Position numbers and translations under genes: made by a program. A model generated the notes under the pieces. That model did no database searches. It was given only the letters and a program-made list of their open reading frames with translations, and was not told where the DNA came from. 64,000 bases of DNA from a virus (taxonomy: Duplodnaviria; Caudoviricetes). The DNA lies in IMG/VR virus record IMGVR_UViG_3300043093_000048, positions 160,001-224,000 of that record; one strand, 5' to 3'. Position 1 is the first letter of the stretch, and every line of letters starts with the position of its first letter. Positions 1-64,000 of this stretch are shown here, one piece after another.

Positions 1-3000
1 CTATTGAACTCATAAGACTAGACATATTTTGATACATCTTTACAGTATTTGAATTATTAATTACTGTAGCTAAAACATAGTTACTAATTTCATCTCTACT
101 ATTGGCAGAACCATCTACATCATCATCTGTTCTAGATAATACAATTGAATTAACCAATAATTCATCAGTACTTACAGCAATTGTCTTATTACCAGTTTCA
201 GATGTAATACTTCTATATACATTATAGAACATAACTGCTACTCTATCCATACTATCTACATTTGATAATATACTATAGCCTAATTGACCTAACATATTTA
301 CAGCTTCTTTATCTCTTCTATAAATAACAGGGCTTTCTGAATCAGGATCATTATTAGAATAGTCTGTAGAAATTAATTTTACATAGCTTTCACTATTTTC
401 ATCAACATTTTCACTTTCAGTAATTTTAATAATACTTTGAATTTCAAATGTAATATACTTATAACCATCTTTATCAAATGTTTTAGTAATTTTAATATTA
501 TCATTAGTGTTTCCAAAATTAGCTTGTGCTTCGTCATAATATAATTTATGACCAATTTCCACATAATAGGTATCATCTGTTGTAGAAAATACAAAATTAG
601 GAATAACTATTTTAACATAACCATTTAATAATAAATGATTAGTGTCTGCATCTTTATTAGTAACAGGATAGGAATCTTTAATAGTAATTGATAATTTACC
701 ATCTTTAAGACTATGTTCATTACTAAAATAAGAAATAACACCCATTGAATTTAAATAATCTTCATTACTAGACCAATCAAATTCTTTATCTTCATAGAAT
801 TGATAATTGTTTCCTGATGTACCGCTTGAATTAGAATTATCTAAAGCGACTGGTAAGAATAGAACTGAATCAACACTTCTATAACCCTTCCAAGGATCAT
901 TATCAGTAGTACTATAATATTCTGATTGATTTGTTAATTCACTACATTCACTAAATTCCATAGGAGAAGTATCTGAAATAATTTCAACAGGATCTTCAAT
1001 AGTCTGAATAAAACCAACTGGGAAAGGATAATACCAATCTGCTTTTTCATCTTTAGTTTGTGTAGCTGCTAAGTTTTGATCGTATAATAATATACCTATT
1101 TGGAAACAAATATCTTCTTCAATAGGAACTGATTTATATAATTGACTTCTATAATTATCGCTTGATGAAGAATTCTTATATAAGCAATTATACATATTAA
1201 GCATTCCACTATTAAATGTATAATCAGTAGCTAATTCTGCTTCATAAGTATAACTATAAGAAACTACACCAGATGTATTTGTTTCAACATCTTTTAATTT
1301 AAAGAAGAAATGACCAAATGTTTTAGAATCTTTTGCATCAGTCATAATACATTTAATAACTACTTTATTCTTTAAATCACTATAACTTAAATTAGTATTT
1401 AAATTAAATGATAATTTATATACATTAGAATCTAGTGTATATTTATTTGTAGCTGTAGGACTAATATCTTTAGATATTGAAAGAGTACTTATACTAAATG
1501 ATGCACCTACTTTACTATTTAAATATTTATAGTCTAATGAAACGCTATTGTTAATATCCATATTATAATAAGTAGCTTTTAAGAATGGTTCAGTTTCAAT
1601 AGAAATCATAAATGGAATAGTATATACTAATTCATCACTATCCACTTCAAAGAATTGCATTATATCATATATACTAGTTAAATTATCAAGAGCTATTTCA
1701 TAAGAAGCTTTCTTTTGATCAATAATATTTTGGAAATAATTATTGTCTAAAATATATTTGATATAATCTTGTGAATATCTTATATTATTAGTTTTATCAA
1801 AATAATTTTCAAAATTATCTACAACTAAGTCACTATCTGTTTTTAAAGCATTATAATTAGGAACATCTCTTACATAGTTACATTTAACTATAGAATGTTC
1901 TTTAATAGCTAATTTAGTTTTTTTAGTTTCACCATTAGATGTTGAAGTTGTATCTCCTACAGAAAGTAAATCGTCTGCTTTAATAATTAAATGAGGAGCT
2001 GTATTAGTAGGTAAAACACGTTCATTTTCATCTCTTAATAATAAGAAATTACAATAAATTCTTTTAATTACATCATCCTGCTTTTTTAAGAATTGAATTG
2101 TACTACCATTTATATTTAAAGATTCATTAACAGAATCAAAGAATTTTAATAAATCATTATCAGTAATAATATTATTTCTAGTAGTAAGTCTTTCTAGAAT
2201 TTTAGTTTTTTGTCCATAGGTATCTAATCTATCTTTACCGCCAGAAGCACCATCACTGATAGTTTCACAAGTGAAGTCTAAATAACTATATGTAGAGTTA
2301 TTAGTAAACTTCATAGTTACTCCACCTGAATAATCAAAATTAGCAGAAGCACCTAAAGTAGTATAAGTTCTAAAATAAATAGTAGAACCAGATGTTGGCA
2401 CAAATCCATTAATACTATCTGAAGAAAATGATATTTGAAGAGTATTATCGTTTAAATAAGTATAATAAGCATAATATTCTTCTTCAGTAGGAGTATAAAT
2501 ATTATTAAAATAAAGATTTAAATTAGTCATTACTCCATTAAATTCGTATCTAGCATCAAAGAATGCTAATTGATTATCAAATGTAAATGTATGATATAAA
2601 CTACTAGGATTACTTTCTGAAGTTGTAATAGTTACTTCATTAGTGGTCTTTTCAAATTGATATACTTGGAATCCAATATATACATAATCTACACTATCTA
2701 CATTTTCTTTCCAAACTTTTAAATAAGGTAAAGTACCTTCTTCTTCGGCAGGCGGAAAGCTTTCTGAAGTTGTATCATAATTTACAGTATAACTATATGA
2801 ATAATCATCATCAGATGAACCACTAATTTGTTGTATAGTTAATATAATTGGATAAGGTAAACTAAAATTATAATTACTTATAGTAAATAAAGTATTATCT
2901 CTAGTGAATGTTAGAGTATATACTTTTAAAGTATTTGAATCAGCATTAGTAACAGTATCTAATGATACTTCTTTTAGCATAGAGCTACTAGTTAAGCTAC

Positions 3001-3388
3001 TTTCGCTAATAGACATTTTAAGATACATTGTAGAAGGTGTAGCAGTATCAATTGGTACATTATAAATTTTTGCAAAATTATAAACACTTTCTGGTAATAT
3101 AGCTGTATTTAAAAAATGTTCATCGTATAAGAAATTTTTATGATATACAGCATTTTTAATTTCATTAGAAGCTAATTCATTAAAATAACCAAAAAATGAA
3201 GATTTTAAAGTACTGATATAAGGATTTCCTGAATTATCAATACCAAAATACTTTTGAATTAAATCAGACCAGTTATCAAATACATTATAAGATGTTGAAT
3301 TAATCTTAATTAAAGACTTTTCAACTGTATCTACAGATGGATCTGAATAATCTGTAGTAGGTATATTATTTGTAATATCAATAGCCAT
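1..3388 (-). CDS. Baseplate wedge protein, T4 gp6-like (>1129 aa, runs off the window; absent from ORF track)
   Basis: ATG at 3388 with GGAGG RBS at 3401-3405. Hand translation MAIDITNNIP...EHFLNTAILPESVYNFAK...TLGASANF...ASGGKDRLDTY resembles gp6/baseplate-J motifs. Same frame is open at position 2. Confidence 0.75.
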   Translation of the reverse strand, partial: MAIDITNNIPTTDYSDPSVDTVEKSLIKINSTSYNVFDNWSDLIQKYFGIDNSGNPYISTLKSSFFGYFNELASNEIKNAVYHKNFLYDEHFLNTAILPESVYNFAKIYNVPIDTATPSTMYLKMSISESSLTSSSMLKEVSLDTVTNADSNTLKVYTLTFTRDNTLFTISNYNFSLPYPIILTIQQISGSSDDDYSYSYTVNYDTTSESFPPAEEEGTLPYLKVWKENVDSVDYVYIGFQVYQFEKTTNEVTITTSESNPSSLYHTFTFDNQLAFFDARYEFNGVMTNLNLYFNNIYTPTEEEYYAYYTYLNDNTLQISFSSDSINGFVPTSGSTIYFRTYTTLGASANFDYSGGVTMKFTNNSTYSYLDFTCETISDGASGGKDRLDTYGQKTKILERLTTRNNIITDNDLLKFFDSVNESLNINGSTIQFLKKQDDVIKRIYCNFLLLRDENERVLPTNTAPHLIIKADDLLSVGDTTSTSNGETKKTKLAIKEHSIVKCNYVRDVPNYNALKTDSDLVVDNFENYFDKTNNIRYSQDYIKYILDNNYFQNIIDQKKASYEIALDNLTSIYDIMQFFEVDSDELVYTIPFMISIETEPFLKATYYNMDINNSVSLDYKYLNSKVGASFSISTLSISKDISPTATNKYTLDSNVYKLSFNLNTNLSYSDLKNKVVIKCIMTDAKDSKTFGHFFFKLKDVETNTSGVVSYSYTYEAELATDYTFNSGMLNMYNCLYKNSSSSDNYRSQLYKSVPIEEDICFQIGILLYDQNLAATQTKDEKADWYYPFPVGFIQTIEDPVEIISDTSPMEFSECSELTNQSEYYSTTDNDPWKGYRSVDSVLFLPVALDNSNSSGTSGNNYQFYEDKEFDWSSNEDYLNSMGVISYFSNEHSLKDGKLSITIKDSYPVTNKDADTNHLLLNGYVKIVIPNFVFSTTDDTYYVEIGHKLYYDEAQANFGNTNDNIKITKTFDKDGYKYITFEIQSIIKITESENVDENSESYVKLISTDYSNNDPDSESPVIYRRDKEAVNMLGQLGYSILSNVDSMDRVAVMFYNVYRSITSETGNKTIAVSTDELLVNSIVLSRTDDDVDGSANSRDEISNYVLATVINNSNTVKMYQNMSSLMSSI

Positions 3389-3408
3389 CTTCTATATTTC
3401 CCTCCTTA

Positions 3409-5079
3409 TTATAAGAATCCACCGAAATATTTTAAGAATGTTTCGGTTGCTGCTGATGCTTGCTCATAAACAGATTGCTTTGTTTGATTTATATATTCAT
3501 TTAATGTAGCAGGCATTGAAGTTCCAGTAGTCGCTGCAGTTTCTAATAATTTTTGAAAATTTGCTGTTCTTACTGCTGTTTTATATTCAGAACTATTAGA
3601 ATATTCTGATCTAGATAAAATCTTTTCAGATTTCTGTTCAACAGTAGTTTCATAAGTTTCTAACTCTTTTTTATATTCATCTTCAGTTAATTCTCCATTA
3701 TCATATAATTGCTTTAATGCTTCTTTTTTAGCATTAACTGTATCATCATCTATTTCTAAAGCTTTTTTAGTTTTTTCTACATAATCATTATAAACACTTG
3801 CGTTACTAGATGTTATAACACCCATTTTTAATTCAGACATAGTTTCAACTGCATTTGATAAAATATTTTGTCTTAGTTGATCCCAACTTGATGTTGAATA
3901 ATTTGAATTAGTTGCTGCTGTTTTAGAATCACCTGTTGATCCTGATTCATTTGCATTATTACTAAAACACATTACTAAAGTACGTTTAGTAGAATTTTCT
4001 GCACTATTAAATGCTGTTTTACTATTAGTAGTATCATAACTTCCTTCACTAGATGTTTTTATTTCTACATGGTCATAATTCTTTTCAAACATAAAATCTC
4101 TTCCATCATTACTAAATGTATAACTATTAGATGAAGAAGAATTAGATGAAGTGCTACTTGAAGAAATAACTGTTGTATCTTCATTAGGATCATATACATT
4201 AAAAGTAGAATAACCATAATTACTTTGTAAAGAGCTTAATGAAGCTGTTGCAGTATCTGAAGAACCATCACTAGATTCTTTTTTAGTATAATTAAATATA
4301 TTTGCAGTAGAATTAGATACTGCATTAAAATCATATATAATTTGAGGATTTAATTCTTCTTTATATTGATATGCAAATGTAATTGTTGTTTCAATAGCAT
4401 TTCTTGAAGTAATATCACTCAATACTAAACTTGATAAAGGAACATTAGTTGGATATATTCCAGTATATTTAGTAAAATATAAAACAGTTCTCATATCAAA
4501 GTCTAATAAAAAGAAATAAAGAGAAGATGTAAAATCTAATATACGATTATCTCTAGTTGTTTGTGTTGGTTCATGTAAACCATATCTAACTACTTCTATA
4601 TAAGTCATCCATGCATAAAATATTTTAGTAATATCTAAATTTTTAGTTTCTGCAAAGTTAACTGTTAAAGAACTTTCAGCAGTAAAATTATCGATAGTTG
4701 ATGCAGGTAATATTTGTTTCCAACCATAATAGTTTTCATAATCTTCAATAGTTTTCATACCAAAGTCTTTTAATGTAATACCTTTAAATCTATTAGTACA
4801 TAATTTAATAAAAGGAGATGTAGAGCCTCCTCCTGAATATTGTAGCTGTTTTAATATATATGAATCGGTACTATTTAAATAAGAAAATAATTGATTAGAG
4901 TCTAATAATGTTTCACAACAATCACCATTTTCATAAATATTCATAGAAGGTGTTGTTAAAAAAACTATTGGTAAACCACCCATAAATGGTTCAGTGTTTT
5001 CTCTTAGTCTATATGGATTAAAATTATTATATATATTAACTTCACCATATTTATTACTTACTATACTTGCAGCATTCAC
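3409..5079 (-). CDS. Tail tube-like / baseplate tube-initiator protein with Ser-rich linker and C-terminal coiled coil
   Basis: N-domain pattern (FAET..LDITKIFYAW...YTGIYPTNVP...TTITFAY) typical of tube-fold proteins; next to the wedge gene; late promoter upstream. Confidence 0.55.
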   Translation of the reverse strand: MNAASIVSNKYGEVNIYNNFNPYRLRENTEPFMGGLPIVFLTTPSMNIYENGDCCETLLDSNQLFSYLNSTDSYILKQLQYSGGGSTSPFIKLCTNRFKGITLKDFGMKTIEDYENYYGWKQILPASTIDNFTAESSLTVNFAETKNLDITKIFYAWMTYIEVVRYGLHEPTQTTRDNRILDFTSSLYFFLLDFDMRTVLYFTKYTGIYPTNVPLSSLVLSDITSRNAIETTITFAYQYKEELNPQIIYDFNAVSNSTANIFNYTKKESSDGSSDTATASLSSLQSNYGYSTFNVYDPNEDTTVISSSSTSSNSSSSNSYTFSNDGRDFMFEKNYDHVEIKTSSEGSYDTTNSKTAFNSAENSTKRTLVMCFSNNANESGSTGDSKTAATNSNYSTSSWDQLRQNILSNAVETMSELKMGVITSSNASVYNDYVEKTKKALEIDDDTVNAKKEALKQLYDNGELTEDEYKKELETYETTVEQKSEKILSRSEYSNSSEYKTAVRTANFQKLLETAATTGTSMPATLNEYINQTKQSVYEQASAATETFLKYFGGFL

Positions 5080-5108
5080 TTTAAATCACTTCCTTTATAT
5101 AAAATTTA

Positions 5109-5120
5109 TATTAGTTTGTT
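5109..5120 (-). promoter_or_regulatory. Late promoter AACA-N6-TA
   Basis: AACAAACTAATA 30 nt upstream of the 5079 start. Confidence 0.65.
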
Positions 5121-5144
5121 GTATATAGTAAAATTTAATAAATA

Positions 5145-5152
5145 TATATTAT
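5145..5152 (+). promoter_or_regulatory. Early promoter TATATTAT
   Basis: Motif recurs before non-structural units (15091, 18288, 25001, 27968, 34964-, 42328). Confidence 0.6.
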
Positions 5153-5158
5153 TTACAT

Positions 5159-5245
5159 GGAAAAGGAGTTAGACTGCATCCACGTATCTCTATAAAAAAC
5201 TTAATATTGTAGGCTAAACAACGGTCGTGTCTACATGCTCTTTCC
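5159..5245 (+). ncRNA. Candidate structured 5' leader RNA
   Basis: GGAAA..GAGT/GCTC..TTTCC and TAGAC/GTCTA arms; GC-richer than flanks; also complementary to 5475-5507. Confidence 0.4.
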
Positions 5246-5273
5246 TAATATTAAATTTTAGGAGGAGATTATT

Positions 5274-5459
5274 ATGGTTTTTAAAAATAATAATAAAAAC
5301 TTTAAATCTACAAATAATAATAACAAGGTTATTGAAGATAAATTTCCATTCCCAGAATGGTGTAATTTATTTCCGAGCAAAAACAATTTTAACAAACATC
5401 AAAGTAAAAATATCGGAGATGCAATAGCTTGTTTAATATCATTAATTTTGGACCATTAA
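5274..5459 (+). CDS. Small early protein (61 aa), N/K-rich N-terminus, hydrophobic C-terminus
   Basis: Strong AGGAGG RBS, own promoter and terminator. Confidence 0.65.
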   Translation: MVFKNNNKNFKSTNNNNKVIEDKFPFPEWCNLFPSKNNFNKHQSKNIGDAIACLISLILDH

Positions 5460-5506
5460 AAAATTAGTGATAAAAGCCTAATTATCTTTTCTAAAGAGTT
5501 ACGTGG

Positions 5507-5543
5507 AGGGCAATATTTACTTTTGAATATTGCCCTTTTTTTT
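5507..5543 (+). terminator. Intrinsic terminator
   Basis: AGGGCAATATTTA/TGAATATTGCCCT followed by a T run. Confidence 0.85.
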
Positions 5544-5555
5544 AACAACTTTTTA
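5544..5555 (+). promoter_or_regulatory. Late promoter AACA-N6-TA
   Basis: AACAACTTTTTA before 5584. Confidence 0.65.
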
Positions 5556-5583
5556 TATTTTTATTAGAAAGGAATGATAATTT

Positions 5584-6930
5584 ATGGCAAGTTTTAACGA
5601 CTTTATTCAAAGAGCTGCAGGACGTGCAAATAGAAGAGTAAGTGCTGGTAAGACTATTGATATTTATAATGGAAATTCTATTAAAAAAATGACCAAAGAT
5701 ATGATATTACAATTTCCTATTTTAGTATCACAGAATATTTCTCAAGATACAGTTGCAACTTTAGCTGCAGGATTTGAAGTTGAAAATACAATCATGTTAA
5801 GATTATTGTTACAGAATGATTTTGGTACTCTAACAAATGGTTCTGGCGATTTAATTTCATCTTTAAGAAAAATTCATACAAATATAGAAGGAAATCCAAC
5901 ATTTTTGGAAAGTTTAAAAGAGTCTAATAAATCTCTTTCAATTCCACTTGAGGAAAAGTTTTGTATGTGGTCTTTAAACGAAAGTACTTTACCTAAATAC
6001 TTAAATGAAGATAGTCATTCAGAAGTAGATAACGATGCTAGAAATAATAGAAATATTGATTTAGGTCCTTTAAGTGTTAAAGATAATTTACATAGACAAA
6101 ATAAAACAACTACTGATGTGAAATTTATAGATAATGCTCCATTTAATCCAGATATGTTTAAAAAGGTAAATGATTTACAACCAACTTTCGTTAAAATAAA
6201 GATTTCAGTTTCAAATTCAACAACGACCGAAAGAGAAGGTGGTTTTGGAGTTAAACTTGGTAAATTTGGTATGAGTAAAGAAGGTAGTCCTTTAAGTGTT
6301 GGTAGCGATTTAAATGTAGGATATGGTAATACGAAAAATATATCAAGAACTTCTTTAGATGAAAAAGAAATTATTTTTGGTGTAAAGTGTATGGCACATC
6401 CATTAAAATCTGAAGATATTATATTTAATATTGGTAATGAATTTAAAAATTCTACTTTATTTAAGTTTGTTAAATGGACCACTGGTGAGTATGGATTCTT
6501 TAAGGGACTTGGAGAAATAGTATTTGACTTTACTAATATGAAAAATACTGGTATTCAAGCTGCTAAAACTTCTAACTATTGGTGGTATAAACTTAGAAAA
6601 ATGAAGAATGAAAATAAACAAATTTTCCATTCTTCAACAAGTAATAAAAATGCTCCTATTAAGACATCTACATTAGTTATAACTAAAGATGAAGTTGATT
6701 ATATTGCGACAACTTATAGAATTGATTTATCAATGCCTAAATTTGCACAAAAATTAATGAATTCTCTTTATTTATTAAATTTTGCATATATTGATGAATC
6801 TACAGAAACAGTTTATCTTTATGATGAACCATCTGCTAGTTATACTGTTAAAAAGTTTAATGATTTTAAGAAACAAAAGAAAGCAACACCAATTAATATT
6901 GATGATATTAAATCATTATTCGGTAGATAA
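5584..6930 (+). CDS. Probable virion structural protein
   Basis: 448-aa ORF, RBS, late promoter. Confidence 0.55.
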   Translation: MASFNDFIQRAAGRANRRVSAGKTIDIYNGNSIKKMTKDMILQFPILVSQNISQDTVATLAAGFEVENTIMLRLLLQNDFGTLTNGSGDLISSLRKIHTNIEGNPTFLESLKESNKSLSIPLEEKFCMWSLNESTLPKYLNEDSHSEVDNDARNNRNIDLGPLSVKDNLHRQNKTTTDVKFIDNAPFNPDMFKKVNDLQPTFVKIKISVSNSTTTEREGGFGVKLGKFGMSKEGSPLSVGSDLNVGYGNTKNISRTSLDEKEIIFGVKCMAHPLKSEDIIFNIGNEFKNSTLFKFVKWTTGEYGFFKGLGEIVFDFTNMKNTGIQAAKTSNYWWYKLRKMKNENKQIFHSSTSNKNAPIKTSTLVITKDEVDYIATTYRIDLSMPKFAQKLMNSLYLLNFAYIDESTETVYLYDEPSASYTVKKFNDFKKQKKATPINIDDIKSLFGR

Positions 6931-6951
6931 TAAAAGAAAGGAGAGTTTAAA

Positions 6952-8127
6952 ATGGCATATATTAATAATATAAATCCAGATAGATTTTGTATTGATTATA
7001 TTTTAACTGAAAATTTTTATGATAAAGATTCTGTATTAATTTCTTCTAATTTTTTAGCAAGTCTTAATGAAGAACAAAAAATGAATTTAGCAGATATGAT
7101 GGGAACAAGTGCAGTTAAAAATTCTGAAAAGAAAATTGAAAAGCTTACTAGAAAAGGTGCTTTTTTTGATTTACCTAAAACCAAAGGTGATTTTAAAAAA
7201 TCTAAAGCTTATCCTATTACAAAACAATGTATTTCTATGCTTAAACCTATAATGGATAAAGCAAAGGGTAAAAATACAGTAGAAGCTGTTACTGCTTTTC
7301 AAGCTTGTGATGCAGCAGTTTCTAATCTCGAAAAAAATATAAAGTATTTTGAAAGAGCTTTTAGTACAAATGACTCTGCTAATATTTTATGTTATTTAAC
7401 TATTGCAGCAGCAGTTGTTGAATTTACATCAATTATTTTAATTAATTCTACTTCAATTACTGAAGAAAATATTTTAATTTATAGAGATCCTCCTAAGAAT
7501 AGCTTAATGAAAAATATTCTTTACAAGAATATTAATAAATTTAATGATATTTGTAGAAATAATAAATTAAAATTAAATGAAGAATTAGAAGCTAAAGTTG
7601 AAGAGTATAATATGATTCATCACGAAGCAATCGGAGAAATTGCTACAATTGCTGGTGGTGTTGGTACAAAATTAGCAGGTATGGGTGCTGCTGTTAGTGC
7701 TGGATTAGCTGCTCATCCTGTATTAGCTGCAGGTGTTGGTGTTGGTTTAATTGCTAGTAGTATATTAGCTCTTGTTTATTTAACTAGAACTCTTATTTGC
7801 TATTTCTATTTTAAGAAAATTCAACTTTCTGAAAGCTTAAAATATGTTAGTGGTATGGTTGAAGCTAATGGTTTAGCTGTTAGTAATGGCAGTCCTAAAG
7901 ATAAGAAAGTTGGAACTAAACAATCTAATTTAGCTGTAAAATTAAAGAAGCTTGGTGAAGCCCTCGATAATGATAATAAACAAGCTCAACATAATACTGT
8001 TGCAACATTAAAGAAAGAAGATGCACAAACATCTAGAACTATTGAAGATAAACTTAGTCCTGATAATAGACAGGAAGTTACACCTAGATCTGATATTGAT
8101 AACCTTGGCGATAGTTTATTTATATAA
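6952..8127 (+). CDS. Probable virion (head/ejection) protein with Gly/Ala-rich hydrophobic helices
   Basis: 391 aa; hydrophobic segment AIGEIATIAGG...ILALVYL; same operon as 5584. Confidence 0.55.
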   Translation: MAYINNINPDRFCIDYILTENFYDKDSVLISSNFLASLNEEQKMNLADMMGTSAVKNSEKKIEKLTRKGAFFDLPKTKGDFKKSKAYPITKQCISMLKPIMDKAKGKNTVEAVTAFQACDAAVSNLEKNIKYFERAFSTNDSANILCYLTIAAAVVEFTSIILINSTSITEENILIYRDPPKNSLMKNILYKNINKFNDICRNNKLKLNEELEAKVEEYNMIHHEAIGEIATIAGGVGTKLAGMGAAVSAGLAAHPVLAAGVGVGLIASSILALVYLTRTLICYFYFKKIQLSESLKYVSGMVEANGLAVSNGSPKDKKVGTKQSNLAVKLKKLGEALDNDNKQAQHNTVATLKKEDAQTSRTIEDKLSPDNRQEVTPRSDIDNLGDSLFI

Positions 8128-8132
8128 ATTAA

Positions 8133-8163
8133 AAACCCTTAAGGATTTATTCCTTAAGGGTTT
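8133..8163. terminator. Bidirectional terminator
   Basis: AAACCCTTAAGGA/TCCTTAAGGGTTT between convergent genes. Confidence 0.85.
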
Positions 8164-8166
8164 ATT

Positions 8167-8622
8167 TTATCTAAAATTTACTATAGGATATTGATAATAA
8201 TAATATTTATTATAATCAACATCTGTAATATTTAATTCTTCTAAAATGGTATTAATTAATAATAAATTAACTGGTTTACTACCAAATATCATTCTTTTTA
8301 AATAAAAGTCATCTTCATCATTATTACAATTGAAAAAATTATTAAGAAATTGATTTAACTTATTTTCCGATAGAATAAAATTATCTTTTAGATTAAATTT
8401 TTCATATCTTTTATAAATATCATAAATCATAATAATAGATCTAGATAAATCTTTTTTAGTTGGAATTGATTTATTAGCATCTGTATAATAAAATCTATCT
8501 TCATCTAAATTATATTCTAAAGAAATTTCATATGAAATTTCTTTCATTTTAGCTTTTCTAAATAACTTTTTAGGTTGTTCTTCTAATTCAGTAATTTTGA
8601 ATTTTAAAATTGGAATATTCAT
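8167..8622 (-). CDS. Hypothetical protein
   Basis: 151-aa ORF with GGAGG RBS. Confidence 0.7.
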   Translation of the reverse strand: MNIPILKFKITELEEQPKKLFRKAKMKEISYEISLEYNLDEDRFYYTDANKSIPTKKDLSRSIIMIYDIYKRYEKFNLKDNFILSENKLNQFLNNFFNCNNDEDDFYLKRMIFGSKPVNLLLINTILEELNITDVDYNKYYYYQYPIVNFR

Positions 8623-8680
8623 CTATTTTTCCTCCTTTATTTATAATAATTATTTATTATTTTTAAAATTTATATTTTTT

Positions 8681-8692
8681 AACATTAGGTTA
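8681..8692 (+). promoter_or_regulatory. Late promoter AACA-N6-TA
   Basis: AACATTAGGTTA before 8713. Confidence 0.65.
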
Positions 8693-8712
8693 TATTTTTT
8701 ATTTAGAAAGGA

Positions 8713-9267
8713 ATGATAACTATGTTGGCAAATGAAGTTATGCAAGTAATTAATAATGCTGATAAAATTGGTAATAATGTATTTAATTTCTTTGTAAAAT
8801 TTAAACCATATGAACTATTATTAGTTGAAAAGAAAAAGCCTTTAACTGCTGATGGAAATTCACTTTTAGACAGAGATACTTTAATTGAATATATAAATGA
8901 TCCAACAAAACCTCAATATAATAAGAAAAATTTAGTTCCAATATATGATGATATTAAAGCTAGAATGGATTGGAAAGAAGTTTCTGCTATTTGGCAAACA
9001 ACTCAAACAATGATTGATTGTGAAAGATATGATCTTACTAATGCCAAATTAGAATCAGAAAACTGTGTTTCTTTTGTTGATAGAACAAATGGTGAAAGAT
9101 TATATATGGCTTCTGATCAGGTTCTTAATATTATGACATATGAATATAAAGAAAAATGTAAAATGGTTAATCCTGAAACTGGAGAAGTTGAAGAAGTATT
9201 AATTAATCAAGGTAATGATTCTCGTGGAACTGAAAAACATAGAACAGCTCTTTGGTATAGAGATTAA
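8713..9267 (+). CDS. Hypothetical protein (late)
   Basis: 184-aa ORF; true start possibly the ATG at 8722. Confidence 0.7.
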   Translation: MITMLANEVMQVINNADKIGNNVFNFFVKFKPYELLLVEKKKPLTADGNSLLDRDTLIEYINDPTKPQYNKKNLVPIYDDIKARMDWKEVSAIWQTTQTMIDCERYDLTNAKLESENCVSFVDRTNGERLYMASDQVLNIMTYEYKEKCKMVNPETGEVEEVLINQGNDSRGTEKHRTALWYRD

Positions 9268-9273
9268 TAAATT

Positions 9274-9298
9274 CCCTAATGACTATAAGTCATTAGGG
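9274..9298. terminator. Bidirectional terminator
   Basis: CCCTAATGACT/AGTCATTAGGG. Confidence 0.8.
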
Positions 9299-9304
9299 TT
9301 ATTT

Positions 9305-10678
9305 TTATATTTGAATTAATTCAATAGCAGATGTTGTATTAAAAGCAGAGGTTTGATTGTTACTATCACTAACTCTGCTAAATCTAAAATAATATCCATT
9401 CATACTATATCTACCATTTAAACTTTCATAATTTTCTGATTCAAATTCAATAACAAATGGTTTAAACCAAGAACTAGGATCTAGTATAGCTTCATTTAAT
9501 AATAATTCTATTTGTCTTGTATAAGCTGATTGTAGCAAATATTCTTTTTCTTTATTAGTATTATTATATTTATTAATATAAGATTTAACTTTCTCAATAC
9601 TATTTTCATCAGTATCAGTATAATCATATTCTCTTACTTGTTCATAATATGCATTATCATCTCTTGAATAAGTATTTACAATAGTACCTAAAGCTTCTTT
9701 AATATATTGTCTTCTATCTAATATCTTAATTTTATCTGGAGTAATTGTTATATAATTATCATCTCCAATTTTAGCTAATCCACCGCCAGTATAAGTAGTA
9801 AAATCAATACCTTCTTCTAAATTACTAGAAAATGATACATTAACTTTATTAATACCAGTTTCAATATAATAATTCTTAGGCATTACAATACTTTGATCAA
9901 AACCATAAAACATCTTTAAACCTCTGTCATATACACCATAATATTGGTCAAGATATTCTATAGCATAAAAAATATTTGATGGAGGAAAAATAATTTGTTT
10001 ATATTCTCTTACATTATCTGGACTAACTATATAAGTTTTATTATTAAGTTTTTCAGTAATTAATGCTAGCATTTGCATTATATTACAATTTCCATAAACA
10101 CCTGAAAATAAAATTTTATTAGCATTTAAACATTCTACTGGAATCATCTTTAATTCTATTGGAGCAAATTTAGTATATTGTTCATTTTGTTCATATAATA
10201 ATTCATCTGCATTAATAGGTGAACTTTCCTGTTTAACTTTTTTCATATTAAATGACCATAATGTATCATACATATTTGCAGTATCTACTTCTGTAGTTGC
10301 ATTATACATTAATTCAAATTTAATTTCTAATTCATCATCAAATTGTATTCTAGGAATATAAGTAATTGGTACATCTAATCTAAGAGATATTAAAGGAAAT
10401 ACATAATGATCTAAATTTACTTCAACTTGTACTATAGTTGTATAATTTAATAAATCATATACTTCTCCATTTGAAAATATTAAAGATAAATTAGGTACAT
10501 AACTATATCTTTTTGGATAAGAAGACTTTGAAGAAGAAACATCTTCAGTAGCATTTGTATTATAAACTTCTTGATCGGTTGCTACATAATTCATAGAAGC
10601 TTTAATATTATCTAATCTATCACTAGTAGTTTTTTCTTTTTCTAATGTTTTTAATATTTTTTCAGTTTCTACACCCAT
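9305..10678 (-). CDS. Probable baseplate hub/tail structural protein
   Basis: 457 aa, beta-rich, beside gp25-like gene; hub-like motifs (QIIFPPSNIFYAIEYLDQYYGVY; LNGRYSMNGY). Confidence 0.45.
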   Translation of the reverse strand: MGVETEKILKTLEKEKTTSDRLDNIKASMNYVATDQEVYNTNATEDVSSSKSSYPKRYSYVPNLSLIFSNGEVYDLLNYTTIVQVEVNLDHYVFPLISLRLDVPITYIPRIQFDDELEIKFELMYNATTEVDTANMYDTLWSFNMKKVKQESSPINADELLYEQNEQYTKFAPIELKMIPVECLNANKILFSGVYGNCNIMQMLALITEKLNNKTYIVSPDNVREYKQIIFPPSNIFYAIEYLDQYYGVYDRGLKMFYGFDQSIVMPKNYYIETGINKVNVSFSSNLEEGIDFTTYTGGGLAKIGDDNYITITPDKIKILDRRQYIKEALGTIVNTYSRDDNAYYEQVREYDYTDTDENSIEKVKSYINKYNNTNKEKEYLLQSAYTRQIELLLNEAILDPSSWFKPFVIEFESENYESLNGRYSMNGYYFRFSRVSDSNNQTSAFNTTSAIELIQI

Positions 10679-10805
10679 TTATAAATCAACTCCTTTTTTA
10701 TAATAATTTTTTATTATTTTATTTTTTTAATATAAAAAATTAAAATTAACAAAAAATTTATAAATTATATAATATTAATATTAATAAGTTAAAAGAGGTG
10801 ATAAT

Positions 10806-11420
10806 ATGGCTAAATTTGATCAAAGTTATATTGATGCAATTAATAGATCAGCTAAAGGTATTAATTTAAATACAAGTGATTTATATCAAATTTATAAAGA
10901 AAATAGCACTGAAGAAGCTAATCGAATTATAGAACAAATGGTAAAAGCTAATCAAGAAGCTGTTTTAAGTAATAGTACTAATACTGAAATTAGAGATATA
11001 TCATTAAATGTTACCGACTTTAGAAAATTAGAAACTTATATGAATAAAGAAGCTGTAGCTAGAATGATTCAACATATTTTAATCACCAAGCAAGGAACTT
11101 ATCCAAATAATCCAGATTTTGGTGTAGGTATCGAAGATTATTTATTTGAATTAGCTACTACTAGTGTTAAAGCTGAACTACAATCTGTTATTACAACTCA
11201 AATGAATAAATGGTTAAATAATGAATTAGGTAAAACTGATATAACTACAAAACAAGAAATTCAATTTTTAAGATCAAATAATGATGCATATGTAACTTTA
11301 GCTATTTTTTTCACTGTATATGATACAAATCAAAATGGTAATACAGATGAATATAAAGTTAGTTTATTTTATACTGGTGATTCATCAAATAGAAAAGTTA
11401 TATCCAAGATGGATTTATAA
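10806..11420 (+). CDS. Baseplate wedge protein, gp25/GPW-like
   Basis: ILITKQGTYPNNPDFGVGIEDYLFE signature. Confidence 0.8.
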   Translation: MAKFDQSYIDAINRSAKGINLNTSDLYQIYKENSTEEANRIIEQMVKANQEAVLSNSTNTEIRDISLNVTDFRKLETYMNKEAVARMIQHILITKQGTYPNNPDFGVGIEDYLFELATTSVKAELQSVITTQMNKWLNNELGKTDITTKQEIQFLRSNNDAYVTLAIFFTVYDTNQNGNTDEYKVSLFYTGDSSNRKVISKMDL

Positions 11421-11450
11421 AAAATATATAATTAGAAAGGAATAAATATT

Positions 11451-12722
11451 ATGGCTAAAAAGGTTGCTTTTACACCAGATGATATGGTGAATAATGATAC
11501 TGGTGCTAATCCAGAGATGCTAGCAGCTATGGAACGTGCTAGAAATGAAATGAGTGGAGGTTTAGATCTTAAAGCTCCTTCAACTAATAATGGTGATTCT
11601 TCTTCTACAACTACTAAGAAAAGAAGTACTTCTAAGAAGAATAATACACCTACTAAAAAGGATGGAAGTCTTTCTTCAAGAGAAATTATTACACAGAAGG
11701 AAAAGGCTAATCCTAGTCCTCTTTATATGAGTGATAGACATGAAGTAGTTACTGATATGAAGGTAAAGATTAATGAATTACTTCCTAATATGAATATTGA
11801 TTTAAATAATATTGTAATTTCAGATAGTCTTAATAGTCTTGAAAAGCATACTAACCTTGATTTAGTATTCAATAGCAAGCCTACTTTCCAAGTAGCTTTA
11901 CCTCAGAGTTGTTATACTGTTTATATGGAAGCTCTTAAGTATCAAGATATTGATGCTATTACTACTTCTACAATGGATGAATATCATACTACATTAAAAA
12001 TGTATCAGATTATTCATAGTAGAATGCAGGCTACAAGTATTGGTGCGATTAGTTTTGATACTTTCTGTGAATGTACTTCATTTTTTGATTTACAGAATCT
12101 ATTTTATGGCTTACATATGCAGACATTCCCAGGAACTACTAATTTTGATTTTAAGTGTATTCATTGTCAACATTCATTCTCACAAGCTATTCCAAATGAT
12201 TCTCTTGTATTTAGTAAAGATACAAAGATCTTTGAAAGACTTGAAGAAGTTGCTAAGAATGCAGATACACCTGATAAAGTTAAGGCTGGTTCATTAATTG
12301 CAGAACATAAGAGAATTTGTCTTGATCAGTCTAAAACTATTATTGATATTCGTATTCCATCTCTTAAGGATCAGCTTAATATTCTTAAGTCAACACCTGC
12401 TGATAAAATGGAAGAAATGGCTGATGATTTAGCTACATTATTATTTATCAAGAATGTATTAATTCTTAATGTACCAGAAACTATTGCTAAGAATTCTCCT
12501 GTTTATTATCCAGTAACAGCACAGAATCAGGTTATCAATGTACTTAAGGAATTATCTATTAATGATACAAAGCAGTTAGCAAAGGCAATTGATGAATGGA
12601 CCGATAAGTATAAAACTGAATATAGAATTCCAAGCTTTAAGTGTCCAAGTTGTAAGAAAGAACTAGGCAATATGCCAGTTGACATGGAAAATGTACTTTT
12701 TCGTCTAATGCTCAGCCAATAA
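11451..12722 (+). CDS. Baseplate hub / tail assembly chaperone (T4 gp26/gp51-like) with two CxxC motifs
   Basis: FKCIHCQH, IRIPSLKD, FKCPSCKK; follows gp25-like gene. Confidence 0.6.
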   Translation: MAKKVAFTPDDMVNNDTGANPEMLAAMERARNEMSGGLDLKAPSTNNGDSSSTTTKKRSTSKKNNTPTKKDGSLSSREIITQKEKANPSPLYMSDRHEVVTDMKVKINELLPNMNIDLNNIVISDSLNSLEKHTNLDLVFNSKPTFQVALPQSCYTVYMEALKYQDIDAITTSTMDEYHTTLKMYQIIHSRMQATSIGAISFDTFCECTSFFDLQNLFYGLHMQTFPGTTNFDFKCIHCQHSFSQAIPNDSLVFSKDTKIFERLEEVAKNADTPDKVKAGSLIAEHKRICLDQSKTIIDIRIPSLKDQLNILKSTPADKMEEMADDLATLLFIKNVLILNVPETIAKNSPVYYPVTAQNQVINVLKELSINDTKQLAKAIDEWTDKYKTEYRIPSFKCPSCKKELGNMPVDMENVLFRLMLSQ

Positions 12723-12919
12723 GTAAAGATATTGTTGGAAATGAAAGAGTTAAAGAACAATACAAAAATAGTGCTACATTTTTATTATACTTAGTTGATC
12801 TATTTGAAGGAAAGATATCTATAGATCAATTATTAAATATGGAATACTCTTTATTATTAGCTATGAAAGAAGTCAAAGAAAAGAGTATTGAAGAAAGTAG
12901 AAAGAAATCACAGCATTAA
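12696..12919 (+). CDS. -1 frame extension of the assembly chaperone (probable programmed frameshift product; not in ORF track)
   Basis: -1 frame open 12683-12919 without an early ATG; encodes ...LVDLFEGKISIDQLLNMEYSLLLAMKE...; slippery CTT TTT at 12696-12701. Confidence 0.55.
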
Positions 12920-12965
12920 TGACTGAGCATATATTTTATAATTTATAGAAAGTTGGTTGAATCAT

Positions 12966-13319
12966 ATGATTTATTTTTATTATAATGATCTTTTACAACC
13001 ATCTGACCATTTAGATAAAAGTAAATTGGAAATGTTAACTGATTTTGATAAAGACAATTTCATAGAATCGTTAGGTAAAAAATTCGGATACCAATTTAAT
13101 TGTCTAATAAATATTTTAAATTTAGAAAATATCCCTTATGATGTTATAAAGGGATTTAATTATATATCAGACGATAGAGAAATTTGTAATTTTGAAAAAA
13201 TATCGTTTGAATTTAATAATTCAAACGATATTAATGATATTATAGATAAATATGGTTTAGATGGTATATTCAATATAGATAAAGAAAATAATAATTATAC
13301 ATTTATTATAAAACATTAA
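12966..13319 (+). CDS. Hypothetical protein
   Basis: ORF filling the gap before the chaperonin gene. Confidence 0.6.
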   Translation: MIYFYYNDLLQPSDHLDKSKLEMLTDFDKDNFIESLGKKFGYQFNCLINILNLENIPYDVIKGFNYISDDREICNFEKISFEFNNSNDINDIIDKYGLDGIFNIDKENNNYTFIIKH

Positions 13320-13331
13320 GGAGTTAATAAT

Positions 13332-15038
13332 ATGGAGAATAAACTTATATCAAGTAATTCTTCAAATATTGTTGAAGAAAATGATTATAGAAATATTTCT
13401 GAAAAGACTTTAGAAACTATTGCTAATAGCTTAAGAAATTCTTTAGGTTATTATGGTTCTTCAACTATTATTGAAGATAAAGTTAATGGACATGTTGCAA
13501 CTAAAGACGGTTATACTATTTTATCATCTTTAAAGTTTGAAAGTCCTTTAGCTACAACTATTTATGAAATTATTAAGAAAATTTCATTTAATTTAGTACA
13601 AACTGTAGGTGATGGAAGTACTTCTTCAGTAGTTATAGCACAATCATTATTTACAGTATTAAATAATGCTATGAAGGATGATGGAGTACTTAGTAAGTAT
13701 TCACCTAAAGAAATCTTTGATACATTAAAATCTATTGAAGGAATTATTTCAAAAGGTGTTAAAGAAATGGCTACACCTATTGATGAAGATAATTTTGATA
13801 TTATTAGAAAGATTGCCGAAGTATCTAATAATAATGATGCTAAAGTAGGTTCTAATATTTATGATATTTATAAGGTTATTGGAAATGATGGTTTTATTTA
13901 TTTAGAGAATTCTAATGATTCTGAAGATCATTTTAAATATTTAAATGGTCTTGAATTTGCTACAGGAATGATTGCAGAGGATTTTTCAAATAATAAGAAT
14001 AAACCAGAATGTAATTTTAAAGAACCTTTTATTTTTATGTGCAATGATAGATTAGATTCTACTGACTTAAATTATATGGTAGATTCTATAGGTAATTTAG
14101 TTGCTAGACATACTAAACCTATGGTTATTATTGCTAAAAGCTTTTCAGCAGAATTTGTTTCTTGCTGGATCATAAATAAAAAGCAAAATCCTGATTTTAA
14201 TATTTGTTTAGTTGATTTTAATTTTGCTAATAAAAATCAAGAAGAAATATTTAAGGATATTGCTTTATATACTAAGAGTACTATCTATGATAAGACTTTT
14301 AATTCAGCAGATGATTTTAAAAAGAATTTTTATACTATGTTAGGTTCTTGCGATGAAATTTCTATTAGTAATAAAACTACTAAGCTAGTTGGTCGTAAAT
14401 GTTCTGATAAAGAACTTGAAGATCGTGTCAAGTATATTGATGAAGAGATTCAAAAGTTTAAAGACCTTAAGGATGAATCATTCGATAGTAGAATTTTCCA
14501 ATTAGAAACTAGAAAAGCTAATTTAAATTCTACAATTGTTAAATATTATGTAGGTGGGGATACTGAATTAGAAAAGAATAATCGTAAGTATCTAATTGAA
14601 GATAGTATTTTTGCTTGTAAAGCAGCTTTAGAAACTGGTTATGTTTGTGGTGGTAACTTAGCTATTCCAAAGTTTATTAATACTTATATGAATACAACTG
14701 ATATGAGTAGTTTAGAATTTAGTAATACTTATAAGAATAAAACTGAGATAAATAGCTTAGAAAATATTTTATTTAAATTAATTAAAGAATCTTTCATTCA
14801 ATGTTATAAATACGTTTTAATTAATGCTTCTATACCTTCAAATGACATTAATGATATCATTGAGCAATGTGTTAATAACGATGTTATTTATAATCTTAAG
14901 ACAAAGCGATATGAAACTGAAAAGGAAACTTATATTGTAAATTCAGCTAAGACTGAAATTGAAATACTAAAAGCGGTAATTAGCATTATTGGTATTCTAG
15001 TAACATCTAATCAATTTATTTGTAAGAGCTTAGTTTAA
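13332..15038 (+). CDS. groEL: Phage GroEL-like chaperonin
   Basis: SLGYYG, TKDGYTI, VGDGSTS, VGGDTELE, GYVCGG motifs; 568 aa. Confidence 0.92.
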   Translation: MENKLISSNSSNIVEENDYRNISEKTLETIANSLRNSLGYYGSSTIIEDKVNGHVATKDGYTILSSLKFESPLATTIYEIIKKISFNLVQTVGDGSTSSVVIAQSLFTVLNNAMKDDGVLSKYSPKEIFDTLKSIEGIISKGVKEMATPIDEDNFDIIRKIAEVSNNNDAKVGSNIYDIYKVIGNDGFIYLENSNDSEDHFKYLNGLEFATGMIAEDFSNNKNKPECNFKEPFIFMCNDRLDSTDLNYMVDSIGNLVARHTKPMVIIAKSFSAEFVSCWIINKKQNPDFNICLVDFNFANKNQEEIFKDIALYTKSTIYDKTFNSADDFKKNFYTMLGSCDEISISNKTTKLVGRKCSDKELEDRVKYIDEEIQKFKDLKDESFDSRIFQLETRKANLNSTIVKYYVGGDTELEKNNRKYLIEDSIFACKAALETGYVCGGNLAIPKFINTYMNTTDMSSLEFSNTYKNKTEINSLENILFKLIKESFIQCYKYVLINASIPSNDINDIIEQCVNNDVIYNLKTKRYETEKETYIVNSAKTEIEILKAVISIIGILVTSNQFICKSLV

Positions 15039-15047
15039 TTTATTTTT

Positions 15048-15085
15048 TACTCTAAAGGAAGAAAATTCCTTTAGAGTATTTTTTT
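15048..15085 (+). terminator. Intrinsic terminator
   Basis: TACTCTAAAGGAA/TTCCTTTAGAGTA + T7. Confidence 0.85.
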
Positions 15086-15090
15086 AAGTA

Positions 15091-15098
15091 TATATTAT
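15091..15098 (+). promoter_or_regulatory. Early promoter TATATTAT
   Basis: Recurring motif right after a terminator. Confidence 0.6.
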
Positions 15099-15156
15099 AG
15101 CTTTGATTATTAAATTATTTATAATCAAAATAAATATTATAATGAGGTGTATACTT

Positions 15157-15348
15157 ATGAATAAAATTAAAATTAAAGATTTTGAACGAGTACTTAACGA
15201 AAATAATTTTATATATGTACGATGTAAAGGAGGACATCGAATATATAAAAGGACTACCGATAATGCTATTTTTGTATTGCCAGGTCATAAAGGAAAGGAA
15301 GTGAATGGTGTTATCATGTGTAATTTCAAAAGAAAATACTTAACTTAA
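15157..15348 (+). CDS. HicA-family mRNA interferase-like protein
   Basis: 63 aa; ERVLNENNFIYVRCKGGHRIYK...VLPGH..KEV matches HicA GSH/VPxH pattern; GAGGT RBS. Confidence 0.75.
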   Translation: MNKIKIKDFERVLNENNFIYVRCKGGHRIYKRTTDNAIFVLPGHKGKEVNGVIMCNFKRKYLT

Positions 15349-15408
15349 TAAAATAAAAATTCATATGCTAAAAATTATTAAATTTAATTCTCAGGAGGAA
15401 AAAAAGAT

Positions 15409-16449
15409 ATGAACAGTGTATTTTCAAATAGAATTTGTATGTTAAATGATGGAAAGGTTATTTGGGAAAATTATAATGAAGAAAAAGATTATGTTAAAAA
15501 TATTATATTGAATAATGATAATATTTTTCTTATAATTGATAAATTCAATAAGGGCTATGATATTTCCGAAATATTTTCAGAATTTATGTCAACTGATAAT
15601 AATTGTCATTTAATTTATGATAATGATTATAACGTTAAAAAATCATATAATGAAGTAAAAACATATGACGAGATTTTTAAACTAATATCAACTGATATTT
15701 TAAATGATGTAATTGATTGGGATATAATTAATGATATTGTAAAAATAATTAATGATATTAATGATTATGGAAAGAAACTTTGTAATAATAGACATTTTTC
15801 AGATTTATTAAAAGAATATTGTGATGTTGATGATGTTAAATTAAATTTAGAAAACATTGATGAATCAGAAAGAGAAACTAATAAATTTGATAAATTTAAA
15901 AATCAAGTAATAAATGATATAAAAGATTATTGTAAAAAAAGAAAAGTTGATATTGATTATGAAGATGACAATCCAAAAATTCCTATTGTACCATCTGATA
16001 TAAATAAAGATTCATGGGATATTTTAAAAAATTTTTACAATCCAGCCGACTATAAAAAATGCTCTAATAGTTATTATAATTCACCAACTTATTATGAAAA
16101 ACGTGCTACAATGTTTTTATATAATTGTTATTATTATGATAATTATATTAGCAATTATTCAAATTATTTTATATTATTCTTTATAACAGAACAAATGGAT
16201 GTAAAAAAAATTACAAAAGAAAATTTGTCTAATACATCAATGATTATTAATTTATCACTTTTAGCTAAAAGCTTAGAAGAGGGTAATGTTCTAAAAATGA
16301 TAAAAGATTTTTTGTTAGATGTTATTAACTATTTAGATTATAATTTTGATAGATTAAACGATAATTTATACAATCAATATAGTTGTATAAATTATTTAAT
16401 GAATATTAATAAAACTTGTAATGAAATGTATTCTTTATTTAATGAATGA
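15409..16449 (+). CDS. Hypothetical early protein
   Basis: 346 aa, AGGAGG RBS. Confidence 0.7.
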   Translation: MNSVFSNRICMLNDGKVIWENYNEEKDYVKNIILNNDNIFLIIDKFNKGYDISEIFSEFMSTDNNCHLIYDNDYNVKKSYNEVKTYDEIFKLISTDILNDVIDWDIINDIVKIINDINDYGKKLCNNRHFSDLLKEYCDVDDVKLNLENIDESERETNKFDKFKNQVINDIKDYCKKRKVDIDYEDDNPKIPIVPSDINKDSWDILKNFYNPADYKKCSNSYYNSPTYYEKRATMFLYNCYYYDNYISNYSNYFILFFITEQMDVKKITKENLSNTSMIINLSLLAKSLEEGNVLKMIKDFLLDVINYLDYNFDRLNDNLYNQYSCINYLMNINKTCNEMYSLFNE

Positions 16450-16463
16450 AAGGAAATGACTTT

Positions 16464-17003
16464 ATGTTTACTAATATAAAAGAAAAGAAGCCAAAAGAAG
16501 AAGGTTTATACGTTTGTAGAATTCTTAATGATGATGGCTCAATTGATTATCGAATTGATGAATATCGCATTCCTACAGTATTTGAAGAAAAATATGAAGG
16601 AATAGTAGAAGGATTCCAAAAGGATTTCGGTAGTCTTTTAAAGACTGAAGGTTATATGAAAATATCAGATGATTATGAAAAGCATATCATAAAATTTGAT
16701 AAGAATGGAGTATCTTCTATATTTATTAAAGGTGAAGAATTTAATCTTCAATTAGGTAATTGTAAATTAATTAATGGAGATACTAATCCAAAGATTTATG
16801 AATATCCATTAATTGGTTATTATGGAGATACTACTATTAATTCTTATATTGATATTTATTGCTTTAATGATAAAACAAATAAAGTAGTAGTTCCTGAAAG
16901 TGAATTCACTAAAATCATAGAAGAATCAGGTGATGAAACTTTAAAAGAATATATGAATAAGTATTTTAGTATAAATATTTTAGACTTATTTAATAACAGA
17001 TAA
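16464..17003 (+). CDS. Hypothetical protein
   Basis: ATG after AAGGA; N-terminal KPKEEGLYVC motif common in phage early genes. Confidence 0.65.
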   Translation: MFTNIKEKKPKEEGLYVCRILNDDGSIDYRIDEYRIPTVFEEKYEGIVEGFQKDFGSLLKTEGYMKISDDYEKHIIKFDKNGVSSIFIKGEEFNLQLGNCKLINGDTNPKIYEYPLIGYYGDTTINSYIDIYCFNDKTNKVVVPESEFTKIIEESGDETLKEYMNKYFSINILDLFNNR

Positions 17004-17030
17004 AAAAAACTTTTAAAATTATTTTAATTT

Positions 17031-17079
17031 GGTTACCATATTGTATTTAATTTATACAATATGGTAATCTTTTTTTTTT
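17031..17079 (+). terminator. Intrinsic terminator
   Basis: GGTTACCATATTGTAT/ATACAATATGGTAATC + T run. Confidence 0.8.
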
Positions 17080-17118
17080 GGAACTTTTTATTATATTTTA
17101 TAAGAAGGAAGTGATTTT

Positions 17119-17796
17119 ATGGCTAATAATTCTAGATTACAACTTAATCCAGAAGATTTGGATAAAGAATATAATATGCTAGAATCTGAATTAGAATCAT
17201 TAGATTTATTATTTAATGATGCTAAAGCAAGATTAGATGCTATGTCAAAATATCCTACAAAATCTAATCCTGTTTTCATGGCTTCTCAAACAGCTAATTT
17301 AATTTCTATTAAAGAAAAACGTTTAAATATAATTAAAGAATTAACTAATATTAAAAAATCTAAAATGGATATGGAACTTAAAATGTTTACAGCTAATAAT
17401 AAACTTGAAGATCAAAGTACAGGTGTTAGTAAAGAAATTCTTGACATTTATAGACTACTTAACAAAAATGATAAAAGTACTTTATTAGAAGAAACTATTA
17501 ATGATAATAAAGAAGAATTAATTAATGAACCAAGTGATGAAGAAATTGATAGAATATTTAAAGAAAGATTATCTGAAGATGAAAAAGAAAAGAAAGATCA
17601 GACTAAATTAGAGCAAACTTTACCTGATGAATATAGTATTGTATGTACTAAAGATAAGACATTATATATTATAGATGAAGATTATAATATTATTGATGAT
17701 TGTAATTTTGACACTTCAGTTATTAATATAGTTAAAGTTGAAGATGAATATGCATATGATGAAGATAATAATACATATGAGGTGGTGGAAATATGA
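17119..17796 (+). CDS. Hypothetical coiled-coil protein (late)
   Basis: 225 aa; AACT-N6-TA at 17082-17093. Confidence 0.7.
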   Translation: MANNSRLQLNPEDLDKEYNMLESELESLDLLFNDAKARLDAMSKYPTKSNPVFMASQTANLISIKEKRLNIIKELTNIKKSKMDMELKMFTANNKLEDQSTGVSKEILDIYRLLNKNDKSTLLEETINDNKEELINEPSDEEIDRIFKERLSEDEKEKKDQTKLEQTLPDEYSIVCTKDKTLYIIDEDYNIIDDCNFDTSVINIVKVEDEYAYDEDNNTYEVVEI

Positions 17797-18212
17797 ATAG
17801 TTCTAATTATTTAGTAGAAGGTATAATCCAAAATATTAAATTAAAAAATAAAATGAAAAAAGATGCTGCTGCTCAAAATAAAAAAAGCAATGAAAGACAG
17901 TTAAAATATATTGCATATCAACAACGTGGTGGTAAATTAAGTATTGAAAATTTTGAAGATCCAGAAATGTTACAATATGAAAAAGATCACAATAAAAATC
18001 CTAAGTTATATAAAAACTTTAAAACATGGAAAAAGATTAAATATCAAGAAGCTACTGATAAAGCTAACTTAGAAGAAAAGATTTCTAAGAATAAAAGAAG
18101 AAGAGCACAGGCGGAGCATGAAAGTTCTATAGCGGAAAAAAATAGAATTAAAAATAAACAAATGGAAAGTTATATGGAAGGATATCGAGATGCTTTGTTA
18201 GAAATTTTATAA
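17793..18212 (+). CDS. Small basic putative head protein (family with 60117 and 61969)
   Basis: YLVE/G near N-terminus, YxxYxxxGGKxSxExF, C-terminal YMEGYRDA. Confidence 0.55.
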   Translation: MNSSNYLVEGIIQNIKLKNKMKKDAAAQNKKSNERQLKYIAYQQRGGKLSIENFEDPEMLQYEKDHNKNPKLYKNFKTWKKIKYQEATDKANLEEKISKNKRRRAQAEHESSIAEKNRIKNKQMESYMEGYRDALLEIL

Positions 18213-18218
18213 TACTTA

Positions 18219-18256
18219 AATATTCCTATAGAGAAAATAATCTCTATAGGAATATT
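18219..18256 (+). terminator. Terminator hairpin
   Basis: AATATTCCTATAGAGA/TCTCTATAGGAATATT. Confidence 0.75.
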
Positions 18257-18287
18257 ATTAAATCGTATTAAATCATATATTTGTATA

Positions 18288-18295
18288 TATATTAT
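18288..18295 (+). promoter_or_regulatory. Early promoter TATATTAT
   Basis: Recurring motif. Confidence 0.6.
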
Positions 18296-18299
18296 AATT

Positions 18300-18450
18300 G
18301 TGAATAAAGTAAATAATTACTTTAATTCATACATTAGAGTGGTATTTAATTCTAGTAGCTCTTAATAAATACTAGAGTTTATATGTTCCCTTGAAGAAAC
18401 TCATTGCCTGAAAAGATAGGGCGACTGATATGAGATAACAGAGTAGGGGT
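18300..18450 (+). ncRNA. Candidate structured 5' leader RNA
   Basis: Three successive hairpins, including nested CCCTT..CTCAT..GCCT/AGGGC..ATGAG..AGGGG. Confidence 0.4.
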
Positions 18451-18482
18451 AAAATAATATAAATAATATCTTGGAGGCTATT

Positions 18483-18731
18483 ATGGCTAACTTCAATTCT
18501 ACAAAGAAAAACTACAATAAGGGTTACAACAATGGATATTGCAATGGTAAGAATGTCGGTACTATTGTTGGATTGGCTGTTGGAGCATCTATTGGAGCTT
18601 GCTTTGGAGCAATGATTTCAGGTCTTTCTCATGATGTCAGTGACATCAGAGAATATGACCGTATTAATCATGATGCTGAAAAGCTTATTGAGAGACAGGA
18701 GAGATTGAATAATATTTATAGAAATAAGTAA
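18483..18731 (+). CDS. Small single-pass membrane protein (82 aa)
   Basis: GGAGG RBS at 18473; GxxxG-rich helix VGTIVGLAVGASIGACFGAMISGL. Confidence 0.7.
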   Translation: MANFNSTKKNYNKGYNNGYCNGKNVGTIVGLAVGASIGACFGAMISGLSHDVSDIREYDRINHDAEKLIERQERLNNIYRNK

Positions 18732-18766
18732 TTCAGTTTTCTTCTAGCTCTAAAAAAAAAATGTAT

Positions 18767-18826
18767 GTGGGCGCTGCTGCGATATAAAAATTATATCATG
18801 GTTCTGCAGCGCCTACTTTTTTTTTT
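18767..18826 (+). terminator. GC-rich intrinsic terminator
   Basis: GTGGGCGCTGC/GCAGCGCCTAC + T10. Confidence 0.85.
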
Positions 18827-18895
18827 GTATATAAAAATTTTTATATATAAAAACTACTATTTATTATAAATTTTTTTATAGGAAGGTGTAAAATT

Positions 18896-19633
18896 ATGCT
18901 TAAATTTTTAGAACAAGATGGAGATTCTATTAGATTTACTGGAGATATTTTAAATGTATATATACCAAAAAATTATTTTGAATCTAATATAGCTGTTTAT
19001 AATGGTAATGAAGTAAATACTATAGCATATTTCTTTTTTGAAGTAAAATCATTTGCTATGGAAGAAAAAGATGAAATGGGTCATATTTATACATTTAAAC
19101 TTCCATCTAGAATTGTATTTGAATTTGATGATAAAAATTCTAAAACTTTAAATATTAAAGATACTGGTGATATTCAATATGATGTATTAACAATGAATCG
19201 TGGTTCTATATTTGTTAAGAATATTAATGTAGAAGAATCTGGTAAAAATGCTGGTGACTTTTTAAATATGTTATTATATGGAAGATTTTTACCATTAATA
19301 CCATATGAAGAAATTGTTAAAATTTTTATGGAAAATATGTCTATTAATAAAATGGATTTAGGTTGCCAGAATATAATATATGAAATGATGATCGGTGAAT
19401 TAATGAGAAATAAGAAAAATGTTAAAGAGCCTTTTAGAAAAGCTATTAATAAGCAAAATATTAATTCAATTGATTATAAAAATATTAATCTTAAAAATAT
19501 TGCATTCTTTAACAGTACTTATACTGCAATTGGATTTGAAGATTTTAATAAGGCAATGATTACTTCTACTGCTAAAAATATTAATAATGAAAAAGAAATT
19601 ATTTCTCCCGTTGAAAAGATTCTTAAATATTAA
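18896..19633 (+). CDS. Virion RNA polymerase beta' C-terminal fragment (phiKZ gp96-type)
   Basis: IYEMMIGELMR ~ HIEVIVRQMLR and NSTYTAIGFEDFNKAMITS ~ ESFISAASFQETTRVLTEA of the RpoC C-terminus; late promoter 18852-18863. Confidence 0.65.
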   Translation: MLKFLEQDGDSIRFTGDILNVYIPKNYFESNIAVYNGNEVNTIAYFFFEVKSFAMEEKDEMGHIYTFKLPSRIVFEFDDKNSKTLNIKDTGDIQYDVLTMNRGSIFVKNINVEESGKNAGDFLNMLLYGRFLPLIPYEEIVKIFMENMSINKMDLGCQNIIYEMMIGELMRNKKNVKEPFRKAINKQNINSIDYKNINLKNIAFFNSTYTAIGFEDFNKAMITSTAKNINNEKEIISPVEKILKY

Positions 19634-19639
19634 AAATTT

Positions 19640-19664
19640 CCCTATAGAGTTAATCTCTATAGGG
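19640..19664. terminator. Bidirectional terminator
   Basis: CCCTATAGAG/CTCTATAGGG. Confidence 0.8.
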
Positions 19665-19672
19665 TTATTATT

Positions 19673-20452
19673 TTATTTGTTACAATATTTCTTAATAATA
19701 AGATTCTGTACTTTATAAATCTTATTAGAATTAAAAGCAACATCTAAAATATTCTTTTTAAAATTATCACCATAACTAATATCTACAAAATCATTATCAA
19801 TAAAAATTTTAGTACACCAGAAATTACATTCAATCATTGGATCATTAGCAATCATTAATTCAATTAAATCTTCAGCATATAATTTATATTCTTTAATAGT
19901 TTCAATGTTTTCTAAGAAATTATAAATTTGATTTAAATATTCGTTAGGAATAATTCCTTTAAAATTAATATAAGTCTGATCCTTAGTATTAATAGTTCTA
20001 TTAGGAAATTCTTTAATGTGATCTATAAAATAATTATAAAATAAACTTTCTATACCATCTTCTATATAATTAATTAAGAAATTATAAATCATATGAATAT
20101 AATGAATTTTATCATCAATAAGTAAGCTTTCACTAAATGTAATTTTAAAATCAAATTTATTTTCAATATTATTTAAAATATCAATAATAATTTCTTCTAC
20201 TGTCTGTTCTAAGCTAGGAATAAATTCTTCATTATCTTTATATTTTTCTTTAAGAAATTTATATTTCTGTATAAAACTTTCAAATACGTCACTACTATTT
20301 CTAGGAGGTTCATCTTCATCAAAAATTCTATCAATCTGTTGATTAATTGTATCTAAAGAAATCTCTGAAGAAAGATTACTTAAAATATCCTTTTGGTCAT
20401 AATTGCTTAAACTAGTATCTTCTTTTTCACTAAGCATCATTATAGTTTCCAC
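19673..20452 (-). CDS. Hypothetical protein (late; start probably ATG 20440)
   Basis: 259-aa ORF; AACA-N6-TA at 20468-20479. Confidence 0.7.
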   Translation of the reverse strand: METIMMLSEKEDTSLSNYDQKDILSNLSSEISLDTINQQIDRIFDEDEPPRNSSDVFESFIQKYKFLKEKYKDNEEFIPSLEQTVEEIIIDILNNIENKFDFKITFSESLLIDDKIHYIHMIYNFLINYIEDGIESLFYNYFIDHIKEFPNRTINTKDQTYINFKGIIPNEYLNQIYNFLENIETIKEYKLYAEDLIELMIANDPMIECNFWCTKIFIDNDFVDISYGDNFKKNILDVAFNSNKIYKVQNLIIKKYCNK

Positions 20453-20549
20453 CTTTCATTTATAAATTATTAAGTTGTTATATTTAATTTTTTATATTAA
20501 AATTTATAATTAACTAATTAATTAGTATTTTAAATAAGGAGTGAAATAA

Positions 20550-21230
20550 ATGAAATCTGAAATACATGAAGAACATGAATTCTATGATAAAAATAAGGAT
20601 AAAGACAAAAAAGATAAAAATGAATGTCAGGTATATTGTGTACCTAATCTTAAAGATATTATAGAAAATTATAAGAATATAGATAATAATGATCCATATT
20701 CAATTGATAAAGCTAACTGGAGTTTTACTTATAATCAATTACAATGCGTTAAGAATTTTCCAGAAAAAGAAGCAGAAGAATTTATTAAGAATAATTTAAA
20801 TTCAGAAGATATAATTCATCCAAAAGTATTACAACAACTAATAGAAGAAAAAGTAAATGATTTAATAGATAATGGAGAAGATATTTCTAATAAATTGGTA
20901 ACTGCTAGAATTTCATTAGATAATGATTTTAATAGAGTTATTAATATTGATGCAAATGAAAATGCTAATTTTTCTAATTGCATGGTTGAAAGTGTAAATG
21001 TTGAATTACCACCTTTTAATGATTTAATTAAAGAGCAAATTAAATTATTATGTAATACTATGATGTGTGGTTATTTAGATGATGAAGAATTAGAAGAATT
21101 TATTGAAGAAAGAATTGAAGACTATAAAGAAAGTCCCTATACAACAGATTGGTTAGAAGGTTATATTGAAGGATTCTTAGATAATGATGGATATATCAAT
21201 GGAATTATTGAAGGCTTTAATAATGATTAA
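20550..21230 (+). CDS. Acidic hypothetical protein, C-terminal LEGYIEG motif
   Basis: 226 aa, AAGGAG RBS. Confidence 0.7.
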   Translation: MKSEIHEEHEFYDKNKDKDKKDKNECQVYCVPNLKDIIENYKNIDNNDPYSIDKANWSFTYNQLQCVKNFPEKEAEEFIKNNLNSEDIIHPKVLQQLIEEKVNDLIDNGEDISNKLVTARISLDNDFNRVINIDANENANFSNCMVESVNVELPPFNDLIKEQIKLLCNTMMCGYLDDEELEEFIEERIEDYKESPYTTDWLEGYIEGFLDNDGYINGIIEGFNND

Positions 21231-21298
21231 CAGATTATTATTGTATTATTTTTACCGCAGATACAATAAACCATGTATAAAGGGGATGAAAAAATTTT

Positions 21299-21445
21299 AT
21301 GTATGAACCAACATTCGAAGATATGTTAAAAGATATTAATAAAGATCTACCAGAATCTGAAATAACTAATCATTTTAAAGGACAAGATGATCGTGGTTGG
21401 TACACTGGAGAATGTAATTATCAATACAAAGATTGGAATGATTAA
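21299..21445 (+). CDS. Small hypothetical protein (48 aa, not in ORF track)
   Basis: MYEPTFEDMLKDINKDLPE...KDWND; AGGGG upstream; followed by a terminator hairpin. Confidence 0.55.
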   Translation: MYEPTFEDMLKDINKDLPESEITNHFKGQDDRGWYTGECNYQYKDWND

Positions 21446-21487
21446 TAATAAAAGAAATAAAGCTTATTAAGCTTTATTTCTTTTTTT

Positions 21488-22828
21488 TTATTTACTATTT
21501 TTTAAATCTTTTAAGAATTGATCCAATTCTTTTTCAGATTTACTATCTTCTCCCATTAATAAATTAATTCTATTTAATATACCCATATCTGCATAACATA
21601 CAACTGTATAAGTAGTATTTACCATAGGATTCTTAGTTTTAAGAATTAAATCTTTTTCATCAACTTCATAATTTTCTGGGAATAATAATCTACCATTAAT
21701 ATATAAATCTATTGTAAATACTTTACTCATTTTAATTTTATATTTCTTTAATAAATCACAAGCTTTATGTACATTTAAAGGTAATACTGATTTAAGGTCA
21801 ACTTCATCATATTCAACATTAACTTCAGGCAAGAAGTTTCTTTTCATTAGAATATTTCTATTATCTTTAGTATATGGTATATAATCTTCATTCATAACCA
21901 ATGAGAATCTATAAGTACCATCTTCATAATCATTAGGATTAGTTAATTTTACATTCTTAAATCTTTCCATATTATCTAATTCCATAATAAATGTTGATGG
22001 TGTCCATAATTCAGCTGTTATATTATATTCAATTTGAGAATTTTGAATAACATTTTGTCTCATATTTCTATTTTGATTAGACATATCAGGATAGTTTATT
22101 AATATATTAGCAGGATATCTGAACATAAATCGATTATTACCAGTGCTTAAATCTTTAGCCATATAAATACCATTATAAGAATATTGTAACATAAAATCTT
22201 CCATACGTTCTAAATCTGCATTTTCATTTAAATTATAATTAAGCCTATTTGCAATATTTTGAATTATAAATGGAGGTACTTGTGTTTGCACGAATACTTT
22301 ATTAAGAAAAAACCATCCATTAGTTTGGAAATTCTGATCTATATAGGAAATAGTATTCCATCCTTGAAGCTCTGAGTTAACCCTAATACCTATTCTAAAA
22401 TTAATTTTAGTTCTTTTAAAAGCATTAAATATTCTTATACCAGTATTTTGATCTTCAAATATAAGATTATAATTCTTTCTTAATTTTTTTAAATAAACCC
22501 AAGAAGTATCAGTAAATAATGTAGGTAAATCTCCCATATATCCTTGCGTTAAATCAAATTGAGGTTGAATAAATAAATAAGGACGTTTTTTAACTTCAAA
22601 GTAATCTTTTTGAATAGCACTTGCAGCCATTGTAGTTGATATATAAGTTTCCTTAAAGAAGCTTTCAGGAAATTTAGATTTAAAATATTCAGTAATATAA
22701 CTAGTAACTGAACCAATAATTGATGATAAAGAATTGGTTGAACTACATACTGAAATAGTGCTATAAGTTTGATTTACTATTTTTTCTTGATTAGCTGGAT
22801 TTCCAAAAGTAATATTCATATAAAACAC
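21488..22828 (-). CDS. Probable virion structural (neck/tail completion-like) protein
   Basis: 446 aa; late promoter 22849-22860. Confidence 0.5.
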   Translation of the reverse strand: MFYMNITFGNPANQEKIVNQTYSTISVCSSTNSLSSIIGSVTSYITEYFKSKFPESFFKETYISTTMAASAIQKDYFEVKKRPYLFIQPQFDLTQGYMGDLPTLFTDTSWVYLKKLRKNYNLIFEDQNTGIRIFNAFKRTKINFRIGIRVNSELQGWNTISYIDQNFQTNGWFFLNKVFVQTQVPPFIIQNIANRLNYNLNENADLERMEDFMLQYSYNGIYMAKDLSTGNNRFMFRYPANILINYPDMSNQNRNMRQNVIQNSQIEYNITAELWTPSTFIMELDNMERFKNVKLTNPNDYEDGTYRFSLVMNEDYIPYTKDNRNILMKRNFLPEVNVEYDEVDLKSVLPLNVHKACDLLKKYKIKMSKVFTIDLYINGRLLFPENYEVDEKDLILKTKNPMVNTTYTVVCYADMGILNRINLLMGEDSKSEKELDQFLKDLKNSK

Positions 22829-22875
22829 TTCCTTTCTTTTATATTTAATAAAGAGATGTTGAATTATAAAAAATT

Positions 22876-22910
22876 ATATACCCTTATGGAATAAATCCAT
22901 AAGGGTATAT
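22876..22910 (-). terminator. Terminator downstream of tRNA
   Basis: ATATACCCTTATGGA/TCCATAAGGGTATAT. Confidence 0.75.
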
Positions 22911-22980
22911 TGAAACTTTTCTACTATCATTATTTTTTACCATAAAAGGAGTCATCATAAAATAAAAAGGAGGAGACTCA

Positions 22981-23068
22981 TGGTGGATGAGGTAGGAATC
23001 GAACCTACGGTGTTTCAAGTGTAACAGATTTACAGTCTGCCGTCATCGCCAACTAGACATACTCATCC
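22981..23068 (-). tRNA. tRNA-Tyr(GUA) with encoded CCA
   Basis: GGATGAG/CTCATCC acceptor stem, GCAGA-CTGTAAA-TCTGT anticodon arm, long variable arm, GTTCGATTC T-loop, ACCA end; late promoter 23074-23085. Confidence 0.95.
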
Positions 23069-23163
23069 ATTTATATAAATTTGTTATTATATATTTTTAT
23101 AATTAATTTTTTTATATTAAAAATAACATTTATATAAATAATATAAAAAAGGAGCTGAAAATT

Positions 23164-23685
23164 ATGGAAGAAAATGCAATAGATATTAATGAAACAACTT
23201 CTAAAGAAGATAAAGAATTTGAACAACCAGATGTTGAAATTTTTGATAGCTTTGAAAATTTCGATGTTTTAACTGATTTAGTATTTGAAGGTAAAGAAGA
23301 TGTTAATCTTAGAGATATTGATTATATGTGCAATTATATTTCTAAATATGAAGGTTGTGAAAATTGTATACTAAATTCTGGAAGGGTATGTGGCTTTGCT
23401 CTTCTATTAAAGAAATTTGGTACGACTAGTAGTTTAAATAATAATATCTTAAATTGGCTTAATGATAATCCGCCGACAAGTTTCTTAATGGATATTAAAG
23501 AAAAAATGCCTAATGTAGATATTGATGATTATAATATACCAAATTTTTGTGTACAAAGTATTTATGGGAAAGATTGTTGTGAATGTCTTATAGAAGATTC
23601 TAGTAAATTTGATAAGAAAGATATTTTATGTAGAAAGTGTTGGAGAACACCTATGGAAGAAGAAATTAGAAAAGATTATCATTAA
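23164..23685 (+). CDS. Cys-rich hypothetical protein
   Basis: CENC, CRKCW; late promoter 23125-23136. Confidence 0.7.
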   Translation: MEENAIDINETTSKEDKEFEQPDVEIFDSFENFDVLTDLVFEGKEDVNLRDIDYMCNYISKYEGCENCILNSGRVCGFALLLKKFGTTSSLNNNILNWLNDNPPTSFLMDIKEKMPNVDIDDYNIPNFCVQSIYGKDCCECLIEDSSKFDKKDILCRKCWRTPMEEEIRKDYH

Positions 23686-23727
23686 AAATAACTCTTAAGG
23701 AATATAATTTCCTTAAGAGTTTTATTA

Positions 23728-24390
23728 TCAAGAATTAGAATGAGTATGATTAATATAATCACTAATAATAGTATCTACTGAAGAAGCTATTAATGAATCA
23801 ATATATTCTTTAAGATTAGCATAACTAGATACTAAGTCTTCATCTAAGAAGTCCATAATATTTTCAATATTTTCTTCATCTGTGTCTAATCTTTCATTAA
23901 TATCATCAATAGTACTAATTTTATTTTCTTTAAACTTATAAATCTTATTAGTATTCGTAACTGTTTTATCTTCATCTACTTCAATAATATCAGTTAATAT
24001 TTCATTATTATTTTCCACTAAAGCTGAAGTATCTTCAATATTAAGATTTTCATCTAAATTTCTTAATAAAGCATAATCATGTGAAGACATTAAGCCATTA
24101 TCTGAAGCTGTTGATAAATCGGATTTACTTCTAGATTTTAAATAATTATCAGTGCTATTATAGAATATTTGTGTATCACCGCCATTATATCTTAATAATA
24201 ATGCTCTATTAGCACTTGAAGTATCATTCATATTATCGACTACATATGCTACATAATTATCCGAATTTAATTCTAATGTTTGTATGGTATCTTCAAGATA
24301 ATCATTAAAATCTTCAGGTGTTTTTGTAGTATCTGAAGTATTATCAGTTATAATTCTAAATTCTAATTCAATTGAATTACTATCCGCCAT
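23728..24390 (-). CDS. Probable tail fibre/baseplate-associated protein
   Basis: ASDNGLMSSHD resembles the DGLMSxxDK fibre motif; C-terminal coiled coil and NHTH. Confidence 0.45.
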   Translation of the reverse strand: MADSNSIELEFRIITDNTSDTTKTPEDFNDYLEDTIQTLELNSDNYVAYVVDNMNDTSSANRALLLRYNGGDTQIFYNSTDNYLKSRSKSDLSTASDNGLMSSHDYALLRNLDENLNIEDTSALVENNNEILTDIIEVDEDKTVTNTNKIYKFKENKISTIDDINERLDTDEENIENIMDFLDEDLVSSYANLKEYIDSLIASSVDTIISDYINHTHSNS

Positions 24391-24409
24391 TTATATCATC
24401 TCCTTAATT

Positions 24410-24958
24410 TTAATTATAAGACCATTTAATTTTAGTAGATACATTAACTTTAGAAGTATTTCTAGTATTATTTTCACTTTCAACTTTAATAGTAGTAACT
24501 CCATCAACTTTATTACTTTCAATTAATGCAATAGATTCTCCTTCAGTTAAGAATAATACATTTTCATAAATACAATTATTAGGATTATCATTTAAAAATG
24601 ATACTAATACTTTTTCACCAACATCTGGTACTACTTCTTTAATAAATTCTTCCTTAGTAGTAGTTGTAGTACTTCTATCTAGTAATACTCTAGCATATAC
24701 ATATTCTTGTTTATCTATTTTAGTAGTTAATTTTACATCATCATTTAATAAATGACTTGTTGATATATCTACTGAGCTATCTATATTATTAATTGCAGGA
24801 TTATACATATAACCAAATAATTCTGGAATAAATACTTTTATTTGTAAGGTATTTTCAAATTCTGAGTTATCTAATACATAACCTATATAATAACCACTAA
24901 AATTAAATCTATCTATAATTTTATTTTCAAATAAACTATAATTATTCAATAAAATCAC
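24410..24958 (-). CDS. Baseplate spike gp5/gpV OB-fold protein
   Basis: YIGYVLDN...IKVFIPEL...VPDVGEKVLVSFLNDNPNNCIY. Confidence 0.7.
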   Translation of the reverse strand: MILLNNYSLFENKIIDRFNFSGYYIGYVLDNSEFENTLQIKVFIPELFGYMYNPAINNIDSSVDISTSHLLNDDVKLTTKIDKQEYVYARVLLDRSTTTTTKEEFIKEVVPDVGEKVLVSFLNDNPNNCIYENVLFLTEGESIALIESNKVDGVTTIKVESENNTRNTSKVNVSTKIKWSYN

Positions 24959-25070
24959 TCCTTTATAATGAAAAGTTTAAATAAGAATTTATTTAAAATA
25001 TATATTATTTTATTGTATTTAAAAATAATTTTTAAATATAATAATTAATTATTAAAAGGAGGAAAAAAAA

Positions 25071-26297
25071 ATGATATTAACTAACGAACAAGAAATAGCT
25101 ATTGAAAAAGCTAAAAAATGGTATCTAAGTGATAATAGAAAACCATTTGTAATTATGGGAGGTGCAGGAACTGGTAAAAGTACAATTGTTAAGTATATTA
25201 TTGAATCAATTGGTATTGATAAAGAAGTTAATACTAAATATGTAACATATACAGGTAAAGCAGCTTCAGTATTAATCAAGAAAGGTAATAAAACTGCAAC
25301 AACTATTCATAAACTCATTTATGATCCAATATTTGATAAAGATGGTAATGTAATTGGTTTTGATTTAAAAGAATCTTTAGATGAATTTATTAAATTAATT
25401 ATTGTAGATGAATTCTATATGGTTAATAATCAAATAATGAAAGATCTTTTATCATTTGGTATTAAAATTATTTGTCTAGGTGATAATAATCAATTACCAC
25501 CACCATTTGGAGAAGTAAATGAATTATGTCAAAATCCAGATGCTTTATTAACTGAACCATTGAGACAATCATTAGATAATCCAATTATTTATTTAGCAGA
25601 ACAAGCTAGAAAACATAAATTCTTAAAAGTTGGTAATTATGGAGATGGTATTAATGTAATTAGAAAATCAGATTTAGATTTAGAACGTTTAATGAATTGT
25701 GATCAAATAATTGCAGGTAAAAATGATACAGTTAAAAAACTTAATAGTTTTTATAGAAATAATTTTAAAGGAATTAATAAAGATATTTGGATGCCTCAAA
25801 AAGGAGAAAAACTTATTTGCTTGAAGAATAATTGGAATTTAATTTGTAGTGAAGAAAAACTTCAAACTAACTTAGTAAATGGATTAGGAGTTATTTTAGA
25901 GGATGATTTAGAAGTTTATAATTCTACAAAACATGGTTTAGCAACAGTTAGACCAGATTTTTATAATGACCATGCATTTAAGAAAATTATTATTGATCTT
26001 CTTTATTTTGAATTTAATTTTAATAAAGAAGAAGATCTTTATAATTCTGATAATATTAAGAACTATAATTATGGTGAATACTTAAAGAAAAGAAAAATAT
26101 TCTTTGATAATCAATTAAATAAGATTAATAAATTTACATTTGGATATGCAATAACTTGTCATAAATCACAAGGTTCTGAATGGGATGATGTTTATTTTAT
26201 TTTTGAGCCATTTAAAGGTTATAAAGATCCTTTATACTGGCAGATGCTATATACAGGTATTACAAGAGCATCTAAAAAATTAACTGTTTGTATTTAA
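25071..26297 (+). CDS. SF1B Dda/RecD-like helicase
   Basis: GGAGTGKS, TIHKL, IVDE, GDNNQL, YAITCHKSQGSE, LYTGITRA; early promoter 25001-25008. Confidence 0.93.
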   Translation: MILTNEQEIAIEKAKKWYLSDNRKPFVIMGGAGTGKSTIVKYIIESIGIDKEVNTKYVTYTGKAASVLIKKGNKTATTIHKLIYDPIFDKDGNVIGFDLKESLDEFIKLIIVDEFYMVNNQIMKDLLSFGIKIICLGDNNQLPPPFGEVNELCQNPDALLTEPLRQSLDNPIIYLAEQARKHKFLKVGNYGDGINVIRKSDLDLERLMNCDQIIAGKNDTVKKLNSFYRNNFKGINKDIWMPQKGEKLICLKNNWNLICSEEKLQTNLVNGLGVILEDDLEVYNSTKHGLATVRPDFYNDHAFKKIIIDLLYFEFNFNKEEDLYNSDNIKNYNYGEYLKKRKIFFDNQLNKINKFTFGYAITCHKSQGSEWDDVYFIFEPFKGYKDPLYWQMLYTGITRASKKLTVCI

Positions 26298-26387
26298 TAA
26301 AAATTATTTATACCTTTAATACTTCGGTATTAAAGGTTTTATTTTAAAGGTAACAATCAATTAAATTCCTAGGAGGTACAAGGAAAA

Positions 26388-27653
26388 ATGAAAACTATGC
26401 GTGAAACTTTAGATGACATTAAATCTGGCTCAACATCAGCTAGAAAGATAACAAATATGAATAAAGGATTAAAAACAATGCAAAGTAGATCCAGTAATAA
26501 ATTTAAAGGATTTACCATTGATTTGAACAATCCAACAAATGAAATGTTTAATGATATTGATTCAATGATTAATGAATGGGAATTCAAGATTAAAGATGAA
26601 TATGGTATCATTAATAAAAACTTCTTTGAAGATGGTAAAGGAAGATGTGAATTTTGTGGCAAAGTAGGTTGTAAATCATTATATAGAATTGTAAACCATA
26701 AAACTAATAAAAGTATGGAAATAGCATCACAATGTATTAAATTATATCAAATTCCAACTTATATTGATGGAGAACCAATTTCTATTGAAGAAGGTTTTGA
26801 TTATATTAATAAACTTAATGATATTTCAAAAAGTGAATATGGTAAGTTATTTACAATTTGTAATCAAAATAATTTAATAATTCTTAATAATAATCCTAAA
26901 TACAAAGAAGAATATTTAAATTATCTTAAAGATTATGGAAGAATTATTTATAGCGTAATTGATAAAACTGAGAGAGAAGGTAAAATTCCAGATAAGGAAG
27001 AATTGAATGAAGTATTTGATGCTCATCACTCTTTTTATATTTTCTCAAAAGATATGAATAATGAAGGATTAGTAACCTTCGTTCCAGGTGCTGCAGCAGT
27101 ATTAAATAATACTTTTAAATATTCAGCAAAATTTAAAGTTATTTTAAATAATTTATTAGCAGAATATTGTAGAAATAATACTGAAGATAAAAAGTTTAAT
27201 TTCTATAATGCAGCTAAAAAAGCTTTTGATATAACTAAAGATTTTAATTGTTTTGATATTTATTCAATAGCTTCTGTAAGATTTTGGACTAAAGAAAGAT
27301 TTGTTAAAGAATCTAATAGACCAAATATATTTGATTTAGTTGGTTTAATAGTATTAATGCCAAATAATAAAAAAGAAGCAACTGATGTTTTTAAAATGTA
27401 TAAATTCCCTCAAGAAGTTTTAGGAAAAACGACTCTTAAAGAATATGTTTCAAAGTATGTTGAATCATTATATAAAAATATCATTAAAAAGGATGATTTA
27501 AATGAATTTGATAAATTCATTATTATGATTCATGATGAAGTTATTGGAACTATCATGCCTTCTTTCTTGAAAGATAGAGATGATAGAATTGAAAATAAAA
27601 ATAATAAACCTAAGAAAAATATTCGTCATAAGAGTAGAAATAATTTAGTATAA
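26388..27653 (+). CDS. Hypothetical protein with putative Zn-binding CEFC...C motif
   Basis: 421 aa, AGGAGG RBS, late promoter 26352-26363. Confidence 0.7.
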   Translation: MKTMRETLDDIKSGSTSARKITNMNKGLKTMQSRSSNKFKGFTIDLNNPTNEMFNDIDSMINEWEFKIKDEYGIINKNFFEDGKGRCEFCGKVGCKSLYRIVNHKTNKSMEIASQCIKLYQIPTYIDGEPISIEEGFDYINKLNDISKSEYGKLFTICNQNNLIILNNNPKYKEEYLNYLKDYGRIIYSVIDKTEREGKIPDKEELNEVFDAHHSFYIFSKDMNNEGLVTFVPGAAAVLNNTFKYSAKFKVILNNLLAEYCRNNTEDKKFNFYNAAKKAFDITKDFNCFDIYSIASVRFWTKERFVKESNRPNIFDLVGLIVLMPNNKKEATDVFKMYKFPQEVLGKTTLKEYVSKYVESLYKNIIKKDDLNEFDKFIIMIHDEVIGTIMPSFLKDRDDRIENKNNKPKKNIRHKSRNNLV

Positions 27654-27669
27654 AAAGGAGATTAATAAA

Positions 27670-27909
27670 ATGCTTAAGGTAATTTTAGTATTGTTAATTA
27701 TTGCATTATTATATGCTTTAAATGGAATTAGAAAGAATATTAAGTATAATAAAGTTGTATCTGAATATAATAAAATCTTTGAAAAGTATGAAAAGCTTAA
27801 GAGAAGATATGAGGATAATGATGAAAGTGTTAAAGAAGAATTAAATGATCTTGAATTTAAGTTAAATGATCTTGAAGCTCAATTAAGAGTACTTGATTGT
27901 GGTTTTTAA
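27670..27909 (+). CDS. Small membrane-anchored coiled-coil protein
   Basis: N-terminal TM helix followed by coiled coil. Confidence 0.65.
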   Translation: MLKVILVLLIIALLYALNGIRKNIKYNKVVSEYNKIFEKYEKLKRRYEDNDESVKEELNDLEFKLNDLEAQLRVLDCGF

Positions 27910-28019
27910 TTAATTAGGGCTAAGTGAAATATTAATCAAATATTTTGCTTAGCTCTTTTTTTATTTATATATTATTTAAATGGTGTTAAAAACACTAATA
28001 AAATTCATTAAGGAGGATA

Positions 28020-30365
28020 ATGATGAATAAAAGTAATCATTACAATGAAAATTCAATTAAGGTTTATGAATATCCAGAAAATATTCAGAATAAGCCAACT
28101 ATGTACATCGGAAATATTGGAATGGAAGGTTGTACTCATTTAATTAGAGAATTAATGGATAATTCTATTGATGAATGCTTAAATGGTTTTGGTAATAAAA
28201 TTATTATTAAAATCTCTAATAAAAAAGGTTCTGCTTCAGTAGAAGATTTTGGTCGTGGTATTCCACCTACAGCTATTGAAAAAGCATTTTGTACGCTCCA
28301 TGCATCAGGTAAATTTGATAATAATGAATATTCAGCATCTGCTGGTACAAATGGTGTAGGAACTACTGCAGTAAATGCACTATCAAAATCATTTATTGTA
28401 GAAAGTGTTAGAGAAAATAAACATTATATTCAGAAATTTAGTAATGGTCTTCCAATTACTAAATTAAAATGCACTGGTGATTCAGATAAATCATCTGGTA
28501 CTAAAGTTTATATTGAACCTAATAAAGATTTTATGGAAGAAGTTAATTTTGATTTTGAAACTATTAAATTTGAACTTGAAACTAAGAAATATGTCTTAAA
28601 GAATGTAGAATTCATTTTAATTAATGAAGATACTAATGAAGAATTTAAGTTTCTTTCAGCTAATGGTATTGATGATTATATTAAAGATAACATTAAAGAA
28701 TCAATATGTAGAACTATTAAAATCTCAAATGATGTTGAATTTAATAAAAGAAATAAAACATCTAAGTTTAATGTAGAATTAGCTTTTTCATATGATAAGA
28801 AATCACGCACTAATATTATTTCTTTCTGTAATTCATTATTAATGAGAGAAGGAGGTATTCAAGAAACAACTTTTAAAACTTCTCTAACAAGATTCTTTAA
28901 AAGCTATATAGAAAATAATAATCTATTAGCTAAAAAGGATGAAGGACTCTTAGATAAAATTAATGGTGATCATGTAACTGATGGCTTAGTAGCTATTATT
29001 AGTATTAGACATCCTGATCCATTATTTGAAAATCAGACTAAGAATAAATTAAAGTCTAAAGAAATTGGATTAATTTCTAAACTTATTTCAGAAGCTCTTG
29101 ATAATTTTGCTAGTTCTAACGCAAAAGATATAAAGAATATTTGTAATAAAATTATTATTAGTGTTAAAGCTTATGAAGCAGCTAAAAAGGCTAGAGAGAC
29201 CGTTCAGAAAAAAGGAGAAAATCAATTCGCTATTGTAAGTGATCTTTCTAAATTAGCTAATTGTATTTCAAAAGATACAGAAGTTAATGAAATATTTATT
29301 ACTGAAGGACGTTCAGCATCTGGTACAGCAAAAGAAGCTAGAGATAAAAATACTCAAGCAGTTTATAGCTTAAGAGGTAAAATGCTTAATACTATTGGTA
29401 TGGATACTTTAAAAGTTCTTGCTAATAAAGAATGTGCTGATTTAGCTTATATTTTAACAGGTATTAAAAATGCCATCGATGATAATTTTAATATTGACTA
29501 TTTAAAATATGGAAAAGTTATAATGTTATGCGATGCAGATGTTGATGGATATCATATTAGTATGCTTGGTCTAACTTATATATTTGAACATATGAGATCA
29601 ATTATTACAGAAGGTCATATGTATATAGCTATTCCACCTTTATATTCTATTATTGAAAAAGGTAAGAAAAGATATTTCGTAGATCAGTATGAATATGACC
29701 AGTATATTTATGAAAAGATTCTTAAGAATTATAAATTCATTGAAAACAATAAACCTGTTAAAACTATTAAGAAACTTACAAGAATATTTGAAGAATATGA
29801 TAAGATTTCTAAATATATTGAAGAGATTGTCAATAATAATATTGGTGTTAGTAAGGAATTAATTTTTAGTCTTTTTAATTATTTATTAGATAATGATTAT
29901 ACTAAAGAAAATATTGTTAAATTTTTAAAAGGTTGTAATGATATTATTCTTAATGATAAAAAGTATGAAGGATTCTTTAATGAAAATTATGTATATTTTA
30001 CGTTAAATAATATTATTAGTATTTTTAATAATATCTTTAAATATGCTAATGATAATAATATTTCATTCAGTGATATATATTATAATAATGATCAAAGTGA
30101 TAATTATAATCCTTTTAATATCAGTGTTTATGATGAAATCATTTCAGTAGTAACTCCTAAAAGCAGAGTTCGCTTAAAAGGACTTGGAGAAATGGATGCT
30201 GATGAATTAAGAGATACAACACTTGATAAAGAAAAAAGAAATATTTATAAAATTGAAATTCCAGATGTTAAAAAAGCAGAGGAATCAATGAATAACTTTA
30301 TGAATGGTAATTCTAAGTATGTTGATTTTAGAAAGAATATACTTTTAATTAAACAGTCAAACTAA
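28020..30365 (+). CDS. gyrB: DNA gyrase / type IIA topoisomerase subunit B
   Basis: PTMYIG, ELMDNSIDE, DFGRGIP, HASGKF, EGRSA, LRGK, DADVDG, RLKGLGEM. Confidence 0.96.
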   Translation: MMNKSNHYNENSIKVYEYPENIQNKPTMYIGNIGMEGCTHLIRELMDNSIDECLNGFGNKIIIKISNKKGSASVEDFGRGIPPTAIEKAFCTLHASGKFDNNEYSASAGTNGVGTTAVNALSKSFIVESVRENKHYIQKFSNGLPITKLKCTGDSDKSSGTKVYIEPNKDFMEEVNFDFETIKFELETKKYVLKNVEFILINEDTNEEFKFLSANGIDDYIKDNIKESICRTIKISNDVEFNKRNKTSKFNVELAFSYDKKSRTNIISFCNSLLMREGGIQETTFKTSLTRFFKSYIENNNLLAKKDEGLLDKINGDHVTDGLVAIISIRHPDPLFENQTKNKLKSKEIGLISKLISEALDNFASSNAKDIKNICNKIIISVKAYEAAKKARETVQKKGENQFAIVSDLSKLANCISKDTEVNEIFITEGRSASGTAKEARDKNTQAVYSLRGKMLNTIGMDTLKVLANKECADLAYILTGIKNAIDDNFNIDYLKYGKVIMLCDADVDGYHISMLGLTYIFEHMRSIITEGHMYIAIPPLYSIIEKGKKRYFVDQYEYDQYIYEKILKNYKFIENNKPVKTIKKLTRIFEEYDKISKYIEEIVNNNIGVSKELIFSLFNYLLDNDYTKENIVKFLKGCNDIILNDKKYEGFFNENYVYFTLNNIISIFNNIFKYANDNNISFSDIYYNNDQSDNYNPFNISVYDEIISVVTPKSRVRLKGLGEMDADELRDTTLDKEKRNIYKIEIPDVKKAEESMNNFMNGNSKYVDFRKNILLIKQSN

Positions 30366-30382
30366 GGAGGAAAATAAAATAA

Positions 30383-32884
30383 ATGGGAGTAATCAATATT
30401 AATTTAACAGATCTTCAAGAGGATTATATGATTAAATATATGAGATCTGTGTTAGAAGATAGAGCTATTGCAGATGTTAGGGATGGAATGAAACCTATTC
30501 AAAGATATTGTGTTTGGGATGAATATAATAATGGTTGTCTTCCTGATAAGCCACATGTAAAGTGTGCTATGACTGTAGGAAGCGTTATTGGTAAATGGAG
30601 TCCTCATGGTGATGCATCAGCGTATGGTGCATTAACTAGACTAGCACAAAACTTTTCAATTAATATTCCAATAATTGATGGACATGGAAATATGGGTAGT
30701 ATTAATGGAGATTGCCCAGCAGCATACAGATACGTTGAGTCGAGACTTTCAAAATATGGTTTATCATTATGTGATGATATTAATAATAATGCAGTAGATT
30801 TTGTTCCAAACTATTCTAATATGTTTCAAGAACCAACTGTATTACCTGCAAAAGTTTGTAATCTTTTGATTCAAGGTTCTTTAGGCATCGCTAGCGGTTT
30901 TGTTTCTTCAATTCCACCTCATAATATTAATGATGTATGTAATGCTACTATAAAGCTTATTAAAGAACCAGACACTGATGAGAATTATTTTGCAAAAACT
31001 CTTAAACCAGATTTTCCCACAGGAGGTATTATATGTAATACTTCTGAAATTCAAAACGCTTATAAAACTGGTAAAGGTAATATTAAAATAAGATCTCATG
31101 TAGAAATTAAAACACATAAAAATGGAAGTAGCTCAATAATTATTAAAGATATTCCTTATCTTGTTACAATTGGTCCAAGAATTGTTCCAGGAGCTTCTAG
31201 TAATGATGATGGCGGTCTAATTAATAGTATTGTAAATAAAATTAAAGATGGTACTATTGATGGTATTTCTGATATTCAAGATCATTCTACTGGTATGAAT
31301 ATTAATATTGAAATAAAGATTAAAAAGGATTATGACCCTAATGTAATTTTAGCTCAATTATATAAATATACTAAAATGGAATTCTCTTATAAGATTCAAT
31401 TAGTTTGTCTTAATGATAAGAAGTATAGTTATTATTCAATTAAAAAAATTCTTGAAGAATTCATTGAATTTAGAAAGAAGACAATTAAAAGAGTAGTAGT
31501 ATATAATATCAATAAACTTAAGAGACGTATTCATATCATTGATGGTCTTATTATGGCTTTGAATGTAATTGATGATGTTATCAAAATTATTAAAAAGTCT
31601 AAGGATAAAAATATTGCTAGAGATAGTCTTAAAAAGAAACTTCCTAAATTAACTTTATTTCAGATTGATGCTATTTTGGATATGAAACTATCTTCTTTAA
31701 CTAACTTAGAGATTAATAAACTAGTCGATGAGAAAAATGAAAAAGAAAATAAAGTTAAAGAATTGATTGAAGATCTTAAAGAAGAAAATATCTGTAAAAG
31801 AATTATTGATGAACAAAATGAATACAAAAAGAAGTATGGATATCCAGTAAGAACAGAATACCAAGATATTGATACTAACATTACTACTGAAGATATTATT
31901 GAAAAAGAAGATTGTGTTTTAGTATTAACTAATGATAATTATATTAAAAGACTTTCTGCTGATAAATTTAAAACACAAAAAAGAAATACACAAGGTAATA
32001 ATATAACTAATAGTGTTAAAGATATATTCTCAACAAATACTAAAGATCATTTATTATGCTTTACAAATCTTGGAAGAGTATTTGATATTAAAGTATATAA
32101 TATTAATGAAGGATCTATTAAAAGTAAAGGTATGAGAATTCCATTAAACCTTAAACCAGATGAAAAAGTTATTAAATTCTTATGTTTAAGTGATGAAAAA
32201 ATTTCTGATCCTAATTCTTATTTAATGTTTGTTACTAAAAATGGATTAGGTAAAAGAACTTCTTTAGAAGAATTTAAGAATATTAATAAAGCAGGAATTA
32301 TTGCAATAGACCTCAAAGAAAATGATAAAATAGTATTTGTTGGTTATATTGACAATAATAAAGATATTCAAGATATTATTATAGCTACAGAAAATGGATT
32401 AACTGTAAGATATGATAAAGAACAATTTAAACCTATTGGAAGAACTACACAAGGTAATGTAGTTATGAAATTATTAGATGATGATCATATTGCAAGTGCT
32501 TGTATCATTGATGATGAAAATGATAAGATATTCTTTATAACACAGAATGGATTAGGTAAAACTACTTTAGTAACAGATAATGTTAAAAAGAAAGATCCTA
32601 ATACTAAAAAAGAAGTAATCATTAATGATGGTTTTCCAAGACTTAAAAGAAGTGCTACAATTAAAGGAAGAATTGGTATAACTCTTAAAAATGATAAACT
32701 AGTAGAAATTATTCCTATTCATAATAATGATGATATTAAAGATATTATAATTACAACTAAACAAAAAGTTTTAACAATTAGCACTGAAGAATTCCTAGAG
32801 CCATTAAAAAGAGCTACTATGGGTAAGAAATTAATTAATATTAAAGATGAAAATGATTTTATCGTTAATATTGCACTCAGATAA
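30383..32884 (+). CDS. gyrA: DNA gyrase subunit A
   Basis: DGMKPIQR, PHGD, AAYRY catalytic Tyr, PDFPTGG, GyrA-box-like QKRNTQG, C-terminal pinwheel repeats. Confidence 0.96.
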   Translation: MGVININLTDLQEDYMIKYMRSVLEDRAIADVRDGMKPIQRYCVWDEYNNGCLPDKPHVKCAMTVGSVIGKWSPHGDASAYGALTRLAQNFSINIPIIDGHGNMGSINGDCPAAYRYVESRLSKYGLSLCDDINNNAVDFVPNYSNMFQEPTVLPAKVCNLLIQGSLGIASGFVSSIPPHNINDVCNATIKLIKEPDTDENYFAKTLKPDFPTGGIICNTSEIQNAYKTGKGNIKIRSHVEIKTHKNGSSSIIIKDIPYLVTIGPRIVPGASSNDDGGLINSIVNKIKDGTIDGISDIQDHSTGMNINIEIKIKKDYDPNVILAQLYKYTKMEFSYKIQLVCLNDKKYSYYSIKKILEEFIEFRKKTIKRVVVYNINKLKRRIHIIDGLIMALNVIDDVIKIIKKSKDKNIARDSLKKKLPKLTLFQIDAILDMKLSSLTNLEINKLVDEKNEKENKVKELIEDLKEENICKRIIDEQNEYKKKYGYPVRTEYQDIDTNITTEDIIEKEDCVLVLTNDNYIKRLSADKFKTQKRNTQGNNITNSVKDIFSTNTKDHLLCFTNLGRVFDIKVYNINEGSIKSKGMRIPLNLKPDEKVIKFLCLSDEKISDPNSYLMFVTKNGLGKRTSLEEFKNINKAGIIAIDLKENDKIVFVGYIDNNKDIQDIIIATENGLTVRYDKEQFKPIGRTTQGNVVMKLLDDDHIASACIIDDENDKIFFITQNGLGKTTLVTDNVKKKDPNTKKEVIINDGFPRLKRSATIKGRIGITLKNDKLVEIIPIHNNDDIKDIIITTKQKVLTISTEEFLEPLKRATMGKKLINIKDENDFIVNIALR

Positions 32885-32897
32885 AGGAGAGATTAAT

Positions 32898-33062
32898 ATG
32901 AAATCTGTTGTTATTGTAAGATCTGAAGACACTAAAACAATTTATGGTGTTTTTGAAAATGATGAAAAAGCTGATGAGTATATTAAAGATTTAACTAAAA
33001 ATAATCCAAATCTTTTTGATGAAAATAATAGATTACAAAAGATGCACTGGTCTGTAAGATAA
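32898..33062 (+). CDS. Small hypothetical protein (54 aa)
   Basis: AAGGAG RBS; IYGVFENDEKA motif. Confidence 0.6.
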   Translation: MKSVVIVRSEDTKTIYGVFENDEKADEYIKDLTKNNPNLFDENNRLQKMHWSVR

Positions 33063-33074
33063 AATTTTTATATG

Positions 33075-33167
33075 TTCCCTTAGTATATATTAAATATACT
33101 AAGGGAATATTTTTTTTATAAAATATCGAAAAAAAAATCCCTTAACTATTTTTAAATAGTTAAGGGA
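33075..33167. terminator. Two back-to-back terminators for convergent units
   Basis: TTCCCTTAGTATAT/ATATACTAAGGGAA+T and TCCCTTAACTATTT/AAATAGTTAAGGGA preceded by an A run. Confidence 0.8.
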
Positions 33168-33177
33168 AATTTATTAA

Positions 33178-34902
33178 TTATCTTTCATAATAGAATACAA
33201 AGTTACCACAATCATAAATTTTGAGATAACCAGCTTCTCTCATAATTTGGAATTCAGTTTTATCATCAGAATAAATATCTGGGAACTTCTTTTTAAGTTC
33301 TTGCTTTCTAAATCCAAATCTATTATATTTCTTTATATTATTTTTATCAATATAGAAATATGATGGAGAACTTGTATGATCTAATCTAAAATTATTTTTC
33401 AAATAAAGATTTCCATCAGACCATCTTCTATCAGCATATGTGATAATTCTATTCCATTCAAAATTTCTTTCAAAATATTTAAATAATTTACTAAAACCAC
33501 CAATTACACAAATATCTCCTTCAGTGGCATATCTTGAAAGTTCATAATCAAAAGCAGTTTTATCACTCTTTTGTCCTAAAGAAAGTCTAGGCTTACAGAA
33601 TGTCATAACTGCCACTAAAGTATCTTCACCATTATCTTCTGGATACCAAAGACCAAGTTTAATACTTGCACTATCAGTTCCTTGAATATGATTATCTTCT
33701 AAAAATATCTTTTTAGCAGGTGCAGTAATCTCTTCAATATAACATTTTCTTGCAAATACCTTTCTACCAACATGCTGAGTCATATACTTTAATTTTCTTT
33801 TAACAATATCTTGCTTATTTACCCATTCATCTTCAAATAAATGAATAAGTCTTATACCATTTTTAACTGCTAATTCAGTTTTCTTAATATGATAATCCTT
33901 TGGAACAAAATCTTCTGAATGCCAATAAAGTCCATCAAATTCAATTCCAATTTTATAGTCAGGAAGATAAATATCTATTTCCTGTTTATTACCAAGAATT
34001 GTTCGATCATTTCTTGAGATATTTTCAACACCAATAGATTTAAGATAATCACAAATATCATCTTCATATTTAGATTTACCCATATTAGTGTTACATTTAG
34101 GACATCTTTCAATAGTCTTATTATCTCTAGTATATGGGTGAAGAATATCTACAGGTCTTACTGACCATTCATGACCACACTTATTATGTCTAATTTTTAC
34201 TTTTTCTTTATTACTTGAATAATTACTTAATAGAGTATAATTATCTCCTAAAGCTTCTTGGAACGTTTCATTTGTATATTTTTCTGATTTATAACAATTT
34301 GAACAACCTTTACCAAGTAATAAATTAGAAGGTGTTGCTTCAAATAATTTTCCACATTTAGTATGATATACTTTAATCTTAGTATTATTATCAGTGTAAG
34401 GCTGTTTTAATAATACTTCATACTCTTCACCTAAGACTTCTTCAACTCTTGCTTTAAGTGTCTTAATTCCAATCTTATGCTTTTCAGCACCTTGTTTCTT
34501 AGAACATTTAGGACATCTTCTATTATTAAGAAAACAATCTGGTCTAACATCATATTCTAACCCACAAGTATTATGTTTCATTTTAACCTTAGTTGTAGTA
34601 TTAACAAAATCACTTAATAAAGTATATTCATCTCCAACTAGATCAAATATTTCCTTTTTAAAGCTTTCAGTTGTTCTATTACGATTTTTAGGTTTTTTAG
34701 CATTTTCTCTATTTGCAATAGCTCTTGCACATTTAGGACATCTTTTTCCTGCTAAAAAGTTAGTAGGAGAAACTTCATATTTAAGTCCACAATCTTCATG
34801 TAATATTGTAACTTTATTATGAGTTCCAGTATATTCGGATAATAATTTATATCCTTCATTTTCTTCAACCTTTTTTCTAAAGCTTTCAGTATCCCAACGC
34901 AT
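33178..34902 (-). CDS. Free-standing homing-endonuclease-like protein: four Zn-ribbon repeats + PD-(D/E)xK/Vsr-like nuclease + Mom/GNAT-like domain
   Basis: HxxCG...RCPKC repeats; EIDIYLP...IEFDGLYWH; ELSRYA...ITYADRRWSDGNLY; early promoter 34964-34971. Confidence 0.75.
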   Translation of the reverse strand: MRWDTESFRKKVEENEGYKLLSEYTGTHNKVTILHEDCGLKYEVSPTNFLAGKRCPKCARAIANRENAKKPKNRNRTTESFKKEIFDLVGDEYTLLSDFVNTTTKVKMKHNTCGLEYDVRPDCFLNNRRCPKCSKKQGAEKHKIGIKTLKARVEEVLGEEYEVLLKQPYTDNNTKIKVYHTKCGKLFEATPSNLLLGKGCSNCYKSEKYTNETFQEALGDNYTLLSNYSSNKEKVKIRHNKCGHEWSVRPVDILHPYTRDNKTIERCPKCNTNMGKSKYEDDICDYLKSIGVENISRNDRTILGNKQEIDIYLPDYKIGIEFDGLYWHSEDFVPKDYHIKKTELAVKNGIRLIHLFEDEWVNKQDIVKRKLKYMTQHVGRKVFARKCYIEEITAPAKKIFLEDNHIQGTDSASIKLGLWYPEDNGEDTLVAVMTFCKPRLSLGQKSDKTAFDYELSRYATEGDICVIGGFSKLFKYFERNFEWNRIITYADRRWSDGNLYLKNNFRLDHTSSPSYFYIDKNNIKKYNRFGFRKQELKKKFPDIYSDDKTEFQIMREAGYLKIYDCGNFVFYYER

Positions 34903-35020
34903 AATTTTATTACTCCTTTAATAAAAAATATTTTTTGTAGTTTATCAATCTAACTACACTATAATAATATATAGTTATAGTTGGTTTTAAAATTTTTTAA
35001 TTTATAGTTGGTATAAATTT

Positions 35021-36127
35021 CTAATTATATTTATTAATAATATCTTCTAATATTATTTCTAGATTATCAAAATCCTTATAAGATATTCGATATAAATCAA
35101 TATTATGATCTTTACAATATTGATCTTTAATTTCATCTCTTTTCTTTTGTATTTCTAATTTCTTTTCACCATATATATTTTTATTATGAAATTCTCCATC
35201 ATATTCTATTAATATAATTTTTCCTGTATCATCTTCTAGTTTAAAATCAAATTCTAATGTTCTTTTATATTTACAATCTTTTAAACCCTTATAATGCCAA
35301 ATATATTCATAATCATTTGAATCTAACCATTTAGCTATCTTTTCTTCTCCTAATGAAATTCTACAATGTGGACATCTATTTCCATTTAAAAAATCATCTG
35401 CAGTTAATGTAAAAATATTATTACATTTTTTACATAATACTTTTATTTTATTTTTTCGTTTAGTATATTTAGTTAATATTTCATAATTATTAAAAGTATC
35501 TTTTGGTAATTTCTTTAAAAATTCTTCATGAGTTAATGTATGTTTTTTAGCTCTTTGTTTTAAAGAGCATTTAGGACATCTTCTTTTTTTATTTAAGAAG
35601 TTGTCAGCAGTTGTTTCAAATATATTATTACATTTATTGTGTTTAATTTTTATTTTAGATTTATTATTAATATATTCATCACTTATTAATGAATATTCAT
35701 TGCCTACTTGATTTTTCATATCACTTCTTAAGGATTCTATTGTCTTTTTCTTACTTGGGTGAGAACAATATGGACATCTATGATTATTATTAAAATTAAT
35801 AGGTGTCATTTCAAATTCTTTATTACATTTATTATGCTTAAATTTAACTTTAGTTTTATTATTAATATATTCAGATATTAATTTATATTCATTATTAGTA
35901 ATATTTTTTACTTTTTCTTTATACATATCAGTATTCATTATATGATTAGAACAGTAAGGACATCTATCTCCTTGAATAAATCTATCAGGTCTTACTCTAT
36001 AAGTATTATTACATTTATTATGCTTAAGAATAACTTGCGTTTTATTATTAATATATTCTGATTGTAACTCATACTCATCATTAGTAAGATTTTTTAATTT
36101 GTCTTTAAATGATAAAATAATTATCAA
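35021..36127 (-). CDS. Free-standing Zn-ribbon/Vsr-like (EDxHD-type) homing endonuclease
   Basis: Four HNKC/CKKC...RCPxC repeats; FDF...IEYDGEFH...RDEIKDQYC...LYRISY. Confidence 0.8.
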   Translation of the reverse strand: MIIILSFKDKLKNLTNDEYELQSEYINNKTQVILKHNKCNNTYRVRPDRFIQGDRCPYCSNHIMNTDMYKEKVKNITNNEYKLISEYINNKTKVKFKHNKCNKEFEMTPINFNNNHRCPYCSHPSKKKTIESLRSDMKNQVGNEYSLISDEYINNKSKIKIKHNKCNNIFETTADNFLNKKRRCPKCSLKQRAKKHTLTHEEFLKKLPKDTFNNYEILTKYTKRKNKIKVLCKKCNNIFTLTADDFLNGNRCPHCRISLGEEKIAKWLDSNDYEYIWHYKGLKDCKYKRTLEFDFKLEDDTGKIILIEYDGEFHNKNIYGEKKLEIQKKRDEIKDQYCKDHNIDLYRISYKDFDNLEIILEDIINKYN

Positions 36128-36209
36128 CTCCTATTTAGTATTTAAATAATAGTTTTCTAATTATAAAAAATAAAAATTCCCTAAGACTTATTAAGTCTTA
36201 GGGGTTTAT

Positions 36210-37616
36210 TTAAGATTGATATATATCTTTTATTTGACGTTTTAATTCTATTAAAGCTTTCGAAGCGTAACCGTCAATAAAGATGTCTAGAGTCATACGG
36301 CTGTTTATACTTAAAGGACTTAATATAGCTTCTACTGGTTCTTCTGGTCTATAATCAGAATATGGTTCTTCACCTTTTTCTAAAACCTTTGAAACAATAG
36401 TTTTAAGAGCCGTTCCGTATATAACTTTATCGCCTATACCTAACTCTTGGTAATATTCTATAAAGAATTCAAACATTACACCATCTATTACATCTTCACC
36501 TTTAATTTTATTTTCAGTTTGTTTTTCAATAATAGGAGCATTTAAAGAATCATAACCTGTTCCTTTTATTTTTTCTATAATAGCTTTTCTAGATTTCTTT
36601 GCATTAATATAAGATTTAATTACTTTTTGTAAACTTTCTGAATATTCTTCAATATCATTAGTATAATAAATATTTACTTTAGTAACTACACCTGTATATT
36701 TACACTTTAATTCATTTTTAGCCATCTCAGCAATATTAGCTGCAAATTCATCACCAATTTTACCTAAGATATCATTCATAGATTCATCATTAAATGAATT
36801 TTCAAAGATTAATAAAGGTTCATTAGTTTTAATATTTTGACCTTCTTTAGCTACAAAACTTACTGTAGCATTTTTATCAAGAATCTTTGTCTTTCTCATA
36901 GTAACTTTAGTGGCTAAGCCTTCAGATACTTTATCAGTAACAATAGATGAGTCTTCAAGAGTAAAATCTGCTGAAGCAATAGCTATTTTAGTAGTTCTAC
37001 CCATACAATATATAATATCATCTTTCTTACCATTACCAACAAAGAAATTAGGATTCTTTGCTATTACAGCACCTTTATTGAATTTTTCTCCAGGTGTGTA
37101 AAGCATTTCAAATTTCTGTGAGTTATAAAAACCACCATTACTATTGTTGGTTTCAACTATATCTAAATCAATTAAATCTTGTTTACCAGATTTATATTTA
37201 AGAATAGCTACTTTATTTTTCATATCAATAGATTCTACTACACCATCTTCTTTTGCTTTAAACGCAAATTCATCAGAAATCATATAAGGAGCAGTTTTTT
37301 CTAATCCAGAACCAATTAATGGTGGTGTCTGACCCAATACTGATACAATATGTTTCTGCTGCACAGACTGCATAGAAATACGAGGAGCATCTGAGTGTGT
37401 AGTTGTTGATGGATTCATTAATTCTGAGAAGTCATATTGAGTTGTAGAACCATTTCCTTTAGCATTACTTGGATCTACAAAACCATATATATTAGTAATT
37501 TTAGGACTATAAGTTAATTGTCTAACAATACCAACCTGATTACCTTCAGGTGTGTTAAGACTAATTAAGTTCTTCATGTTTTCATTATAACCACGAGTTC
37601 TTGTAGTATAAGCTTC
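36210..37616 (-). CDS. Virion RNA polymerase beta (N-terminal, phiKZ gp178-type), exon 3
   Basis: TPEGNQVGIV, HSDAPRISMQ, PLIGSGLEK, EDSSIV, IGDKV, LSPLSINSRM match RpoB motifs. Confidence 0.9.
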   Translation of the reverse strand, partial: EAYTTRTRGYNENMKNLISLNTPEGNQVGIVRQLTYSPKITNIYGFVDPSNAKGNGSTTQYDFSELMNPSTTTHSDAPRISMQSVQQKHIVSVLGQTPPLIGSGLEKTAPYMISDEFAFKAKEDGVVESIDMKNKVAILKYKSGKQDLIDLDIVETNNSNGGFYNSQKFEMLYTPGEKFNKGAVIAKNPNFFVGNGKKDDIIYCMGRTTKIAIASADFTLEDSSIVTDKVSEGLATKVTMRKTKILDKNATVSFVAKEGQNIKTNEPLLIFENSFNDESMNDILGKIGDEFAANIAEMAKNELKCKYTGVVTKVNIYYTNDIEEYSESLQKVIKSYINAKKSRKAIIEKIKGTGYDSLNAPIIEKQTENKIKGEDVIDGVMFEFFIEYYQELGIGDKVIYGTALKTIVSKVLEKGEEPYSDYRPEEPVEAILSPLSINSRMTLDIFIDGYASKALIELKRQIKDIYQS

Positions 37617-39035
37617 CATTTTATAATTGGACTATATCTTCATCACTAAATGATGCCTTCCATTTCGGGTAAACCATAAAACCCTACTCTACTCACTTCG
37701 TGTAAATATTTCAATTTACCTTATTTTTAACTAGTTTATACTAGTATATTAGCTTTCGATAGTCTCTGAACTCATATCCTATCTTAGTAGGATACTTCGC
37801 TGCATCGATTGGACTTTAAAACTTAATCTTTTTACTATACCTAAGTCTGTTAAACTTCGCCACTAAGTATATTGCTATCTTAGTTTAGTAATTAAGTTCG
37901 TTTAGTCTTTCCTGCAATTAGGAAGGTTTATTTTTACAATGTCAACAAAGCTTACTTGATATTATAAATTATAAGTATCATAATATTTTATTTCATTGGT
38001 TATATCTTCATTTATAATTGTAAATAAATCATACTTTTCAATAAAATTATTTAAATCTTTTTCTTTTATAATTCTCATTATAATATTTTTAATTTCATTT
38101 TCATTCAGCTTATATGGAATTCTTATTAAATTAATTTTATTATTTTTGCAAAATTCATTTTTCATTAAATCATGTTTATGAGTTGTTTTATATGTTTTTC
38201 CCATAAATGATTTTTTATCAAAATGTTGTAAACCATCAAATTCAATAATACAATTATAATCTTTTAAAAAAAAATCAAATTTTAATAAAGATTTATCTTT
38301 ACAATCTTTATATGTTTTTTCTTTTTTAACTTTAATGTTATTACTTTTTAGTAAATTATAAATATAATTTGCTTTTTTAGATAGTTCTTTTCTATAACAT
38401 TCAGGACATCTTTGACCTCTTAAAAAATTGTGAGGAGACATTTTAAATATAGAATTACATTTATTATGCTTAAATGAAATATTAATTTTATTATTTTTTG
38501 GATATTCATCTAAAACTACATATTCTTTTCCAACTAATTTATATATTTCTTCCTTAAACATTTTAGTTGTTTTTGGAATTCTTTTAGAACATTTAGGACA
38601 TCTATCACCAGATAAGAATCTAGTTGGTGTTACTAAATATTCATATCCACATTTTAAATGTTTTATTTTTACATGCGTATGACAATTTTTATATTCTGAT
38701 ATAAGCTCATAATTAGAATCTATATTTTTTATTTCATTTTTAAAGTAGTCTGAATTTTTATTATATACTTTTCCAACACATTTAGGACATGAATATCTTC
38801 TTCTAAAATTACTTAATTTGCTAATAAATTCATATCCACACTTCAAATGTTTTATTTTATAATGATTTTCTTTATTAATTTTTATTTGTTCTAAAATTTT
38901 AAATTCATCAGTATAATTATTTATTTCTTCTTGAACTTCTTCTATACTTTTCTTTTTCATATTCGTTCACACTCCAAAATAATAGTATAAAATTTAGTTC
39001 ATTATATTTTTAAGTTTATGGTTTTTAGGGTGGCT
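37617..39035 (-). mobile_element. Group I intron 2 with homing endonuclease ORF in the P1 loop
   Basis: Exon CAATGTCAAT pairs with GTTGACATTG (terminal U.G); P10 TAAGCTTT/GAAGCTTA; AATTGCAGGAAAG, GCAGCGAAG, TTCAGAGACTA, AAGATATAGTCC core; terminal G; in-frame join VN|EAY. Confidence 0.9.
37962..38960 (-). CDS. Intron-encoded Zn-ribbon/Vsr-like homing endonuclease
   Basis: Three HxKC...CPxC repeats; FDFFL...IEFDGLQH; own GGAG RBS and AACT-N6-TA promoter at 38988-38999. Confidence 0.85.
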   Translation of the reverse strand: MKKKSIEEVQEEINNYTDEFKILEQIKINKENHYKIKHLKCGYEFISKLSNFRRRYSCPKCVGKVYNKNSDYFKNEIKNIDSNYELISEYKNCHTHVKIKHLKCGYEYLVTPTRFLSGDRCPKCSKRIPKTTKMFKEEIYKLVGKEYVVLDEYPKNNKINISFKHNKCNSIFKMSPHNFLRGQRCPECYRKELSKKANYIYNLLKSNNIKVKKEKTYKDCKDKSLLKFDFFLKDYNCIIEFDGLQHFDKKSFMGKTYKTTHKHDLMKNEFCKNNKINLIRIPYKLNENEIKNIIMRIIKEKDLNNFIEKYDLFTIINEDITNEIKYYDTYNL

Positions 39036-39089
39036 ATTGACATTGATACCAGCAAGTCCCTTCATTGAAGCTGTACCCATTCTCTCTAA
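39036..39089 (-). CDS. vRNAP beta exon 2, 54-nt micro-exon (LERMGTASMKGLAGINVN)
   Basis: NPSLE+LERMGTASMKGLAGI aligns without gaps to RpoB [20 protein letters not shown]. Confidence 0.85.
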
Positions 39090-39463
39090 CAATTATTACT
39101 AATTGGACTATATCATCTTCTATAATAATTTATAGAAGCCTTGCACTTCGGACATATATTATATCCTACTCTACTCACTTCGTGTAAATATTTCAATTTA
39201 CCTTATTTTTAACTAGTTTATACTAGTATATTAGCTTTCGATAGTCTCTGAACGTTCTTCATTTTATTATGAAGCTTCGCTGCTAGATTTCCCATTATTA
39301 CAATACTTAGATTTTCATCATATATCAATTTAATTATTTTTTCCGTCTTTCGACTGCATTCACACTTATCTTTACAGATTATGTTGTAGCTAATTAAATA
39401 TTAGGGTTTACAAGCAATTCACAAGGTTATCATACATTATTACTAATATATGAGAGCTAATTA
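39090..39463 (-). mobile_element. Group I intron 1 (ORF-less, about 374 nt)
   Basis: P1 GAGT/GCTC, P2 CATATATTA-GTAA-TAATGTATG, AATTGCTTGTAAAC, GCAGCGAAG, TTCAGAGACTA, ATGATATAGTCC, P9 CAATTA-GTAA-TAATTG. Confidence 0.88.
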
Positions 39464-42196
39464 CTCAAGAGATGGGTTTAAACTTGAATAAGATTCAATT
39501 GTTTTTAATTCCATTAATTTCTTAGTTAAAATATCTGGATCAACAGTTATCTTGACTGGGTTTTTAGCATGTTTAGAATCTTTATAATGCTTAAATGAAT
39601 CAGCTAATACTTTATAAAGCATAGCAGGTACTTGTTCTGCACCACGAATTCTAAAGTTATTTACATCAGTTGGTTCAGAGAAAGAAATATCTTCTAATAA
39701 TGTATTAGCATATAATAAAACATCATAAACATTAGTAGGTAAATTTAATTCTTCTAGTATATCTTTAGTAATAGGATCTATTAATAAAGAAATTGAGTTA
39801 TGAAATCCCTTTGCAGCATTTCTTGAATTAAACGCATCACCAAAATAATCAATATAAGGATCTGGTGAATTCATATCTGCAAACACTATCTCAGAACAGT
39901 TCATTTCTAATAAACCTGAAAGAAGCATACTGTTTCTTATCTTAGAAGTATCATAATAAAGATAACCATCTTTAAATTTAATTTTACCTAAATCATCTTG
40001 TACACTTAAAGATCTATTGGTAGTTTCAAAAGTATACATGACTTTATATCTATCTAATAAATTTAATAATCCTAATTCATATCCTAATAAAACAGCTAAT
40101 GGAAGTGTTTTATTATTAATTTCCATTCTAGAATATGTTAATTTGATATTAGTTTTAATTTTAGCAGAAGTAATATCTTTAACTTTTTCAGTTGTATTAT
40201 TATAAACTAATTCAACAATCCATGAAGATAAAGTAATATCTAATGGCTCATATTTACTACCATTATATAAATAAATCTTTTTATCAATAATATTTGATAA
40301 AATTAATTTACTTTTATCTTTAGTATACCCTACCATGAAATATTCTTTTTTATCAAAAGTTGCTTTAACAGCAATTTTTTCATTATATAAAGGTTTCTTA
40401 ATATCCATAATATCTTGGATTTCTTGTTGATTAAAAATAAATATATAGTTTTCAATATTTAAACTATATAAATAAGATGAAATATCATTATATTCAGAAC
40501 TTACAGTATATTTACCATTATTCTTTAACGAATTACCAAATTTAAAATCAAAATTAGAACCTTGTTTTTTATATTTTAAAAGATTCTGCTTAGTAAATAA
40601 AGATTTTAAATAAGTAAGCTTTTCACTAAATTTCTGTCCAAATCTTGTTATAAAGTGCTTATTATAGTTTGTAGTAATTTGAACTCTATCTGGTTCTAAT
40701 TTAACAATTGGTAAGAAAACTATCTGTTTCATAATTACCTTTTTAGAACCATTTACATACATAAATTTACCTTCTTTAATTTCTGGCATATTTACTTTAA
40801 ATTTATGCGTAACATTAGTATCATCTTTAAATTCTACTTCAAGGAGCTGTTGCTTGTTCATATCAGTATTATTAGATTTTAAATTAATCTTATTAACATA
40901 TACACCAATATCATTATCATCATTAAATGATTTAAGAACCTTTGCAACATCTTTATTAAATTTTTTTTCCATATAAGTATCATCATAATCTTTTAATGTA
41001 CTTGTAAGGATTTCTTTATTAGTAACGTCTTTAATATTACCATCAGATATTTCTTTAGTATCTATTTTTTTATTTTCATAATTTTCTTTAAGATCTTTTA
41101 AAGAAACATCATTAAACATAATTTTTTCTTGTTGTATTTTTAATTGTTCTGCATTTTTTCTACGATCCCCATCTAATTTATCCTGCTGAACTTTTATTAA
41201 AGTATCTTTAAAAGCTTTATCATTAGTCATTAATTCCATCATTTGTTCTTCAGTCATATCAGTATCTTGATATTCATCAACAACTTCTTCAATCTTTTTA
41301 TCTACTTCAGAAATATTGTCATCATCTTCATTAACAGAAATACCAATTTCTTCAGCCATTTTTTCTTTAATATTATTTTTAGTAATTTCTTTTTCATCAG
41401 CTATAGCATTCTTTGAATTAACTTTTTCTATAAAATTACTTGAAGGAGTATTATTAGATACTTCATTTGTTTCAATACCTTCTTCAGATTTTATAACTTC
41501 TTCTAATTCATCAGAGCTTAATAATAAATGATTAATTCTAATATTGAATTTTTGTTTATTTTTATAAAAATCATCATCTACTGTAAATTTAAAGAATGTT
41601 TTATTCTTAGCTGATAAGAATATAAATTGTACTCCTTTAAAATACTCTAAGAAATAGTCAACTCTTTTCTTAATTGCAGTTACAAAGTAATAAAGAAAAC
41701 TTGTATTATCAGTAGCATCCATTCCATCTACATTAAATACAATAGCTTTATAATCATATTTAAATTCATTATATTTAACATTAATTTCATCAAAGAAATC
41801 TTTCATTTTTACTAAAGGACTCTTTTTAGTAGATTCTTGATTAATTAATAAATAAGGTGTCATATCATAAAATAAATTAAGATTTTTATAACTACTTATA
41901 TTTTGTCTACAAAGTAAATTATAATTTACTTTTTCTAAGAACTCTTTATAATGATTTGACTGATTAACCATTTTTCTTATTTTTTTATTATCTGAAACTA
42001 ATAATCTTTCTCTATAATAGCTTTTATAATAAGCTGGCATAAATATATTTGAATTAATAGTCTCTATAAAATTTTCACTAGTTTTACCAATATGTAGAAT
42101 TAATTGATTCTTTCTTAATTCTTTATTCTCACTTGATAAATTTTTAATAGGCTTCTTTATAAGTTTATAATCTTTATATTTATCTAAAACTATCAT
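39464..42196 (-). CDS. Virion RNA polymerase beta (N-terminal), exon 1; spliced product about 1397 aa
   Basis: FMYVNGSKKVIMKQ, NFRIRGAEQ, SSLNPSLE RpoB-like motifs; late promoter 42285-42296. Confidence 0.85.
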
Positions 42197-42393
42197 TTAT
42201 TAACCTCCTTAATAAAATTATTTTTATTTTATAAATTTAAATTTTAAAAATTAAATAAATTAAATTATATTTTATCTAGTTTTATAATAAAAAGTTAAAC
42301 AAAAAATTTAAATACAAAAAATAAATATATATTATTTTTGTGTCAAAGTATAATTTGACAGAAAATTTTATTTTATAACGGAGGTCATATTAA

Positions 42394-42711
42394 ATGATTA
42401 ACTCAAAGTTAAAGAAATTCGCAGAGCAGATGAATCTTAATGTATTGGATAATGAGGAAACTTATTATCTTTCATTGGATGAAATCAGTATCAATGACTA
42501 CTTAAAGAGTCATGTAAAAGAAGATGAAAGTGGTATTTATGCAACAAGTATTAGTACCTCAGATGAAACCCATTCAATTTCATTAATTGAAGATGAAAAT
42601 AAGAATTTCGTTGAAATTAATTTCATTGATAATGAAACTGGAAACTATGTCGTTTATTCATTTAATGATGTAATTAACGAATATGTAGAAGAATTAATCG
42701 TTGAATTTTAA
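42394..42711 (+). CDS. Acidic early protein
   Basis: 105 aa, GGAGG RBS, early promoter 42328-42335. Confidence 0.7.
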   Translation: MINSKLKKFAEQMNLNVLDNEETYYLSLDEISINDYLKSHVKEDESGIYATSISTSDETHSISLIEDENKNFVEINFIDNETGNYVVYSFNDVINEYVEELIVEF

Positions 42712-42725
42712 GGAGGAAATTAAAA

Positions 42726-43913
42726 ATGATTAAGAAAACTAGTAAACGCACATTCACTGAAATGATTACAGAAGCCGATACAAACAATAATAAGGAGGAA
42801 ACTAAAATGGCTGGAAAGAGAATCACAAAGAAGGTTACTAGAACAATTGAACCTGTAGTAGACGAAATCGATGTAACAGAAGAAGATGTTATTGAAGTAA
42901 CAAAGCCTGCTAAGACAATTACTAAGAAGCCTAAGACAATCAGCAAGAAGATTGAAATTGATGAAGAAGATGATAATGAAGTAGAAGTAAATAATACTTC
43001 AGAAAATGAAGAAGATGAAGATAATGATATTATTAATAATGAAGAAGGAGATGAAAATTCCTATGATCCAGAAGGTGAAGAAGATAATGAAGAATCTGAA
43101 GGAAACAATGAAAGCGAAGATTCAGATGAAGATTCAGTTAAAGAAGAAGTTGTAATTAATAAGCCTAAGACTACAACAAAGAAAACATCTGAAAAAGAAA
43201 TCAGTAATAAGGAAGAAGATAAGACTGATAAAGTAGATAATAAGCCTAAGCCTAAGACTAAAAATACTGCTAATAAAATTAATAGAGATAAACTTAATGC
43301 TTATAACAGATTAATGGATAATATTAATGAAATCAGTAAGCTTCCTATGGCTGGACCTGAAAGAGGTCGTCGTCTTTATGATGAAGATTTTGAAGATACT
43401 AAAGTTGTTTCAACAAGAAAATCAAGCAAGGAAGAAAACCTTGATAGATTCGTTGAAGCTCTTGAACTCAATGGTTTAGACTATATCTTTGGAAAGGTTT
43501 CTACAGGCATTGGAAAGAGAAGAATTGCTTCTCAGATCTATGAGAGCTTTGAAGAAGCTTTCCTTCGTTCAAGTTTCCTTGATAATAATGGATTTGTATT
43601 CCTTGGTGGTTATATTAACGTAGAACATGTTAATGCAAAGCTCTTTAAGAAATTTAAGGATGGTCCTATGAAGCATGACGTAATGAAGCTTGATCACTAT
43701 AAGATTAATACTGTAAATTGCAATTACAATACTAGTCTTGGAAATAGCTATAAGACAAATGGTTCTTATGATATTTCAATTCCAGTTGATGATAATGAAG
43801 ATGGAACAGCTACTATTGCTGAAGACAATCTCTTCTTCAAGAAGGGTGATGTTGTAACTATTAATGACAAAGGAAAGGTTGTTAAGGTTACTAAGAAGAA
43901 GACAACTAAGTAA
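42726..43913 (+). CDS. Protein with acidic disordered N-region and possible divergent HU/IHF-like C-domain; second in-frame start at 42807
   Basis: D/E tract; SKEENLDRFVEAL...ASQIYESFEEAF...GFVFLGGYINVEHVNAK; two AAGGAGG RBSs. Confidence 0.5.
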   Translation: MIKKTSKRTFTEMITEADTNNNKEETKMAGKRITKKVTRTIEPVVDEIDVTEEDVIEVTKPAKTITKKPKTISKKIEIDEEDDNEVEVNNTSENEEDEDNDIINNEEGDENSYDPEGEEDNEESEGNNESEDSDEDSVKEEVVINKPKTTTKKTSEKEISNKEEDKTDKVDNKPKPKTKNTANKINRDKLNAYNRLMDNINEISKLPMAGPERGRRLYDEDFEDTKVVSTRKSSKEENLDRFVEALELNGLDYIFGKVSTGIGKRRIASQIYESFEEAFLRSSFLDNNGFVFLGGYINVEHVNAKLFKKFKDGPMKHDVMKLDHYKINTVNCNYNTSLGNSYKTNGSYDISIPVDDNEDGTATIAEDNLFFKKGDVVTINDKGKVVKVTKKKTTK

Positions 43914-44000
43914 GAATTTATAAATAACAAAAAGTGATAAGATAGAAAGGAGAGATTTAAAAATCTCTCCTTTTTATTTTTTACATAGGAGGAAAAATAA

Positions 44001-44744
44001 ATGGCTATTTTTAATATTATTTCAAATAATCAAATTCAGATTAATATGGTTGAGTTCATTAAAGGACAGATTCCAATTAATGAAAAATTTCCTAATCCAA
44101 ATAGAGGAAGTAAATTTGTAAATGTCTTTGACAATATGGTAGGTCAAATTGAAGAAGAGATTTATGAAACTAAAGAAGCTCTACACAAAAATGTAAAGTT
44201 TAAAAGTTCTACTTATCAGACTAATGAATCATTGGAAGAATTTGTTGATTCATTTATGTATATTGGTAGCTTACTTGTAGAAGCTGCTAATTATTTTAAT
44301 GTAGATATTAATGAAATACTTCTTGAAGAAAAGTTAAATTATGTAAATATTTATAATAATTATGTAAAAGATAATCTTAATGATAGATGTATTCCACATG
44401 ATGAATTTCTTTCTCATATTCGTAGAAAAATTTATGATCGTAAATATCATAAAGAAGCTGGACAAGTTCCTGTTAATTATGATACAAAGATTATAGATAG
44501 TATTATCGTAGGTGGATTACTTCCTAGAATAGGAGATAGTGATTCTTCATTCCATAATAAATATCTAGCTTATAAAATTCCAAAGTTTGTTGATAATATG
44601 AATCCTTTTATGCAAGATTTATTTTTCTGCTATGATAATGGATTCTGTAAATCAGATGATGAAAGAATTAAAACTATTCCAAAGAGAATTTCAACTTTAA
44701 ATGATATTATTAATAAAAAGCAGAACTTTATTAGTTCTCTTTAA
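44001..44744 (+). CDS. All-alpha NTP pyrophosphatase (MazG / dimeric dUTPase superfamily)
   Basis: QIEEEIYE...LEEFVDSFMY acidic ExxE/EExxD motifs. Confidence 0.65.
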   Translation: MAIFNIISNNQIQINMVEFIKGQIPINEKFPNPNRGSKFVNVFDNMVGQIEEEIYETKEALHKNVKFKSSTYQTNESLEEFVDSFMYIGSLLVEAANYFNVDINEILLEEKLNYVNIYNNYVKDNLNDRCIPHDEFLSHIRRKIYDRKYHKEAGQVPVNYDTKIIDSIIVGGLLPRIGDSDSSFHNKYLAYKIPKFVDNMNPFMQDLFFCYDNGFCKSDDERIKTIPKRISTLNDIINKKQNFISSL

Positions 44745-44755
44745 TTAATATATTA

Positions 44756-44802
44756 TCCCATAAGGCTTAAATTAATAAAGCCTTATGGGATATTTTTTTT
44801 TT
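44756..44802 (+). terminator. Intrinsic terminator
   Basis: ATCCCATAAGGCTT/AAGCCTTATGGGAT + T run. Confidence 0.85.
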
Positions 44803-44826
44803 GGTTTTGAGAAATTTCTAATTTTT

Positions 44827-44838
44827 AACAAGCATTTA
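44827..44838 (+). promoter_or_regulatory. Late promoter AACA-N6-TA
   Basis: AACAAGCATTTA before 44883. Confidence 0.65.
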
Positions 44839-44882
44839 TACTTATTTTATATAAATTATTTTAAGAAAGGAAGTGAAATTAA

Positions 44883-47800
44883 ATGGCTGGTTATAAATCT
44901 AGTAAAGAATTGTTAGACAAAGGAAAAAACAATTTAAAAGAAATGTCTGGACAAAATAAAGATTTAAATGAAACTATCGCTAGTTATTCTGAAGAGGAAA
45001 CAAGATTAAATGCTCCTACAAGTTCTAGAATGCAAGCAATAGCTGTTAGTGAAAAATTTATAAGTTCATTACAAGAAACTTCATCTTTAATAGAACAAAC
45101 TAATTCTAGTTTAGTTGGTTTTAAAAGTGCTTTAGAAGGTGTTGCGTCACAAGCTACAACAGCTACAAATTGTTTATTAGCTTCTAACTTAGTAAGCTTA
45201 ACTCAAATTAATAGTGTATTAAGTGCTTTTAGAGCGGATTTCTTAATAAATAGCTCTGGCGGAAAAGCTGATGGTACAGGTTATTATGATAAAAATCTTT
45301 TAACACAATCTTTAAGAGATATTAAAATACAAGATAGGGCTGTATTATCAATATTAAAGTATGTAAATAAAGCTGCTAATTATGCTAATAAATCTTCAAA
45401 TACTGTTAGAAGCCAACTTGGTAATAATACTATGGCTAAAGATGATGATGAATCAAATGGTATTATGGATAAACTACTTGGTGGTTTAACACAAGCAAAA
45501 GGTCTTGCAGGTTTAGGAGCATTTCTACAATTAGCTCCAGGAAAAGGAAAGGTTGGTAAAGCTTTAAATAAAATAGGTGGTAAAGCTGCTAATTTTGCAC
45601 AAGCTGATACATCTAGTATAGGTGGATTACTTGAATCATTAATGTCTGATAAACAAAAAGCACAAATTTTAGATCCTTTAAAATCTCTTGGTATGGATTT
45701 AGGTAATAAAAATGACCCTTTAAGCCAAATGCTCGGAGATTTTATGAAAAAGAATGGTCTTTCTAAATCTAAAAAAGAAAAAGAAAAAGACCCTAAATTA
45801 GTAATGACATCATTAGCTCCTTTTGCAGATGATATTAAAGATATGGTTGAAGTAAAAGTAAAAGCTATGCATGCTAGACCAACTTCAATACCTGATTATG
45901 CAACTCCTGTATGGGTTGTTAATAGTGAAGAACAAACAGACTATGTAAAAAATAAAGATAAAACTAAAGATAAAGAATTAACTAATAAAAGAATTGATGA
46001 AATATTCCAAGGTGTCGCCAATAATACTAAAGATAAATTTGGTAATGATTTATTAACTGCTAACTATGGAGAAAATGGTGTTACATACTCTGGCGTATTA
46101 GCTGATAAATATAGTAAGGGTAAAAAAGCTGTTAATGCTAGAAATGAATTAAATGATAAACAAAAAGCATCACAGAAAAAAGTTTATGACAGAAACCATG
46201 AAGATTCTAGTTGGGTTGATGAAAATGGTAAAATACAAAAAGGTGGAGGAGATTTTAAACAAGCAGCTGAAGAATTTAGTAAAAGCAGAGGTGCTGCTGA
46301 TAACTCTGGTATTTTAGGAGCTGCAGGTAGTTTATTAAGCGGTGATACTGAAGGAGCTTTAAATGTAGCATTACAAAGTATAATGAGCGGTGATGGTATC
46401 TCTGGTGCTTTTGGATATGGTAAAGGTTTATTTAATTTAGGAAAATCTGCTTTTGGTGGCATTAAAGGTTCACATAAAGGTGGTAAAAAGAAAGGAACTG
46501 GTAGTAAACCATATTTAGTACAAGTTCATGATAATGAAAGAATTCTTGGACCAGATAATGTAGCTGAACAAACAGCAATAAATGATACATCTAAAATACT
46601 CGGTATGACAATTGGTATGTTAAACTATGGTATTTCATTAACACAAATGAAAAATCAGTTATTTATTAAATATGTCAATAAAGAGAAATTTTCTCCTGAA
46701 GAATTACAAACTAATAATGAATTATTAGGTGCAGATGCTATTGCACAAATAGGTAAAGTATCTGATGCTTCTGAATATTTAAGAACTATTTCAGATTTAA
46801 AACAAAAATTATCTGGTAAGAAACAAGATAGACAGCTTGCAGAAAGACTAGATGATGGAAAACAAGAAAAAAAGAAATCTTTAAAAGATATAGTTAAAGA
46901 AAAATTAAAAGATGCTGAAAAAAAATTAAAAGATAAAGTTCAAGACTTCTTAGGTCTAAAAGAGGAAGAGGAGAAAAAAGATAAAGAAGATAAAGAGAAA
47001 AAAGTAGATGAGAAAAAAGATGAAATAGACCAACAATCTGATGCAGAAGTCTCTGAATATCAAGAAGAAAAAGCACAAGAAGTAGAAGATCAAAAAGAAG
47101 AAGCTGAAAAAAATGCACAAGCACAAGTTGCTGCAAATCAAGAAAAAATAGATCAACAAGTAGAAGATCAAGAAAAAGCACAAGAACAAGAAGGACAAGC
47201 ACAAGTTGCTGCAAACCAAGAAAGAATAAATCAAGAAGTTAAGCAAAAAATTGAAGAAGATAATGAAAATGCTGAAGAAAAAAAGAAAATAATTGATAAA
47301 TATGAAAATAAAATTAATGAAGTTGAGAAAAAAAGTAAAATGAAAGCTTTAAAAATAAAAATTAAAGGAACTAAAAAAGCATTAAAAGAAAAAATGAAAG
47401 GTGTTAAAGAAGCTTTTGATCTTTCGATGTTAGCTAATATTGATTTAAGTAATCTTAGTATTGATGGTATAAAAGAAATAATAAAAGATAAAATAAATGA
47501 TATTAAAAGAAGTTTAATAAATAAATTAAAAGCAAAAGCTAAAATTATTCTTAAAAGTTTAACAAAGAAAAATCTTATAGAAACTTTAAAAACTGAAAAG
47601 ACTAATTTACTTGAACGTATTAAAGGTATGGCTCATAATGCATCCGATATTATAGAAACTATTGGTACTGGTATGGGTGCAGCAGTAGATGCTTTAGAAG
47701 CAGTTCCTATAGCAGGTCCAGCCTTAAAATTAGCAGCAGGTATTGCCGCAGGTACAGCAGTTGCAGGAATTGGTTTAGCAATTAAAAAAGCTATTGATAA

Positions 47801-50800
47801 AGGTAAAGAAGCTAATGTAAATGCAGATAAAGAAACTAAAAAATTTGAAAAGACAGCAGATAAAGAAAAAAAGAAAGCAGAAAAAGAACAAGAGAAAAAA
47901 GATAAAGAAAAAGAAAAAGAAGAAAATTCTAAAGCTAAAGCTTCAACAACTCAAGAAAAAGAAAAAGATGATAAAGATATAGATAAAACTAAAGATGAAT
48001 TAGATAAATTTAAAACTGATGATGAAAAAAATGGAAAAGCTAAACCTCATAAAAAAGGTGGTTTATTAGGTGCTTTGCTTGGTGGACCAAAAAATGATTT
48101 ATTACATTATTTAAATAAAAATCAAATAAAAGCTTTAGAAACAGGTTCTAAAAGCAAATTTGCTAATTTAATGCTAAAAGATCCTAAAAAAGCAGCAAAT
48201 ATTATATTTATGCTTAATGGTGGACCAATGCTTTTAGGGTTTAAAGATACTAAAACAGAAGATTTAAATAATCTTGAGAGTGTTACAGCTACCAATTCTA
48301 ATTCAAACTCTAGTTCTAGTAGTAAAAATACTATTTGGTCTAAATTAAAAAATAAACTTAGTCAAAAGAAATTACTTTCTGATGATTTAAGTGATGAAGG
48401 ATATTCTGAGAATATTGATACTGCTGCTTTACAATATGAACAAACTAAAAATAGTGCTAATATAATTTCTGCTTTTGCTAGTGGATTAGGTTTTGCAAAA
48501 TTAGAAGATGACTCAGGAACTTCACTATTTACAACAACTATTAGAAAAACAGCACAGCAAGAAGCTTTAACTAAAAACTTAGGAACAGCAACTGCTGCTT
48601 CTACAACTTCAACTGGTACTACTGCTGCTTCTACAACTTCAACTGATGATGATAGTAGCTCTTCAGACAATCGATTTAATGGTAGTAAATATATTGGCTA
48701 TGATGAAGATGGTACTTGGAGTAATAGTACTACTAATAGTGATATTGATAGTAGTGGTTATTTTTCTAAAAGTAATTCTTCATCGTCAAAAACTTTAGTT
48801 ACAAAAATATTAAATAATAACTGGCTTAAATATAAAAATGATAATAATATAACTGATAGTACAACAACTAATGGTAGTTCTTACCCTAGAAAATTTTTAA
48901 ATTCTGAATATGATAAAATGTATACTGCATTTATTAGTGGTGTTCCTTTTAGTGGAACAACTTCTAAAAATTATATGCATTCTAAATTAGCAAGTTCTAT
49001 TAGTGAATCAGATGCTTGGACTGTTCCAGATTCTATTAAAAACTCAGATACAGAAAAAAATGCTGTAAGAGATTATATAAATAAAAAATCTGGAGTTAAA
49101 TATACTAAATATGGTTTAGGTATTTCTGGGTTATATGGATTAGGTGATGAAAATGATGAAGACTTCTTAGATGCTTCAGGATATGCTCTTTCTAAAGGTT
49201 ACAAAGAAAAAGATGGTGGTACTTATCCTCAATTTTTTACTGACTATCTTAAAAAAGATAATATCGAAGTAGAAAATGCTGGAAGTGTTAATAAAATAAA
49301 AAATAGATTAGCTAGTGGTAGTCCAGTAATTCTTATGGGTAAAGATGAATCAGAAAACGGTACAACTCCTTATGGAGCAGAACCTCACTATGTAGTAGCT
49401 ACTGGATATGATGGTAAAAATATTAGAGTAGTTGACTCTGAAAGTACTAATGATTATGATATTTATAATGCTGATAAAGTATTAAGTCATTCATCAATTA
49501 AATTAGGAACTACTAATAGTAAAAAAGGTAAAGGAAGAAAAGTTAGAAGTAAATCTGGAAGAGCTAGAAAAACTTCAAAAAATAAAAAATATGATAATAA
49601 AAGAACAGTTGGTGGTTCTAGAACATATAGTACAACTATAATAAAATCTGCTTCTGATTACGGTACTTCAAGTTCTTCAAAAATTTCTAATAATTATTCA
49701 AAACAAAATAATTCTTCTAGAAGAGTTAGTAATAATAGAAGAAAGAGTTATTTAAAATCAGGAAAAGGAAAATATGGAAGAGGTTATGTTGAACAAATTA
49801 ATGCAAATCCAGAATTATTAAAAGGTGCTCAAGATGGTTGGACTATGTATGGTATCTTAGCATCAGTAACATTAGCACAGTCTATTATTGAATCTGGTTT
49901 TGGTACTTCTAATTTAGCAAAGAATTATCATAACTGGTTTGGACATACTGCTGGATTTGCTAGTGATAAATATATGACTGGTACATATCAAGGATCACAT
50001 GAATGGGCTGTATATGCTTCTGATGGCGACTGCTTTAGAGACCATGCTTATGTATTATCTGGTCAATCAGGTAATACTAGATACATGGCTGCAGTAGGCG
50101 AAGCAGATCCTAGAGCTTCTATTACAGCAATTGAAAATGGTGGTTATTGCGAAGGTGATCCAAATTCTTATATTGATAAAGTAATGAATATTATTGATAG
50201 TTATAATTTAACTCAATTTGATGTAGGCGAGTATAATGGTGTTGCAGCAGGCAGTGGAGCAGTAGTTTATTCTAAGACTTGTTGGACTGGTGACTCACGT
50301 ACAGAACAAATGGCTAATTACTTTAGTGATTTAGAAGTATATGCTACAAAAGGTGGACAAACTATTGATTACTTTAATCAACACTATTCAGAAATTTCTG
50401 ATAAAGAAGGCTATAATATTTTCTGTTGGTATGGTGTAAATGGTGCAACAGCATCTGGAGCACAAAAGACAGCAGAAGCTTATAATAAATTAGCTACTGA
50501 CTTAAAAGGTAAGTCACAAGTATTCGCTGGTACAATCGGTCATTGTCCCAATGGTACAGGAAGTGGTAAAGTAGAAGGCGGTGCAGGGCAATCTATTGAA
50601 ACACAAAATGAAGGTGTTGTTACATTCAATACTGAATTATTACAGAATCTTTCAAGTGATATTATAGTTATTGATACTTATACTTATATTAAAAGTCTTG
50701 AAGATAGTATGGGTGCAGAAGCTATGACTACAGATAACTTACATTATACTAAAGAATGTAGTCAAAAAATTAGAGAATATGTAAATCAACAAATTCAAGC

Positions 50801-51488
50801 AGCTTCAGCAACTGCAACTACGGCTACTTCAGATGCAGGTGTTGCTATTGGTGATTTATATGTAACATTAGAAGGTTATGTTGATGCTAAAGATGTTTTA
50901 TCACAATATGCTTCTGGAGATGATATATGGGATGGCGTTTCATCTTATAATTATGCGGATAGCTCGGATTATACATCTACCGCTGCTGCAAATTATGATC
51001 CAACAAGTAGTAGTGAAGATGACGAAACATCTACTGCAACTCCAACAGCTTCTAGCAGTTCTTCATCTACACCAACATCTAGTAGTACACCTTCTTCTAG
51101 TGATAGCACTTCTAGTTCTACTAGTAGTAGTACTCCATCATCTAGTAGTACACCTTCTTCTAGCGGTAGTACTTCTGGTTCTACTAATAATCCTACTACA
51201 ACAACCACTACTACAACTCCAACAGTATCTACGCCAACTGATAGCAATACATCTACAGAAATATATCAAAGTAATGGTACATTATATGTAGTAAATAATA
51301 TTGAATATGGAATTAAAGCTAATATAGCAGATATTCTAAAAGAATTTAATGAATTAAATGACATACAAGATGATAGCTTAGATATATTAAATGTAATATA
51401 TCAAAAATTATTAAAACGTAATGGAAAAAGTAAAAATACAAAAATTGATGGTTATGACTATTCTTTAAAGTATAGAAGATTCGTATAA
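44883..51488 (+). CDS. Giant tail/tape-measure-like lysin A: helical scaffold + C39-like C-half + GH73 glucosaminidase + SGNH hydrolase
   Basis: GSPVIL...HYVVATGYD...VVDS; SVTLAQSIIESGFG...HNWFG; WTGDSRT...GVN...DNLHY. Confidence 0.8.
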   Translation: MAGYKSSKELLDKGKNNLKEMSGQNKDLNETIASYSEEETRLNAPTSSRMQAIAVSEKFISSLQETSSLIEQTNSSLVGFKSALEGVASQATTATNCLLASNLVSLTQINSVLSAFRADFLINSSGGKADGTGYYDKNLLTQSLRDIKIQDRAVLSILKYVNKAANYANKSSNTVRSQLGNNTMAKDDDESNGIMDKLLGGLTQAKGLAGLGAFLQLAPGKGKVGKALNKIGGKAANFAQADTSSIGGLLESLMSDKQKAQILDPLKSLGMDLGNKNDPLSQMLGDFMKKNGLSKSKKEKEKDPKLVMTSLAPFADDIKDMVEVKVKAMHARPTSIPDYATPVWVVNSEEQTDYVKNKDKTKDKELTNKRIDEIFQGVANNTKDKFGNDLLTANYGENGVTYSGVLADKYSKGKKAVNARNELNDKQKASQKKVYDRNHEDSSWVDENGKIQKGGGDFKQAAEEFSKSRGAADNSGILGAAGSLLSGDTEGALNVALQSIMSGDGISGAFGYGKGLFNLGKSAFGGIKGSHKGGKKKGTGSKPYLVQVHDNERILGPDNVAEQTAINDTSKILGMTIGMLNYGISLTQMKNQLFIKYVNKEKFSPEELQTNNELLGADAIAQIGKVSDASEYLRTISDLKQKLSGKKQDRQLAERLDDGKQEKKKSLKDIVKEKLKDAEKKLKDKVQDFLGLKEEEEKKDKEDKEKKVDEKKDEIDQQSDAEVSEYQEEKAQEVEDQKEEAEKNAQAQVAANQEKIDQQVEDQEKAQEQEGQAQVAANQERINQEVKQKIEEDNENAEEKKKIIDKYENKINEVEKKSKMKALKIKIKGTKKALKEKMKGVKEAFDLSMLANIDLSNLSIDGIKEIIKDKINDIKRSLINKLKAKAKIILKSLTKKNLIETLKTEKTNLLERIKGMAHNASDIIETIGTGMGAAVDALEAVPIAGPALKLAAGIAAGTAVAGIGLAIKKAIDKGKEANVNADKETKKFEKTADKEKKKAEKEQEKKDKEKEKEENSKAKASTTQEKEKDDKDIDKTKDELDKFKTDDEKNGKAKPHKKGGLLGALLGGPKNDLLHYLNKNQIKALETGSKSKFANLMLKDPKKAANIIFMLNGGPMLLGFKDTKTEDLNNLESVTATNSNSNSSSSSKNTIWSKLKNKLSQKKLLSDDLSDEGYSENIDTAALQYEQTKNSANIISAFASGLGFAKLEDDSGTSLFTTTIRKTAQQEALTKNLGTATAASTTSTGTTAASTTSTDDDSSSSDNRFNGSKYIGYDEDGTWSNSTTNSDIDSSGYFSKSNSSSSKTLVTKILNNNWLKYKNDNNITDSTTTNGSSYPRKFLNSEYDKMYTAFISGVPFSGTTSKNYMHSKLASSISESDAWTVPDSIKNSDTEKNAVRDYINKKSGVKYTKYGLGISGLYGLGDENDEDFLDASGYALSKGYKEKDGGTYPQFFTDYLKKDNIEVENAGSVNKIKNRLASGSPVILMGKDESENGTTPYGAEPHYVVATGYDGKNIRVVDSESTNDYDIYNADKVLSHSSIKLGTTNSKKGKGRKVRSKSGRARKTSKNKKYDNKRTVGGSRTYSTTIIKSASDYGTSSSSKISNNYSKQNNSSRRVSNNRRKSYLKSGKGKYGRGYVEQINANPELLKGAQDGWTMYGILASVTLAQSIIESGFGTSNLAKNYHNWFGHTAGFASDKYMTGTYQGSHEWAVYASDGDCFRDHAYVLSGQSGNTRYMAAVGEADPRASITAIENGGYCEGDPNSYIDKVMNIIDSYNLTQFDVGEYNGVAAGSGAVVYSKTCWTGDSRTEQMANYFSDLEVYATKGGQTIDYFNQHYSEISDKEGYNIFCWYGVNGATASGAQKTAEAYNKLATDLKGKSQVFAGTIGHCPNGTGSGKVEGGAGQSIETQNEGVVTFNTELLQNLSSDIIVIDTYTYIKSLEDSMGAEAMTTDNLHYTKECSQKIREYVNQQIQAASATATTATSDAGVAIGDLYVTLEGYVDAKDVLSQYASGDDIWDGVSSYNYADSSDYTSTAAANYDPTSSSEDDETSTATPTASSSSSSTPTSSSTPSSSDSTSSSTSSSTPSSSSTPSSSGSTSGSTNNPTTTTTTTTPTVSTPTDSNTSTEIYQSNGTLYVVNNIEYGIKANIADILKEFNELNDIQDDSLDILNVIYQKLLKRNGKSKNTKIDGYDYSLKYRRFV
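45480..45683 (+). repeat. 204-bp identical direct repeat, copy 1 (copy 2 at 52146-52349)
   Basis: Direct sequence comparison. Confidence 0.85.
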
Positions 51489-51512
51489 TTATTGAGATAG
51501 GAGTGATAAGAT

Positions 51513-54500
51513 ATGGCAAATATGAAATCTTCAAAACAGACAGCTAATCAAGCTACTAACAATCTTGATCCAAATATGAGTAAAATAGCTGAGCAAACAA
51601 GTGCTATAGCATCAAGCTTATCTCAACAAAGTAGTTCGATTCAAGCTTTAAAAGATTCTATATCTAGAAAAGAAGCTAGTGATGAAAAATCTAATAAACA
51701 AATTACTTCATCATTACAAAATTCTGATAAATATATACTTTCTATTAATACTAATTTAAAAAATATGAATCAAACAATAAGCTCTATGTCAAGTGTTGTA
51801 TCTAATATGACAATGAATAGTAGTGCTACAGTATCATTGTTAGGTTCTATTCAAACAAGTTTAGTACAAATTACAAGCGTATTAGCAGCTTTTAGATCAG
51901 ATTATTTATTAGTAAGTAGTGGTAATAAAGCAGATGGTACAGGTTATTATGATATGAACCTCTTAAAAGAAATTGGCAGTTCTTTAAGAGGTGTTAAAAG
52001 TGCTGAATTACAAAGACAAATTAGTTCAATTATTAAAGCTGCTAATTATGCTAATATGGCTTCTAATTCCGTTAGAAGTAAGCTTGGTAATAAAAATATG
52101 GCTAAAGATGGTGATGAACCAACAGGTGCTATAGATAAATTATTAGGTGGTTTAACACAAGCAAAAGGTCTTGCAGGTTTAGGAGCATTTCTACAATTAG
52201 CTCCAGGAAAAGGAAAGGTTGGTAAAGCTTTAAATAAAATAGGTGGTAAAGCTGCTAATTTTGCACAAGCTGATACATCTAGTATAGGTGGATTACTTGA
52301 ATCATTAATGTCTGATAAACAAAAAGCACAAATTTTAGATCCTTTAAAAAGTTTAGGAATGGACTTAAAAGGTAAAAATGATCCTTTAAGCCAAATGCTT
52401 GCTTCTTTTATGGATAAAAATGGATTATCAAAAGATAAAAAAGAAAAAGAAAAAGATCCTAATCTAGTTTGGTCGGCTTTAGCTCCTTTTGCAGATGATA
52501 TTAAAGATATGGTTGAAATGTCTTATGAAGGAGTTAAAAAAAGACCTAAAGCTATTCCTATATATGCTACACCTGTATGGGTGGTTAATAGTAAAGATCA
52601 AAATAATTATGTAGATCATTCTAAAGGAACTAATGAAAAAGATTTACTTAATAAAAGAATTGATGAAATATTCCAAGGTGTTGCTAATAATACTAAAGAT
52701 AAATTTGGTAATGATTTATTATCCATTAACCAAGGTGATAATGGTACAACATACTCTGGCGTATTAGCTGATAAATATAGTAAGGGTAAAAAAGCTGTTA
52801 ATGCTAGAAATGAATTAAATGATAAAAGAAATGCTGCTAATAAAAAAGTTTATGATAGAAATCATGAAGACTCTAGTTGGGTTGATGAAAATGGTAAAAT
52901 ACAAAAAGGTGGAGGAGATTTTAAACAAGCAACTGAAGAATTTAGCGGTATTAATGGTGCAGCAGGCAATTCTGGTATTTTAGGTGCAGCTGGTAGTTTA
53001 TTAAGTGGCGATACTGAAGGAGCTTTGAATGTAGCATTACAAAGTATAATGAGTGGTGATGGTATCTCTGGTGCTTTTGGTTACGGTAAAGGTTTATTTA
53101 AAATGGGAAAAGCTGCTTTTGGTGGCATTAAAGGTTCACATAAAGGTGGTAAAAAAGGTAAAGGTGTAGATCCACGTAAAAAAAATGATAAAAACTCTTA
53201 TGAAAATAGAGATGAAACTACTAATGAGCATGAAGTAACTCCTATTACTGCAGAAACTACTATTTTAAATGAAAAAGATACTAAAGAAGCTAAAACTAAT
53301 AGAGATATTTTAACAGGACAAATTACTGTAGCAGGTGCTATTAATGCTTTAGTAGATATGAGCACACAAGAAAATATTTATTTAAGTCAAGCTGTAAATG
53401 ATGGCAAAGTTGATCCAACTAAAGTTAAAAAATATCCAAGTTCTTTTGATAGTTTAATAAAATTAGCTTCTTCTTTAAAAATAGATAAAGCAGGTTTAAA
53501 AGCTATTAGTCAATTTAAAAAAGTTTCTGATTTAACTAAAGTTATTAAAAAACCTAAAAATAAAACTATGACAACTTCTGAATATTTTTATGGCAAAACT
53601 CCTGAAGAATTAGAAGAAGAAAATAATGAAAAAGAAGGAGAAGAAAAGAAAGAAACTCCACTCGAAAAACTTATGAATAAAATTAATGACAAGAAAAAAG
53701 ATATTACTGATAAATTAAAGGATAAAGTTACAGGTAAATTAAAAGATAAAGTTATGCCTAAAGCTAAAGAATTAGGAAAAAAAGTATTAAATAAAGTTGA
53801 GAATAAGTTTGGAATGGCAGCAGGATCTGTAGGTAAAAAAATTAAATCTATGAAAGATATGAAAAAAAATTTTGAGGATAAAGTAGATAAAAAAGTAGAT
53901 GCTGCTCTTGATAAAGGTATGGATTTAGCTGCAAAAGGTGCTAAAAAAGTTGGTGGTGCTTTAGTAGGTCTTGGTAAAAAAATGGCTAATAAAATGAAAA
54001 AGAAAAAAGACCCAAATGCCGAACTTGAGAAAATGTATGAAGACCAATTAAAAGCTAAACAAGATGTTGGTGAAAAAGAAAAGGAAGCTGCAGAATATGC
54101 AGTAGCTAAAGAAAAGGAAGCTGCAGAAGATGCAGCAGCTAAAGAAAAAGAAACAGCACAGGAAATATCGGATGAAGAAAAGAAGGCTGCAGAAGAAAGA
54201 GAAAAAACTAGAAAAGAAAATGAAGAAAAGCTTAAAGAAAAAAGAGAACAAGCACAGAAACAAGAAATAGAACATGAACAAGCTGCTGCAGATGCTGAAC
54301 TAGCAGTTAAAACAACAACTGCTGAAACTGAAGGAGCAGTTCAAGAAGCTGCTGCTACTGGTGAATCTGGTTTTAGTATTACTGGTGCTATTAAAAATGC
54401 TATAACAAAAGTTTCTGGTTTGCCATTGCCTGCTAAAATAGCATTAGGTGCTGCTGGTGTTGCTGCAGTAGGTGCTTTAGGAGCAAAGTTAATTAAGAAA

Positions 54501-57500
54501 ATTAAAAAAATGGCATCAGGCAAAGGTGGAAAAGGTTCTGGAGATTCTGGTGGCAGTGAAGCAAAAGCTTCAGTTAGTAAAGATGCTACAAAAGCTGCTA
54601 AAAAAGAACAAAAGAAACAAGAAAAAGAACAAAAGAAACAAGAAAGAAAAGAAAAAAGAGAAAAAGCTAAAAAGAAAATAAAAAGAGGTGCAAGATCTTT
54701 TCTTAATAGATTAACTGGTGGATTAACTGCTGCAAAAGTTTATGTAGATGAAAATGGTGATGTTTTAAAATCTAAAGGTGACGAACCAATCATGATGTTA
54801 GATGATAATGGCGATGAAACAGACCAAACTTTAAATGTTAAAGATAGTGATGGTAAAAAGCAGTTTCTTAAAAGATTAATGAAAAGAGAATTTAAAATAG
54901 ATAAAGGTAAAGCTCTTAAACAAGCTTTAAATAAAATTAAAAATAAAGCTAAAGAAAAAATAGAAGCTGCTAAAGAAAAAATATCTGAAGGTAAAGAAAA
55001 TGCTAAATCTTCTTTAAAAAAAGGTCTTGGAATTGCAGGAAAAATAGGTCTTGGATTAATAGGTGGTCCAGGTGCTTTAATTGCAGGTGGTTTAGCTAAA
55101 AAAGCTATTGGTGGATTAACTAAAAAGAAAAATGAAAAAGCCGATAAATTAAATCAATTATTATTAATGTCATCTTCTGCTTATTTATTCATGGATTCTA
55201 AACTTCAAGAACAATTAGAAAATATTGAAAATAGTGATTTTGGTAAATTAATAAATGAAAATCCACAACAAGCTTCTAGCTTATTATTTAGTACTGCTGC
55301 AAGTAGTCTTAATAGTATAATTAGTGGTGTATCAGATGTTACAAGTGATTTATCGTCTGTTGTAAGTAGCTTAGTCGATAAGGTTACTGGTGATGATGAA
55401 GAAACTAAAGCTAAGTCTGCATATTCTTCAGACTTATCGGATGGCTCTTTCAGTGAAAGTGCTACAGTTGCTTATGCACAGATGAATGAACGTAATAATA
55501 ATAATGAAGTATTAAACTCTTTTGCTAAAAGTATAGTCGGAACAGCTTCTACTGCTAGTGATAATGGTAATGCAATGACTACTTCTAAATTAGTTAATTC
55601 AGAAAGAAAAAATAATGCTGTAAAAATTGGTGTAGTAGATGGTGTGGCAGGAAGTTCAGCAACAGCTTCTAGCGGTAATGGTGGTGCAGGTGTCTTAGCT
55701 GCAACAGCTCAAGTCTGTGTAGCTTATAACAACGCAGGTATTACTGGTAAAGAAGGTGACTATAATCAAGATGGCTTAACCCTTGATATTAATGTTGGTG
55801 GGCAAACTATTAATACTAGACCTGACTGTACTGGTTTGATTGATGCTGTACTTGAATATATGGGTTATGATTCTGAAAAAATGAATTCTCTTAAATTTAA
55901 AGAATGCTCAGGTATTAAAGACTCTTCTGGTAATATTTCTACAGACTGGACTCTTATTGATAGCCCTGAATTAACTGATATTCAAGCAGGCGATATTTGT
56001 ATCGTAAATAGTAATGGTAATCACCATGGTGAAATTGCTGCTGGTCCTATTGATGATAGTGGTACATTATATGGATTTAACTATGGTTGGGAAACAGGTA
56101 TGAAAAGATCAAATGCTGCTGCAGCAGAAGCTTTAGCAGGCACTGATTATTTAACTGCTTGTATTAACAATAGTTCTACAATTAATGGACATAAATATTA
56201 TGACCGTATTATTAGATATAATGTTGCTACAACTACTAACTCTAATTCATCTTCTTCTGCTTCTGTATCAGCAGGTATGTCAGCTGATACATTCTTTATT
56301 AATGATTTAGGATTAGATTCTTCTAATCCAACATCTAGAGGATTCTCTGCACATAAAGGTACTGACTATAGAGCAGCTTCTGGTACAGCAGTTCATACAC
56401 CAACAGGTGGTACTGTTGTTAAAGCTACTAAGGATCAAGCATCTATTTCATCATCTATGGGTAGATATGTAATAATTAAAGATAATGATGGTAACTATTG
56501 GAGATATATGCATTTTAGCGCTATACCTTCTGTTGCTACTGGAGATAGTTTAACACCTGGTCAACTTATTGGTTATTCAGGTGGAGATACTAGTGACCCT
56601 TATAGAGGTGATTCTACTGGAGCACATCTTCACGTAGACTTATCATCATCAAGCACAGTTGATGGCAAGAATAATAATATGATGGATGTACAAAAGTATA
56701 CTTTAACTGGTAAAGGTAGATCAAGTAATAATCATATTTATCAAAGAGATTATTCTAATTATATTTATAATACCGATAAAGACTCTGAATTACAAACATT
56801 AGGTGACTCTGGTTGTGGACCTGCTGCAGCAACTGCTGTTAAAAGATATTATGTCGGAAGAGGTCTTAAGAAGTATGGTGGAGATAAAGAAGATGATACA
56901 ACTACAACTGATACAACAACAGCAACTGCTTCTGAAGATACAACTGATACAAATACTGCAACAGATAGTACAGCAGATGCATCTACAACACAAAAAACTG
57001 CAACTGTTGGTGAATCAGTAACAGTTGTTGATGAGAAATTTAATCATACTTATGAATTAACTTTACAACAATGTCATATAGATGTATGGAATGGAATAAA
57101 AGCTGCAGGACTTACTGACGAAGCTGCTTGTGGTGTTTTAGGTAACTTTCTATCAGAATGTGGTAGCGGTGACTGGAACGAAGAAGTTGCTAAAGGTAAA
57201 ACAGGTTATGGCGGTGGTCTTATGCAATGGACTCCTTATACTAAGCACCAAAATTGGTGTACTTCAAATGGTTATAGTGGTAAAGATACTACAATGGAAG
57301 CAAATATAGCTCATGTCGTTTATGCTTTACAAAATGAAGGTAACTTCTCAAATCCAGCAAGTGCTGATCCTTCTTTAGCTTCACAAGGTTATAATCCTGT
57401 AAGTTCTTATGAAGAATTTAAAGCTTTAACTAGTGTAGAAGATGCAGCAGTTAACTATGAAAGAATTTACGAAGTATCATATAACTGGAATGGTAAAACT

Positions 57501-58508
57501 AGCGAAAATGCACATGCTCTTGAAGATTGGGAAATGTATGATAGACCTAGAGTATATCACGCTATATGTTTCTATAATTTACTCTGTGGTACATATAAAG
57601 GCGGTACAACATCAGGTTCTACTTCTGCTGTTTCAGGAAATCTTGGTTTAACTGGTTATATTAATTTAATTACAGATAGCGCAGTTGATGGTTCTTCATT
57701 ATCTAGCTATTTATCTGGTTCTAATATCTGGGATACATCTTCAAGTTCATCTTCAGATAGTAGTGATGGTAGTACAGATAGTAGTACAACTTCAACTGAT
57801 AGTAATTCATCTTCAGGGTCTGGTAGAGGAAAACGAAGATTTGCTAGAAGTCATAAAAGAAATGGAAAAGGTAAATATGGTTTTGGTATTACAAGTGAAG
57901 ATTCAGTAGGATTTGCTAATACACACTTCGTTGCAGCAGGTAGTGATGATGATTCTTCAACAGATAGCACAACTTCTTCAAGTAGTTCTTCTAGTGATAG
58001 TTCTTCATCAGCATCTCCTTCAAGTAGTTCTTCTTCAAGCAGTAGTAGCTCATCATTAAATAATACATCAAGCAGTAGTACAAATTCATCTAATAATAAT
58101 AGTAGTAGTTCTTCAAGTAGTAGTACTCCTTCTACAAATTCATCTAATAGTTCTTCATTAAGTGCAACAATAGATTCTTATATTAAAAATAAAATGACAC
58201 TAACTGATGTAGATAGTAATGGTAATAAATCTTCAACTACTAATATATATACTAGTGATAATAAAACTACTTTAACAACTAATGGTAAAACTACTATAGT
58301 AATTTGTAATAATTTTGCTGAAAAATCAACAACTGATTTAAGTAATATATTAACTAATTTTAAACGTTTAAATGGAACACAAAACAATGCATTAAAAGTA
58401 TTAAACGCTATTTCAGATTTAATTAAAGAAGAAAATACTAGCGAAGATGGAATAACTAAATTAAGATTAGATAATGATGGATTAGATTATATATTAAAAG
58501 GATTATAA
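51513..58508 (+). CDS. Giant tail/tape-measure-like lysin B: paralogous scaffold + NlpC/P60 + M23 + C39-like N-half + phage tail lysozyme
   Basis: PDCTGLI...GDI...HHGEI; HKGTDY...YMH...STGAHLH; YQRD...DSGCGPAA; EAACGVLGNFLSEC...GLMQWT. Confidence 0.82.
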   Translation: MANMKSSKQTANQATNNLDPNMSKIAEQTSAIASSLSQQSSSIQALKDSISRKEASDEKSNKQITSSLQNSDKYILSINTNLKNMNQTISSMSSVVSNMTMNSSATVSLLGSIQTSLVQITSVLAAFRSDYLLVSSGNKADGTGYYDMNLLKEIGSSLRGVKSAELQRQISSIIKAANYANMASNSVRSKLGNKNMAKDGDEPTGAIDKLLGGLTQAKGLAGLGAFLQLAPGKGKVGKALNKIGGKAANFAQADTSSIGGLLESLMSDKQKAQILDPLKSLGMDLKGKNDPLSQMLASFMDKNGLSKDKKEKEKDPNLVWSALAPFADDIKDMVEMSYEGVKKRPKAIPIYATPVWVVNSKDQNNYVDHSKGTNEKDLLNKRIDEIFQGVANNTKDKFGNDLLSINQGDNGTTYSGVLADKYSKGKKAVNARNELNDKRNAANKKVYDRNHEDSSWVDENGKIQKGGGDFKQATEEFSGINGAAGNSGILGAAGSLLSGDTEGALNVALQSIMSGDGISGAFGYGKGLFKMGKAAFGGIKGSHKGGKKGKGVDPRKKNDKNSYENRDETTNEHEVTPITAETTILNEKDTKEAKTNRDILTGQITVAGAINALVDMSTQENIYLSQAVNDGKVDPTKVKKYPSSFDSLIKLASSLKIDKAGLKAISQFKKVSDLTKVIKKPKNKTMTTSEYFYGKTPEELEEENNEKEGEEKKETPLEKLMNKINDKKKDITDKLKDKVTGKLKDKVMPKAKELGKKVLNKVENKFGMAAGSVGKKIKSMKDMKKNFEDKVDKKVDAALDKGMDLAAKGAKKVGGALVGLGKKMANKMKKKKDPNAELEKMYEDQLKAKQDVGEKEKEAAEYAVAKEKEAAEDAAAKEKETAQEISDEEKKAAEEREKTRKENEEKLKEKREQAQKQEIEHEQAAADAELAVKTTTAETEGAVQEAAATGESGFSITGAIKNAITKVSGLPLPAKIALGAAGVAAVGALGAKLIKKIKKMASGKGGKGSGDSGGSEAKASVSKDATKAAKKEQKKQEKEQKKQERKEKREKAKKKIKRGARSFLNRLTGGLTAAKVYVDENGDVLKSKGDEPIMMLDDNGDETDQTLNVKDSDGKKQFLKRLMKREFKIDKGKALKQALNKIKNKAKEKIEAAKEKISEGKENAKSSLKKGLGIAGKIGLGLIGGPGALIAGGLAKKAIGGLTKKKNEKADKLNQLLLMSSSAYLFMDSKLQEQLENIENSDFGKLINENPQQASSLLFSTAASSLNSIISGVSDVTSDLSSVVSSLVDKVTGDDEETKAKSAYSSDLSDGSFSESATVAYAQMNERNNNNEVLNSFAKSIVGTASTASDNGNAMTTSKLVNSERKNNAVKIGVVDGVAGSSATASSGNGGAGVLAATAQVCVAYNNAGITGKEGDYNQDGLTLDINVGGQTINTRPDCTGLIDAVLEYMGYDSEKMNSLKFKECSGIKDSSGNISTDWTLIDSPELTDIQAGDICIVNSNGNHHGEIAAGPIDDSGTLYGFNYGWETGMKRSNAAAAEALAGTDYLTACINNSSTINGHKYYDRIIRYNVATTTNSNSSSSASVSAGMSADTFFINDLGLDSSNPTSRGFSAHKGTDYRAASGTAVHTPTGGTVVKATKDQASISSSMGRYVIIKDNDGNYWRYMHFSAIPSVATGDSLTPGQLIGYSGGDTSDPYRGDSTGAHLHVDLSSSSTVDGKNNNMMDVQKYTLTGKGRSSNNHIYQRDYSNYIYNTDKDSELQTLGDSGCGPAAATAVKRYYVGRGLKKYGGDKEDDTTTTDTTTATASEDTTDTNTATDSTADASTTQKTATVGESVTVVDEKFNHTYELTLQQCHIDVWNGIKAAGLTDEAACGVLGNFLSECGSGDWNEEVAKGKTGYGGGLMQWTPYTKHQNWCTSNGYSGKDTTMEANIAHVVYALQNEGNFSNPASADPSLASQGYNPVSSYEEFKALTSVEDAAVNYERIYEVSYNWNGKTSENAHALEDWEMYDRPRVYHAICFYNLLCGTYKGGTTSGSTSAVSGNLGLTGYINLITDSAVDGSSLSSYLSGSNIWDTSSSSSSDSSDGSTDSSTTSTDSNSSSGSGRGKRRFARSHKRNGKGKYGFGITSEDSVGFANTHFVAAGSDDDSSTDSTTSSSSSSSDSSSSASPSSSSSSSSSSSSLNNTSSSSTNSSNNNSSSSSSSSTPSTNSSNSSSLSATIDSYIKNKMTLTDVDSNGNKSSTTNIYTSDNKTTLTTNGKTTIVICNNFAEKSTTDLSNILTNFKRLNGTQNNALKVLNAISDLIKEENTSEDGITKLRLDNDGLDYILKGL
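52146..52349 (+). repeat. 204-bp identical direct repeat, copy 2
   Basis: Identical to 45480-45683. Confidence 0.85.
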
Positions 58509-58513
58509 TAAAA

Positions 58514-58547
58514 ATAAGCTTAAAGGAATCCATTTCCTTTAAGCTTA
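58514..58547 (+). terminator. Hairpin (terminator or processing site)
   Basis: TAAGCTTAAAGGAA/TTCCTTTAAGCTTA with weak U tract. Confidence 0.6.
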
Positions 58548-58579
58548 TAATTAAATTTAAATTGAAGGGAGTAATTAAT

Positions 58580-60055
58580 ATGCCAGATAGTTTTACTGAT
58601 ACTTCTTCAGCTTTTGAAGGTACTGACTTAGAAACTGAAGGTTATGAAACTTTTTATTCAGAAGATAGTGAACATTCTAATGTTATTGACACTACTGATA
58701 CTCAAGATTCAGAAGGTCTTACGACAACTGGACAAGCTATGTCTTCTCATATGGTAACAACTTTAACAGGTTCAACATTTAAGGGTATGGTATATGGTTA
58801 TGATAATAAAGTATTTGGAATGCCTTATAAATATACAACTTTAGCAGATCCTTTAGCTAGAGTTTATCAATCTACTTTTGAATCAGATAATACTTGTATA
58901 GCATTTATTAAATTTGGAACACCTAATATTAATAGACTTTTATATCAAAAAATGTCAGCCGATACTACTGATGCTGAAAATTCATCATTTGGTATTGGCT
59001 CTAGTATCATGCTAGGACTTAGATCTGCAGTAGACCCTGAGCATAAAGCCACGGATCAAAATTTAATTTCTTTTCATGAAGATATGTCTGAATTTATGAA
59101 ATATGCTTCATCTTCATTATCACAAGTTTATACATTATTAGACCTTCCAGGTTATTTCTCAGCAGATGATTCTTGGGATGTTTTTAATGATAATGGTTTT
59201 GCTTTTTATTGTGTAAAAACTGGTTCCTTTCAAGAAGGTGTTTCAAATACTTATACTGAACCATCTATTATTTCAAGTATGAATGGTAAAGCTGCTGAAA
59301 TGAGAGAAAATTATCAGTTATATGGTACTTATGGAAATGTAAATACTGGTGGCTCAGCTACAAGTTGGTTAAATAATATTGCTACAGGTTTAGTTGAAAA
59401 TATTACAAATGCTATTGCAAGTCTTCCAATTGTTGGTTCTGTAGCATCTGTATTCATGACAACCAATAAAGGTTCTATGTCATATTATGGAAAAATATGG
59501 TCTGATTCTAAATCAGATAGATCAATATCAATGTCATTTAAATTTAGAACACCATATGGTAATAAATATGATATATTTAGAAATGTATTATTTCCATTTT
59601 TATTATTACACACAGCTTCAATCCCTAAACAAGATGGTAGATATAGTTATCAAGAACCTTTTATGATACAAGTAGATTTTCCAGGATGGTTTAGAGTAAA
59701 TTGTGGTGTAATTACTAATTTATCATGGGTCAAAGGTGGAGATAATCAACTATGGAATAGTGATGGATTACCATTAGAATTAAGTGTAACAATGGCTATT
59801 GAAGATTTATATCCTATTGAATTATCTTCAAAAAATATGACTGTTATTGCTTATAATTATGGTTTATTATCATTTCTAGAAAATTTAGCAGGATTAACTA
59901 CAAGTGAATGCTCATCCTTCTTAGGTGATGAAGCAATGGGTATTTATATAAAACAAAATTTAGCTAAATATGGCGGAACAATAGGTGGAACAATTCATTC
60001 TTATATGAATGCAGCATTCCGTAGATTTACAGGTAGTTCATTTATGGGTTTTTAA
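58580..60055 (+). CDS. Baseplate tube-like protein (T4 gp48/54-like)
   Basis: IWSDSKSDRSISMSFKF...GVITNLSW...DGLPLELSVTMAIEDL; follows tape-measure-like genes. Confidence 0.6.
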   Translation: MPDSFTDTSSAFEGTDLETEGYETFYSEDSEHSNVIDTTDTQDSEGLTTTGQAMSSHMVTTLTGSTFKGMVYGYDNKVFGMPYKYTTLADPLARVYQSTFESDNTCIAFIKFGTPNINRLLYQKMSADTTDAENSSFGIGSSIMLGLRSAVDPEHKATDQNLISFHEDMSEFMKYASSSLSQVYTLLDLPGYFSADDSWDVFNDNGFAFYCVKTGSFQEGVSNTYTEPSIISSMNGKAAEMRENYQLYGTYGNVNTGGSATSWLNNIATGLVENITNAIASLPIVGSVASVFMTTNKGSMSYYGKIWSDSKSDRSISMSFKFRTPYGNKYDIFRNVLFPFLLLHTASIPKQDGRYSYQEPFMIQVDFPGWFRVNCGVITNLSWVKGGDNQLWNSDGLPLELSVTMAIEDLYPIELSSKNMTVIAYNYGLLSFLENLAGLTTSECSSFLGDEAMGIYIKQNLAKYGGTIGGTIHSYMNAAFRRFTGSSFMGF

Positions 60056-60116
60056 ATAATATTAAAAATTATCAACTTTTAATTATTAATAAAAAAGAAA
60101 GGTGTGAATTTAAATT

Positions 60117-60731
60117 ATGTTTAGAATTCCTAGTAGTGCTTTACAGTACGAAAAATATATGAGATTATTAGAAGATGAACAACAAGCAGAAGATCCTAAT
60201 GCAACTCAAGATCCTAATGCTCAACAACCAATGGATGATCCTAATGCCCAGCAACAAGCAGAAGATCCTAATGCTCAACAACCAATGGATGATGGTACAC
60301 AAGGAGCAGGTGCAACTCAGCCATCAGGTATTGAAAATGCCCAAACACCAGAAGATGCTTATGAAGCAGGTTTAAAAGAAATTCAAAATACGATTGCTAC
60401 AACAGGTAGAAAAAGATATCAAAGATATAAATTAAATGGTGGTAAAGATAGTTGGGAAATATTTAGAAAAAATCTTGAAGATTCTTTAAAGCAAGAACTT
60501 GAAGATGATTGTAAAGAGATGTATGGATATAACCCAGGAAAAACTACTGAAAAAGATATTTTATTAATGATTAAGAATGGTATAGATCAATTAAATCAAG
60601 CTATGCAAGCAGGTATGGCACAGGATCAGCAACAAGCAGAAGATCCTAACGCACAACAAGCTATGCAAGAAGCATATGATTATATTGCTGAAAGAAGTTA
60701 TAGAAATTATATGAGAAAGAATAGATTCTAA
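60117..60731 (+). CDS. Putative head protein with QQAEDPNA repeats
   Basis: RLLE/D, RYQRYKLNGGKDSWEIF; late promoter 60074-60085. Confidence 0.6.
   Translation: MFRIPSSALQYEKYMRLLEDEQQAEDPNATQDPNAQQPMDDPNAQQQAEDPNAQQPMDDGTQGAGATQPSGIENAQTPEDAYEAGLKEIQNTIATTGRKRYQRYKLNGGKDSWEIFRKNLEDSLKQELEDDCKEMYGYNPGKTTEKDILLMIKNGIDQLNQAMQAGMAQDQQQAEDPNAQQAMQEAYDYIAERSYRNYMRKNRF
60179..60294 (+). repeat. Coding tandem repeats (GATCCTAATGC units)
   Basis: QQAEDPNA/QQPMDD units; further copy near 60627-60660. Confidence 0.75.
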
Positions 60732-60747
60732 TAAGGAGGTAATTAAA

Positions 60748-61962
60748 TTGTTTACCACTTATATGAATGAAAATATTTCTTTAACTGAAGAAATATATCC
60801 TATATTTATTTTACTAACAAGAGGAAAAAGTATTATTAGTGGACCAATTAGTAAAATAACTAAATCTCCTTTTACACATTGTTCAATAAGTTTAGATCCT
60901 AAACTTAGATATTTCTATAGCTTTAATTTTTTAGATAAATTTAATCGAGGTTTTGTAAAGGAAACTAGACAAAGCTTAACAAAAAATACAAATTCAACTA
61001 ATATTTCAGTATTTTTTGTTAATAAAGTAATATATAAAAATATTAATAGAAATCTTAAATTTTTTAGTGATAATAAGGATAAAACTAAATATAGTTTTAA
61101 GAGATTATTTGAAGCAGCTTTTAATAAAGGAAAAGAAAAAAATCCTTATGAACAAGTATGTTCTTCATTTGTATACTCTATATTGAAAAATGCAGGTGTA
61201 CAATTAGCTCCAGATAATATAAAATGTGTAAAACCTTCTGATATAGCAAAAACAGTAATTAACAATAATAAATATATCTATGAAATTTTTGATGGTCCAA
61301 TATTAGATTTAAATACAGATGATATTACATTAAAAATAGAAAAATTAAAAAACTCTTCTAAATCTAGATTATATAATCAAGATAAAATAGTTTTAGAAGA
61401 AAGCATCCATCCAGAAACTGTTGATCGTTCTAATTATGATAACTTTACTTTATATGGTTTATTTCATATTTATACTACTAATTTTTCTTTAAGAAACGAT
61501 CCAAAATTTTTAGAGAATATGAAATGGGTTAAAGAACGTATAGAAGAAATTTGTAAAATGGCTGGATGGATAGCTTTTCCTTATGAATTAACTTTATGTG
61601 ATACTTTTGATGATTTAAATGTATTTTATAATTATGAAGCTCCTATATGGGTAACAGGATTTACATATGGTGATAAAGTATATATGAAAGCACCAAATAT
61701 TTATCCAGGTACTCTCTATTATAATGTAGTATTACATGAATGTATACATGTTCAAATATATTTAAATGAAAAAGTTAAAGGAAAATTTATTAGTAGAGAA
61801 GATGAAGAAGGAATGGCAGTTTTCTTTAGTACACCATTGGATGTTTGGCTTAGAGAACTTAATCACGGTCCAAATTGGTATTATTATGAAAGTTCTATAA
61901 GAGTTCAAGATGATTTTATGCGTGGTGGAATGGAATATGTTAAAGAAAAACGATTTATTTAA
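60748..61962 (+). CDS. Permuted papain-like (YiiX-type) domain fused to a HExxH metallopeptidase
   Basis: SPFTHCSISLD...QVCSSFV; VLHECIH...EEGMAVFF. Confidence 0.65.
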   Translation: MFTTYMNENISLTEEIYPIFILLTRGKSIISGPISKITKSPFTHCSISLDPKLRYFYSFNFLDKFNRGFVKETRQSLTKNTNSTNISVFFVNKVIYKNINRNLKFFSDNKDKTKYSFKRLFEAAFNKGKEKNPYEQVCSSFVYSILKNAGVQLAPDNIKCVKPSDIAKTVINNNKYIYEIFDGPILDLNTDDITLKIEKLKNSSKSRLYNQDKIVLEESIHPETVDRSNYDNFTLYGLFHIYTTNFSLRNDPKFLENMKWVKERIEEICKMAGWIAFPYELTLCDTFDDLNVFYNYEAPIWVTGFTYGDKVYMKAPNIYPGTLYYNVVLHECIHVQIYLNEKVKGKFISREDEEGMAVFFSTPLDVWLRELNHGPNWYYYESSIRVQDDFMRGGMEYVKEKRFI

Positions 61963-61968
61963 ATAATT

Positions 61969-62931
61969 ATGAAAGAGATGATTAATATGAATTATATAAT
62001 TAAACAATATAAAATCCTTTCAGAATGTTATAGTAACCCTAATTTTTCAACTAAAGTATATTTAAGATTAATTAATGAAAATCCTAATTTAAATATTAGT
62101 CCTGAAGATTTTGATTGTATGATAGATGATATGTATAATAATTTTCTTAATGAAAATGCAGAATATATTGATGAATTTTTTTACTATAATGAAGGATTTT
62201 TTGGGAATATTGCTGAAAAAACTAAAAATATGGCTGGAAAAACTAAAAATAAATTTAGTGAAGTAAATCAAAAAAGAAAAGAAAAAATGGAAGAAAAGAA
62301 AAATGGAAGAAAAGAAAGAAAAGAAGAAAAGAAAAATGAAAGAAAACAAAGAAAAGAAGAAAGAAAAAATACTAGTAAAAAAATTAGTAAATCCGCTTCA
62401 AATATTGAAGAAGTTACAAATACTGCTAAAAGTGTTGCTAATAAAGCTGATAGTACTATGGATGATGTAAAAGGTGTAGCTTCTAATGTTAGATCGGCTA
62501 CTGGTAAAGTAAATAGAGCTATGGATGATGTAAAAGGTGTTACTGATAAAGCTAATAATACTATGATTAATGTTCAGAATGCTTCTTCCGATGTTAAGAA
62601 AGTAACTAGAGATGCTGCTGAAATAACTAATGATGTAAATAAACGTTATAAAAATGCTACAAAGAAAATAGACAACACTAAGCAAAATATTAAGAAAAAT
62701 GGTAAAAAAGTAGCAATAGGTGGTGCTGCTGTTGGTAGTGCAGCAATTGCTACTAAAATTATTTTAGATAAAAAAGATAGACAGAGATATAATGAATGGA
62801 AGGCTAAACATAAATCTAAGAGAGAATTAGTTACATTTAAACAATGGAAAGATTTAGGAAAGCCATTAAATGAAGATTACATTCAAGGTTATAATGATGC
62901 TATTGAATATTTAAATAATTTAGATTATTAA
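61969..62931 (+). CDS. Putative head protein with amphipathic repeats
   Basis: YYNE/G, AMDDVKGV repeats, GGAAVGSAAIA helix, C-terminal YIQGYNDA. Confidence 0.6.
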   Translation: MKEMINMNYIIKQYKILSECYSNPNFSTKVYLRLINENPNLNISPEDFDCMIDDMYNNFLNENAEYIDEFFYYNEGFFGNIAEKTKNMAGKTKNKFSEVNQKRKEKMEEKKNGRKERKEEKKNERKQRKEERKNTSKKISKSASNIEEVTNTAKSVANKADSTMDDVKGVASNVRSATGKVNRAMDDVKGVTDKANNTMINVQNASSDVKKVTRDAAEITNDVNKRYKNATKKIDNTKQNIKKNGKKVAIGGAAVGSAAIATKIILDKKDRQRYNEWKAKHKSKRELVTFKQWKDLGKPLNEDYIQGYNDAIEYLNNLDY

Positions 62932-62932
62932 A

Positions 62933-62971
62933 ATAATTAGAGTAAACAGAATATTCTGTTTACTCTAATTT
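62933..62971. terminator. Bidirectional terminator
   Basis: AATTAGAGTAAACAGAA/TTCTGTTTACTCTAATT. Confidence 0.8.
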
Positions 62972-62973
62972 TA

Positions 62974-63282
62974 TTATTTATTAAGATTCTTTAAAGCTTC
63001 AATTGTAGAATCTGGAACAGTCATATCATTATCAATACCTGCTGATAATAATAAAGTACTAACTGTATTTAAAGTTTGTTTCTTAGAAATATCATTTGGA
63101 AGATCTTTCATATATACATAACCTTGCTTAGATATTTCTTTATACATATAAGCTTTAGCATCGGCACTATCTGCTCTTGGACCTAAAAATTCTTTTAAAC
63201 AAATAGGATCTTCTTTATATGATAATAAAGAATAGGACTCTGAATCGCTGATTCGAGCGATTTTATCATCTGATGTAACCTG
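62974..63282 (-). CDS. Virion RNA polymerase beta C-terminal subunit (phiKZ gp149-type), last exon (not in ORF track)
   Basis: QVTSDDKIARISDSESYSLL...LKEFLGPRADS ~ RpoB QRFGEMEVWAL...LQEMLTVKSDD. Confidence 0.8.
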   Translation of the reverse strand, partial: QVTSDDKIARISDSESYSLLSYKEDPICLKEFLGPRADSADAKAYMYKEISKQGYVYMKDLPNDISKKQTLNTVSTLLLSAGIDNDMTVPDSTIEALKNLNK

Positions 63283-63683
63283 CTTTTTTATTTAGACTAT
63301 ATCTTCAACTGTAATAACAGTTGTCTCCTGTTTCCATTTAAGGGATTTTCACCCACTATAAAAGCCGTACTCTTATTGCTTATTTCAAAGCTACTCACAA
63401 ATAAAATTATTATTTATTTGCTTTCAGATAGTCGTTGAACGTTTATCTTAAGACTTCTTAAGATACTTCGCTGCTGATTAACCATTATTTCAAAGTACTT
63501 AGGATCTTAAACTTTCATTTAAGACTTTTATTTCACCATATACTATCTTAACTATTTTTTCTGTCTTTCGACTGCATTCACACTTAGAGTTACCTCTTAT
63601 GTTGTAGCTAGTTAAGCTTTAGGAACTTCCAGCAATTAAGGAGATAAAACCACTATATCACTATAATGGCTGAGCCAAAGTTA
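63283..63683 (-). mobile_element. Group I intron 3 (ORF-less, 401 nt)
   Basis: P1 GGGT/GCTC with U.G; P10 TAACTTTG/CAGGTTA; AATTGCTGGAAG, TCAGCAGCGAAG, TTCAACGACTA, AAGATATAGTCT; terminal G; in-frame KTG|QVT. Confidence 0.88.
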
Positions 63684-64000
63684 ACCCGTTTTCATATTAC
63701 GTTTATTTATATCTAAACTATAAGTATTCTTTTTGCTAAGCATCTGCTGTAGTCTTCTTAAGTTTATATATAAAATAGGAACTTTATATCTAGTTCTTAT
63801 TGGATTTTCTTCATGACCATCATGTCTATAATAAAGATATTCTTCAGTAGGAACTTTAAGATAATCTAAAGCTTCTTTACAATCTTTAATTCTAGGACAA
63901 TTTTTATTAGGCAATACTTCAAGATAAAAATTCTTCTTATCATCTAAAATAAGATCTTTAATATATTTATCAAATTTCTCATCTGACATTGATTTAAATA
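63684..64000 (-). CDS. vRNAP beta C-terminal subunit, upstream exon (frame open to the window edge)
   Basis: VPILYINLRRLQQMLSKK ~ RpoB VTVGYMYMLKLNHLVDDK. Confidence 0.75.

Follow-up and report, generated by a model that had tools for sequence, protein, structure and literature searches.

The adenovirus protease (with pVIc) and the flavivirus NS3 protease (with NS2B) are each completed by a segment of another chain, and split inteins, for example cyanobacterial DnaE, are small catalytic folds that are encoded in two genes and rebuilt by fragment association. The C39 double-glycine leader peptidases cut behind small motifs that contain Gly. A C39-like cysteine protease module (N5) also occurs in mycobacteriophage lysin A proteins (PMC3314691). 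Here we describe a locus of an uncultivated jumbo phage with a 265,109-bp (265-kb) genome, in which the His/Asp part and the nucleophile part of one C39-like domain are encoded in two separate giant virion proteins, A and B respectively. A literature search found no published example of such a split C39-like protease, as a preliminary description of this DNA had supposed.

Genes A and B and their genomic context

Coordinates are those of the window, the whole 64,000-nucleotide stretch of DNA that was analysed. The genes, their recognizable domains and the neighbouring gene are as follows:

44883-51488, + strand: gene A (P0001), 2201 aa, open reading frame and translation
51513-58508, + strand: gene B (P0002), 2331 aa, open reading frame and translation, paralogue of A
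51486-51512, + strand: A/B spacer with four in-frame stops (TAA, TAG, TGA, TAA) and an AGGAG ribosome-binding site, read from the sequence
45051-46454 (A) and 51696-53120 (B), + strand: N-terminal block common to both, candidate co-assembly region
49827-50210, + strand: Glucosaminidase domain (cell-wall glycosidase) of A, residues 1649-1776 (Pfam PF01832, E 2.4e-23)
56349-56645, + strand: Peptidase M23 domain of B, residues 1613-1711 (Pfam PF01551, E 1.9e-16)
57081-57488, + strand: phage tail lysozyme (Phage_lysozyme2) of B, residues 1857-1992 (Pfam PF18013, E 1.4e-17)
58562-60055, + strand: downstream virion structural protein gene (phrog_20401, E 6.5e-70)

Due to the four in-frame stops and the ribosome-binding site between the genes, A and B are made as two separate polypeptides, and a read-through fusion is excluded. 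The two are giant paralogues, as had been proposed: the N-terminal block is 72% identical over 479 aa, and in six of seven genomes it is closer within the genome than between genomes.

The product of the downstream gene has tblastn matches in Bacillus phage AR9 and in Staphylococcus and Listeria jumbo phage records, and through it the locus is syntenic with the tape-measure region of AR9-like and phiKZ-like jumbo phages. Its AR9 homologue, gp204, adjoins gp203, which is annotated as a 'tail tape measure protein', and gene A occupies the gp203 position upstream of the shared virion protein gene. The related loci L007 and L011 have the order giant, virion protein, RusA, as in AR9; the window itself does not have that RusA order. 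No tape-measure family in Pfam or PHROG matched the giants, and the N-terminal 560 aa of the giant retrieved no match in 50,697 phage records. We interpret A and B as giant virion proteins in tape-measure position that carry lysin domains; a location in the tail is suggested by synteny with a gene that was itself annotated by position. The names lysin A and lysin B used in the preliminary description are only loosely apt, in that the lysin domains are present but the proteins are virion giants in tape-measure position.

The two halves and their intact relatives

The pieces of the C39-like domain and their putative active-site residues are located as follows:

49155-49529, + strand: C-half, residues 1425-1549 of A, with His1502 and Asp1518 and lacking the Cys helix (intact-domain profile)
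49386-49388, + strand: His1502 of A
49434-49436, + strand: Asp1518 of A
56715-56861, + strand: N-half, residues about 1735-1783 of B, with the Gln1744 strand and the helix beginning at Cys1768
56742-56744, + strand: Gln1744 of B
56814-56816, + strand: Cys1768 of B

Profile A3, which represents 39 intact homologous domains, was searched against the whole 265,109-bp genome. It matched the A C-half at profile positions 51-177 (E 3.8e-42) and the B N-half at positions 4-50 (E 1.1e-14), with zero overlap and zero gap between the two. No third match was found in the whole genome, and so no further C39 copy or alternative partner beyond A and B was detected. When each half was compared with the intact-domain columns using hhalign, the B N-half aligned to columns 4-50 (probability 99.6) and the A C-half to columns 49-176 (probability 100). 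The observation that A and B carry complementary, non-overlapping parts of one C39-like domain is therefore confirmed. In Pfam, A residues 1437-1519 match only positions 56-142 of the 143 positions of Peptidase_C39_2 (PF13529, E 1.4e-8), the C-half scoring 35.9 bits where the curated cut-off is 24, while the B N-half alone yields a sub-threshold 17 bits over profile positions 12-94. Among PDB sequences, the C-half is matched best by 3erv, a Bacillus anthracis C39-like peptidase (E 0.15). The C-half gene comes first in the genome and the N-half gene second. Unlike a Peptidase_C39_2 member in a single polypeptide, the domain is distributed over two genes.

After the N-half (HIYQRDY...GDSGCGPAAA) come GRG, a Thr-rich linker and Phage_lysozyme2. 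Gln1744 and Cys1768 of B and His1502 of A align with the invariant Q, C and H of the intact domains, and Asp1518 of A aligns with their near-invariant D (at least 90% of rows). The translation of A contains no Cys between residues 98 and 1716. The residue numbers, the lack of a Cys upstream of the C-half and the succession of linker and lysozyme in B had all been read correctly before.

More distant giant phage proteins, about 126 of them and mostly 3000-6000 aa long, have the two pieces in one contiguous stretch, for example P0030 (residues 3377-3421 and 3423-3545). A profile of the N-half built from B-type sequences only matches immediately upstream of the C-half match in these giants. The intact domains match Peptidase_C39_2 over positions 12-142 with 51-53 bits, and the domain order in the intact relatives is N-half, C-half, Phage_lysozyme2, often with M23 as well. 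An AlphaFold2 model of one intact relative (P0097:3408-3584, pLDDT 91.6) was compared with known structures using Foldseek, and the best matches were the C39 peptidase domains of PCAT1, ComA and LahT150 together with PeiR (probability 1.00, TM about 0.6), with 3erv also among the fold matches. A papain-like fold is accordingly predicted for the intact relative.

The survey of intact and split versions that had been suggested places the A-then-B tandem in seven phage genomes, namely this one, L004, L005 and four contigs (P0006 with P0012, P0005 with P0016, P0010 with P0015, and P0020 with P0018). In the related genomes examined the A and B halves always co-occur, and within the split clade no protein contains both. 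The break at profile position 50/51 is shared by L003, L004 and L005 and does not vary among the related loci that were read. In a tree, the C-halves of the A-type proteins form one clade (98/97) that is sister (95/89) to the intact P0097-like domains, and these same sister domains give the highest N-half scores.

Decay of the catalytic residues in relatives was looked for; instead, Gln1744, Cys1768, His1502 and Asp1518 are invariant among the orthologues in at least seven phage genomes. Across the A orthologues, conservation peaks inside the C-half, where the top 50-aa window reaches 0.75 (protein mean 0.33). In B, residues 1741-1781 have a mean conservation of 0.70, as against 0.34 for the whole protein, and the best 50-aa window of the N-half (0.66) ranks third in the protein; the N-half is more conserved than M23 (0.33) and the lysozyme (0.39). 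Of its 47 residues 22 are invariant, including the Gln and the Cys. We considered whether the related contigs might be near-identical strains and rejected this, as the N-terminal identity of the orthologues is 35-59%. Taken on sequence, the split is single and ancient, and the halves have a common origin, are exactly complementary and co-occurring, and are under strong purifying selection.

Predicted association, candidate processing sites and competing explanations

The complex model of the B N-half with the A C-half scored 0.83 (0.86, 0.82 and 0.83 in the individual runs), against 0.00 for the best of three controls, a score that shows compatibility and not binding, since halves of one fold can pass through their likeness to solved C39 structures and the model may be drawing on intact C39 folds that it has memorised. 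In benchmarking, 58 of 80 solved complexes attained this score mark, compared with 2 of 110 mismatched pairs. The runs share at least 82% of contacts, with a partner pLDDT of at least 67, and the predicted interface takes in His1502-YVV and the Cys1768 helix. Model-interface residues are enriched in invariant columns both in A (20/40 vs 23/96, p = 0.003) and in B (18/34 vs 4/27, p = 0.002). In an AlphaFold2 model of B residues 1595-2040, folded M23 and lysozyme domains flank an N-half that has a pLDDT of 26-33 and is predicted to be disordered in cis; modelled with the A C-half, the N-half reaches 67-70. The co-folding check thus agrees with the earlier expectation in so far as the halves are predicted to be compatible as one fold and to associate.

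Short tags of the form aromatic-Gly-x-Gly, or fragments of this form, lie at several domain borders:

49110-49145, + strand: two YGLG tags, residues 1410-1413 and 1418-1421 of A, directly before the C-half, candidate processing sites
49773-49784, + strand: KYGRG tag before the Glucosaminidase domain of A (motif position)
56856-56882, + strand: GRG (residues 1782-1784 of B) and KKYGG, directly after the Cys helix (translation)

The GRG/KKYGG of B marks the spot where the C-half would start in intact domains, and the Thr-rich linker to the lysozyme begins next. Such tags also precede the C-half in the A orthologues and the orphan C-halves of other lineages, and the corresponding loop of the intact domains, behind the Cys helix, contains a G-x-G in 59 of 126 cases, as against 12% of random windows. 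In the two giants themselves they are only modestly over-represented (5 vs 1 expected in A, 3 vs 1 in B), and their P2 residue is not Gly, unlike in classical C39 sites. Cleavage at the YGLG tags is something we infer.

We consider it fairly probable that the tandem paralogues share a split C39-like domain which is rebuilt in trans, with the tags as its likeliest substrates. The ancestor of A and B would have been a tape-measure-position giant of an AR9/phiKZ-related jumbo phage, with an intact C39-like domain and, behind it, a tail lysozyme. After duplication, B would have retained the first ~47 residues (the oxyanion-Gln strand and the catalytic-Cys helix) and A the remaining ~125 (the helical sub-domain and the His/Asp sheet), the break falling in the loop behind the Cys helix. 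The most likely mechanism would then be fold complementation in trans, in which the B helix docks in a conserved groove of the A C-half and the Gln/Cys/His/Asp site is rebuilt. Because the Cys piece is in one protein and the His/Asp piece in the other, the enzyme probably forms only where both meet, so a peptidase would exist only with A and B side by side, probably once their matched N-terminal blocks have brought both giants into a common tail structure. If the substrates are the aromatic-Gly-x-Gly tags that border the domains of A and B, the reaction would be self-processing of a polyprotein. Catalysis, substrate, timing and tail location in this scheme are what we infer from the sequences.

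A more specific version, in which a papain-fold protease is permanently split over two structural giants, is active only in the assembled tail or at ejection, and cuts the tags, is possible but doubtful. If true, cleavage of the tags in both giants would release their lysin modules, and the protease would serve as a built-in assembly sensor. On this view, the loop G-x-G that roughly half of the intact domains contain would suggest that 'intact' enzymes are also two-chain after self-cleavage, which would explain how the split could evolve. The interpretation offered in the preliminary description, a protease that exists only when the two paralogues co-assemble, is partly supported as a whole, and the putative enzyme may act as the maturation switch that it envisaged.

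As the main alternative, the halves could pair to form a cell-wall (peptidoglycan stem-peptide) endopeptidase used in infection and not for maturation, i.e. one more tail-tip lysin module, the split then doing no more than making its activity depend on both giants being there. The surrounding M23, glucosaminidase and tail-lysozyme modules speak for this, as do the Phage_lysozyme2 and often M23 that follow the domain in intact relatives, the assignment to Peptidase_C39_2 and the pseudomurein endoisopeptidase PeiR among the top fold matches; the C39-like N5 module among the mycobacteriophage lysin A domains (PMC3314691) likewise means that the rebuilt domain could be another cell-wall peptidase. 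We nevertheless regard a cell-wall role as the less likely of the two, as the best fold matches are the double-glycine leader peptidases PCAT1, ComA and LahT150, and in these giants and their relatives aromatic-G-x-G tags bracket the C39 domain as well as other domain borders, a pattern that fits a protease cutting its own polyprotein.

Less credible still is that the halves no longer cooperate, the A C-half being a non-catalytic binding or structural module and the B N-half, for example, a docking or recognition segment. Orphan C-halves that keep His and Asp do occur elsewhere: P0021, P0022, P0025 and P0027 each carry one together with an intact domain on a single polypeptide, and P0160 carries one in the gene after an intact domain. 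They (P0021/22, P0025/27 and P0160) occur independently and without an orphan N-half, so a C-half devoid of its own Cys helix is found outside a strict 1:1 split too and may have a role without a dedicated N-half. However, it is difficult to see why 22 positions of a 47-residue piece of a fold core, Gln and Cys included, should be invariant if that piece had no fold partner. The N-half is predicted to be disordered in cis but ordered when modelled with the C-half, invariance is enriched at the groove of the C-half, and the halves always co-occur. That both are functionless remnants, left to decay after a duplication and complementary deletions, is highly improbable. Duplication and differential loss did give rise to the architecture, but in proteins that elsewhere have diverged to about 33% identity the two halves belong to the best-conserved stretches, the four catalytic residues and the break point are fixed, and the related contigs are not near-identical strains.

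Comparison with known systems

AR9 gp203 occupies the same genomic position as A and B, a giant gene followed by the gene of a homologous virion structural protein, but it is a single gene (1925 aa) without a C39-like domain. Giants of the P0097/P0030 type belong to the same sequence family as the A and B halves (profile E 1e-14 to 1e-50), the P0097-like domains being the sister clade, and share with A and B the tape-measure position, a Phage_lysozyme2 after the domain and G-x-G tags at borders. Their domain is in one piece in one protein, whereas here positions 4-50 and 51-177 are in two paralogues. The mycobacteriophage N5 module is likewise a C39-like fold within modular phage cell-wall hydrolases, but it belongs to a single-chain endolysin and is neither part of a virion giant nor split.

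The closest structural matches of the intact relative's model are PCAT1, the ComA PEP domain and LahT150 (PDB 8vp5, 3k8u and 6mpz), from bacteriocin ABC exporters. They have the Gln/Cys/His/Asp arrangement in common with the phage domain at a sequence identity of only 15-21%. They are single-chain and transporter-fused and cut at Gly-Gly, whereas the phage domain is a predicted peptidase split over two chains, with aromatic-Gly-x-Gly candidate sites.

In the pVIc and NS2B systems, as proposed for A and B, a virion or polyprotein protease gains activity only once a short segment from another protein completes its fold, which ties activity to assembly. There the segment is a cofactor and the catalytic residues are all in the protease chain, whereas the B piece would supply the nucleophile Cys and the oxyanion Gln. 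The DnaE split intein has a different fold and chemistry and splices its hosts, with no sign of ligation for A and B, but like them it is one fold encoded in two genes. As in naturally split enzymes, the A and B halves are non-overlapping and gap-free, sit in separate genes, co-occur and are under selection.

Complementary half-domains in two giant genes

The window (GC ~25%) spans bases 160001-224000 of a 265,109-bp virus record rated complete by CheckV. It contains two adjoining genes, arranged head to tail on the + strand, for giant paralogous virion proteins (A and B), each carrying one piece of a C39-like peptidase domain: an N-half in B with Gln1744 and Cys1768, and a C-half in A with His1502 and Asp1518.

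Genes A and B and their half-domains (window coordinates)
44883-51488, + strand: gene A (P0001), 2201 aa, from the ORF and its translation
49155-49529, + strand: C-half in A, intact-profile positions 51-177, from the six-frame profile search
51513-58508, + strand: gene B (P0002), 2331 aa, from the ORF and its translation
56715-56861, + strand: N-half in B, intact-profile positions 4-50, from the six-frame profile search

The N-terminal blocks of A and B share 72% identity over ~480 aligned residues, the final ~100 residues are weakly similar, and the central regions are different. Pfam assigns a glucosaminidase to A; in B it recognises an M23 peptidase together with a phage tail lysozyme. An SGNH esterase in A has no Pfam support at E ≤ 1. 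Residues 1791-2000 of A (window 50253-50882), after the glucosaminidase, likewise have no Pfam match at E ≤ 1 and are ~0.5 identical among A orthologues. Although A and B here lie in the same frame, a read-through fusion is ruled out by the four in-frame stops of the spacer, which include all three stop kinds, and is also contradicted by the related locus L004, where the two genes occupy different frames. Given these stops and the AGGAG ribosome-binding site that the spacer also contains, A and B are therefore made as separate proteins.

The Pfam profile Peptidase_C39_2 (cut-off 24 bits) matches A residues 1437-1519 with 35.9 bits, but over profile positions 56-142 of 143 only. As the preliminary description had stated for the region upstream of this match, cysteine is missing, with none between A residues 98 and 1716. 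In B, residues ~1735-1783 have the sequence HIYQRDY...GDSGCGPAAA; GRG and a Thr-rich linker come next, leading to the lysozyme. By itself this piece of B scored just 17 bits against the Pfam C39 profile, and Pfam scans of B 1700-1800 or 1725-1800 returned no C39 match because the piece is too short; the link came only via profiles of intact relatives, in which both halves are contiguous in one protein (positions are numbered on an alignment of 39 such domains). When this intact-domain profile was run against the phage's own genome in six frames, exactly two matches were found, at positions 51-177 in A and 4-50 in B, which bears out the claim of complementary halves. Since these are the only two matches in 265 kb, another partner elsewhere in the genome, which had been named as a finding that would count against the idea, is ruled out. 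Profile-profile comparison against the alignment of intact domains put the N-half at columns 4-50 (probability 99.6, E 8e-25) and the C-half at columns 49-176 (probability 100, E 1.5e-50); both thus fall in one family, as predicted, whose intact domains match Peptidase_C39_2. Searches of PDB sequences retrieved nothing meaningful with the N-half profile and a sole match, 3erv at E 0.15, with the C-half.

Split and intact forms among relatives

Sixteen giant relatives came from a word-indexed search that used A as query: nine (A-types, 55-69% identity) have the C-half only and seven (B-types, 50-73% identity) the N-half only. An exhaustive C-half profile search retrieved 850 proteins at E ≤ 0.001, of which 465 also passed E ≤ 1e-10; most of the 150 matches listed are 3000-6000 aa long. 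An N-half profile built solely from B-type proteins matches directly upstream of the C-half match in ~126 more distant giants, with weaker matches in a further handful, so that the proposed survey of relatives did recover both split and intact forms. The arrangement is exemplified by P0030 (N-half 3377-3421, then C-half 3423-3545), and single-sequence phmmer searches agree with it. The contiguous domains match Peptidase_C39_2 at 51-53 bits over positions 12-142. In intact relatives the order is C39, then Lys2, often then M23, and from its sequence B looks like this arrangement minus the C-half.

The break at positions 50/51 is identical in the related loci L003, L004 and L005. L003 (IMGVR_UViG_3300043104_000318), a 50-kb public contig, contains the same A/B region with a 100% identical C-half, and the phage has therefore been sampled at least twice. 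The tandem is found in the following places.

A-then-B tandems adjoining an RNA polymerase beta gene
This genome
L004, 259-kb contig
L005, 154-kb contig
Contigs of P0006+P0012, P0005+P0016 and P0010+P0015
306-kb contig of P0018, its upstream 1597-aa gene matching P0020 by length

Among 50,697 phage records, tblastn with the C-half region and the shared N-terminal block gave no match, and with the M23 region of B only generic M23 lysins.

In the C-half tree, split-clade sequences (A-types) form one clade (98/97). Intact domains, P0097 among them, make up its sister group (95/89), and the same group gives the top N-half scores against the B profile. These sequence comparisons show a single split event from an intact ancestor. 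Orphan C-halves that retain His and Asp arose independently in other lineages, either in the same protein as an intact domain (P0021/22, P0025/27) or in the gene next to an intact-domain gene (P0160 in the locus L011); finding a C-half that has no Cys helix of its own therefore does not prove a 1:1 split enzyme. An independent trans-split at P0160 is ruled out by the intact domain of the upstream giant there, and the tree rules out that the A/B split passed through an intermediate like P0021, with an intact domain plus an orphan C-half, since those orphan C-halves are independent in it. Sites combining an intact C39-like domain and an orphan C-half are at L006 17708-19759 (P0021) and L011 8461-8967 and 11852-12232; orphan C-halves begin at the same profile position (49-51), and these lineages have one N-half per two C-halves.

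Full-length orthologues have a mean identity to the reference of 0.33 (A) and 0.34 (B) along their alignments. In A, conservation over 50-residue windows peaks within the C-half (0.75). Over B residues 1741-1781 the N-half has a mean of 0.70, above both M23 (0.33) and lysozyme (0.39); by its best 50-residue window (0.66) it ranks third in B. Gln1744, Cys1768, His1502 and Asp1518 are all invariant among orthologues, and the decay of catalytic residues that would have marked the halves as remnants of a duplication was not seen. Given this conservation, mere decay is therefore excluded. Over the N-terminal 540 residues, A and B within a genome are closer to each other than to any orthologue in six of seven genomes, a pattern indicating that these blocks (window 45051-46454 and 51696-53120) undergo concerted evolution (gene conversion) as tandem paralogues, with their payloads staying different. 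This fits a need for matched N-termini, or merely tandem-copy recombination.

Fold and fit of the halves

The intact P0097 domain, modelled with AlphaFold2 (mean pLDDT 91.6), has best PDB fold matches with probability 1.00 and TM ~0.6. It resembles the C39 peptidase domains of PCAT1 and ComA and the double-glycine protease LahT150, and also pseudomurein endoisopeptidase PeiR and papain-like CdiA toxins. The break falls in the loop after the first (Cys) helix.

Complex prediction of the two halves from their family alignments scored 0.83 (runs 0.86, 0.82 and 0.83), while none of three controls exceeded 0.00. The 0.83 mark is reached by 58 of 80 solved complexes and by two of 110 mismatched pairs. 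At least 82% of contacts are common to the runs, partner pLDDT is at least 67, and both His1502-Tyr-Val-Val and the Cys1768 helix lie in the predicted interface. The C-half falls from pLDDT 82-84 to 58 when paired with unrelated partners, and the N-half to 31 with an unrelated body. Invariant residues are enriched at the model interface in both A (20/40 vs 23/96, p = 0.003) and B (18/34 vs 4/27, p = 0.002), so the model suggests that the C-half maintains a groove for the Cys helix despite its absence in cis. A partner for the N-half within B is not supported, as an AlphaFold2 model of B 1595-2040 gives an M23 and a lysozyme fold (pLDDT ~65-90) and leaves the N-half region at pLDDT 26-33. Co-folding of the two halves, the check proposed in the preliminary description, is supported at the level of a predicted interface. 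Halves of one fold may pass via the model's memory of solved C39 domains, and the modelling therefore shows that the two are still compatible as predicted pieces of one fold, not that they bind.

Possible function and comparison with known systems

We slightly favour a processing protease acting on aromatic-Gly-x-Gly tags (YGLG, KYGRG, KYGFG, FGKG). In this phage as in its relatives, these tags stand immediately upstream of the C-half, behind the N-half and in front of other domains. Their excess over shuffled sequences is modest (5 vs 1.0 in A, 3 vs 1.0 in B). G-x-G is found in the split-site loop of 59/126 intact domains, versus 12% of random windows. The solved folds nearest to the P0097 model cut after Gly-Gly. 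Slightly less favoured is a rebuilt domain acting as a cell-wall peptidase, for which speak its embedding among lysin modules and the listing of C39-like modules among mycobacteriophage lysin A domains (PMC3314691).

About half of intact domains carry aromatic-G-x-G tags (FGRG, YGRG, YGTG) between the Cys helix and the remainder of the domain, for example P0021 2642-2647, P0037 ~2692, P0057, P0078 and P0087. Such a loop tag is a candidate self-cleavage site, possibly making even intact enzymes two-chain complexes.

If the halves do rebuild the active site, this would be a natural, evolutionarily stable case of a protease whose catalytic core is divided and whose activity depends on two structural proteins assembling together, a design for which we found no description among papain-like enzymes in the literature. 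It would offer a concrete, testable answer on the processing of giant tape-measure-type proteins in jumbo phages and on the timing of release of their cell-wall enzymes, and would give split-enzyme engineering a small natural two-piece model protease (~47 + ~125 residues). The comparative data record sub-domain subfunctionalisation following gene duplication, together with concerted evolution of paralogue N-termini.

Multisubunit RNA polymerase beta genes are present in split form in the phage. The beta subunit gene lies in pieces (ORFs of 911 aa and 469 aa) at window 36210-42196, - strand, with an HNH/homing endonuclease ORF (37962-38960) between them, which fits the intron-interrupted RNA polymerase genes of AR9-like jumbo phages. 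The window also contains one tRNA-Tyr (GTA) gene, at 22981-23068, - strand. Two genes downstream of B, a 404-aa protein (window 60748-61962) matches an enoyl-CoA hydratase / crotonase-like PHROG (E 2.7e-9) and may be a virion-module protein of ClpP/crotonase fold.

Homologues of the virion protein encoded by the gene after B occur in Bacillus phage AR9, Staphylococcus and Listeria jumbo phages, and phiKZ-like phages. The AR9 homologue comes after gp203, annotated as the tail tape measure protein, and from this position we infer a tail location for A and B. A cultured model was not found, as gp203, unlike A and B, is without a C39-like domain. Published work on C39 in connection with tape measure proteins or jumbo phages, and on naturally split cysteine proteases, was searched and gave no description of the arrangement. 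The peptidase family is a known one; the new part is a catalytic core shared out between two paralogous structural proteins.
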